DNA of 60,004 nucleotides, counting the filler, from Squatina squatina (lineage: Eukaryota): assembly GCA_031763465.1 (NCBI GenBank). It is 3 parts of 3 records of this genome, joined end to end, with 100 filler letters (N's around TTAATTAATTAA, not from the genome) between each part and the next. Parts side by side here need not be neighbours in the genome. Positions count along the whole stretch, not along the records: positions 1 to 23,285 come from JARFOE010000004.1; 2 more parts are not named here. One strand, 5' to 3'. Positions 1 through 60,004 of this stretch are shown piece by piece. Positions within the stretch are counted from its first letter, which is position 1. Each line of letters opens with the position of its first letter. The notes beneath the pieces were generated by a model. It was given only the letters and a program-made list of their open reading frames with translations. It searched no databases and was not told where the DNA came from. A program made the position numbers and the translations under genes.

Positions 1-95
1 GTCCAGTTCTGACGAAGGGTCTTCGACCTGAAACGTTAACTCTGTTTCTCTCTCTACAGATGCTGCCTGACCTACTGAGTTTTTTTTCCAGCATT
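1..95 (+). mobile_element. Penelope-type terminal-repeat mini-element carrying a hammerhead ribozyme motif
   Basis: CTGACGAAGGGTCTTCGACCTGAAACGTTAACTCTGTTTCTC...CAGATGCTGCCTGACCTACTGAGTTTTTTTTCCAGCA is near-identical to the reverse complement of 2961-3058. Confidence 0.8.
5..41 (+). ncRNA. minimal type I hammerhead ribozyme motif
   Basis: Stem I AGTT(5-8)/AACT(38-41); core CTGACGA(9-15) plus extra A; stem II GGGTC/GACCT with TTC loop; GAAA(30-33); palindromic stem III CG; GUU cleavage triplet (35-37). Confidence 0.72.
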
Positions 96-107
96 CGGTT
101 GAAATTT

Positions 108-345
108 TACCCCCTACAGACATGGCTCATAGCACACCTCCAGAACCTCACCACTTCTGAGGAACACCGATTTAATCAAAACCAGGGAGCTAGCAGAATA
201 ATTATTGCAGCAGAGGTTTGGGTGTCTCAAACGGTCTGGGACCTCCCTACAATACGCCCCACAAAGTCTCCTGCATCGTAGTGGTGTGCTGCCTGCTGCA
301 CAATCAGGCCATACAGAGAGGTCTGCATTTGGAGGAAGCACAGCA
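108..345 (+). pseudogene. PIF/Harbinger (HARBI1-like) DDE transposase C-terminal fragment, frameshifted
   Basis: Across frames reads YPLQTWLIAHLQNLTTSEEHRFNQ..SRIII / QRFGCLKRSGTSLQYAP / VSCIVVVCCLLHNQAIQRG, matching the Harbinger YP-W-RYN-RFRCL-CCxLHN pattern. Confidence 0.85.
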
Positions 346-1264
346 GCAGAATTGGACAAGGAATTTAAGTGAATAATTTGCTTCTATCTTTCTTGGAAAT
401 TGCTAATACCATTTTATCTCTCAGAACTAAAATCTAGCCAGATCCTGTTTCCTTGTGTTATTCTATATTCAAATCATTATCATTATCATTTGGCTTTTTC
501 CAGCTAAGGAGGAAGCTGTTAGAAAATGTATTGTTGGTGATATTTCACCCAGAGTGACTTTATTTTAGTGATTCAAAGGGCAGATCAACTTCACAAACTC
601 TTGAGTGGCTGGTCGTATGCAAAAATCTATAAAAATGTTGACTGCAGTTAAGAGTTGTTAAACTGTTGACTTAAGGATTTCCAAAGGAAGCTAATGTATG
701 CATATTGTGCCGATGTTTACTGGCTTTAATGGTGATGGCTAACTTATTGTCCTGAGAATACTTATATTTGTATACTTCAAATTGTTCTTTTAAAACATGG
801 AGAATGAAAACTTGAGCAGATACTGAAAAGGAGATATGTTAGGTATATTTTTATGAGCTAGCGCCTCTAGCAGCATGTGTGCATTGCAAGATCATGCCTC
901 TGATCTCATACTGCATTCTTTCCCTGTCTGATTTTTCAACAGTACTTTTTACTGTGTGTGTTGAACCTTTCTTTAAAGTATGTCATTTGGATCTTGTGAC
1001 TTTTGGCAAAGTTCTCTTTTTTTTTTTCCCCTCGCAAGCCGAATTGCTGCGGTTTGCATTGCAGTGATTTAATTGTGATTTCTGTGATTTGCTCATTTTT
1101 GAGTGCCTGCATTGGTCATCTTTCATGTTTGTGAAGGTTCAGTTTTAGGNNNNNNNNNNNNNNNNNNNNNNNNNNNNNNNNNNNNNNNNNNNNNNNNNNN
1201 NNNNNNNNNNNNNNNNNNNNNNNNNNNNNNNNNNNNNNNNNNNNNNNNNTCATTACCTCTCTGA

Positions 1265-1333
1265 AACTGACCATAACTTCAGGATTTAGCGCATCTGCAT
1301 ATAAACGTAGAAATCTTGAAGTTGCGGTCAGTT
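1265..1333. repeat. imperfect 23-bp inverted repeat (hairpin), probably part of a non-autonomous DNA transposon remnant (~1250-2000)
   Basis: AACTGACCATAACTTCAGGATTT vs AAATCTTGAAGTTGCGGTCAGTT, 20/23 complementary. Confidence 0.7.
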
Positions 1334-2960
1334 ATTCACTGTTCTGCCACAGGCTGTGCTGTGGACACCTCCCCCCTCCCCGCCCCCTCAACCATACCCG
1401 GCACTCAATGTAATCGGTCAAATCAGTGGAATTGATAAAAACTTGGGCTTTTCTGCGGTAATATCACTGTTAAATACCCCATTAAATGTTAAGCCATGTT
1501 GGAATAGGTGTAAATGGGGTTTAACAGCGGATTGACTGCTAAACAAATGTTCTGACCCTGAAAAACTAATTTTTATATTTGTGGATGTCAAATTTGTCCA
1601 TAATAAAAATTACATTTTGTAAGAAACTTTAAAGAAAAAGTTTGTTCATGCTATTTCAGATTCTACCTTATCCCCCTGTGAGAGTCCCAATCTTTTTTTT
1701 GCTGTCTGGAACATTTTTAAAAAGTCTGGATCAAAGCAGCCACTCATTTCCTCGTTGCCCATTAGTGAGAATTCTGCAATGTGATTGGCTGCTTAGACAA
1801 TTTGTTGACATCACAGGCAACAGCATCACAAGGGATTCCCAATACAGAACACCAACCTCAATTGAATGTCGAAAAAGGCAAACTTGTGCCACAGGGATCG
1901 CGAGATTGCTGCGGGCAGCTTCCTTTTGGGGCCAGTGGTGAGTGTCTTTGCTTTGCCGCTGACTGCAAATTATGGGACATTGTTTCTGGATTTTTTGTTA
2001 CTTTTCTGTGGAAAGATATTTGGAAAAAGTTACTTCGAATGGTGAGGTTTTTAAAAGCAGTGTATATTCTCTCTAGTAGTTTTGACAAAAGGTGGTTAAG
2101 ATGGCACGTTGCTTCCACCAGATACTAAGCAATAAGAGATTTGGCTGGGTGAGACGTCTTTCACATTATGTTGGAAAAAACCCTTTCATCTCTGTTGAAC
2201 TGAGAAGGAGAGGCTTTTTGATATAGTGAGAGGCTTTTAAAAATGACTGCATATAGTGACACTAGGAGTCCCGGCCAGAATGGAAATGATTGGGTAATTC
2301 CTCCATCAATGAAGCCTGGGGAGAACACACTGTTGTAAGTGACTGGGATTGATTTTACACATGCAGTTTGTATTATGTAACTATCCTCCACTCACTGCAT
2401 TTTGCTGGAGAAATAATCTTGCTTTTATGGGGATACTTTGCTGTAGTTTCAGCCATGAGTTCTGTTTGCTGTAGTTGGTAGATACTGTGTTTAAATTGCT
2501 TTAGACATTGTTTGCACTACTAAGTCCTGCTATAAATTCCACCCTGCCTCCATCTCATTGGCTGACATAGTGTTGTCAATACTCACTTCGTTCAAAAATG
2601 GAACAGAGACAATAAAAATGCATTCAGGCAGCGAAGTGCTGCGCTAAGATTGAAATGATGTCACCTTGCAGGGAGAGGAGGCTCTGCCCTAGGTTTGTGG
2701 GACAGAATCTAGAGGATCAGTCAATTTTAAGTAAAACCAGGCAACCCAGCAAGATACGGTAGCATGGCATGTTAATTGTTTTACCTTAGTATGCAGAGAT
2801 AAGTTTTGCCGTTTGAACTACATGACTCTGACCGCCTCTGCTCTGTATGTTTTCACCTTTCTGTAAAGCCACTTATTGATTCAAAATTAAGCCTTGTGGT
2901 TTGGACTGGTACATCAATTGACAGACTTCTTGGAACAAATCTGACAACTTCTAATAGTCT

Positions 2961-3058
2961 ACAAACAAAAATTGCTGGAAAAACTCAGCAGGTCAGGCAG
3001 CATCTGTGGAGAGAAAAACTGAGTCAACGTTTCGGGTCGATGACCCTTCGTCAGAACT
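2961..3058 (-). mobile_element. Penelope-type hammerhead mini-element flanked by a 15-bp direct repeat (probable TSD)
   Basis: Minus strand reads AGTT-CTGACGA-A-GGGTC-ATC-GACCC-GAAA-CG-TT-GACT; AACTTCTAATAGTCT occurs at 2946-2960 and 3055-3069. Confidence 0.85.
3022..3058 (-). ncRNA. minimal type I hammerhead ribozyme motif
   Basis: Intact CUGACGA and GAAA core, perfect 5-bp stem II GGGUC/GACCC, stem I AGUU/GACU, GUU triplet. Confidence 0.75.
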
Positions 3059-3384
3059 TCTAATAGTCTTTCTGTCAGCTAGAGCAGAGATGCGAGATAA
3101 CTTGAAGTCCTATTTGGAACTGAGTAGTGGTTAGGACAGCCACTGCGGCAGTGTTGGAGACGAATCGTGTAAACAGGTCGTGGTTAAGATGCAAGTCAGA
3201 ACAGCTTTGGAAGAAATTTGAAAGTGCTGTCTATACTCCCTTGGTATAGATAAGTATTGTGACATTGGAATGTCCTTGGCTAACACCAGGTTTTATGAAA
3301 AGTTTGAGAGCTGAACTTGACCCTAGAGTCTGATATATTTCTTAAAACAATTTGAAGTGGTGCACAACAATTTAAAGTTGCCAG

Positions 3385-3402
3385 TCTCTCTCTCTCTCTC
3401 TC
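3385..3402. repeat. (TC)n microsatellite
   Basis: tctctctctctctctctc. Confidence 0.9.
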
Positions 3403-4002
3403 TGTTTTCCTCTTTTACCCTGTAAAATACTAGAATGCCTGTAGATTTGGGTGTACTGTGCTCGCTATTAATGACAGTAGGAAGTCAACTTTGCTTAGTT
3501 GCTTCTTTTCAGTTGATATTCCTTGTAATGTTTGATCCACAATCAGCCCTCACTTGGGAGATGACAGGTTGATACAACTGACACATCCAGAAAGGGAATG
3601 AAAAATGCTTTAGACTTTTAATATGGATGAGTAACAGTTTAAAAAAAAATGTGACTGATAATTGCCTAGTCTCTTTGACTTTAGCCATTAAAGCTCATCA
3701 GCTACATTACAGTAATTGCAAACCCTTTCATGTTGCGTATGCTTCCTGATATTTGCTTTTAATTATTGTGGTATTATATTGGGGTTGTATGATTTGAAAA
3801 CTAGCATTACATGCATATTTAAAGGCTGATCTCTGACTACTGGTAATCCGTTCACTTCATGTCTATACTGAAAGTGTGGTCTGTTGGAAAAATGTTTCAA
3901 TGTCAAAAGCCATGTATATGCTACCCATTAATATTTTAAATACGAAATGTAATTTGCACTTATGTCTACAAAAATAATTTTCTGTATTATCAAATGCTTT
4001 GA

Positions 4003-4349
4003 AGTCTTCTTGGGCAGTCCCACGAGGTCGAGGATGACTTGCTTCCACTCTGGAGTTGTGGGTTCTGAGGTGACTAAAAAGTCCTATAAGGGATCCGCTA
4101 ACTCTACCAAAGGGGGTGTTTGATGGGGCGAGTTGGTGGGATGCTCGGTTTTCTGCGCGCTCTTTCCGCTGGCTGCGCGTGGCCTCCACGCCGAAGAGGC
4201 TCAAAGTGGTTGCCGCCTTCGTGAATGCTTCTCCTCCAGTTTGGGCGGGCTTGGGCCAGAGATTCCCATTCCCATGAGTTGGCGGGGATGTTACATTTTT
4301 TCAGGGATGCTTTGAGAACGTCTTTGAAGCGCTTCCTCTGCCTCCCGAG
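4003..4349 (-). mobile_element. RTE-clade LINE 3' end (ORF2 C-terminus plus 3'UTR), cut by a gap
   Basis: GRQRKRFKDVLKASLKKCNIPANSW..ESLAQARPNWRRSIHEG is the RTE C-terminal motif; 3' end ...GCAAGTCATCCTCGACCTCGTGGGACTGCCCAAGAAGA. Confidence 0.85.
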
Positions 4350-5146
4350 NNNNNNNNNNNNNNNNNNNNNNNNNNNNNNNNNNNNNNNNNNNNNNNNNNN
4401 NNNNNNNNNNNNNNNNNNNNNNNNNNNNNNNNNNNNNNNNNNNNNNNNNTGAGGAGGACTTTGCATTACGACTGGGCTGGCTGCACCGTTGTCTTGTCCG
4501 TATCCGGTGCTGAGGTCGATGTCGGGTTGTCCGTCCGATTTTTATCATCTTGTTTCTCATAGCGGTTTGTTACAACTGAGTGGCTTTAAGGTTAAGTATT
4601 TTGCATTCAGTGTAATTATGCATGAAGTTTCCTGCTCTTTTAGTGTGATTGCCATTGTAACTGCAGCAGGATATAAGGAACACAGTTAGTTAAACAGTGT
4701 GAAGTTTTCCTGGGGAGGGGCATCGTCATTCCACAAGATTGTGGTTAGTGGTTTGGATAGGAGAAGCGTGGGGGGATATAGTGGTTGAGGAAGTGCTTCG
4801 CCTTGTGAGAGTGAAGAATTCCTTGAATTTTGCCTTCAAGTATGCTTAAAGATTGAATGTGCTCACATGCAAACATTTGAAAACAAAATTGCGTGGGAGG
4901 TATGGTGGTACAACATGCTGGAGCTCGAGCTTCCTGCACCACAGCTCTTGACCATGCCACTGAGTGGAGGCCAGGCACTTGCATGATACTTGGGGCTGCA
5001 CCAAAAAGATGATCTGCATATATATGATTGCAAATTACTGCTAAAANNNNNNNNNNNNNNNNNNNNNNNNNNNNNNNNNNNNNNNNNNNNNNNNNNNNNN
5101 NNNNNNNNNNNNNNNNNNNNNNNNNNNNNNNNNNNNNNNNNNNNNN

Positions 5147-5430
5147 TAATCCAGTCTTTCTTTTCCTCTTTATTTCTCTTTTTGTACCTGATTTGCATTG
5201 AATTTACACTTCCTTCTCTGTCCTTGCGCTGTAAGTTTCATAATTCTTCAATCTGATTGGTTAAGGCGATACCCAGTTGCTTGCCCTGTTCACTCAGGTC
5301 CCAGATGCCCGGTATTCCTCGCTGCGCCGTTATCAGCTCGCGCTTTCAGTAACTTGGCAGGCAAAAATTTTAAATGCCTAAACGTGCAAGGGAACACATG
5401 TAACTGCCCTGCCACAGCAAATTATGGCCC
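5147..5430. mobile_element. MITE/DNA transposon end fragment
   Basis: CpG-richer segment ending GCAAATTATGGCCC, the reverse complement of the GGG-N-AATTT type termini seen on other elements here. Confidence 0.45.
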
Positions 5431-6195
5431 ATTATCAAGATGTTCAGGAGCACTGAGAGAGTCTGCTGGATGTTGTTTTTTCACGACTGTGATTATGGTG
5501 TTGGAGGCACCACCATTCGGACTCCTGAAACTCTGCATTTATTCTAATCTTATTTTTTAAAAAGCCATAAACATTTATTGGAAATGTTTTGAATTTGCAA
5601 TATTTATATTCACAAATCGGAGCTGAAGTCGCCCTTTATTGCAGCAGTGGGTGGGGTAATGAGGAGGAGGGAGACAAAGCATGTTCCTGGTGATTCAATT
5701 CAGCTGTGGTTTGCCACCATAAACAAGGGACTAAAGCGATCAGCCTGAATTAAGTGCATTCAAATTCAGGCATCTGATGAACTCTTCTCGTATTTGAGCT
5801 AGTTGGGGATAGTCCAGAAGCTGATTTTAAAATGAAATAATGCTTCAAAAATTTGCCACAAGAAAGAATTAAAACATTCAACTAGATTTTCTTTTAATCA
5901 ACTTTCTATTGAAGTAATGCATTGAGTAGTTGGTCATGGATTTTTAACCCTTCATACTAGAAAAGACTTCTTAGACTATTAGCTTTCAAAGCTGCTGTTA
6001 ATGTGGGGCCAAAAGTAGTTGCTATAACAACCTGATACCCTCTGATGTGAATGCAATTACAGCCTTAAAATCTGAAATCCAAACAGAAAATGCTGNNNNN
6101 NNNNNNNNNNNNNNNNNNNNNNNNNNNNNNNNNNNNNNNNNNNNNNNNNNNNNNNNNNNNNNNNNNNNNNNNNNNNNNNNNNNNNNNNNNNNNNN

Positions 6196-6460
6196 ATTTA
6201 TAGGGTGAGTCCAGTTGAATTTCTGGTCAATGGTGACCCCTAGGATGTTGATGATGTGGGATTTGGTGATGGCAATGCCATTGAATGTCAAAAGGAGGTG
6301 GTTTGGCGCGCTCTTGTTGGAGAAAGTCATTGCTTGGTAGTTGTATGACGCAAAAGTTACTTGCCACTTATCAGCCTTATAAAGCCTGGAGGTTTTGCTG
6401 CATGTTGGCATAGACTGCTTTGGCACCTGAGGAATTGCAAATAGAACTGAACACTATGTA
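6196..6460 (-). mobile_element. non-LTR retrotransposon RT C-terminal fragment (clade uncertain)
   Basis: ADKWQVTFA..QAMTFSNK..LTFNGIAI..INILGVTIDQKFNW, the typical post-YADD LINE segment. Confidence 0.8.
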
Positions 6461-7346
6461 TCCTACCAGTACTATCTATTTTATAGTATTGAAACAGTGA
6501 TTGCCGATTCTCTGGTATGTTACTACTTAGTGCATTTGATTAAATGTCTCATTCTGTATTCTTGTTGCTTAATCAAAACAGAAAAGTTTTATCCCCTGTA
6601 GACCCCTGTCAGATGCAAATTATTGCTTGAGAACACTACAAAATCACAAAATATTTCTTCCCTTTTATTGCATTACAGCATTTTCAAAGATGAGTTTTAG
6701 GTTAATTTTAGTGCCGGAATGCTGCTACATGTCTGAGGTTAAATTTCCAATTGGTATTCTGAACATGTATAGAACAATGACAAACTGAACTTACATAAAT
6801 TAGTTTTACTTCACTGAGAAAAGGTGTGCCCTTACCATTATACATTATTCCAGGAAGCTCTGTTATAGTAAATGTTTCGATTGTCCCATTGGAGAAGATT
6901 CCTTATATCAATGACAAAGCTTTGAAGTAGATCCTTTCTTATTATATGACCTATTAAACACAAAAAAAGGAACAGTAATATCATTGTGTTGCATGCTGCA
7001 TGCTTTCTCTGTAAACTCAGTCTGCCTTTCATGAGTCAGGTTAATGTTATGCAGATAAGGAAACATGGAAGGATTTGCTGCATGGAGAAAAGAAATGTCA
7101 GTCAGTGAAAACTAAACCGAGCTGATATGATGTTACCACATCCATTCTAGGCCAGAAGCGCTCAATGCACAATATCAAAAACCGTATTTGTTAACACAAA
7201 CTTGCACTAGATAGAGCAAGGACTAGAGTACACTTTGTACTTTGTGGGGTGTAACACAAACACCTGGAAGGTTAATTTTTGTAAACAAAATCTGATTGTT
7301 ACTGAAACCTGTAGCTCGCATTACATGTTTTTTTTGTAATTTACAG

Positions 7347-7487
7347 GAAGAGTGCTTTCTCAATCTGGAGGTGCCAATCAGCAGAGTCTGTGGATATGAC
7401 ACACCTTTTCCACACATTTTTGAACCCTTTTATATACCAGACAAATGGAAGTGCTTTGATGCTGTGCGGAAAATGATAAATTATTGA
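7347..7487 (+). CDS. BCKDHB: branched-chain alpha-keto acid dehydrogenase E1 beta subunit, last coding exon (46 aa plus stop)
   Basis: Acceptor ttttttgtaatttacAG (7345-7346), phase 0; [46 protein letters not shown] is nearly identical to the vertebrate BCKDHB C-terminus as I recall it. Confidence 0.97.
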
Positions 7488-7493
7488 GTGGGA

Positions 7494-7502
7494 CAGGTAA
7501 GA
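7494..7502 (+). other. consensus 5' splice donor 9 nt after the BCKDHB stop (putative 3'UTR intron)
   Basis: TGA-GTGGGACAG|GTAAGA, with the intron starting at 7497. Confidence 0.7.
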
Positions 7503-10500
7503 AACTTCAACATTTCGAAAGGATATGGGTTAACATCTGAACTATAGATAGAATAACAAAATCTGCAGGTGAGTTACAAGGCACTCATATAATCAGTGAT
7601 TCGCCAAAGGTGATCAGGTGTTATAATGAAGTTTGAGTAATTTGACATTTATTAGCCACCAAGATTCAAGCTGCAGCCTTTGGCTCACTCTGTCATTTGT
7701 TTTATGTAATATGTGCTGCTGTTATTGTAACAGTCAAACTTACATCATTTGAAAAAGGGCGGAGCTAAAAGGGTAGCTCCAATTTCAATCTGATTGTCTT
7801 CNNNNNNNNNNNNNNNNNNNNNNNNNNNNNNNNNNNNNNNNNNNNNNNNNNNNNNNNNNNNNNNNNNNNNNNNNNNNNNNNNNNNNNNNNNNNNNNNNNN
7901 NTTTACAATCAACATCCACATGAAATTAATTTTGGATGATCTCAGTATGAGACTATCATAGTTCTAAGGTTTCCTTACTCACTGTCTCTCGATTCATTAA
8001 CTAGTCTGTTCAGCGCTTGGAAACTATTTCCTGATTCCTTACTACATCAGTTTTATATTTGCCCTCTCTCCCAGCACAACATTAAAACTGCCCTGTGCTT
8101 ACCACCTCTCCACCATGTGTTCACTGGAATAGCTGGTAACATGGCATAGTACTGATCTTCAGTGCAACCACGTTAGTTGACCTCAGACTTGATTTCTTGT
8201 CACATCCAGCTCTAGTCTACAACTGTAAATCTACTGAAAATTAATGGGCAGGTAAAGACTCGTTAAAAATCAAGTTTCTTTGTGATCAATGTGGAGTGTA
8301 AATATACAAGAGGTGTCAATCACTTAAGAGTGAACCTCTTTCGACATTTGGGGACTCAATTAATTTCAAAGTGCAGTCCTTGTGAGTACGCTGCTCAATG
8401 GTAATCGGTGCTCTGTTTTCAGAAAGCATCAAACCGAATTGTTTATCCATATGTATAAGCTTCCATCACTGAAATAACTAACACGGGAAGTACTGAACAT
8501 CTCTTACAATTCAAGACTATATTTTTTGCATTATCCAGAGATCAATGGACACCTGGTAATAATTACACGGTAATAATGTAATCGCCTGAGCAGCTAATAA
8601 TTACCATCTGGANNNNNNNNNNNNNNNNNNNNNNNNNNNNNNNNNNNNNNNNNNNNNNNNNNNNNNNNNNNNNNNNNNNNNNNNNNNNNNNNNNNNNNNN
8701 NNNNNNNNNNNNACTACCAACATGGCGCTATCCAATTGGGCTCCCTATAGGTTTGTTACTAAAGCACTAATTAATGTACTTTTTAAATTATGCTCTTAAT
8801 TGTATTTGTAGATGGCATCATATTACTTAATGATAATATTATTTAAATATTTCTTTGTCATTCATATATCATTTTTATTATATTATTGTAGAGTAAAGAT
8901 TCAACACCCACTATGTTAAATTAAACTTAAAATTTAATGTGGCCATGGTCCCTTTAAGGATCCTGGTTGAAAATGCATGACGAATGACTTCACCAGACCC
9001 GCTCCATCTAATTGGGCCGGGTAACGTGCTGGCTGGGCTTAATAGGTCCCATCAAGGTAAGTTCATTTTCAACAGCGGGATGCCAGCAACGGGGTCGTAA
9101 CCCGCCATGGACACTGGCCACACCGGACCCACCAAGGTAAGCAAAGTTCTGGCCTTAATGTTTCAGCTGGGACCCCGACTTGATCAAAACCTCAACCTAT
9201 CTTTCTCTTTACCACTATTGATTGAGTGCTGTGTAATTCTGGAATTTTCTGTTTTTGTTTTAGGTCTTCAGCATTTTATGATCTTGCTTTTGCCTCATTT
9301 TACCGAAGCCGTTTTTAAGACAATGATGGCGGGCACTGTAAGTAGAGTTAGCATTTAAGGTGTCACTTGAGTTTTCAGTACTTTTTTGAGCATTGACTTT
9401 TAATAAGGGATCCATCAGTTGTCAGAGGTTTAAAATAAGCTAACACATCTGTGACTTAAGAATGTGCATAACTGTTTGTGTAAGAGGCCCGAGTTGGGAT
9501 ACCAACAAAAGGCAAGGCTGAGGCCAAGCAACATTGGCTCAAAAATGTACTCTGCAGCTATTCCGATTTACTCCTTTTGAAAGGTTAAGTGCCTCTAAGA
9601 ACATACGCATTAGTCTTTTGAAAAGTTAATTACTTATACTAAGGTCAGCTGCAAAGTTTCGGTTATAAAACGAAAAAAAATTAAATGCATTTTATTTTCA
9701 ACTTTAAGATAAGAGCACTCCCCATGCCTTGCAACGACAGGAGCTAAATATTTCAATTGCTGCCTTGATTCCAAAGTATTATTGATTATTTACACCGTAA
9801 ATCACAGTAGTCCCATCACTGCCTGTTTCCCTCATAAGAAAGAAGACAGTTGTCAGGATGACCAGGTGCAGAGCACTTTTGAGTGTCTTTTTTAATTGGG
9901 TGTTACAAAGCTTGAGCCAAGTCCCAAAATCTCCAACTGCTGCTCTTCCCTGTTTTTATGCACTTGGTGTGCAGCTGCTCTGGAAACACTTGAATATTTG
10001 ACCCCCACTGCTGCTGGAGGTGTGGCATCCGACTCCTTTGTATTGACAGTGTGTCGTCACACACCTGACTATTGATGTCAGAGCACCTTTACTTTGTGGC
10101 TCTGTGAAGCAAAACACAGGCTCTGAGGTCAATGGAGAGTAAAGTGCAGTGGGGTGGGAAATGAGCATCTGACCTGAATTGGGGCTCACTTATTGGGATA
10201 CATCTGCACACCCCTGTTATTTTCTTCACACATTATAACCTGTATAACTTGTAACTGTTACGAATGAAAATGGACTAAGTTTGCAGTCAGCTTGATAGTA
10301 TTCACACATTTTGATTTGATTAGGGCTGCTGAATATTGTTGAGCGAAGCATAAATCTGTGTTCGCCCACCTCAGTCCAACTTGGGTACTCGGTTTTGCTT
10401 ACAGCATGCGAAGTGATGCATGAGAGATCTACTTAAATTGAAAAAAAAATCTGGACTAAATATTAACCTCAATTAGAATCTCAACACTGGAAGGGTACTT

Positions 10501-11582
10501 TGCAGCACAATAACATCATCAGATGTACTGGTGCTGCAGACACAGCTGGAGAAAACCTACAGCCAATTCCTGTTCATAAGAATGGTAAGAGACAAGACAA
10601 ACAGATCCAATTACATGAGATTAGCATTTCTTTTCAAAAGGTGCAATAGAAATAAATCCTTAACTGATATGAATAAAAGGTTGCGACCGGATCATTGACA
10701 ATATTTCATGAAGCAAATTGTCATTTGAGGACACACCACAGGAAACCACTAGGCCTAATCCCAATAATATTTTCTGTGTGTTATAAATCATCAGACCCAG
10801 ACATTACCAACTGTGCAAACAAATGATCCAGTTTGCTCACAGCCCATTAACCTTTTCACGGACATCGTCATAAAGTGTGGTTTGAATGAAATGTTAACGG
10901 GGATGGCATGTAACTACGCTGAAGTACATTGAGGGTNNNNNNNNNNNNNNNNNNNNNNNNNNNNNNNNNNNNNNNNNNNNNNNNNNNNNNNNNNNNNNNN
11001 NNNNNNNNNNNNNNNNNNNNNNNNNNNNNNNNNNNNAGTATGTCAGTTAGGTATAGCGCAAGAGTGCAGATAAAATCTGATCACTTTAGTGTATGTTTGA
11101 CATCTTTTACAGCAGCAAAAGAAGGTTCAGTATAAAAATACAAGTCTTCCGATCATATTCAGATAAGCTTAAGTAAAACAACCTTATCCGATTCTGAATG
11201 AGCAAAGCCGGACTTTTGGATCTGGCCTCACTGAGTCTGGTTTGTTCAGACTTCCACCCTGGATTTGCACCTCCTCCTTAGTTTTAAATCCAGGGCTATT
11301 AAATTCTGAAAACATGCAACTGGATTGCCAAGAAATGTTATGCTTGGATAAGGATTTCTAAAAGCTTCATATAAAAATGATCAACTTACAATACTTGCAA
11401 CTCAGCATTTTCCAAAATTGAGTCCACAGCTGGTATCTAAATGAATACAGTGCAAATCCTTTCATTAAAAAATCAGTCTGCAAACTCCAATTTTGAAAAA
11501 GGGAATGCACCATATACATTAGAATTCCCATTGACTACATTGCAAAGCATTTCCAGCAAGATCAATCAGATCAGATCTTGCT

Positions 11583-11773
11583 GGTGTCAGCAGTGGTTCA
11601 GTGGCAGCACTCTCACTTCCTCAACCATGAAGGTTGTGGGTTGAAGTTCCACTTCTGAGTCTTGAGCACATAATCTCGGCTGACACTCCAGTGTAGTGCT
11701 GAGGGAGTGCTGGGCTGTTGGAGGTGCTGTTTTTCTGATGCAACGTTAAACCGAGGCCCCATCTGCGGTCTCT
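11583..11773 (+). mobile_element. tRNA-derived Deu-domain SINE (SacSINE1-like), 3'-truncated
   Basis: A-box-like TGGTTCAGTGG and B-box-like GGTTGAAGTTCC, then Deu core GCTGACACTCCAGTGTAGTGCTGAGGGAGTGCTG..GGAGGTGC..GTTAAACCGAGGCCCC. Confidence 0.85.
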
Positions 11774-11913
11774 CTTAATAATTCGGAATCGCGGGTTGAG
11801 TCTCGGTGCTTGTNNNNNNNNNNNNNNNNNNNNNNNNNNNNNNNNNNNNNNNNNNNNNNNNNNNNNNNNNNNNNNNNNNNNNNNNNNNNNNNNNNNNNNN
11901 NNNNNNNNNNNNN

Positions 11914-11990
11914 GAGAATGGAATGGAGTCTTTACAGGAAGCGGGGTGGGAGGAAGTGTAGTCCAGGTAGCTGTGGGAGTCAGTGGGCTG
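11914..11990 (-). mobile_element. Penelope-like element RT thumb fragment
   Basis: Minus frame reads PTDSHSYLDYTSSHPASCKDSIPFS, the KPT-YL-SxHP-K-IP motif of PLE reverse transcriptases. Confidence 0.85.
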
Positions 11991-12029
11991 TTTTTGGATA
12001 GCCTAAAGCACTTCATAACCAACAAATTA

Positions 12030-12389
12030 TTTTTGTGGAGCAGTTACAACAACAGCCAATCTGATCACAGCAAGGCTCACATACAGCAAAAGATCAGATG
12101 ATCAGTTTTTTGTTAGTGGTGCTGATTGAGGAAGGAATGTTGGCCAAAACACCAACAGAATCACTTGCTCTTTCTCGAATAACGTTGCAGGAATCTGTTG
12201 CATTCATTAAATCAGGCAGATATGGTCTCAGTTTAATGTCTCAGCTGAAAAGTAGCACCTCCGGCAATACATCATTTCCTCATTAAGGCACTGGTGTGTC
12301 AGCCTAGGTTATCTGTTCAACTGGAGTGGAGATTGAATGCACAGCTTTCTGACTCAGAGGTGAGGTGGTACTAATTGAGGCAAGTTGAT
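12030..12389 (-). mobile_element. Deu-domain SINE (SacSINE1-like), older diverged copy
   Basis: Reverse complement shows tRNA-like head, GCTGACACACCAGTG..GGAGGTGC..ATTAAACTGAGACC core and downstream body. Confidence 0.75.
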
Positions 12390-13113
12390 TATAGTTACAG
12401 AGGAAAAAAGGATTGAAATATCATCTTGCACAAATGTTACAAATTTTAAAAGTCTGTTTCTTGCTTTTTTCACAAAGCTGTTTGGCAGCAATTAAAAGGA
12501 AAATTAATCTTCAATGAATTACTCAATTAGCTTCAATTTAATCCAAATAAAAAGCAATTTCACTCTGTCTTTCTGATTTACTGACATTTCAATTTTGGTA
12601 ATTTAAAATGGAAAATGTTCTCAATTAGTTTTAAAGTTGTGAATGTTTTTCTAAAGAAATAACCCTGCCATTATTATTTTAATTTCCCTATCTTTTATGC
12701 TGTTCCTTCATTAACCTCCACTTAACCTTGTGTTCTATTTAAAAATAAGAGACCGCTGTGCTTTTTAAGAATATCAGTAAGTTTTCCCATTTAACCTGTT
12801 TCTACGGTGTTGTGATCATTAAAAAAAATAATTAATTATTATGGATTCTATATATTAAATACTGTAACACAGTGACAACCTTAATAGAGAGTAACCTTTT
12901 TAGAGGATTGGTCTTATTAAAGGAACTGCTGAGTGCAGTTGTTCAATCAGTCACCGATATTGCTTTGCACTAGACCGTCCTTCCTCTTTAATTGGATTTA
13001 TAAAAGTTAATATNNNNNNNNNNNNNNNNNNNNNNNNNNNNNNNNNNNNNNNNNNNNNNNNNNNNNNNNNNNNNNNNNNNNNNNNNNNNNNNNNNNNNNN
13101 NNNNNNNNNNNNN

Positions 13114-13195
13114 TATTCAACTGAAGCATCTCTTCCTATTGTATTGCAACCCACTTGTGATAAGGCCAACATTCCATTTGCCTTTTTGATTGTCA
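13114..13195 (-). mobile_element. CR1 LINE RT fragment
   Basis: IKKANGMLA motif. Confidence 0.6.
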
Positions 13196-13574
13196 ATGTG
13201 CATGATGATCACTTCATGCATTTCACCAAAGTGTGCCTTCTGAAATTCAAGGTACTGAATTGTTTCTGGCAGAGAAATTGTGAAGGGATTGTGTTGCCAT
13301 AATGCTAGAAGCTTGTTTCCTGAGAGAGAAAGATTATTCCCTGTAAACAGAGCTGTGGAATGTAACTCTAGATTTTCTGATTGGCATGTTTTAATGGTGA
13401 CAGCAACCTTTTAAAATAAATAGCTTAAAGTAAATATGTTTTTGCCCGTGCAAAATAAAGCTGATTGGAAAATCTGAGGTGCAAAGTCAGTTGCTTCTTT
13501 AAATCACAGAGAATCGATCAAACTTTTCTCAACATCCTTGGTCAGCTTTATGGCATGGTATTTGACCTCCAATT

Positions 13575-14081
13575 CATAAGACCATAAGAAATAGGAACAG
13601 GAGTAGACCACTCGGCCCCTCGAGCCTGCCCCACCATTCATAAGATCATGGCTGATCCGACATTCCTCAAGTCCACTTTCCTGCCCTTTCTCCATAACCA
13701 TTGATTCCCTTACTGATTAAAAATCTATCTACCTGAGCCTTAAATATACACAAGAACTCAGCCCCACAGCTCTCTGTGGCAAGGAGTTCCAAAGAGTCAC
13801 AACCCTCAGAGAAGAAATTCTTCCTCATCTCAGTCTTAAATGGGTACTCCCTTAATCTGAGATTATGCCCTCTGGTCCTAGACTCTCCTATGAGGGAAAA
13901 CATCCTCCCAGCATTTACCCTGTCAAGCCCCTCAAGAATCTTATATGTTTCAATAAGATTGCCTCTCATTCTTCTGAACTCCAATGAGTACAGACCCAAC
14001 CTGTTCAACCTTTCCTCATAAGACAATCCCTCCATACCCGGGATCATCCTAGTGAACCTTCTCTGAACCGCCTCCAATGAA
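13575..14081 (-). mobile_element. CR1 LINE 3' end (ORF2 C-terminus, 3'UTR, octamer tail)
   Basis: LEAVQRRFTRMIPGMEGLSYEERLNRLGLYSLEFRRMRGNLIETYKIL..SRTRGHNL..MRKNFFS; tail CATAAGACCATAAGAA on the + strand. Confidence 0.95.
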
Positions 14082-14181
14082 NNNNNNNNNNNNNNNNNNN
14101 NNNNNNNNNNNNNNNNNNNNNNNNNNNNNNNNNNNNNNNNNNNNNNNNNNNNNNNNNNNNNNNNNNNNNNNNNNNNNNNNN

Positions 14182-14370
14182 GAAAGAAGCAGTACTGGAC
14201 CGAGAAGTGGAGGAAGTGGTACTGTAAGGAAAGGGAACATTTAGGAAATAGTGACCATATAAAAATTGAAAAGGAGAGGAAATATTCAAAGATACAGATG
14301 CTTGACTGGAAAAAAAAAGCAATTTCAATGAGATAAAAAGGCAACCAGCCCAAATAAATTGATGAAAATG
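14182..14370 (+). mobile_element. degraded CR1-type APE endonuclease end fragment
   Basis: GAACATTTAGGAAATAGTGACCAT = EHLGNSDH, the SDH motif. Confidence 0.55.
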
Positions 14371-14399
14371 TGCAAACATAATACTGTCAAATATTTAAC

Positions 14400-14720
14400 C
14401 CCACAGTACTGGCAGATGTGGCACCACAGTATATAGCTCAGCTGGTGCAATATCCAGTAGTACGGTGGTGATATATAGGACAGCTGGTAGCACATCTAGC
14501 AGTACTGTGATGGTATATAGACGTGGAACCAGCTGCCCTATATATCACTATGGTACTGCTAGACCTGGTATTATACTATTTGTCCTCTGCACAATTACAG
14601 TGATGCTAGACTTGACATCAGTTTTCTTATAGTAAACCATAGTAGTACTACTAGACTTAGCACCAGCTGTCCTATGCACAAGCACAACATTACAGTACTT
14701 AGTACCAGTTGTCATTACCA
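14400..14720. repeat. degenerate ~42-bp minisatellite with an internally inverted block
   Basis: Unit approx CAGTACTGCTAGATGTGGCACCAGCTGTCCTATATATCACCA occurs forward (14400-14435, 14518-14720) and reversed (14440-14515). Confidence 0.7.
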
Positions 14721-16216
14721 TAATATCAGTAGACTGATATGGCCAGTCCTACCCTTGACTAGAATACCACTAGAGTACAATTGAGCAGTAAAAGCAGTAA
14801 TTAAAATACCGCTAAATTTTGATGTAGACTGCCCTTTCATAACCACAGTACCGTGAGACATGCCACGTGCCCAGGGTTTGATCTGATATAACTTGCTTTG
14901 CAATGTAGCTTTAGAATTTAACTCCTTTTGTAGCCCTTTATTCCGAACTAGCCCATGAGACCCACTATTAGTACAGGCAGCAAACAGCAGATGATTGACT
15001 CTTAAGAGTAAATATCTAGAAGGGATTGATGTTTCATAAACTGTGTGGTCTNNNNNNNNNNTAATATTTAAAGCAAACTTTTTAATGAAACTGTCATCGT
15101 GAAATGAAAATGAAAGTAATGAGAAAATGAATCTTTAGCTTTACATACAGAGGAAAATACATGCACGTTTATACAGGTGTCTTTTACCAATTTAGCTATA
15201 GCAAACTGGGAAAGTGTCAAAGCTTCAATATAAATCACTAAATAATTTTTTTTTTTGTCCTCTATGGAAAATATTTCTGTCTCAGTGCACTGCTGGAAAA
15301 CTAAAAAAGATTTCTCACAAACACAAAACAACATTCAAAGTTTTCAGAATTTTAGAGGCACTGTTATGGGTAATGTGTGATTGTGCATTTAAAGATACAG
15401 ATCGGCAAAGTGACATAGTCCCAATAATAGATCCAAGTGTATTCTTTCTACGGTTCCTCGAACTTCCACCCATTAATAAGCCTGTGTAATTTCACTAAAT
15501 ACTTTGCATGAAATACTATTCTGGATGCCGAGCATGCTTTTTTTAAAAATAAATTATAATAATTTAATAANNNNNNNNNNNNNNNNNNNNNNNNNNNNNN
15601 NNNNNNNNNNNNNNNNNNNNNNNNNNNNNNNNNNNNNNNNNNNNNNNNNNNNNNNNNNNNNNNNNNNNNNTATTTCACTCAGCCAAGAGCTTGGAAAAAT
15701 TGATATAAGCACGTTTCAGATGATATACGATTGAAGAATCACATCAGTCAAACCACAATAAAGCAGGTGAATTTATTTCAGTTTAGTTGATATCGGAGTA
15801 CGGACAGTTAAATCTGCTTCCAAGAAGACATCTGTGTCAATAAATCATAAATAATTTAAACAATACTGTGGAAAAAAAAGAAAGGTTTATTGGGGCAGTC
15901 CATCTGGCAAAAGAATAAACAGCCTGCTCCATCCCAGCTTCCTCGGCCATGGCGGACAGCTTTCAATTACCAGCCATCCATCAAGGTTTCAGACTGTGGC
16001 TCGTCCTAGTCCAACAGTGCTGAGTGGCTATGAGGAGAGCCACCTCATATTTCATCTTCCAAAGGACAAGGTCACTACTCTGTGGCAATAATCCAACAGA
16101 ACAAAGACTATGACCACTTCTGCTGTCCTTGGTTAGGCTCCCATGCAAACTTTGTTTATTTTCCTTGTCTTCTGTCAGGTTTTTGAAGGAGAAACAGAAA
16201 TGCTTTGGAATTCTTA

Positions 16217-16404
16217 GGGGGATGAAATTCCGTTGCGCCCCATTTGGGGACGGTAACATCCGGGAAGTGGGACGTTTTGCAGCAGGCGCGGAAGTCCCGC
16301 CCCGTTTGAAAAATTTGGATTACCGCCCCCGAAAAGGAATGGAGCGCAAAATAACACGTTCCATTTCCTTTCTGGGGCGGTAGTGCAGCAGACAGGTCAG
16401 GAGC
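16217..16404. mobile_element. CpG-rich MITE-like DNA element end, cut by a gap
   Basis: Abrupt GC/CpG rise starting GGGGGATGAAATTC after TTA. Confidence 0.55.
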
Positions 16405-17175
16405 NNNNNNNNNNNNNNNNNNNNNNNNNNNNNNNNNNNNNNNNNNNNNNNNNNNNNNNNNNNNNNNNNNNNNNNNNNNNNNNNNNNNNNNNNNNNNNNN
16501 NNNNGGAAGTCAATTGTGGAAATCGGGAGGGGTTGGTGGCTGCCATCGGTCTGATCAGCGTGGATTCTCGGCAGACTGATCCACTTACACAACTCCTGGA
16601 ATAATGCCTCTGAAATCTGCAGAATGCGCAGTGGAATTTCCATGGCACCATCAGTGTTCATTTGAAAGAAGCCTTTTGAAGTGGCCAAGAACCACGGCAC
16701 TCGACAATTCTTCTTCAGGCTGCGTAACACTAGTCACCTTAACTCGGCCAGACTGTCAGCTAGACAGCCTCAGGGCAGGAGAGAGAATGAAGTGAAATTT
16801 AGGGATGAGTATTCCAGGTTTTTGCTTCTCCTTTGGATCAGCCTAAACTAATGATGAAAAAGGAGTAGTTCAATTTAAAATGATTGACATGTGCCTCTAG
16901 GTACTTTCCAACTCAACATTTTTTTTTAAGATGGAAACACTCGGCGTGATGACATCTGGAAAGAGAAATTTCTATCTGCTTTTATGTGTTGTGGCTCCAT
17001 ATATTTCTCATTCTAGAAAGATTCGTTGGCCCAGGTTTTGCTGGAGCGGGGTATCTCATGGCGTGCTCCGTTAGTNNNNNNNNNNNNNNNNNNNNNNNNN
17101 NNNNNNNNNNNNNNNNNNNNNNNNNNNNNNNNNNNNNNNNNNNNNNNNNNNNNNNNNNNNNNNNNNNNNNNNNNN

Positions 17176-17222
17176 CTGAGGTCGTGAAAAGGCACGATAT
17201 AAATGCAAGTCTTTCTTTTTTT
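17176..17222 (+). mobile_element. SINE/L2-type 3' tail
   Basis: CTGAGGTCGTGAAAAGGCACGATATAAATGCAAGTCTTTCTTTT. Confidence 0.7.
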
Positions 17223-18049
17223 CTGTTGGTGCTCCATCACCCATCGGGAGCTACTTTTGGGGCCTTGCCAGCGAGGCAAGCGGCCTAAATTGTATCTTTT
17301 TAAGATGGGCAAACTGCCTTTGGAGTCTCGCCCAAAAATTGTTCATGAGACCTGAGGCCCAATTTCGGGTGAGACTCTGGCCTCCATGTTGGCATACGCA
17401 CTTTGTGCACTGTCTCAATTTCAGGTCCAAAAATGGGCCAAAAGGAATCTCCATCCCACGCTGTACAATAACACTGTTGCGGATAGCTACTATATGGTTA
17501 GTTACTATATTTGGAAGGATCAAACAGCTAATTGCAAAACCTCTTGCCTCATCTCGTGAACATCTTGAAATGTAATCAATGCTTTAAGATATTCAACACT
17601 CAAAGTTTAAATGAGTATTTGGGTGTGACTTATAATATTTATCTTGTATTTTGGTTTGAGGTTTTGGCACTGGAGTAATGAGCCAGGGTTTCCCACTGTG
17701 CCTCTGGTTTGTGTCGACAAGGGAATGTCACTCAGCACACACTCCAAATACCAAAGCGCTGCGATGCCTCAGGGTTCATCTGCACCAAGCAGTCAGTAAT
17801 CAAACAGATGTCTGCTTTGAAACCTCCCAAACAAGCCAAATTCTAGACAAGAATAAAGCGATCATAGCTGGAGCTAAAGGAATGTAATCGGGATTTACTT
17901 GGGCCCGTTCTCCATGCGGAGCACGCATACCTTCAGTTGCCAAAAATGCTTGGACGCAGCTGGACAACGTAAAGAACGAAGATTAAGCAATATATTGGGG
18001 AAAGAAAAACATTCACCGTACCTGTAATGGTTTAGTAGGTAAATACAAT

Positions 18050-18270
18050 GCTCTGTGCGAAGATAAGTGATCTCAGCTGGGATGGTGATTCAAGAGCTAA
18101 CAGTTAGCTTCAGCATCTCCAAACTAGGGAGGGGTAAACTTGCCCGGGGTCCTATTCCTGATTGGTACCGACCGAGCCTCGCTGAACCGCATGAATAACC
18201 ACACCAGAGTGTGCCGTGAGGTTCCTCACTGTAATTTATTCCACTTGTACCCATTATCTAAGCTCACACA
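18050..18270 (+). mobile_element. ancient SINE fragment (AmnSINE2-like by recall), same family as 56885-57230
   Basis: Collinear blocks shared with the 56.9-kb copy: GATCTCAGCTGGG, CTAGGGAGGGG..GCCCGGGG..TCCTGAT, TCTAAGCTCACA. Confidence 0.5.
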
Positions 18271-21200
18271 GTACAACCCATGAACATACTATTAAATGAT
18301 TAATGGATTCGGTATAAAAATGAGGACTTTGAGAAGTAGACTACACCAGTAAGTTTAAGGCTGTGTTTAAGCAAGAATTGTAGCGTTAATGTAAGAATGC
18401 TTTGAAGCAAGAGCTGATTCTGAAGTGAAGCAATATGATAGTCCTACCTCCTCCTCTCTCTGGAGGCAGATTGTATCCTCAATCCAGATTTATGATCTAA
18501 CTTTAGCTTTGATAAACCGATACAACAGTTGAAAGCATAAATGCAGTCTAAATATTGCAATGTACTCAGAGTTTGTAATCAAATCACAGGACCATAGCTT
18601 GGACTATTTATCTTTTTGATCAAGCGTTTTGTCCAAGATATGATCACCTCGCTGAACTCGCTCACCACGGTTCAACATCCATTCCTTTATCCAATGTATT
18701 AACTTTCTCTCCTTCCCCCACCTCCATTGTAAAGCAGCTCGGGACATTTTCTACATAACANNNNNNNNNNNNNNNNNNNNNNNNNNNNNNNNNNNNNNNN
18801 NNNNNNNNNNNNNNNNNNNNNNNNNNNNNNNNNNNNNNNNNNNNNNNNNNNNNNNNNNNNTGGAGGAAAGAACAGTCCAGGCCAGATGCACCCATTAAAG
18901 GTAATTAGACTTGTCACAACATGATGATGTTTTAATGATCTGATCATATAAAAATAGATGACTTTTTTTTAAAATGTGAAAGCTGGAAGATCTGAAGTAA
19001 AAATAGAAAATGCTGGAAATACACACCAATTCCATCAGTACCTGAAAAAAGAGTGAGGGGAATATTAACTTTTGAAATGGAGACCGTACTCGCACATGAG
19101 GTGCATTTCAGGGTGGATTACAGTGAGAATTCTTGTGAGCTGCTCCCCAACTACTGTCACTATTTGCATTAGGTGGGTGCATGCAACTTAAAGGAGGTTG
19201 ATAGGAAAAAGTCTTCTGATGTATTTTAGCAATGCCATTGCTTTCCAGGCATCCAGCATTGCTAAGTAGAATGAAGGCAGGGGAATCACTAATAAATTCG
19301 GGCTCATTGCACTGTGCTGCAACCGTAATTCCTCAAGATTGCTTGCCATGCAGCTGTAGCAAGTCCCTCTGGGCTATTTGTGACCCTGAATTTCCAAATG
19401 TGGTTGTTGCTTAGTGATGAGACAGATTTACAGCAGCTGTGATTAAACTGCATGCTGGGTTGTGGGTTAGTCCTTAACCCATAAACAGTCAAAATTACCC
19501 CATAAAATAACCTGGATCTGCCTGCGGGCCAACATATACAGGAGTTAGATCTAACTTTTATTTGGCACGGCCTCAAAGGACTGAAAGTAAATTTGATCCC
19601 GTAACATATCACATTCTCAATATCAAGGTTGCAGTATTTATTTAACCTTTGTGGATAAGGCTTTGAGTTCTTTTTATTGTGAGAATCAAAACCAATTTAG
19701 CAAGTAAAAAAAGACAGGCTGGATTTACATATATTTCCTTCAAACTGTGTTAGGTGCATTAAAATGCCATTCCCAGCTTAATAAAATATTGCCATTACAT
19801 TCTTCAGATTCTGTAATTACATTTTTTAAAAAGTCATCTAAATTATCTGTAGTATATTGTGCTGTTATTGGACAGTATTTCAATTACTCTAAAACAGTAA
19901 TTATTAGCTGTGCTGATACTTTGAAATCCTCCTTTGTGTAACTAGCACACAGTTCTGTTAAGTCAGCTCGTAACCACTTTATTTCAATTCTGCATTCGTT
20001 TCGCAGATTGACCTTTAACAAGGCCTTAAAGGTTCTTCTGAATCATTCTTGACTTATACCCAGTTTAACATGGGGCAAAGACTCATTGGGAAGGATGTTG
20101 GTATCCTTTGCCCCCATTTTTCAGGCATAAAACTGAAATCAGACTAATTTAGCAGTGTGACAGCCTGAGCCCAATATTGATTTGTGGGGCCCATTTCTTA
20201 AGCATCCGCAACTCAAGCATTGATGATGTTAATGAAGGGCCCTAATAACTTTTGAACAACTCCTTTACCAAATTAACTATCAATGAAGGGGACAGGAATA
20301 TTTTTTTCTTGTTGAGTTTCCTGTGGAGTTGTGACCAGTGCTAACTCCTTTCCCTGAGAATGCCAATGTCTATCGATCCTTCGTCCTTTTGGTTTGGTCG
20401 TGCNNNNNNNNNNNNNNNNNNNNNNNNNNNNNNNNNNNNNNNNNNNNNNNNNNNNNNNNNNNNNNNNNNNNNNNNNNNNNNNNNNNNNNNNNNNNNNNNN
20501 NNNTATTTCCAGCATTTTCTGTTTATATTTCAGGTTTCCAGCATGCACGGTCTTTTCCTCACCACGACTAGGTGCTCCTGTCTGCGGTCCTCAGAGCCTC
20601 GCACATCACTCATTTCAGTAATATTTTACTCAAAAGAAAAATAGATGAATGACTAAAACCCTTTGTCCCAAGGAAAATCTTGCTAGAGGCCTGAAATGTG
20701 TTGACCTGCATTATTTGTATTATTTGATTGCCTGTTAAAATCTGCATTCGAATATGGCCAGGGCAATTTTGACGTGAGTCTCTTTTTCCATCACCAAGAC
20801 ACATGCAACCTTACACAGATTTAGCGAAATAGACTGCTGCTGCTTAAAGAATTGAAGCTTGAGGCACATACAGCAAACAGGTGATAGAGTTTCATAAATC
20901 AGTCTAAAAGATGTGGATCAAATAAGACATTTTTAAAAAGTTAGCGAATTTTTAGTGCCTTGATGGGAAGCCATAATTCATCCCACAAGTTTTATCAGCG
21001 TGGCCTCGGCTGGAGATTAAATGACACAGATCCTTATTTTGCACTCCTGCCCGAGTGGCAATCCTGGAACAAGGTGATATGTTCCTCATGTTAATACTTG
21101 AAAGTATTTGAGCACTGGCTGAAAGTTGATCTGTCCTGCTCTGTAGAAACTCAGCACCTATACTGGCGAGGAAGCTGTTGGATTTGAGGAGTGGACAAAG

Positions 21201-22109
21201 GCCAGCATAAACACTATGAAGGATGCATGTGGACAGGGGGATGAGTTGTTTCAGTTGCCTTGCAATCAATTTTTTTTCTTTGCAAATCGCAGAAACACTG
21301 AAGGATTTCTTTGCAAAGTCACAGAGCCTTCTGATTCTAAAGAACTGGAAAATTTTCTAAGTAAATAAACACCCGTTTGTAACTAAAGNNNNNNNNNNNN
21401 NNNNNNNNNNNNNNNNNNNNNNNNNNNNNNNNNNNNNNNNNNNNNNNNNNNNNNNNNNNNNNNNNNNNNNNNNNNNNNNNNNNNNNNNGTCTAAAGTGTG
21501 TTCATTGTGGAGGTGAGTGTGTGCTTGATCGCAAACAGTTTAATTGCTATCTTATGGGTTTGATGCCCATCCATCTATGGATGGACTAGCATTAGAAGTA
21601 CAGATAGGGGGAGTCTGACTTGCACTAAAATAGGCAGTCAGTCTGAAATGATGCTTTCTTTTGGGTTTTAGTAAATTTGCATTGGATTAGTTTGAGTTGA
21701 AATTCAGAGCATATAAAAGGTAGGTAAACCAATGCGTCTGACTCAGGGGCTGCAATCCATATAAATCCGAAGGGAATTGCATTACTTGGATCACTAAATA
21801 GGAACTCTATCATGTTCAACTACAAATTTGGTTTAAAGGTTGTACATGCTGTTGCAGCGTAATACTGTGGATCACCAAAATAGTCACTGAACTCATCGTA
21901 GCTCAGTAGATATATTAACTTTGACGTTTAAATGCACATATCTCGTTGCAATCGAAAGGTTCAATTTACAAGTTCATGATGACTCAACCTTGGCTGTATA
22001 TTTAGAACACGGAACCTGAGCATGCTGGTGCAGTTGTCAAAGCCTAAGTTGACCAGCGTCAGACATCATTTTTAATTAAATATTACTGATTGCTCAGGCA
22101 CTAAACCTG

Positions 22110-22368
22110 AGGGGTTCATTTTAACTTTTTAGGTGACCAACCAACAGAGCCTACAGACAGCTGCCCGTTCCGGCAGAGACGAGGTCGGAGCCTTTCTGAG
22201 GCCAGGGCCTCATTTGAGTAGAAACGGCTGTGGGAGGCAAACAAGCTTCCTGCTACAGCTCAGCGGATTCAGGCCAGCGCAATTACCGAGAGAGGCAGCG
22301 GCCACCAGGCTGTCAGCAAGGTGGGGAGGCTAAGGGGTAGCGGTTCTGATGGCACTGGCTCCGATTAC
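22110..22368. mobile_element. MITE-like DNA element end
   Basis: Starts GGGGTTCATTTTAAC, GC-rich body, runs into a gap. Confidence 0.5.
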
Positions 22369-23329
22369 NNNNNNNNNNNNNNNNNNNNNNNNNNNNNNNN
22401 NNNNNNNNNNNNNNNNNNNNNNNNNNNNNNNNNNNNNNNNNNNNNNNNNNNNNNNNNNNNNNNNNNNNGCATTCTGTTGCAATGTGAAAGATTTTCTCTT
22501 TGTGGCTATATCGTACATGACCACTTGCTCTCCCGTGGGTGTCTGACAAATTCCCCACAATTTAAAATTTGTATATTAGTTTTACTTTTACTGAGTTTTC
22601 TTTAGGTCCATGAGAAGCTGCTTTAAATCTTCCAACATTTTAGATTTGCAGCCCTCAGGAATATCTGCGTGTGTGGCTGCCCACAATTTTATTTTTATGG
22701 GCACTTTCCACTTCTTTTTGTTGCTTTTTCTGTTTTTTCATAGTGGTTGAATATTATTTCTTTTTGGTTTCCAGTTCAACTAAGTCTTTTTTGTTCTCCC
22801 ACTGATCAATGTGTACTCTTGCTTTGGGAAGGCAGTGAGTTTTGTGAATGTGATGCAGTAATGTAATCTAAATAATGAGAAAAAATGACAAGATTCCATT
22901 GATCATTCAACCACAGATTTGACAGCATTGTGTGCTTCAGCAAATAACAGCCATTTTAAAGCAGTGCAGCTCTCGATTCCACGGCCGGGATTTTCTGGGG
23001 TCCGTGTGGGCGCGACCGGAGGTGGGTTGGGTAGGAAATTTGAAAAAAATCAGAGCGGGTCGGTCCCTACACGCCTTTCTCTCTGGTACGTTTGCCGGTG
23101 TGGCAGTGACCCGAACAGCAGAGGCCGGCGAACTGATTCAAATCATTATCACCTTGTTGTCAGAACCTGAAGCCTACCTTTCAAATTTCCATGGCTGCTC
23201 GCGGGATTCACACAGCTCGGGAACCACGTCTGTCAGCCTAAGGCAAGAGTTGCATGGCCATTGCTCCAGCTGATTAGATGATAGTNNNNNNNNNNNNNNN
23301 NNNNNNNNNNNNNNNNNNNNNNNNNNNNN

Positions 23330-23341
23330 TTAATTAATTAA
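23330..23341. other. artificial scaffolding linker
   Basis: TTAATTAATTAA centred in N44...N44 (100 nt total); identical structure at 46376-46387. Confidence 0.9.
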
Positions 23342-23444
23342 NNNNNNNNNNNNNNNNNNNNNNNNNNNNNNNNNNNNNNNNNNNNATGCACCTCTCGCTT
23401 TCCCCCACCCCCGCAACCCTACGATTGTGCCTTTCTCCTTTCAG

Positions 23445-23956
23445 TTACCCAAGAACTGCAACCTGGCCAGGCAGTGGTGGAGATGCAGGAATTGCAACAC
23501 GAAGAAGGAAGTGATGCAGAAGACGCACCATCACTCAATTTCACACTCGCAGCCGCCAGCTCAAATATTGACACTCCGTGTGCTTTACAGGTTAGGTTAG
23601 ATGTGGTATCTGCACATGGTGAGTCACTGGGCATGAGTGGCCTACAACCAGGGCAGGGGGAAAGGGTAGCACAGATGCCTGCTTCCCAGAGGATGAGTTC
23701 ACACAGGAATTCTGTTGCACAGGACTCGGATGAGGACATCGATGGGGCGGCCTACAGAAGATGCCTTATGAATATGCACAATGAAATGCTTGGTGCATTG
23801 GTAGGCCTGCCAGAAAGTCTGAGTGCAATGTCAAGGAGCATGGAGGAGTCTGGCACCAACCTTGCACAGGGCTTTGCGCAGAGCTTGGAGCCCATCTTTT
23901 CCAGCATGGAAGTGATGGGCAACTTCATTAGTGCACTTTTGGACCCAACCATGATG
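23445..23956 (+). mobile_element. exon-like open frame, probably the C-terminal part of a Harbinger Myb/SANT accessory protein
   Basis: Acceptor ctttctcctttcAG at 23443-23444; ~170 stop-free codons with acidic low-complexity region then helical heptad-like MHNEMLGALVGLPESLSAMSRSMEES; embedded in TIR-like element. Confidence 0.55.
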
Positions 23957-26529
23957 NNNNNNNNNNNNNNNNNNNNNNNNNNNNNNNNNNNNNNNNNNNN
24001 NNNNNNNNNNNNNNNNNNNNNNNNNNNNNNNNNNNNNNNNNNNNNNNNNNNNNNNNCATTATGAGCTGGAAATGCACCACCCACCTTATTACTAAAGACC
24101 AAAACCTTGTTGTGCATTTCCCACACTTTAAACAGACGTTAGGCTCTTTGCATATGCAAATAAGGGTCCTAACACTTTGTTTAAGACCCCCACTGCAGGA
24201 TTGGTTTACCCTGATGCAGCCCACACCAGCGTCGGCTGAACCCAGGAAATCCAGGCCTGCAAGTGACCTAGCAGATGGCCCTTAAAGGGGCCACTGCAGG
24301 CCGCAACCAACAAGGTATGTTTTCAAAATATACTTACTTGACTGTGGAGGCAGGAGGAGCAGGAGCATTCCTCCTGACGCCATATTAAAAGAACATGGGC
24401 CGCTTCACCAGTCAGGCGCAGGGATTGGTCTGCCAAATTTCCAGTCCATAATTTTAAATTGGATCAAGCCACCCTAAAGCCAAAGGACATGACTTGAGCC
24501 AAAGCTACCAAAATGTATTTTTTTTGTGAGTATTGTGGTCCAACTTGGATTCATAATTCATGTTGATCTTCATTGCTGGAGGAGATGAAAACAAATCACC
24601 ATGTTCAGAGCAATTAGATTAACTATATAAACTGAAAGACGAAGGTGGGATGAATATACAAGCACAGCAAACGGCAGTTAAAGCATCTTAGATCAGCAAA
24701 TAGCATGCAAATAACATTATTAATACTAGCAGGAGTAAAAATATAAATATAATGTAAACTCATCCAACTGAGGTTGCCCTTCAGCATGAAGAACTAATTA
24801 AGAATCATGACAGGCTGCAGAAATACATCGGCTGTTGAAACAGTTTGCAGCAGATTCTAAAATGAAAAGCTGAATACTACAGATAGTTAAGCTGATAAGC
24901 CAGAAAACAGGCAGTTGCTGCCTGAAGATGACTGGAGTGAAGAATCACAGAAGATAAAACAATGCTGAGACAAAAAAAAACTCTGAGAAGTAGAATACTC
25001 AGTCAGTGAATAAACAGAAGAGATTAGAGATGGTTGGTGAGGTCACTGAATTCCAAACCAGGTATGACCTAGATGTACGAATTTGGGATAACGAGTTGGA
25101 ACTGCCGATAAACACCTGGGTGCTTTATCCTATATTTTATTTGGATCTAAATGTCTTCAAATTATTTACTTCCAATCATAGTTCACCATTAAAAGGCAGC
25201 TCGACCTANNNNNNNNNNNNNNNNNNNNNNNNNNNNNNNNNNNNNNNNNNNNNNNNNNNNNNNNNNNNNNNNNNNNNNNNNNNNNNNNNNNNNNNNNNNN
25301 NNNNNNNNTGTCAAAGATTTGTTTTCCCTCCTGAGTTTGTCTTCCCTCCCCTAATACCAGGTAATTGATACTGAATGTTAAACATACTGGTTTAGATCAG
25401 GCACATGATCTTTCCAAAGAACCATTCTCTTTTTATCGAGCTGGGTAATTTGCACTTTTGAATTCAATTGTGTTTTGGTCTTTTGTGGCAGCTATTTGTA
25501 ATCAAAAGCTGATCACTGGTGAGATTCAAACACCACTGCAGGAGGCCCTTTAACTTGATGCTGGTATGTGCACTCCAGAGGCAGATTACAGGTAAATTGT
25601 CAATCCTCCCCTGGAAAGTTAGCTGCTTGTAAATTTAAAGTAGTTCACTGCAGGTAGATTTCGCAGTGTCTCCAGAAAATCAATTAAGCAACCTCCTCAT
25701 TTGAGGGTGGGTTGACTTAAAATGACTTCACAAATCATTGAAGTTAATAGTTGCAACACCTTAGTAGTCATTCTCTCATTCATTACATCCTTAAGTAGAC
25801 GTCACTCATTTTCTTTAACCAGGAGCAACCAAGCTGATCTCTAATCTAACTGCTTTTCCCATTGAAATGAAAGTGTCACTCACTGTTAAATCCATATATT
25901 GAAGAGAGATGATATGAGGTAGCATGGCAGACTGTCACTTAAAAATAGTCTGTTGAACTAGTCAGTTGCTTCTTTTTTGATTAAGATACAGCTGGAAGCA
26001 GTGCAGACATTACTAACAACTGCAGGTCTATCAGAAAGATGATTCCTCCAATGTATTAAAAAAACTGCTGAAAACCGAGCAGTTAAGTCTATCTGTTGCA
26101 GAGTGGCAACCCACTGTCTGTCCTGTAATGTTGCGGCCTGTGTGAAGAGTATTTTAAAAATGACTGTACAGTTTAGTGAATCATCAACACTGATTATTTT
26201 ATTACAGAATTTATTGCCAATATAATATACACATAATATGGACTCCTGATAAATTTTGAATGATTGCTTATGAATATTATTGATGAAAGCATCCTGCCAA
26301 TCAAATCTTGGACACTAGTTTAAGGGATTTGGTCATTCCTTGCTTTTTAAAATAAACCTCAAAACTTCAAATTACATTTATCACACAACTTATGAATAGA
26401 GGTTGTACAATGTTCAGTGGAAGAAAGTAACTGGGCTGGAAATTGATTGTTGCCCTATTAGGTTGCCCACGGTGTGGGAGCCAGCATTTCTCGCAGCGGC
26501 ACCCACCCCGTCCCACCCCCTGCAGAATT

Positions 26530-26732
26530 CATAGAAACATAGAAAATAGGTGCAGAAGTAGGCCATTCGGCCCTTCGAGCCTGCACCACCATTCAACATG
26601 ATCATGGCTGATCAGTACCCGTACCTGCTTTCTCTCCATACCCCCTGACCCCTTGAGCCATAAGGGCCACATCTAACTCCCTTTTGAATGTAGCCAATGA
26701 ACTGGCCTCAACAGCTTCCTGTGGTAGAGAGT
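26530..26732 (-). mobile_element. CR1 LINE 3' end
   Basis: SLPQEAVEASSLATFKRELD; (CATAGAAA)n tail; 3'UTR similar to 13575-13700. Confidence 0.9.
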
Positions 26733-28029
26733 NNNNNNNNNNNNNNNNNNNNNNNNNNNNNNNNNNNNNNNNNNNNNNNNNNNNNNNNNNNNNNNNNNNN
26801 NNNNNNNNNNNNNNNNNNNNNNNNNNNNNNNNATACTCGTATACAAACCATTCTACTGTCATCTGCTCTAACTGCTGTGGCAGTTACAGAGAGAGAAATG
26901 TAGACTGAATGGCTATGTCTGTGACTTTGTACTATGCCCTGTGACTTTCTGATAATGCAAGCTTGCTCCTGCAATACTGAGACACATTAAAGATGGGTGT
27001 GCTTTTCCACTTCTGTTATTAAAAAATCACAAAGCTTGTGAAGGGGGGATCATTTTGGCACGACTGTATGATGATCATGACATGTATTCATGTCAAATGG
27101 TGCAACTGCTTATTCTGTAACATATGTAATTGAAATATGGATACTAATTGGTGACATTGTGTGACTGCTTTCCTTTCACAAATGCTAAAGAGCCCTTGTG
27201 ATAAAGTACCGGAGGCATGAGGAACAATTACTGGTCTGGTATTTTGTACGTTCAATAGTGGCCATTTTCTGGACAACTACATAAAATAGATTAATATGAT
27301 TTAGGTTTCTATGATAAAGTCCAAATGTTGATGTAATTCAGTAAATTTCAATTCAGATGGCCTGACACTTTAAGAAAAGTGCAACACATGCACAACAGCA
27401 GCACCAACAACAACAACCTTCTCTGATGAGACAATGCTCATTTTCTGAGTATTTGCAATCCCATGAATGTAGAAAGTCAACAGAAGTTTGCATTTGTCCA
27501 TGTTTTGTGGGGAATCAGCAGGTGCGAGCAGTGGTGGGTCAGGTAGGAATGTGTTTTTTTTTCCAGCAGGTCGGGATCCCGTTATGAACCAACCGCCACA
27601 CGCATTTACCAAATATCAGTTCTGTCAGCACTGAGCAGCGGCGGGGAGGCAATTAAAATCATTAGTGGCTTGTTTACAGCTACTTAACAATGCTTCTCTC
27701 CAAGCTTTTTGAATTTGACTAGTCGCCCACTATTTTCCCGCTGTGCGTAGACCTCATCTGTGACGCTGAGGCGGGATGTCAGTGGCCATTGAATCAGCTG
27801 ATGAGTTGACAGCTTCAAATGTCAAGTCAAATCTCCCAGCTGACTGAGAAGTATTCTTATAGTTCCCTTAACCACCAGCTTCTCTAAACTGTATTTCCAC
27901 CACAGATTCGGAATGCTGCGTGTCTTTACNNNNNNNNNNNNNNNNNNNNNNNNNNNNNNNNNNNNNNNNNNNNNNNNNNNNNNNNNNNNNNNNNNNNNNN
28001 NNNNNNNNNNNNNNNNNNNNNNNNNNNNN

Positions 28030-28060
28030 TGTACCTATTTTCTATGTTTCTATGTTTCTA
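28030..28060 (+). mobile_element. CR1 3' tail (TTTCTATG)n
   Basis: CCTATTTTCTATGTTTCTATGTTTCTA, reverse complement of the 26530 tail. Confidence 0.75.
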
Positions 28061-29745
28061 AGCTGTCGATCAGGCCGGCTTTTGGGCAGGAAACCTGGGA
28101 AATAGAAATCACACTCGCCCTGGAATTAAAGCTCTGTGGCATTCAGGGTAACTCCTGGGTTTCCCGTCCACATCTCCCCACCCCACTCCGAAAACGCCGT
28201 CCCAGTAAATATCAGGACCAGTGTCAGTCGTAACAGTTTGTGGGTGAACAGTAAATGCATGAGTAGCAGGATTACTGTCAGGCAGTAATTTCCACTTACT
28301 ACTCCCACTTCTACACAGCAATGATGTGCAATAATAAAAGAGAAGAAATTTAGATCATGGTTAGGGGGCAGAATGATGGAGAAAGTTCAATTGTACAATT
28401 TTCAAGGGCAAAATCAAGTTGAGGTTATTCACTGGGGATGGACAATAGCAGCCTAGAAATATCTAAACTTCTGATTTTGCCCTCCTACCCTGTGAGGGAC
28501 ATTTTCCCTCTCTTTGAGCACTTTCCACCATTGCTAAATCAACAACTTTACAGTGTGGGCATTATGTCTCTGTCGAAAATACCAATCTTAATCTATTTAC
28601 CGATCTTAATCTATTTTTCAATCCACCTGATAACCATTTTTTTTTAAATGTAATTTTCTATCTCTCAGGCAGCATTACTATTTAGTTTTTCAGCGATTGT
28701 AATGCTTCATTTCCTCGGAGTATCGTGCTTCTGATTCCAGGATGGTAAATCTTTGGCATAAAGGGAAAGAAATGAGATAGATGAATGTTATTTAAAGAAA
28801 AAGTAATCACAGCAGTTGTGAAAGTAAGAATATACATGCAGTTTTAATACCTTAAAGCACCCTTTAGCTTCTCTGTTTTTGTAGATGTGTGTTTATTTAT
28901 GTAATTACTTATTTAGCTAATTCTACCATTCCATGTTCTAGCTGTTAACACAAATGTTCTACTCAGTTTGGGTGAAGTTTTTTACATGATCACTATTTAA
29001 AGAGCTGCGTAATTCTTTTAACCTTTCAGATAATCCTCTTAATCTTTTTTCTTTCATTTATTTTCATCTTGTATGCTTTTGATTCTGTGAACCTATCAGT
29101 TTTGTCTGAACTTTTCACCCCGTCTACAGGCTGTGTAGGCACTGAAACATTCCAAGCTGATGGCTGTAATGCCTCACTTCAACATGAGATCACTGACCCA
29201 TCTTCCTATGTGAATTTGTTGCCCATTCACTCTTCTAATTTCCTTTCAGCACCATGGTTGAGGAGACAGGAGGTGCACTTACTACATAGTTTAACAGATG
29301 GATATGTGCCTATTAGCATCAAGAGGCCTGGCTGCGACCTGACAAAACTCATCATTCATGAAGTTCGTGGGTTTAAGTGTCTGTCGCCGTGGAAACTAAT
29401 TTCTAACCTCACTTGTGCAGTGTGAGGATCTTCACTCATTTATGGCTAAAGATGCCACTCAGTATCATAATATTTTAGTTCCTGATCCCAAAATTTACCA
29501 GCAAGCAATGATATTATAACAATTTTATGCAGTTAGGACATTGTTTCCTTGGAGATTGTTGACTAGGACTGTGAGTCATACGTTAAGCTCTATTATTATT
29601 ACAAGCATTTTTCACATTTTTTTGCCAATGGTAATTTTCTTCAGTTCTCCCCTTCGTATAAAATTCAAGATTGCTTGAACCTGCACAAAATCCTCTCTCT
29701 AACAATAGAGGCACCCAGGTCCCACTTTAAGCAGCTTGATTTAGA

Positions 29746-29820
29746 TGCCAGTCATGGCTCAGTGATAGCACTGTCACGTCTGAGTCAGACGGTTGGTGTA
29801 TTAAGACAGGCATAGTAGTG
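29746..29820 (+). mobile_element. SacSINE1-like tRNA-derived head
   Basis: GCCAGTCATGGCTCAGTGATAGCACTGTCACGTCTGAGTCAGACGGTTG resembles the head at 11583. Confidence 0.6.
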
Positions 29821-30392
29821 NNNNNNNNNNNNNNNNNNNNNNNNNNNNNNNNNNNNNNNNNNNNNNNNNNNNNNNNNNNNNNNNNNNNNNNNNNNNNNNN
29901 NNNNNNNNNNNNNNNNNNNNCATTGTATTACATATGAAAAATTAAGGTTGCTCTTGCCTGGGGGCAGGAGGGAATTCCACATAGAAAGCCAGATTTATAA
30001 TGTTTCAATGATTTAACACCATCAGCCCTTAGGAATACATTGTATGATTTGTTCTGAACATTACATGCCGCTTGGAACAGATCCTTATAGAAGATGATTG
30101 TATAACGGTGCTTGACCAATTTTGATAAATGTGATGTTCTTTTGCTCCTTTCTTTGGAATTCTAATCTTCCTTCAGTCTTTTCGGAGAATCCCTACTCTT
30201 TTTTTTTAAAACAAGCATAAATCTGAGATCTGATGATGCTTTAGCTTATATCGTTAGTGATATCTGTCCCTTTGTATAAATGTACATTGGGAAACATTAA
30301 CATGGGAAAGATGTTTCTTTTGGTTTAAAAAAAATACTACTTGGTTCTTAGGAACATGAAAAAAACCACATTAGAATAACTTAAGCATCTTT

Positions 30393-30798
30393 GGGGGCCC
30401 AATTGGCTTTGAAAAAATGGCACTAAACAGGCACTAACATAGCGTTAAACCGCTGGTGACGATTACTCAGGGTTCAGCAGAATTGGTCAGTGATGTGCAG
30501 CAGCATTGCAGAGGTCCTGGAGGAACGTGGCCAGGGGCGTTAGTAGCGGCAACGCACGACGATGGTGATGTCATCACCATGCGCAACGTCGAGTGTGCTC
30601 TACTTCTTTGGAAATTGTCAGCGCCCCAGATGCAAAACGGGGGCGCTGACAACGACTGAAATTTTGAACATTGCCATGATCCTTGCCGGATGCGCTGCCG
30701 TAAAGGCAGCAGCATGACGGCCATTTTGATTTCCCAACTTTTAAATGCAGTAGCGGAGAGCAGAATGCAGCAATTGTACTGAGGGGAACTTGTTGTTG
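30393..30798. mobile_element. CpG-rich MITE-like element with internal palindrome
   Basis: Starts GGGGGCCCAATTGG (related end CCAATTGGGCGCCC near 59841-59854); internal ATGGTGATG-T-CATCACCAT. Confidence 0.55.
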
Positions 30799-31565
30799 NN
30801 NNNNNNNNNNNNNNNNNNNNNNNNNNNNNNNNNNNNNNNNNNNNNNNNNNNNNNNNNNNNNNNNNNNNNNNNNNNNNNNNNNNNNNNNNNNNNNNNNNAG
30901 ATTAAGTGCTATACTGGGAAAGAGCTATTTCAGGGATTGTATAGGATCTTTAGATTTTGGTACCTGTGTCCCAGTTTACTTGTAATACAAGCGAGTCTCT
31001 CAATATTTCAGGTCGGACAGTCACCTTTCCTTTTAATGTATTATAAATACACCGACATATATAGTGAGCTCAACCAGACAAAGATGCGTGTTCAATACCA
31101 GGAGTGCAGTCATCATGAGTTCCATGTAATGGATTAATCAGGAGCTACAATGTATTTTTCATCAACAAATCAATATCGTAATCATTACATCAATTTTTTG
31201 TTTGCTGAACATGCCTTTCTCCCATTCTTTTATATATTCAAAGTTCTATAAATAATTTANNNNNNNNNNAAGTCATGTGTTGTGTTTTGTAGAACTGGTG
31301 TGGTTTATCTGATGGACACAGAATTTCCCATGCAGGCACTACCCAGCCTTTGATTTCAAAGAAAGATAAGATGCTTGCTGAAGTGATATATCTCATGTTT
31401 GTCTGCGGCACAGTAAATAAAAAAACATATTAAGCTTTGTGTTTCTGCTTGTTCAAAAATAGGTAATCAGTCTGTGCCTGCATCAAGCAAGTCACTTCTG
31501 CCCTCTTTATCAAAGCCAATGATTTAATTATATTCCATAAAGATACCAGCTATCAGCAGGAAAAG

Positions 31566-32008
31566 GCTGCCATAGCTGGCATGCTACAAGTTCAGGCTGC
31601 AATTAACTGAACCCATGTAACCATCTGGGCCCATTCAGTGAGCCAGAAGCCTTCATGAACAGGAAAGCCTACCACTCCATCAATGTTCAGCTAGTGAGTG
31701 ATTACTGCAGTGAATCATGCAAATCTGTGCCTGGTTTCCTGACAGCTGTCACAGCACCTGCACACTGTACCATTCCTCCCCTCCCCCACCTCCCCACTCT
31801 TTGACCCAGCTCATCAAGTCAGAGACATGAACCATCTTCTTTACACCTGCACTCGCCCATTGAATGGAGATACAACCTAAGCCATGAAACCACTTCACCT
31901 ACCATAGAGCAAACCATCAGACTGCTCAATCCGAGTTTCCAGTGCTGGACAGGTCTGGATGCTTTCTGTAGTACAGCCCGCAGATCGTGGTTGTCTGCTG
32001 CATTCTGC
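31566..32008 (+). pseudogene. PIF/Harbinger transposase, decayed (stops and frameshifts)
   Basis: AAIAGMLQVQAAIN*THV / FMNRKAYHSINVQLVSD / ICAWFPDSCH / RYNLSH..TIEQTI / IVVVCCIL match the GAIDCTH, NRKGFHSxNVQ and PGSxHD motifs. Confidence 0.9.
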
Positions 32009-32108
32009 NNNNNNNNNNNNNNNNNNNNNNNNNNNNNNNNNNNNNNNNNNNNNNNNNNNNNNNNNNNNNNNNNNNNNNNNNNNNNNNNNNNNNNNNNNNN
32101 NNNNNNNN

Positions 32109-32200
32109 AAAGAGGGTTTCAACAGTAGATGAGCTGAGGCAAGGGCAGAGACAGGCGATGTTACAGAGGTGGAAGTAGGTGGTCTTGGTGGTGGAGCAGG
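32109..32200 (-). mobile_element. L2 LINE RT C-terminal fragment
   Basis: TKTTYFHLCNIACLCPCLSSSTVETL resembles L2 TKxAYFHLRNIARLRP.LS..AETL. Confidence 0.75.
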
Positions 32201-35200
32201 AATCTGCCAGAACAGTTATAGGTTTTCATGGTCAAGATACATTAGCTGGTGAACCACAGAAGACATCACGAGTTTCCATATATTGCAATTGGATAAACTT
32301 TGATTTAACAATTGCTATATTAAGTTAAGTATGGTTGTTCTTTTTCATACGTGCCTTTGAGCACTGTGAAGTATATTACAATCAGTAAATCATTGGCGAT
32401 TAAGGAATCTACTTAACCATGCATAGAAGTTGCCTGATATGCTAAAAATTTATTTAGCGTTGTCTCACCACAGAACATCAGCTCGCTCATTAAATTACAT
32501 GCAGCTTTTTACTTGGGCTTGCTTCATCTAGGGCAGCAGTTAAAATCAAATTCTATGGCTGTCTGGTGAAATTTATTTTATTTACAGAATAGGACGGAGC
32601 ACTGAAACCAGTTATGGCTGTTGTTAGTTTTTAATTTTAGATCTGACAAGATGATGTCAGTAAATTCTATGAATTAAGTGCTTACTGCACTGTGCTCATT
32701 CGCCCTTTAAAGCCCACAGGAACATATCTGGTCGGGACTATCTAAACTGAATGATAAAGATTTCTGCTTCACCATCTTCATCTCATTGCTTGGGGATTAC
32801 TTGCACTCACCTACATTTTCAAATTGTACATTAGTACATCGCTTAAGTACAACCTGGCGGTAAACCATTAACGTATAATGTGTTTGGCAAACCATAAATA
32901 ATAGAAATGTCTAGTGCTTATAAGTTATTTATTCTATAGTTGTCCTGTCAAAGTGGATATAAATATTAACAAAACTACATTCATTTTTAGAGGCTTAAGT
33001 TGAACGTGTTTAGAATGCCTTAAGTCTTACATATTGTAGTGGCATGCTCACAATGGTTTGCTTTTACTTTACATCTGTTGCTAAAAGAGAAATAAGACAG
33101 AGGAAAGAAGGTAGATGGGCAAAAGGAGAAAAAGGGCAGTGGAAATGGTCCTTATGCGTGAAAAATTGCAGAGCACATGTACAAGAGAAAGCCAGCAGCC
33201 AGAGGAAGGGAAAGCTTCCATCAGTCTGAGCTGCTTCTTTACGACCTGCTAGTGGTCTCTGTAGCCAATGGCCAGGTGGGTAGGGGAGTCATCTCGATAA
33301 ATGTGCAGAGAAAATCCTTCCCTATACATCTGTCATTATGCAGGCTTATTCTATTAAGTGGAGGCCAAAATATGAGAACAACATGGGCAGATGTAAGAAT
33401 TTCCTGTAGCGTGCTGAGCATGACATACAGAGGGAGAGGGAGAATGCTCCAAATGTTTTCTGATAATATAGGAGGTTTTAAATAGCCTGAAGCATAAATC
33501 CTATATTTAGATGATTTATTGTGGTTATTTTAATTTCTGGTTGATTATTAAACTGTTTTGACATTAAATTTTCAGCCACATCAGCTTTACTGAAGTAGAA
33601 AGGTTAAAAACAATGACTGTTTTGTGGTTGGAGAAATTTATTTCTCCCCACATGACAATCATTTCAGTAGAAGTCAGGCACTTTGCCAGCAGTTGTGATT
33701 TAACCAACTACGAACATAATTCCTACNNNNNNNNNNNNNNNNNNNNNNNNNNNNNNNNNNNNNNNNNNNNNNNNNNNNNNNNNNNNNNNNNNNNNNNNNN
33801 NNNNNNNNNNNNNNNNNNNNNNNNNNTAGGAGCTTAAAAATATTAAGCCTGATTATCTGAATCTAATGTTAATCAGTCTTGCTTAAGCCTTGAAACAGGA
33901 GTGCCAGATAAATGGTTAGTGAGTAAATGGATAGATGTTATTCTTATCTGCCAATCACTGTCAGTAATGTCATATTCTGAAAAACAAACTGAATAGAAAG
34001 ATCACTTTAAAAGTAAACATGTCTCTTCAATTTCTTCCTTTAAACAACAGGAGGCATTTCTTTTGTTTTCAAGCACTATTTTCATAAGCTGGAATTTTGA
34101 ATTAAAAGAATTAAATTCTAAAATAATTTAAAAGGAAAGCAAGAGCACTTTACACATTTCCATTAACCAAGTTTGCTATCATTTCATCATTGATTGAATT
34201 GACTTTCTGTCATATTTAGAAGGAAAATCTTAGCTGTTGTTATGACAAGAACATCCTGAGACTTTCTAATGAATCCATTGATTATCGAGGTTAAACGGTA
34301 GGACATCACCCTATCTGATGATCTTGAAACATTTACTTTGAACTAATGAACACTCAGCTGTAGCATTAAGGCCAAACCAAGGCCGCTTCTATGCTTTTTG
34401 TTGGTTCATTAGTGATGCAGTTGTAAAGAGATATATTCAAACCTGCAGGGAGAGAGCTCTAATAGATGCATCATGTGCAGTATTATTAAGGCGTATTTAT
34501 GGACAGATGGAATAAGTTACATGTTATGCATATGTATTGCAAAGACTGCAACATATGGGCATTAAGGGAGAAAACTAGACAAGATGTAAAATGAGTTTCC
34601 AGATTAAACGTGTAGAATGGTTCTGGTTCTGGTTCTGATGGGTTGGATATATTTTCTTCTGGGCATTAATTGAGGAAAAGGTGAGATGTGAGTAAAGTGA
34701 TGAAGAAGGGCGCTAACTGAAATATCTCCCATTATAACACCAAGACCCGATTTCACTCACAGCTTAAAACAGGTGCAAGGAAAATAGCAAAATAAAAGGG
34801 GAAAAAATGTTTTATTAAGGCGTGCAAAGGCCAATCCTGAGAAAATCATGCAGTTTAGCCAAGAGAGGGATAGAAACACAAGGGGCTAAACATTTAGGGG
34901 CTATACTCCACCCTTTACCAGNNNNNNNNNNNNNNNNNNNNNNNNNNNNNNNNNNNNNNNNNNNNNNNNNNNNNNNNNNNNNNNNNNNNNNNNNNNNNNN
35001 NNNNNNNNNNNNNNNNNNNNNATTATTTACTGAAAAGTCTTTCTCATTCACTTTTGAAAGCAACAGTTTCCTTCAGCTATTTATTTCAATTATCTTGCAA
35101 GATTATATTAATAAAGTTATCACATTGCAAAAGTAGTCCCACCAGCAAAACAATAACAATGAAGGAGTACTGTGTAATCATTATGAAAGCCCTTTGAGCA

Positions 35201-36252
35201 TCTATTGAGGGAAAAGAGGAACATAGCTGCCTGCATGAAATATAAGCATCCATTCAGAGAAGCAAAGATAATTTATCTTCAAGTCAAAATTTAGAGAAAC
35301 CAGTAGCGTCAATCCAGAAGCCAACAATATTCATTTGGGAAATAGAAAAGCATTGATCAAGGAGCCAGCAACACTACTTCAATGAAGTCAGGAAAATTGA
35401 TCCAATGCCCATCTACATCTCCTGAGTGAAGCCTGGTTATGTTGATCTTGGGAGCTATACTGTCCATCTGGAAAGAATCATCCATTAGGGAGTCAGCAGT
35501 GTACCTCTGAGTAGACTATTAATATCAATTCTGAAATCTGCCCCTCCATCTGTTGAAACCAAGAGTATCAGTCCAAGGTGCTGTAGCATCTGTGTGAAGT
35601 TCAATTGTAGATCAGAAAACCTGTTTTCCACATGGTAAAGCCGGGAAAAATCTGGTTTACTCCCATCTGTAAAAGCCAGGCACTTTGATTGAGGAACAAA
35701 CAACAATCATTGGGGAAACTTGTAGGAAACTGTAATTGAAAGAGCTGTCAGAACTATTACAGTATTATTTTCAAATCTGGCATGTAAGCAGCACTTCATC
35801 TAAATACAGGAGTAGATTTACAGGCACACATAAATACGAAACATTGTATCATATGATAAAAGCTGGGTCATACCGAGTAAAAACTTGTAATAAAGAATTA
35901 GATATCTCAATGTGTTAGATAGCATTAGAGATTGCTGAGAAAAATTAGGTTCTACTCTTCATTATAGATGAATGGGAGGCTGCAATGGATCTTGTCCAGC
36001 TTATCTTGGAATAAATCTCAAAAATGAGATAGTTCATTTATCGCTAGATCAGATGAAGCTGCAAATCTGAAGTAGCAACGCCAAGATCTAAATCACCAAT
36101 CTTAGTATTCGGTTATCTCAATCAAGTCTGGTACTCATCATGTCCCCGTATTCATCAAATGTTGACATTCAGGCCAGGCCTCGGGCTAGACTTTCTGATC
36201 TCTTGGTCAGTGATATGTCTGCTGTTACTGGGCACTCTTTAGAAACTTCAAA

Positions 36253-36594
36253 CGGGTGAAATTCGATACCTCTGAGCACCTCTATATCGCTAGGCATAGG
36301 CGGTATGGAAGTGCAAAACCTTTTTTGGCGTTAACGGGTCGATTAACACCACGCCCAAAATTCGGCTCCCGTTTTGCGGAAGCATTAAAAGGGAACGCCT
36401 CTGCAGCTCGGCGAGGCACCATTCTCGGCGGCGCACAGTGATGGTGAAAGGTACTGTGAACGTCACAATGGGTGCTGTTCTTGCAGTGGACCGTCAACTT
36501 TTGCTCTATCTGAGGGATTACCTCATCAGAAGGAGAAGGTAGAGACAAGAGCAGAGGGAAAGGCTCCAGCAGGCAGATGGCTAGGCGTAGGTGG
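36253..36594. mobile_element. CpG-rich MITE-like element end
   Basis: Starts GGGTGAAATTCG, CpG-rich, runs into a gap. Confidence 0.5.
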
Positions 36595-37004
36595 NNNNNN
36601 NNNNNNNNNNNNNNNNNNNNNNNNNNNNNNNNNNNNNNNNNNNNNNNNNNNNNNNNNNNNNNNNNNNNNNNNNNNNNNNNNNNNNNNNNNNNNNTGTGGC
36701 CACAGATTACTGGTGGTTGTGTGCCACTTCCTCCAATGAGAGAGAAGAGAGGAAGACATAAGTATTGCAGTGAAAGCTAGGCAAGGTTTTTTGTTGCAAC
36801 TGTTTGAGGGGCACGGAACAATAAAGGACAGGTGTGGTGAGTTACCTAGTGCACTGTGAGCACAGGTCCATTTGCAAGTAGCAGGTAAAACAGGGTGGGA
36901 GAATTACTCAGAGGTTCAAACTACAGCCCTGGAGCATCATGAGGGTAATAACGGAGATCCACATATAAAAACACTCTATGGAAGGGTTAAACGGAGCTGA
37001 TGGC

Positions 37005-37266
37005 TTACCTTGGCTGTCTTGGAGTTGTTTTTTTTTACTTCTTCCTGAACTGCAAAGGGGTCCTGTCAATTGCCACCTCCCTCCACAAAGTTCCAATCAC
37101 ATGCTAGCCATATTAATGATCCCTGACCCCAAACAGGCCATCCCTCCTGAAAATTAGAGGAAAGCCCCAGAGAACTAAATCCCCAGGCTCTACAACCAGA
37201 GGCTGCGCTCTGCATTAGGAGCACATCCCTCAAGCTGACTGCTTTTCTTTTGGCTCTTGATGCCAT
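37005..37266 (-). pseudogene. decayed Myb/SANT-like DNA-binding exon (Harbinger accessory gene)
   Basis: Minus strand: MASRAK..RAWGFS.. then LWREVAIDRTPLQFRKK followed by AAG|GTAAGC donor; resembles RAxxFS..WxEVA..RTxxQCRKK. Confidence 0.5.
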
Positions 37267-37851
37267 CTATCATGGTTAGGTTACCTACTTCCTCCAGGGC
37301 TACCATTATCCCTTTAAGCAGCAGCAGGTTTTATGACATCAAGGCAGGCAGAAGTCCCACTCTGCCTCAGTCTGGTAACACAATGGTGCTGTTGGAACTT
37401 TGGGTTGAAAATATTAAGAGTATTAGAATAAATTAACAAAAAAAATTGTATAAATCAGCAAAGTGCAAACATGTGTTTTCATAGTAGTTAGAGAAATGAT
37501 GAGGTACAATAAAAATCTGCTAATGAATCTGTCTAAGAGCCTCTGTTGGATAATAAGTGAGTCAATTAATTTCTCAGCTCAGGGTCTGCATTAATCAAAG
37601 CATCTGCACATACACTACCTTTATGCATAAATGTACTGAATATAATGAAATAATCTATTAATTAGGAAAATAAATAATTTTCACTGATTGAAACAATTGC
37701 AGTTGTATCAACAATAAAATAACAGCTTGTCAATTTACAAAGATTAAAGATTAGAAACTGATATATGTTGTGCCCATTTGTTGGGCATAAAATGGGCGCA
37801 AAATATACAAATTTAGCAATGGAACAACCTACACCCAATGTATCTGTTACA

Positions 37852-37942
37852 TACAGTAAAGCTTCCTCTACACTGTCCCATCAAACACACCCAGGACAGG
37901 CACAGCATGGGTTAGATATAAAGTTCCCTCTACCCTGTCCCA
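37852..37942. repeat. ~1.5 units of a ~65-bp repeat (SINE/LINE-tail related)
   Basis: AAAGCTTCCTCTACACTGTCCCA recurs as AAAGTTCCCTCTACCCTGTCCCA about 60 bp later. Confidence 0.65.
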
Positions 37943-37967
37943 AATAATGTGCCTCAGACTCGATCCA

Positions 37968-37986
37968 GAGTGCCCCCTACTGGCCA
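37968..37986 (-). promoter_or_regulatory. CTCF binding motif
   Basis: Minus strand TGGCCAGTAGGGGGCACTC fully fits CCASYAGRKGGCRS. Confidence 0.65.
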
Positions 37987-39303
37987 GTGTGATATTGTTC
38001 TTATTCCCATCCTATGGCCGCTCTGAGTGAGGACACCAATGATTACCAAGTTAGGCGTAGTTTTGNNNNNNNNNNNNNNNNNNNNNNNNNNNNNNNNNNN
38101 NNNNNNNNNNNNNNNNNNNNNNNNNNNNNNNNNNNNNNNNNNNNNNNNNNNNNNNNNNNNNNNNNTGTGTCTGTCACCACCCATGCTCAGTCTGTTCTCA
38201 TACAGGCTCAGAATATGATGCAGCAGGAGGTTGCTAATGCCATGCGGGAAGTGGTCGCCGGCATCCGTGAAGATTCTTTCTGCTTTCCGGCAGTCTCAAC
38301 TGGATGCCATGCGAGCACTCACTGCTGCCATTTATTTACTTAGCAACTTCTCTGAAACTGCAATTGTGTTGGCTGACTCCTCCCCCAACCCCAATGGGTT
38401 TTTTTCAGTAAACAGGTAAAAAGAATGGTTCAATGTACAATTTGTAGACTGTTTGCTATGCCCGCTAACGCTTCATTTGATTTTCACATAGTTAGGCATA
38501 TATAAGTTGAAGTGAGAACTTCTGCATGGAATCACTTTGTGTTGGAGAAACTTTTCCTTCAATAAGCCTATAAGAGAAGCACAGATGATCATTATTGATT
38601 AAAGTGAATGTAAATGCAAGTGAGGTTACGTGCACTGATTCAAATTGATTGAACTATTTGAAGAAACACTGTGGAGAGCGCTTGCATATGTATTAGTCAG
38701 CGCTTCTATGTGCTGGGGAGTTTTTGAAATAGCAGAGCAGACAGGCTATTTATTCAGGGAACATTGATTTTCTGCACCCTTCTTCATTTCCTGAAGCCTG
38801 GGGTAAGCTTTTTCCATTCTTGACTTCTGCAATCCATAAGCTGAGGTAACTGTTTTACTAAAACAAAGCAGTTGAACACTGTCATCTTTACCTTTTAGTG
38901 GATATTTGGCTTTTTTAAAAATTAAACCTTATTTATACTTTATAGACAATATTATCATCTTTTATAGGCCAGCTTCTAGCCAAATAGCAATACATATATG
39001 TACCACATTTCTGCAAAATCTGTCAGAAAATTTAATATAATTTGTGGAAATTCTGCAGACAACATGCAGGGCACTTCTTTATCAGTAAGACTGTATAAGT
39101 ACTTTATTCAAATAAAGAAAAAGCACAAGGAGGTTATAATGTACCCTTTTGGATGTTTTCTTAAGCATCAAGANNNNNNNNNNNNNNNNNNNNNNNNNNN
39201 NNNNNNNNNNNNNNNNNNNNNNNNNNNNNNNNNNNNNNNNNNNNNNNNNNNNNNNNNNNNNNNNNNNNNNNNNCATTGGATCTGTCAAGAGGATTCTTGA
39301 CAG

Positions 39304-39362
39304 ATCGCAAATGCCGGTTATGCGGGCTTACAATGAACAGCCCCATAACCGGCTTTTGCGAT
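39304..39362. repeat. 24-bp-arm hairpin inside a DNA-element remnant
   Basis: ATCGCAAATGCCGGTTATGCGGGCT ... AGCCCCATAACCGGCTTTTGCGAT. Confidence 0.75.
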
Positions 39363-39891
39363 GTCTCCCCGGGTGTGTGTCAGCTGGCGATTAAGTAAAT
39401 TGCCATAGTCATATCTTTCTTTTCAAATCAAATGCTTTATGCTGAATAATCTCATTTCAACCACTGTGACCAAAAAAATTATTATTTTGAGTTCCTTTGC
39501 AATTCTGATGCTTCTGCCGCAGTTTTCGAAAAGCCCATCCCCACTTTATCTTTTGTGCAGAATCTCAGCTGCTTCAAGCATTGTTGAACAGATTTAATGT
39601 CATGAGCTTAATTTGCCAGAACAAAATTGTAATGCAGAAATGGCTGGGAGCATGGTGCAGTAGCACAATTCTCGGCATGGTGAGTTCAAAGATTCAATCA
39701 TGCCATTAGGGGAAACATGCTGTGCCGAAAGCACCCACTTCCCCAGAGGGAATAATTCCTGGGTGATGTCCACTCTAATTATCTCACTTCAGGTTACCCT
39801 GGAATGCTCCTGCATGATGTCTCGGTGCCTGGTACAGCATGGCAGAAGCTTAGAAACAGGTCACTTGCCTGATCTCTTGACCAGGACAGAG

Positions 39892-40062
39892 TGGGGGTAA
39901 TTTTAACTTTGAGCGATTATCGAATTAGCCGCTGTTGTACGTCACGGTGGATTTTCCTTTCTATTGAATTCAGTGGGAGGGAAAATGGGTCAGGGTGTAA
40001 ATTGGGTGGCCAGTGCACCATCACCCATTGTAAATCATCAGTGAAAGTTAAAATTACCCCCA
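39892..40062. mobile_element. complete ~170-bp MITE with perfect 19-bp terminal inverted repeats
   Basis: TGGGGGTAATTTTAACTTT (39892-39910) / AAAGTTAAAATTACCCCCA (40044-40062); internal palindrome around ATTGAATTCAGT. Confidence 0.85.
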
Positions 40063-42523
40063 GGGTGTGAGACAAGGAGACGTAAAGGAGAAAATAAATA
40101 AAAAAAGTAATGGTGGAAATGAAAAAAAATGTTCTTAATCACTACAAAGTACATTTTCTTCAATTCCATTTAACTTACAATGCAAAGCCATGCTCCACTG
40201 ACCTGCATGTTTGTATTAAAGCTATCCTTGCTGATTAATGAAAGCTCAAGCTCTTCCCTTTTCAGTCTCAGATCCCATTTGTACTATGGGCCCTNNNNNN
40301 NNNNNNNNNNNNNNNNNNNNNNNNNNNNNNNNNNNNNNNNNNNNNNNNNNNNNNNNNNNNNNNNNNNNNNNNNNNNNNNNNNNNNNNNNNNNNNAACTGC
40401 CTTCAATGCAATTATATCCTTCCTTACCTGTCTTGTTCACGCTGCAAGGACTTGCATGCTCTAGAGTTAAACGCTGTCATTTGCCCAGAACCTGACACCA
40501 GTAAGTGTCTAACGACATGTGATTTTGTACATATGCTGCTATTAGAGGTTCAATCCTTATTCTGGCCACCGATCTCTGTGTCATGAAACCATTGTGTAAG
40601 AGCAAGGTCTCTGAATTCCTGCTTNNNNNNNNNNTGACTATAGTTGGTGCATTTCCAAGTGTATCAAAATTGGCCTTCATCACATCTTAGACTACGGTTA
40701 TTAATACCCTTGGATCATCATTACAGAGATGCTCCAACTCTAGTCGTTGCCTGTGTGTCTAAAGTCACCCCTGCAGATGCCAATGATGCTCTGTACTTCT
40801 GAGTGACAGCTCTTGCTGCATTACATTGCCCATCAATGTAGTGGAATCCACAACTCTATCTAGATCAGCTTCCATCATCTTGTACAATGAAGTTGAACAC
40901 TTGATCACGTGTCCGTGCTTGTCAATGAAGATCTCTTGAAAATAAATCAGTTCAGAGAACTATTCAATGGGCACGTCCCTATCTGTGAGAGAGTTACCTC
41001 TAATATAATGAAAGGTGATGCTGTTAGATAGGAAGCTGTATTTGGCTGGTTTACAAATGCTATGATTGATAGCAAAGGAGGTGTGGGGAAGTGCAGAAAT
41101 ATTGTAGCATGCCCTGTTGGATCCCTGTTGCAGCTGTGTAGACACTGAGAAGTTAGCATAGCAGGGTGAGCAAAGCAACCAGAAAAATTACATTGGACAC
41201 TTCTGACTGATTGATACCCATGATTGCTCCAGCTAAGAACTGATGCATGTATGATGAGCCAAACAGCTGCCTCTTGTGCTATGGCTGTAGAATATAGTAT
41301 GGTACATTAATAATTTTTTGAATGGCAGGAAGCTGGGTAATGTGGAAGAGCTGAGCAATTTGGTGGTTCAAGTTCAAGTTGATACGGCTGTGATTTTATA
41401 GTTGTTTAAGAGGAATGAGACACTACATAGAAACAGACAGAGGGATTTAGAATGAGGGGGACAGAGAGCAGGAGAAACTTTAAGAGGGTTGTGAAGCTGC
41501 AGCGTACACTTCATTAGTGATTGATTGGAGCACAGACCATNNNNNNNNNNNNNNNNNNNNNNNNNNNNNNNNNNNNNNNNNNNNNNNNNNNNNNNNNNNN
41601 NNNNNNNNNNNNNNNNNNNNNNNNNNNNNNNNNNNNNNNNATATGAATCACTCTACCACTATATAGAATCTCTAAATGTGACATTATGATAAAGGGTGAA
41701 TTTAATAATTGGTTTTATGTGGGAACTTGCACTATGCAATGGCACTCACTTTGCATTACTGTTCAATGTCTCTCTTGAACAAATAATGAAAAATTGGGGA
41801 AATAGGCTACACTATGCCATTAAACTAGGAACCATCAATGTGATTGATTTAGACTATGTGAATCACATGGGCTTCATCGACCTTTCCACAGAAACAAAAC
41901 TCTAGTTATTCACAAAGTAGTTTTAAAGGGTTTGTGAAGAATGGGGTCTGAAGGATAAGATTCGCTGCTATGTATTAGACAGAGATCAGACTGCATCAAT
42001 CAATGGAATATCCATTAAAATACCAAAGCACTTGTATACTTGGTGAGAGTCTTTCCATCTGTCACTGTGGAGGTTAGCGGCAAACCTCAACTCAGCAGCA
42101 CTTGGTGATACTTTAACAAGATTTAAAAAAAAGAACTATCAAACAACCTTAAGATACATTTCTAGAATACTCTTATCTTCTCTATTGTTATCTATAGTTC
42201 AGAAGGATGGACCTAGAAATGCAAGGACAATCAGAAAAATTGCACACTTGAGTTCCCAAGTTGTTTACGGAGACTCAAGATTTTATGAGTGTTAGAAAAG
42301 CATAAAGGGCCTGAAATTTATCTGCATTGCGTCGGGGCAATAGTGGGGTGAGAGCCAGCATGTTTCGCGCNNNNNNNNNNNNNNNNNNNNNNNNNNNNNN
42401 NNNNNNNNNNNNNNNNNNNNNNNNNNNNNNNNNNNNNNNNNNNNNNNNNNNNNNNNNNNNNNNNNNNNNNGCTTCAGTAGGTAACCTTTATGGAATTCCT
42501 TTCAGTAATTTACCATACAACAA

Positions 42524-42550
42524 AGAGAGAGAGAGAGAAAGAGAGAGAGA
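42524..42550. repeat. (GA)n microsatellite
   Basis: gagagagagagagagaaagagagagaga. Confidence 0.9.
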
Positions 42551-45505
42551 AATTGCCCAATGTCTTCACATGGACTCAGATTCCCAATAATGTATCTACA
42601 ATGAATTATCAGTGTTAGTTACAAATACATGCACTTATTACACTATTTTTTCTCCTAGTTTTAGCAGACTGTGTCTAACATTGTTTTTAAGAAGAGATGT
42701 ACAACATTTATTATATTATGACTTGCCAAATAACATTAAATAAGGCTAACAAATTTTAAGTTCGCAGCTGTGACCTTGATTACCCCAGGGGATGGAACTT
42801 AATGAAAATCCTGAAACCATTATTTCTATATTTATTAAATATAAATTTCAAGAGACTCAAGAGTATAGGCAACTGCAGGGCTGAATAATCACTGAATTAA
42901 ATTAGTGCAAGTAATACATTTCAAAGCCTTTGCTACCTTATTCAGTGCAATATGGGTAAAATTTGTTGAATAAGCAAAAGGTTCCCGAAATGGCCCACTG
43001 GAAAATGTGTTTAAAAGGGTAGATGTTTTTGAGCTGTTTAGTTTATCGGTTTCTAAAATAGTTCTTCAGAGGCCCAACTGCATTAGCTTCTGTTATTACA
43101 CAGCACAGCTAAAAGCAACTAATACTCTTTATATATGATCACTTGCTGTTGCAGTACTCATTCAGCTATGTTTTTGATTTCAAAGACCATGTGTGGCTCC
43201 CCAGGCCCATTAACTACTGACAGGTCTCAAATGATTGAATGGTACATGGTTACTATCAAAGTCAGTACAATAATATAATCCAGCTGATGGGAGAATTACG
43301 TGTGGCAGACATGTGTTGAGACATGCCGTGAATACTGTAAAAATGTATTAGAGCTGCCTGTGAGGCTGAATGACAAAGTAATACATAGGATAGANNNNNN
43401 NNNNNNNNNNNNNNNNNNNNNNNNNNNNNNNNNNNNNNNNNNNNNNNNNNNNNNNNNNNNNNNNNNNNNNNNNNNNNNNNNNNNNNNNNNNNNNCAATCC
43501 AACTGAAAATGTGGGTGGCATAACATTAAAGTTTGCCGATAAAGGACATGAGCACATTGAATAATCAAGTGAAAAGCAAATCAAAAAATGGATAGGGACT
43601 AATCCCACAGCAACCAAGACTATAATATAGAATGCCTCCAAGGTTGTGTGTTTATTGGAAAATTGAAGACAAGGGACAAAGTATATATTTGCACAATCCA
43701 CTTGAGCAATTTGCCTCACTGTCCTACAAAAAATATATTTTACTCAGTGAAGCAAAGTTTAGCAGCACTGAATGGCTTTACAAATCTAAATTCAAATCTA
43801 GTTCCAGTCATGCTTTGCTCCACTGCTGATATAAAAATGGTAGTACACAGAGGAGAAATAGCCATATACTAGTATTAAAAGGGGACATTCCCTCATCAAA
43901 AACCTTTTATAGTAATTGGGATATAACTATTGTGTAAACATATGTGTAAATTTAAAAAGAGCACAGGAATAACAGGCAAGAATTATCTTTAAGGTGATGT
44001 GATGAGACTTGGGTTGTTACCTTACCAGAAAATCTTCTAAATTTAATNNNNNNNNNNNNNNNNNNNNNNNNNNNNNNNNNNNNNNNNNNNNNNNNNNNNN
44101 NNNNNNNNNNNNNNNNNNNNNNNNNNNNNNNNNNNNNNNNNNNNNNNTAGAACTTTTAAGTCAAAGAAAGCTGTGTATTTTGAAAACTGGAAAGCACCTT
44201 CAGCATTTAAAAGCCCTCATTTTCACCATGCTTGCAGTTTTTAGGTTTTGGCAGTGTTTCCAATTTTCTAGATAGATTTCTGCATAAATTTAGCCCAGAG
44301 TTTTTAAGACACACAGAGAGTTAGATGCAGCTTAATTTTACACATTTTTAAATGCAATGAGCAGGTGAACCGTCAACGTGCACAAATATTAAAAACAGCT
44401 CGGATCAAATTATCCTAATTATCTTTGAAATGGATTGTGCTTGTCAAATTTTGTTGTTAACGAGGCGCAAAAGCTAGATGAAGAAATTCTGTGCACTGAG
44501 TACTCGATCTAGCATTTATCTTCCTGCTTATTCTTTGCCAGGTTTGTTTCTCTGCTCTGGGGATAGGCTTAAAGTTCCAGCTATTATTTGCAGCTGTTTT
44601 GCTTTTGTCCATTGTTTTTGCTGACTATGCATATTCACTTTTGTAAAGTTATTTCAATATAAGGTGCTTTTGGACGTGTCATTTTATAAAACTGGTTAAA
44701 CATCTGTGTAATGTCATCATAATTATGGAGGTAATATATATCCACTGCAAGTGCACTAGGTGATATGCTTTCAAATCAAAGATATCCTACTAGTTACCCC
44801 AAGTTGAAGTTGTATTTCTGCCCAAGTAATGCAAAATGTGAACAAATTTGAAGAGGAAAGCCAAAGAATTAAATGAAATGTACTTGTGATTTAAGTATAT
44901 TGATTTGGAAGATTGAAACTGTTTCTGCCTTTGAAAAATACATCATTTTCTCAACTGTTTCTTTGTCATACGCTAAATCAGAAAACTGTGAAATTTCAAT
45001 CAAAAAATGGTTGTTTTTGAGAGAATTTTTTATTGAATGGAGATCAACTAGTAAAAGGTTTTATAATTCCTCTATCTGAATTGGGCTTAAAGAATAGCAC
45101 TGTTTCCTCACCGTGCACACAAAATCAGTGTCTCTGAATGCTAATTGATCCATCACTGAGGATCTACCAGCGAAATGAAAAGGGTAGTTTTAAAGGAATT
45201 GATCGCCACCATGTTGGTGTTTTTGCTTGTTGCGCAATTAATGTTTGCTTCAATATTCTGGGCTTATCAATCAAATTGCTTTCGGGGGTCAAGGTGAAAA
45301 AATGTCATAGCTTTCTCTTCTTGAAAATGTGACTTAATAATTGCTTACCTACCTCAGGAGTTTAAATAAGTCAGGAAGAATACATGATATTGTAAATTGT
45401 GCATAATCTGTTGGAAAGAATAGATTTGATGGGTGAATGCCTATTTCTTAGATGCTAGAATTTGAGTGTNNNNNNNNNNGTCCACGGTTTATTAGAAAGA
45501 AAATG

Positions 45506-46160
45506 TGGGGCAGCCAATTCGATTGCCCTGAGTTACTGGTGCTAAGGGACGAATTGGCAAGCACAAAGCTCAGGGACAGACAATTTGTCCCTTACTGGCC
45601 ACTGGAAATCATTGGTAAAACGGCATTCGACCCCAAACACAGTTTTTCAGCGGTGACTGCAGCGCTGGGCAATTGGTCGGGGCCCAGCGTGGCATACCAA
45701 ATGGCGCTGCCCATGCAGCTATTGGTGGTGTCCATGACATCATGCTGAAAATGGCCCGCCGCCCGACAATTCATAGAAGGTGATAGTTTTTAAAAAGTAG
45801 CGGTGACACTGCCAGGTTTTTTTCGTGGTGTCACCTGGTGGGGCAAAAAATTTTAATCAGGTAAGTGAGCGCAAAATGTTAATTTATTTAAATCCCCAAA
45901 TTTTTTTTACTAAATGGGGTTGTAGGGACTGTTAAAAAGTGCAAAAGTCTTTGACTTACATTCAATAGTTGCTTTGCATGGCCAGTTTTGATTTTTAAAA
46001 TTTGACTATGTGGCCATGGGTGGCATCACTAATGTTGCAGCGGGAACAAATGTGCAAGGATGGCATCCGTTAGGAGCAGAGAGTTCAAAGACCTGATCTT
46101 TGCACTCATCAATTCGTCCCTTAGCGCCAGAAACTCAGGGCAATCTAATTGGCCACCCCA
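45506..46160. mobile_element. complete ~650-bp non-autonomous DNA transposon with ~69-bp TIRs
   Basis: Left TGGGGCAGCCAATTCGATTGCCCTGAGTTACTGGTGCTAAGGGACGAATTG... matches the reverse complement of 46092-46160 at 58/69, with many mismatches being CpG decay. Confidence 0.9.
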
Positions 46161-46375
46161 GGTCTCGAAACTCTCCCTTTAAGGCCTGCAATTTGACACT
46201 TAGAAAAAAATTTTCTGACAGCTTTAAAAAACGTGCTAATTTCAGCGCTAAAGAGCACTTTTAATCATAGTTTATTTCAGCAGGCGAATTGTGGGACGGA
46301 TCTGAGGAGCTGCTATCAAGTGTCAGGCCACNNNNNNNNNNNNNNNNNNNNNNNNNNNNNNNNNNNNNNNNNNNN

Positions 46376-46387
46376 TTAATTAATTAA
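46376..46387. other. artificial scaffolding linker
   Basis: TTAATTAATTAA centred in a 100-nt N gap. Confidence 0.9.
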
Positions 46388-46431
46388 NNNNNNNNNNNNN
46401 NNNNNNNNNNNNNNNNNNNNNNNNNNNNNNN

Positions 46432-48064
46432 ACTGTGTCCCTGTGATACTCTGTTCCTGTGATACTCTGTCCCTGAGATCCTGTGTCCCTGTGATACTCT
46501 GTTCCTGTGATACTCTCTCCCTGAGATACTGTGTCCCTGAGATAATCTGTCCCTCTGATAATCTGTGCCTGAGATACACTGTCCCTGAGATACTGTGTCC
46601 CTGAGATAATCTCTCCATGACATACTCTGTGCCTGAGATACTGTGTCCCTGAGATACTCTTTCCCTGTGATACTCTGTCCCTGTTATACTCTGTCCATGA
46701 CATAATCTGCCCCTGAGATACTCTTTGACTGAGATAGTTTGACCCAGATATACTCTGTCACTCAGATAATGTGTCCCTGAGATACACTCTCCCTGTGATA
46801 CTCTGTGCCTGAGATACTCTGTCCCTGTGATACTCTCTCCCTGTGATGCTCTGTCCCTGTGATATTCTATCCCTCAGATACACTGTCCCTGATATATTCT
46901 ATCCCTGTGATACTCTGTCCCTGATATACTCTGTCCCTGCGATACTTTGTCCCTGTTATACTCTCTACCTGTGATGCTCTGTCCCTGAGATACTCTGTCC
47001 CTGAGATACACTGTCCCTGAGGTACTCTGTCCCTGAGATACTTTGTCCCTGTGATACTGTGTTGATGAGATATTCTGTCCCTGTGACAATCTGTCCCTAT
47101 GATACTGTATCCCAGTGATTGTGTCCCTGAAATAATCTGTCACTGTGCTCCTCTGTCCCTGAGATACTCTGTCCCTGCGATACTCTGTCCCTGTGATAAT
47201 CTGTCCCTGTGACAATCTGTCCCTATGATACTGTGTCCCAGTGATTGTGTCCCTGAGATAATCTGTTGCTGTGCTACTCTGTCCCTGAGATACACTGTCC
47301 CTGAGATACTCTGTCCCTGTGATGCTCTGTCCCTGTGATACTCTGTCACTGAGATAATCTGTCCCTATGATATCCTGTCCCTGTGATACTGTGTCCCTGA
47401 GATCCCTGTCCCTGAGATACTCTGTCCCTGTGATACTCTCATCCTGTGATGCTCTGTCCCTGTGATACTCTTTCCCTGTGCTACACTGTCCCTGAGATAG
47501 TCTGTCCCAATGATACTCTGTCCCTGTGATCCTCTGTCCCTGAGATAATCTGTCTGTGAGATAATCTGTCACTGTGATACACTCTTTCTGTGATAATGTG
47601 TCCCTTGATATTCTGTCCCTGAAATAATCTTTCTCTGTGATAATCTGTACCAGTGATACTCTGTCCCTGAGATGTTCTGTCCCTGTGATACTCTGTCCCT
47701 GAGATAATCTGTCTCTGTGATACTCTCACCCTGTGATTCTGTGTCCTTGAGATATTCTGTCCCTGAGATAATCTGTCTCTGTGATAATCTGTACCAATGA
47801 TACACTGTCGCCGTGTTACTCTGTCGCTGGGAAACTCTGTCCCTGAGATACTCTGTCTCTGAGATACTATGTCCCTGAGATACTCTGTCCCAAGGTAATA
47901 TGTCCCTGAGGGGCTTTGTCCCTGTGATACTGTGTCCCTGTGATACACTGTTCCTATGATACTCTGTCCCTGAGATTCTGTGTCCCTGTGATACTCTGTT
48001 CCTGCGATACTCTCTCCCTGAGATACTGTGTCCCTGAGATAATCTGTACCTCTGATAATCTGTG
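46432..48064. repeat. 16-bp tandem satellite, about 100 units, consensus CTGTCCCTG(A/T)GATA(C/A)T
   Basis: Direct reading, e.g. ctgtccctgagatact|ctgtccctgcgatact|ctgtccctgtgataat. Confidence 0.97.
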
Positions 48065-51000
48065 ATCTGTGCCAGAAGTGGCATTTTTGGAAAAGAGAAA
48101 CAATACAATATAGGATGTTCATTTTCTTCCTGTGATTTTTATCACTTAAAGATTTGACAGCTGTCTGTACTAAAGTAACTTTTGATCAGTTCATTGCTAT
48201 GTAGAAACTTTCAGCAAAAACTTAGCATACTAATTATGCCATCATACCAGTGATGGCACTAAGTGACTTCAATTCCATTCTTATCACAAGACTTGGAACT
48301 TGCAGTTGCTGACGTCAATCTGCAAGGAGTTGAAGCAGCACGTTGTGAATTTCTGACCTCCATAAATAAAACCTGACACTGTAGAAAAAGAAAACTTAAA
48401 AATAATAAATGGAACTTTTAAGGCAATTGCATCTTCCTGGTGTTCAAATAACATGTATAAACTGTTCAAGCTTCAACCTCATGTGTCTCATATGGCCTCT
48501 TTTTTTTCTTTCTGAAACTGATGTCTGCCTGTATGTCCCAGGACAGACTATAACATCTAGGGGTCTAATTATTTGTACCATATTCCTAACACACTCTCTA
48601 ACCTACACATTTTCCAGAGTGATTTATGTACTAAGATGCTGAACCTTTTGTACTGATCTGATACAACACTGTACATCGCCTGAATTATTTATTTTCTCAG
48701 TGCTTTGAAAGGGGAGGGAGTACATTATACTGAATTTTTCATAACGTTTTAAGCTATAGTTTGTGACCCTGATTTTTTGATTAGAAAGTCCTTTTTCATG
48801 CCTCATCCAGTCACAGATCTGAGATGACTGAGACAGGGCTGCTTGTAGGCACCATATGGTTGGTTAAATTTTATGTATATTTGCATTAGCAATCCATACA
48901 GAACGACGCTGCATTTCAATTCTTTTAATGCCATTCTTGTTTTTGACAACGGTCTATAAATCTCACAACCACTATTCTCTTTTAATGTAACACTAATGTA
49001 CCATGAGGGAATCTCCTGAACCCGCATTATCCTTTTAATGAATAAAACAGCAAATGCTGCAATCAGCAGGTCCATTGGCACCTGAACATAGAAAAGTTAA
49101 TGCTTCCGGGAGAAACCCTTCTTTAGAGCTATTTACAGTACTCCACTGTGCCTCTCGCTAACTGGCTGTTAGGCAATGCACGGGGCAAAAATGCAAATGA
49201 CTATCCCNNNNNNNNNNNNNNNNNNNNNNNNNNNNNNNNNNNNNNNNNNNNNNNNNNNNNNNNNNNNNNNNNNNNNNNNNNNNNNNNNNNNNNNNNNNNN
49301 NNNNNNNNCGTGCATCTTTTAACTCTACCTCGTGATTTGTTGGAGCTCCAATGCACAGTGCCACCATGTTGTCATATTGTGCACCTTCCTTAGTTAACTT
49401 TAGTCATGAACAGTGCACGTTACGTCGTAGAATGTTAAAAGAGGAATTGGTGCCTGTTTGAAACCCACCCAAATTTAGTTTAGAATCATAGAAATTTAGA
49501 AAGTCAGATCTTTGAAAAAAAAATCTGTATTCCACAGGATACATTTTAAGTGATTGTACTCTCATCTCAAGACTTAATCAAATTAGATTTTTTATATTAG
49601 CACTTGGCAGAAGTGTGATTGCATTATTGAATTGTCATTACTGGATTAGATGGCCAGTAGGGATTTCAAGAGGGGCTACTTGAGAAATTAAGATTTTTTT
49701 TACCAGCTTATTTTCTCCCCATAGAAATCTTTTTTTCCCTACTTGGAGATTATAGGCTCAAACAAAGCGCAGTCTTTTCTGGATATCTTGTTTTCCTCTC
49801 CTACTGCTCATTAACACTGAGGCCTGAAAAGGAATTATTATCCTTTGGCCAAAGTAATTGACCACTTCTTGTCAGCTAACGTGATCTACCATAGTATCTG
49901 GATTTAGCAGAACTGCAGATCTGTCAGGTCTCACATGAAGAAGGCAGCGTTGCTCATTAAGGATGTTCAAATGAGTATTTTGACCCCCTACCCCCAAAAA
50001 AACAAGGACCTAAACTTGCTGTCTCTGTATCTGTAAACTAACAAAGATGTTCTAACAATAAGGGCATTGATTTTACCAAGATGGGGTGGTGGGGAGAGAG
50101 AGGGCATGACGGGAAGCATGCAGGGGAGCCCGGTAGTGGGCGGCACATTTGGACAGGTCAAGGGTGTGAATCGTATCGGCAGGACCTCATTTAAATAAAG
50201 TTTCGCAGAGTCCTGCCCGACACCCAGCCAGATTCACAGTTAACTTCAGCTGGGGAATGTTGACAGTGAAACCTATCCATTTAATGTTATGGAATTAACC
50301 ACATTTAACTCTTGCGTAGGGAAGCACCCAACTGCCAGTATCTATGTCATATGGTTCCAGCAGGTCGTGTACCATCATTTCCACACAACATTTTATTATC
50401 TCTCTCTGTACTTGTCCCAAAAACATTAGTTTTATCTATAACCAGATATTTACAGAATTCTTCAAAGGTCTGTTAGCAGCCTATGGGACAGTAACCTTCC
50501 TGCTGTTTCTCACTTTCCTATCCCCTCAGCATTTAGTGCAGACATGTGCTTTTTCTCTAATTTCCATTGCTGGTTATGTTGAATGTGATGTACCACAGTA
50601 GGCTGCAGGATGAAAATCTAGAAATAGATCATTTTTGCAGGTCCCAGATGAACATAGCTAATTTGGTACCTGCCTATTGATCTTTTGCATATCATCATGC
50701 CCTTGAGCAGACAGGTTCGTTTTCAGATCAATGGGCCATTTCCTGAGAGAGGTGAGAGATAGGATTAGGTGATACCAGCCTATTATTTACAGTTAGACTG
50801 CCCCATCCTGAGGCGTGACAGGGCAGCAGGAACCATATCAGAAATCTATAATGAGACTGAAAGAGGAGCTAGATATTCCACAGGAATAGAAAACCTTTGA
50901 AGATTTTTTCTTGTGCTACACATACACACGCTGGCCAAGTTCTAAGAACTATGATTGCAGTTCAAGAATAACTATGGTAAATTGTTAACTCTGGTTAAAA

Positions 51001-51579
51001 TAATTCTCATTAGCTTTAAAAAAAGACCATGTTTTGGGAGTCTAGCTTGAGCAAAAACTCATTACTCTCCTATATATATATATAAAACTCTTATGAACAG
51101 CTTTTCTGTCTGCTGCTTTTCACCAATCACAAGTGGCATTGCCTGGCCTCAAACCACTCTCAATCAAATGGGTTCACTTCCTCCAGGAGTCATTCATCAA
51201 TTCCTGTGGGCCTATGTTGAAATGATTTACAGAATTTATCTAATGGTGCTCAGAGGCACTTGCCTTGGCATTAAGAGAAAGCACTTGCTCAACTTCCTCG
51301 CACATATTAGAATTAAGAGACTAATGCAAAAGTACTCTGAATGCAGAGGTCAGTGCCTCGGAGTGCTCTTATAAAATTATGGAATAACACATGCCAACTG
51401 TCAGCAGTGGTCCAGGCTACAGCTGTGAATTACACTGGAGTCTGCAAAGACCTATTCAATCAGCTTGCTGTTTAACCACTTGACCTACAATAAAATAATA
51501 CATGTAAAAGAATCTCCCACCTTTTAGGACTCAGTCCTCCTGAAAAATCAGCAACTGCAGAGGGTTTATCTCCATCTCC

Positions 51580-51940
51580 TCTTGCACCCTGCTGAAAGTG
51601 TTGAGCCTGCCCTGCTTAAAGCTGCCAGTGACATTGTTTGTGACCAAGGTAAGCTCTGCTTCAACACAGTTCTCTCTCTCCCTTTCCTTCAACACAGTTC
51701 ATCATGTCATCCTCCTCCAACAGCTGCCCTCTATGGTCCACTTCTGTTTAGCCAACTTGCCTGGGTTCCACTCCACTGGCCTGAATGAAGCTAGCACATC
51801 AATAATAGATTCTCCTCCTCCTTCCCTGTGGCTCCATCTTTGGCCCTCCATTTTTTCCTCATTTACATGCTGCCACTTGCCAACATCATTTATAGGTGTG
51901 GGTCAGCTTTTACATGTATGCTGATGATACCCAGCTCTGT
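51580..51940 (+). mobile_element. L2 LINE reverse transcriptase core, decayed
   Basis: ESVEPALLKAASDI, FNTVHHVILLQQL, FLIYMLPLANII and MYADDTQL (YADD at 51917-51928). Confidence 0.88.
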
Positions 51941-54900
51941 CCGCCATCACTGTGCTGGCCATCTGCCTGGCCAATATCAAGTAAAGATGTACTTTATTTT
52001 TTATTCTCCTGAAAGCAGCAACTGCTTCACTGTGATATAGTTCCATGGATCACAATCACTTTCTGGTACTTTGCCCAAGAAGCTACTCTCGACAGGGAGT
52101 ACCAGGAGACTATCCACATCACAAGGGAGCATGATCCTGTCTTTACCCNNNNNNNNNNNNNNNNNNNNNNNNNNNNNNNNNNNNNNNNNNNNNNNNNNNN
52201 NNNNNNNNNNNNNNNNNNNNNNNNNNNNNNNNNNNNNNNNNNNNNNNNATGAAGAGCCAGGAGGTGTACAGAATTGAACATGAGGCAAAAAAAATGGTGA
52301 TGAAGATGGAGGTCACTATAAAATCCAGAGGTGGTGGAGAAATGGACATTGGCCCAGAAGAGTGAATTTCTGGCAGGAACTACACTGTAGCAAAATAAAG
52401 CCAAAAATCCAGTAGGACAGTCATTAGCTCAGCAGGTAACAGCAGCAATGGAGTATGGGCTGTAGACTAGACAAAGCTATCTTGAAACTTAAGCAACTGA
52501 GTAGAAGATCAGAGTGACAGCAGCTGAGTCTTACAGTGTAGTCCAGTGCGGTAGCGTAGACTTGATGGCAAAGAAGTCCAGAAATTTGGAAGCCAAATTT
52601 TGTCCAAGTTCAAATCTTCTGTTAGTTTGGTGGAAATTTAAAAGTGAAGCCTTTAAGACTCATGAGAACCTCCAACTATTGGCTATCACTTGACAATATC
52701 CAATGATGGTTTGGGGATGCCTTCTGCCTAATGACGAATATTTGGAATTATTTTTCCTCCAAACGATGTTTGCAGAATTTGGAATTCCTTATGCCTGGGT
52801 TTGTTCAATGCCCTCTTTATCTTGGACCCTGAAGGGAAAGACTGGAGCATGCACAGAGTCCAGTTTCTCTCACTCAAGCTTTTGATCTTCATAGGTTTTT
52901 TCTGTATTCATAGACCAGAATTTCCTGAGGTGAACTTATTACCTTTTTTAGGGCTGGGAGCAAAAGCTCAATTTTCCCCAAACATTCCACTGTCTTTTGT
53001 TCAGTTTCCAGCTGATTCTTTGAGATGGGCAGGTGCAACCCTTGTGTGCAAGTGCTGTGGGCCTTGAGGCATTCTAGAGAGTGATGGCAGTACTCAGCCC
53101 CTTACCCAGGACCTAGCACTGTTCAGTGATTATGAAACATAAACGCTGGTCACAAGGACCAAAAGTGTTTTAAACATAACCACATAACTGGTGACACCTG
53201 GACTGACAATGTGGCCAGACATGCCATGCAACCATCACAAGTTATTCCATTCCGTTAATTTGCTGTGAGTGTATTCCACATAATGTTTTCTCATTAACGT
53301 GCTTGCCTGGCATTTTTCTGTATGCTATTTTGAAACCGCCTTAATCATTCCAATTTTCTATTGTATACCTCAAACAGATTTTTTTTTTCTTTTGTACGCA
53401 ACCTGCATTTTTCCTCATCGCTACGCAGTACTGGATTTGTATTGGGTAGAAAAGGAGGGATGGTACTATTAGAAGTAATAGGTCAGTGGTAGGCTGACAG
53501 GAGCACAACTGTGGAGGAGAAAGCTTGCCTCTGCCCTGCATCTATGGTAATGTGCAATTCGTTTGGGCTTCCACTCATCAGAATAGGATGAAGGAAAACA
53601 GTTACCAATTCAGATTTTCTATGCAATGATAAGAAAACTGTGTTAATATTTAATACTGAATTTAATGTTATATATATGGCGTAAATTAAGATTATGCTAT
53701 TGATATCGAGAAGCAATGTTTGTAACTGTAACTCATTAACTGGCGTAACCTGTCAAGTGGGGTGTTGTTGAACCTTTGACAGGATCCGTTGCCAAAGGCA
53801 TAGCCATGTTAAAGCAGTGGGATTATAATGTGCGTGTCTTCGTCTGCAGGTTAGAGCATGANNNNNNNNNNNNNNNNNNNNNNCCTTCCATTTAGTTTGG
53901 TGTTGCAGTTGTTAGTGTTGCCCATATTAAATTTACTGTATGCACTCGCTATTGGCAAGCCAGAACCCAGGAAGTTCCAGCTGTACTCATGGGACCCAAC
54001 TTGTCATGCATGGGATTTCCCAGTCCTGGAGCCGGACACTTCTGTTTAAAATGGATACAGCACCTGACCAGACTCCTAACATTCGACCCTCTCAGCTTTT
54101 GCTCTATTGCTAATGGAATGACAGTACAGACCTTAATAATTCCCAAATGCAGAAGTGCTTAAGCATTTTTCCATGATATAAACTAAAGGCAAATGAAATA
54201 CACAGATACATTGACCAGAGAAAGCTGGGGTGGGATTTGATATGACCTGAGGATTGTAGGTTGGAGAATATTGATTTATAGCTTACCACTGGCTTTGGAT
54301 GGTCAGACATAGTTTTTAAATTCAAAGCCTTGAAGGTCAAACCATCCAACGTTTTCTCAACCCCTTGCTCTGACAGTACTTTGGGTTTGATGTCTAGGAT
54401 TTTTCAGTTTCAGTTAGGTCTCTCTTTCCAATTTCTGTGATCCTTTTCCTTTCCCCCTTTGGAATATCACTCATTATCATGGACTTCCATCTGGAATAAA
54501 GTGGAATTACAAACTCTATCCAAACTTCCAAAACCGATATCAGCAAATCAGCTATCAGCAGCTGGAGTCCTTCCAACTTTAAAATACAGATCAATCTTCA
54601 GTCACCCTCCGAAGGTTCGGATGCCTCTGCCACCAGCTACTTCATAATGAATGAACTTCATCACACTAGACATATGCCTCAGAATATCAGCCTGATGTTC
54701 TACTCCTTCACTTGCAGAAATCTAGAAAGGAATTTGAATAAAGTGGGGCTGTTTATTGAAGCTGACCAATTGACTCCTTCCCAAGGTCCAAAAGTCAACT
54801 ATTAGAGCTATGAATATCCCTATTTTTGCACAGACTCTTAGAGATGTCATTCTTTCTAGGTGGCTGGCTGTTTTCGCTGGCTACTGCTCCCACCCCAACC

Positions 54901-56239
54901 TTGTGAAGTTTTAATCATGTTATCGGTCAGGTATCTGCACCTTCCATATGTTGTGATGTCAACATGTATGTATGTTTGTATGTGCAAATATATGTAACTG
55001 CATGAATAATCAACTCTGGAAAAATAATTGGTGTCAACTTACATTGCTATTCTTGACTAACCATGTATTTGGTGAGAGCCCCAGGACAAAATGTCTTCAG
55101 GGTGGCATTAACATTTTGGGAGATGCAGTAGCATTTCTATATCAAAATATCAGCATAAAAGGATGCTTTTTCAGTTTAATTNNNNNNNNNNNNNNNNNNN
55201 NNNNNNNNNNNNNNNNNNATGTTGTAAAATACTCAAATTTTACTTCAGAATATCCAGCATTAAAAATGTACATAAAATTATTTACAATTCTATATGAGAG
55301 ACGGTGTATATTTTGAAAGCTATAAAAGAGATTTACTACTCGAGGAGTTTAATGCATTTAGGTTTTAGGTGTTTTTCGGGGTTGTGCAATCAAAGGTTAC
55401 TTCCTCTATGTGTGTGGTATTTGTGAATGAAGAACACAGATATAGTCTGTAACAGAATACTACTACCCACTGGAGATAGTGTTATCCTGCAACCCACCAC
55501 AAAGACGCATAATTACTTCTCGAGCAAAGTGGAAGAGTGAATTGCATTTAACCTTCTTCTTGAAGACCCCAGAAGGCCTAAGGTTTTTGTAATAAGAATT
55601 TTGCAGTCATTGCATTCAAAAGAAAACCTCAAATCTAATTTCACAGGCTATTACATACATATTTGAGAAGTTCTTAGCACATAGTGAAAAGTTGATAAGA
55701 GAACTCTATACCTTCAATACTGGGAAACTGAAACTGTTTTTAGAAAGGATTGCTAATTTCCCTTCCAATACAGTGGTAAATTAAGATCTCAATTCACTCT
55801 AATCTCTCAAGGTAGGCATCTTAAGGTCCGTAGAGATGAATTTAATAGTCTCTCAGTCAAGGCCTAGCTGAATCCATTTTCATTCACTGGGCTAACAAAT
55901 TGTAGGCATACTGCTTCTCAGACTTGGCTGTCAAAATGTTCCTGATATTTTACAAAAGTGTATCTGGTGCTCTAATGCTGAACTACTGGATTGCTGCCAC
56001 TAGAGAACTTCAGTGAGCTATGTGAACAACAAAATAGGCATCAAGTGGTACAAGCTGGTGTGACAGCATTGCAATTTACTCTGCAGGTCCCATGGACTTT
56101 ACACAACTAGTCTCCAAAGTCCCTGGAGCACAGCCATGTGGAATGTTCCACTCCTGCAACTGAAACTGCAAAGTAAGAGTATACATGGTCAACATCTAAT
56201 GGTTAGAACAGAATTAAAATGTAACTGTTTTTAAAAAGC

Positions 56240-56245
<6 letters not shown>

Positions 56246-56270
<25 letters not shown>

Positions 56271-56271
56271 A
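56246..56271. repeat. (TA)n microsatellite
   Basis: tatatatatatatatatatatata. Confidence 0.9.
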
Positions 56272-56884
56272 ATGGTACTTCAAGCACACAACAGGATTCA
56301 AAATATAAACTGAAATAGGTACAGGTTAAGAAAGGATTTTATTTAATGGGTATTATTTGAAATAGGACTTCTTTGAACATTTATTTTCTTGTCATTTCAA
56401 GCATAACTGAGGTTCATTACTATAATGTACAGTAACAAAGTGTGCATTGTTTCAGTATGAAACTGGATTGGGCATAGTGAATGAAATGCATATAGCAGCT
56501 GTTGATAAAATGTCCCTTTAACAGTTACAATTTGATACAACAGGCCACACTACACCAGTCACAGTATCAAATCACAATAAATTGCCACAGAAGCCATGTA
56601 AAAATTCAGCTTTATCACAAATCTCAGACAGCTGTCTCGCGGTCACGAGTGTGTTAGTGATAGTTACTATCTCACCTCACAGCTCATCTGTTGTCTTCAT
56701 TTGCTAATGAACCACATTCTCGAGGAGAGACATCACACTGCAACCTTAAAGAAAGTGAATTTTAGAGGAGATGGTGGTCGAATGGTATTTAGAACCTATT
56801 GAGGGCAATATTGTGCACTGCACTCTAATTAAGAGGCTTCTCCCGGTGACTGAGCAGGTTACAGTGGTGAATAGCTGGAGTTCT

Positions 56885-57230
56885 GAACTACAGAGTTAGC
56901 TGATCTTGGTTAGGGTGATAGTAAGGATGCCATAACAGGTCTTGGCATCCTGGGCTAAGTAGAGAAAAATTGCCCACGGTTCTCACTCCTGATAACTCAT
57001 TATAAAGTGAATGTCTATGGACAGGATCAGACTCAGAGCTATGATTACACCCCAACCACTTGCCACCTTAATCCAACAATCTGATACCCACCAGCACTCT
57101 CTGTCTAGGCTTATGCATGAAGACTGACCACTTGGGCGAAGTACGAGAGGGTACCTGGTGCCCATGGAACTATACACCAGCAAGGGGTTAATGCCTTCAG
57201 GAGAGATGGGAAGTTGGTAGAAAAAAAAAG
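56885..57230 (+). mobile_element. ancient SINE (AmnSINE2-like by recall)
   Basis: GAGTTAGCTGATCTTGG..CTGGGCTAAG..CTCCTGAT..GGACAGGATCAG..CTGTCTAGGCT..CATGAAGA..CACTTGGGCGA, ending in an A-rich tail. Confidence 0.55.
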
Positions 57231-58249
57231 TAATTAAAAAAAATTAAGAAGTTCAATTGTTCCTGTTCACAATGTAAATTATGAAGAGAAGCCTATTTTT
57301 GGTGTCCAAACCTCTCAATGTCCCAATTATGGTTTCCTAGAATATGAAATAAGTATTTGATGGAATAATTGTTTCTCATAAACTTAAAAGTGTGTCAGTT
57401 TACTAACTCGCCCTTGTTCTATTTTGACCTTACACCTGCACCATTAGCCGGGAGCAGGTAACTCTCTCCCACAGCTCCAGTGCCTGCATTCTTTGACCCA
57501 TAGGGGCTCTAAGTACACCCAGTCAGATGGGAAACGTAGACTACAGCTCATTGATGTCTAGGTGAGATGACCTAGTTTCCTTGCCTCCGCCCCCCCTCCT
57601 TATTATCTTTATCCTCTTAGTTTTGTTTGCCTATCCAATCCCTGTGTTAGCCCTGTTCTCCTTATATGATGAACCTTCAGTTGGTGCAGCCTCCACTTTA
57701 TTCAAGTTTGATCATTTTTAATGCCATTGAATGGGCTGCTAAAGATGATATTTGTTTCTCTTGTGTAAATAATTGTACAGTGTGTAAATCTCATCAGATT
57801 ATTTAAACAGCCACTGGGTGTGGATCTCACATACCAGCAATCCTGCCAACTCGTGCTTGTTTAAAAAAATAATTTAAAAAGGCAAAAAAAAAATTGTGTT
57901 TGTGGCTGGCTCGTATAGACCGTTGAAAAACTGTATTCAGTTGTTATCTGTGTAGAGTTTTTACATGTGTATGAAAATGAGGTGACTTCCTAAAGTAAAC
58001 CTGACTTCCATTTACTTGGAAAGAGGAGTGTAAAACTCACTGTTATAAGTGCAATGAATAATTCATGTATGAACATTGTAAATGTGTGTATGCTGCACTG
58101 TATACTGTGATGGCTGTAGTATTGAATATAACATGATATTGTATAATGTGATTGTGTAAAAGGTGTCCAACCAAATCATTTCCATGGGAAACCAATAAAG
58201 ACCTTGAAGTAACAAAATCATCCAAGTGGTACTCTAATCACAACAGAAT

Positions 58250-58345
58250 GTCTGATGAAAGATACACACCCAAAACATCATAACTTATCTTTTCTCTTTA
58301 CAGATGACCGACCTGTATATTTCTGCATTTTCTGTTTTTATTGGG
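58250..58345 (+). mobile_element. decayed copy of the hammerhead mini-element
   Basis: TCTGATGAAAG..CCCAAAACATC..TTTTCTCTTTACAGATG..ACCTG..ATTTTCTGTTTTTATT is collinear with 1-95. Confidence 0.6.
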
Positions 58346-59629
58346 GTTTTTCAGTTTTGCTAATAAGTTCTTAATGAGAGCATAAGAAACGTGGAACAAG
58401 AAAAGCTTCCACAGACTGTGTACCATCTGATCTATAGGGCACTATCTAACCCATTTCATCTCCCAAGGGAAGTGTCTATCCAGCTTCTCTGCAACTTCAA
58501 CAATAAATCAAGCAAAATTCCAGAATATCTATCTAGCCTTACATTTTGTATTATATATTGCTCATCAGTTATATTCATTTAGTATGACTTTTCCACAGTC
58601 CCAATAGCTATCATATTCCATCAAGAATTCAAATGTCTGTACTTGATAAGAACATAAAGCATAGGAATTGCCTGTATGGGTTGTACAGTTCAAATACCTC
58701 TAACCACTGTTTGTTTGCTATAAATCTCATTGTCAAGTCCTGCATTATTTGTAACCTGTCAGCTGGGTTAAGCTGCAGGTTTGCCAGTAAATAGGACTGG
58801 AACAATCTGGTAATGCAGGAGCCAAGTCTACAAGAACCAGACAAATTGTCTTTGTGAAAGAACCCCATATAATTTATTTGCCAAGAGGTTGGCAGTCATA
58901 TAAAATAATGAACATTAATATTGTGCGGCTCTCACATAGACGTGTTAGACATTATTTGCATTATATCTGCAATTGCTGTAGCTGGGTAAGTGTCAAGGAT
59001 CTGTAATAATGGCACATTGACCAGTTTCCACTGACAGTATTTGATTGAGCTTTATCTTGTAACTCTCTCCTATTCCCTCCTGTCACACTGTAGGTGGCAG
59101 TCACTGTCCAGTAACCAAGAGGTCTAGACAGTGAGCGTAGGCATTTACCAAGGGTCACTTAATGCCCAACAGACTGCTAACAATGACAGTAAGCAGGGGA
59201 AAGCAAAAATGAAGCTTGGGGGAGGGAGCACAGATTACAGTTGGGGAACAGAAGAGTTGATGACGCTGTAATAGATTTTAGGGCTAAATTACTTCAACTT
59301 CAGTTAGTCAGGGATCAGGAGACGAGCAGACAGCATTTGACCCTTTAACCCCATACTGTGCTCCCCATGAGCAGCAATCAGTGTGAAAAGAGTTTCTCAG
59401 TACAAGATAATTAGCAACAAAGGAAAGGCATTGCCAGAAGTTCAGAAAAGACACACTTATCACTTGGCACGACAGAATAGGTAATTAATGTCCCAATTTG
59501 CTGTGGGAGAGGAGGGAATTAAACTCAATTTGGTTGTTTGTTTGACAAATGATCAGATCTCATTTCATGTGAACAGTGTCATTAATTAAAAGGATGACTA
59601 TTAAAAAAGTTTAAACTGAACCATGTGGC

Positions 59630-59728
59630 TCTGAATGCAGTACTCCGGATGGAGTCTGACCAAGGCTCTACAACGGATACCTTCCTCCATTTTATATTCC
59701 AACCCCCCTTGAGATAAAGGCCAACATT
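59630..59728 (-). mobile_element. CR1 LINE RT fragment
   Basis: MLAFISRGLEYK..RALVRLHPEYCIQ. Confidence 0.8.
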
Positions 59729-60004
59729 TAGCATCTGCGCTGACAGCACTCCAATTGCACGGTGGAGCCATTTAGCGGCCAAAACAGGCATTAGACCCCT
59801 AGCGCCCATTTAGCGTTATTTTACAGCTAGCATTAATCGACCAATTGGGCGCCCACATGCTTTAAAAACATTGACTAATGACAATATTAGGTTTTATATA
59901 ACTACTCTACAGTATTACATTAAATCGCGAGCAATTAATGCAACCTATTTATATTTCCATGAAGCCTTGTTCAATTTGGTCTGACTTGTAATCTTTCGTG
60001 GATG

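What the first reader, a model, noticed from the sequence alone, without database searches (positions are those of the whole stretch)
2946..3069. ~95-bp non-coding mobile unit built around a hammerhead ribozyme, flanked by a 15-bp direct repeat
Seen: minus-strand AGUU-CUGACGA-A-GGGUC-AUC-GACCC-GAAA-CG-UU-GACU followed by ~60 nt of tail, between two exact copies of AACTTCTAATAGTCT; the right copy overlaps 4 nt of stem I. Established: Penelope-like elements carry minimal type I hammerheads with a palindromic stem III that can work as dimers, and an extra nucleotide after A9 is tolerated. Inference: this is either a solo terminal repeat or truncated insertion of a Penelope element, or a tiny non-autonomous retrozyme-like element mobilised by Penelope machinery. 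The second would be a compact ribozyme-SINE-like system.
Basis: partly seen in the sequence, partly recalled or inferred. Interest (0 to 1): 0.75.

Follow-up and report, generated by a model that had tools for sequence, protein, structure and literature searches.

The report
Truncated Penelope retroelement end with hammerhead
A 94-base insert, flanked by a duplicated 15-base target and missing from the same spot in three related organisms, carries a minimal hammerhead ribozyme motif and is likely the cut-off end of a Penelope-type jumping gene that is very common in shark genomes, so it is probably an ordinary kind of element.

Summary
An exact 15-bp repeat (2946-2960, 3055-3069) flanks 94 bp whose minus strand carries an intact minimal type I hammerhead motif. 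It is a real insertion: contigs from 3 of 4 public runs (three organisms, two studies) skip the insert plus one repeat copy. It is not a closed unit. In all four runs the family (4,455-23,512 contigs laid) runs on past both ends of this copy and forms rare fold-back junctions at stem I, as Penelope-like elements do. Best reading (0.75): a 5'-truncated pseudo-LTR end of a shark Penelope-like element, joined by 4-nt microhomology and likely inactive. I found no link to a Penelope RT/endonuclease, tabulated no endpoints, and tested no cleavage; fold models favour inactive states. A self-propagating ribozyme-SINE is not excluded (0.12). Side result: a 3' splice-acceptor motif lies 22 nt downstream of the predicted cut, and bamboo-shark GLE1 gene models use it as a cassette-exon start. 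This scan reported such inserts before in two other shark-type genomes. Interest 0.27.

The parts
2946..2960 (.). Left copy of the 15-bp target-site duplication
   Evidence: only one copy at the empty site in X2, X3, X4
2961..3021 (-). 61-nt segment downstream of the hammerhead; this copy stops before the family's further extension
   Evidence: loose ends before 2963 in all four runs; longer form at window 20506-20560
3001..3021 (-). Polypyrimidine tract, CAG and ATG: 3' splice-acceptor-like motif
   Evidence: shark host gene models join an upstream exon at this CAG|ATG
3022..3058 (-). Minimal type I hammerhead motif; predicted cut between 3026 and 3025 (GUU)
   Evidence: layout as in PMC4209133; activity untested; fold models favour a mispaired core
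3055..3069 (.). Right copy of the duplication; 3055-3058 is shared by target and stem I (4-nt microhomology)
   Evidence: the family's continuation differs from the window from 3059 on (table 7)
5..93 (+). Second copy of the family (about 88% identical) with intact core; 5' side hidden by the window edge
20506..20560 (+). 3' part of a related copy with the longer tail; 5' part lies under an N run
58250..58342 (+). Decayed related copy (core start kept, stem II and GAAA lost)
18975..19085 (-). Decayed related tail remnant; bounds approximate
7347..7487 (+). Host context: last coding exon of a BCKDHB orthologue; the insert lies about 4.3 kb upstream, antisense, likely in the last intron
   Evidence: Pfam Transketolase_C; match to the C-terminus of the branched-chain keto acid dehydrogenase beta chain 1dtw_B, E 2e-29; acceptor AG at 7345-7346

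Best explanation
The 94-bp stretch is a retro-type insertion with a duplicated target site and an intact minimal hammerhead motif, and it is likely the 5'-truncated, now inactive pseudo-LTR end of an abundant shark Penelope-like element (PLE), not a self-contained unit. Shown: insertion into a single-copy 15-bp target; membership of a very abundant family that runs on beyond both ends of this copy; fold-back junctions at stem I in other copies. Inferred steps: a PLE RT-endonuclease nicked the target and began reverse transcription inside the PLE RNA, about 65 nt downstream of the hammerhead cut site (internal initiation, as shown for the anole Poseidon element). It copied through the uncleaved hammerhead and stopped at stem I, where the 4-nt cDNA end annealed to the target (microhomology), giving a net gain of 109 bp. 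The same stem I complementarity would let other cDNAs snap back and give the palindromic copies. The hammerhead is a passenger here. It lacks loop 3, so it would need a second copy and probably protein help to cut, and a lone copy without promoter or ORF is predicted to be dead on arrival.
For: Empty site: one contig each in X2 and X4 skips 2946->3055 (108 nt) and one in X3 skips 2948->3058 (109 nt), with both flanks aligned; X1 does not cover the flanks. Abundance: 4,455, 22,558, 18,152 and 23,512 contigs laid, with nearly all depth in 2951-3058. Continuation: loose ends behind 3058 in 88, 212, 321 and 204 contigs share a similar consensus in all four runs (agreement 0.43-0.58); loose ends before 2963 in 109, 990, 762 and 943 contigs share another (0.46-0.51). 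Window relatives end at different 3' places. Of 15 listed joints 10 are strand switches, and 7 of these link 3013-3021 to 3056-3062, seen in all four runs. Inverted 5' copies, palindromic junctions, optional 30-40-bp tails, 8-10-bp duplications and microhomology 5' junctions are described for PLEs (PMC3846280; PMC8557442). The motif has the listed PLE min-HHR traits: extra base after A9, G10.1-C11.1, palindromic 15.2-16.2, short helix I; most such motifs occur singly and are ascribed to truncated PLEs (PMC4209133). A subfamily consensus in X2 and X4 has UA for CG at 15.2-16.2, still self-complementary (agreement about 0.5). Internal RT initiation about 110 nt into the ORF from an uncleaved RNA: PMC11167929.
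Against: No sequence link to a PLE RT or GIY-YIG domain was obtained: three protein searches, the profile search (14 hits; the 9 I fetched had no RT or endonuclease family) and window scans (150 of 178 stop-free stretches) found none. The upstream continuation is known for 30 nt only. Loose-end agreement of only about 0.5 means many copies may begin right at stem I; this copy, the fold-back joints and the 58.3-kb remnant all start there, which looks less random than plain truncation predicts. The fold-back joints rest on 1-4 contigs per row and run. The X2/X4 skip is 108, not 109, so the target is not identical there.
Confidence: 0.75

Rival explanations
1. A non-autonomous element of about 95-130 nt with fixed ends (ribozyme-SINE or monomeric retrozyme) that is transcribed and copied on its own by PLE proteins.
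For: 5' junctions recur near stem I (this copy; 7 fold-back joints at 3056-3062; remnant at 58.25 kb). Very high abundance of the short region. Non-autonomous PLE derivatives are described (MRC1, PMC8557442; retrozymes, bioRxiv 10.64898/2026.07.22.740005).
Against: The family continues past both ends in all four runs; 3' ends vary in the window. No tandem array here. Cleavage of a monomer would remove the hammerhead's 5' half, so a cleaved RNA cannot template this insert. No promoter was identified (not searched for).
Confidence: 0.12
2. A PLE by-product with a fixed 5' end: reverse transcription starts at the internal site near the 5' end of a full-length PLE mRNA and runs off at a transcription start just upstream of the hammerhead, giving uniform short inserts without any separate element. 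This is a variant of the best reading, not of the SINE reading.
For: In vitro, product length followed the template's 5' end and RT started internally (PMC11167929); Penelope's promoter and start site lie in the pseudo-LTR (PMC2377424); 5' junctions recur at stem I.
Against: No transcription start data; no RNA run was listed. Stem I snap-back or microhomology explains the same junctions.
Confidence: 0.09
3. Solo repeat left by recombination or deletion of a longer element, or loss of the insert in the relatives by recombination between the 15-bp repeats.
For: Solo pseudo-LTRs are described (PMC3846280).
Against: Both junctions abut a perfect duplication, and the copy lacks the family's upstream part. 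Three organisms from two studies all lack it, so one gain is simpler than several exact losses.
Confidence: 0.04

Closest known systems
Minimal hammerheads (min-HHR) in pseudo-LTRs of metazoan Penelope-like elements (Cervera and de la Pena 2014, PMC4209133)
   Same: Type I, intact core, extra base after A9, G10.1-C11.1, palindromic 15.2-16.2 without loop 3, 4-bp helix I, dispersed single copies in large numbers.
   Different: Helix II is 5 bp (7-8 bp in the schistosome families); sharks are not named in the parts I read; no full PLE was tied to this family here.
Poseidon element of Anolis carolinensis, PAc (Frangieh et al. 2024, PMC11167929)
   Same: Hammerhead followed about 100 nt later by the insert's 3' end, with an optional longer tail; uncleaved RNA is the template.
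   Different: No sequence comparison was possible (its sequence file could not be read). In PAc the ORF starts at stem II; here the ORF start is unknown and a splice-acceptor motif follows the hammerhead.
Non-LTR retrozymes (Cervera and de la Pena 2020, PMC7229834; Li et al. 2026, bioRxiv 10.64898/2026.07.22.740005)
   Same: Non-coding, type I hammerhead, longer target duplications, likely PLE-derived; one chondrichthyan genome has them (mean consensus 363 bp).
   Different: Defined as tandem repeats with at least two hammerhead units and circular RNAs; this is a single 94-98-bp copy that begins at stem I.
Drosophila virilis Penelope intron beside its hammerhead (PMC4209133; PMC2377424)
   Same: A splice acceptor next to the pseudo-LTR hammerhead.
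   Different: There the intron ends at the 5' end of helix I; here the acceptor motif lies 22 nt downstream of the cut site, so the whole hammerhead would sit inside the intron (inferred).

Membership tests
PLE minimal hammerhead (min-HHR) | Conserved core CUGANGA ... GAAA ... UH | tested here: met
   both window copies
PLE minimal hammerhead (min-HHR) | Extra base after A9, G10.1-C11.1 pair, palindromic 15.2-16.2 | tested here: met
   against PMC4209133; UA variant
PLE minimal hammerhead (min-HHR) | Self-cleavage as a dimer or with protein | not testable with these tools
   Nearest-neighbour models rank the active dimer (-14.5) above the mispaired cofold (-26.3 kcal/mol); they ignore core tertiary contacts
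EN+ Penelope-like element | RT plus GIY-YIG ORF linked to the pseudo-LTR | tested here: inconclusive
   No link; no genome held; short queries make these weak negatives
EN+ Penelope-like element | Target-site duplication with empty site | tested here: met
   (3 of 4 runs)
EN+ Penelope-like element | 5' truncation and optional 3' tail | tested here: met
   Family runs on past both ends; window 3' ends differ; the distribution was not tabulated
EN+ Penelope-like element | Inverted 5' copies with palindromic junctions | tested here: met
   10 of 15 listed joints are strand switches, 1-4 contigs per row and run
Non-LTR retrozyme | Tandem array of two or more hammerhead units | tested here: not met
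   Single copy at this locus; arrays elsewhere in the genome not examined
Non-LTR retrozyme | Circular RNA of unit length | not testable with these tools
   No RNA holder listed
Rfam hammerhead families | Covariance-model match | tested here: not met
Non-autonomous SINE-like family | Fixed endpoints and own lineages | tested here: inconclusive
   Ends vary, but 5' junctions recur at stem I

The most novel reading that the evidence does not exclude
Shark genomes hold a very large class of roughly 95-130-nt inserts whose 5' end is set by hammerhead stem I and whose 3' end is set by internal RT initiation, propagating by PLE proteins. Because the hammerhead overlaps a branch-point-like motif just upstream of a working 3' splice site, splicing and self-cleavage would compete in the parent element, and sense-strand inserts seed new cassette exons in host genes such as GLE1.
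Probability: 0.2. Interest if true: 0.62.

Novelty: new member of a known kind. Interest (0 to 1): 0.27.

Why it matters
As read here it is ordinary: one of very many truncated Penelope ends. Its use is practical. It is a clean presence/absence marker with a shown empty site, and the family offers thousands of natural junctions for testing the internal-initiation model of PLE insertion in vivo. If the splice acceptor beside the hammerhead is used by the element itself, it would suggest a role for PLE hammerheads (sorting spliced mRNA from unspliced template), an open question since cleavage was not needed for insertion in vitro (PMC11167929). It would also make the family a source of new exons in sharks.

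Tried and rejected
No whole genome is held, so no copy table. Rfam: no hammerhead hit. Pattern scans: none in viral contigs or metagenome contigs; none, then 3, in genome contigs; the three are bacterial 22-23-nt matches that do not extend and were dropped as chance. Sequencing runs: no RNA holder listed, which is no evidence on expression. Protein searches for a parent ORF: none; 14 hits, of which 5 (P0001, P0002, P0005, P0008, P0011) were short multi-stretch matches that I did not fetch, and 9 were read-throughs of element copies without RT/EN families; 12 hits, none a PLE protein; self only. Atlas, structure and complex tools were not used. The family's upstream motif is absent from the window; a scan for short RT/GIY-YIG motifs recalled from memory found nothing convincing. 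No duplications around the 19-kb and 58-kb remnants. Table 6 (shared ends) was empty, but contigs cannot show such ends. Summed depth was not used as a copy number, as the tool warns. Lunse et al. 2017 on dimer cleavage is not held and is recalled only. That GUU cleaves more slowly than GUC is recalled, from no call. Literature searches listed no paper describing this shark family or exonisation by PLE pseudo-LTRs; subscription papers, Repbase/Dfam, bioRxiv supplements, supplement file 1 of PMC4209133 and the PAc sequence file were not seen and may hold it.

Full report
Observation. The repeat AACTTCTAATAGTCT lies at 2946-2960 and 3055-3069, exact and not extendable, with 94 bp between. My hammerhead descriptor hits only this copy and a second copy at 5-93 (mean 0.015 in resamplings). 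Rfam has no matching hammerhead model.

Setting. Read-through translations of the family occur in whale shark, bamboo shark and white shark gene models, so the window is likely from a shark or close relative. The last coding exon of a BCKDHB orthologue lies at 7347-7487 on the plus strand; the insert is about 4.3 kb upstream and antisense, likely in the last intron. The window holds four more related pieces: 5-93, about 19.0 kb, 20.5 kb and 58.3 kb.

It is an insertion. Ten runs were listed, all with small word shares; I laid four of them. One contig each in X2 and X4 (organisms B and D, one study) skips 2946->3055, and one in X3 (organism C, another study) skips 2948->3058, with both flanks aligned. 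X1 does not cover the flanks. So 3 of 4 runs show the empty site with one copy of the target. The skip is 108 nt in X2 and X4 and 109 nt in X3. The family's continuation differs from the window at 3059, so the structure can equally be read as a 98-bp piece with an 11-bp duplication plus 4 nt of microhomology.

It is not a closed unit. 4,455-23,512 contigs per run were laid, almost all on 2951-3058. In all four runs, loose ends behind 3058 (88-321 contigs) share a similar consensus, and loose ends before 2963 (109-990 contigs) share another; 24 of 535 loose-end rows were shown. The family therefore extends upstream of the hammerhead and past this copy's 3' end. Agreement is only 0.43-0.58, so these are mixtures of copies that continue and copies that stop, and I could not count them. 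In the window, 3' ends differ among pieces. Ten of 15 listed joints switch strand, and 7 of them link 3013-3021 to 3056-3062, as expected if cDNA folds back at stem I; each rests on 1-4 contigs per run.

Comparison with Penelope-like elements. Minimal hammerheads with these traits are described in PLE pseudo-LTRs and as many single copies ascribed to truncated PLEs (PMC4209133; abstract, results and discussion read; no shark term in the supplement files searched, file 1 not searched). Heavy 5' truncation, inverted 5' copies and optional 30-40-bp tails are PLE traits (PMC8557442, passages), as are 8-10-bp duplications, palindromic junctions and microhomology 5' junctions (PMC3846280, passages). 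In the anole Poseidon element RT starts inside the RNA 111-118 nt into the ORF, whose start overlaps the hammerhead; uncleaved RNA is the main template and the hammerhead cuts only with protein (PMC11167929; main text read; supplement 2 gave labels only). Here the 3' end lies 94 nt from C3 and 65 nt from the predicted cut, the same layout. Retrozymes are defined as tandem arrays (bioRxiv 10.64898/2026.07.22.740005, parts 1-3 of 5 read; PMC7229834, passages); this locus is not one. PMC6155905 and PMC2377424 were seen as passages.

What is missing. I could not tie the family to an RT or GIY-YIG ORF, so PLE membership rests on structure. I recall that the upstream sequence in sharks follows a GIY-YIG C-terminus, but that comes from no call. 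Against plain random truncation, 5' junctions recur at stem I: this copy, the fold-back joints, and the 58.3-kb remnant.

Is the ribozyme alive? Untested. The core is intact, and a subfamily consensus keeps a self-complementary dinucleotide at 15.2-16.2 (UA for CG), which fits selection for dimer pairing in the parent. But in this copy the pair next to the cut is a U-G wobble, and models favour mispaired states: monomer -10.8 against -8.2 for the hammerhead-like fold, two strands -26.3 against -14.5 kcal/mol. These models omit core tertiary contacts. The insert spans the cut site, so its template was uncleaved (inference).

Side result. A polypyrimidine tract, CAG and ATG lie at 3021-3001, 22 nt after the predicted cut, with a branch-point-like motif overlapping stem I (the motif consensus is recalled). 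In Chiloscyllium plagiosum GLE1, isoforms X1 and X2 carry a 20-residue cassette that begins at this ATG and matches the element's frame, and X3 and X4 lack it. Two whale-shark models join at the same place. These are gene models; I saw no RNA evidence. A search for such exonisation listed no paper on it.

Verdict. A real, shown insertion; most likely (0.75) a truncated, inactive end of an abundant shark Penelope-like element. Rivals: self-propagating ribozyme-SINE 0.12, fixed-start by-product 0.09, solo repeat or loss in relatives 0.04. Two earlier notes of this scan reached a like reading on other genomes; they are not independent evidence. New member of a known kind; interest 0.27.

Noticed in passing
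window 3001-3027 (-): Splice-acceptor motif right after the hammerhead; bamboo-shark GLE1 X1/X2 and two whale-shark gene models start an exon at the family's CAG|ATG.
   Followed up: partly
window 5-93 (+): Second copy with intact core, in sense orientation to BCKDHB, so its acceptor motif faces the host transcript.
   Followed up: partly
window 7347-7487 (+): Last coding exon of a BCKDHB orthologue.
   Followed up: yes
window 2696-2789: In X2 and X4 these 94 bases are replaced by 91 unlike letters, while X3 aligns across them; a diverged patch or a small rearrangement.
   Followed up: no
window 46430-48070: Degenerate tandem array about 1.6 kb long with short units and long open frames on the minus strand.
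   Followed up: no
window 13571-14386: Fragment that looks like a CR1-type LINE 3' end (label recalled); a related 88-bp piece at 26526-26613.
   Followed up: no
window 16317-16387: Hairpin of about 70 nt with weak, sub-threshold miRNA-family hits, probably a MITE-like palindrome.
   Followed up: no
window 45506-45574 and 46092-46160: 69-bp inverted pair, 84% identical.
   Followed up: no
window 23387-23956 (+): 190-residue stop-free stretch with no Pfam hit, possibly a transposon-derived ORF.
   Followed up: no
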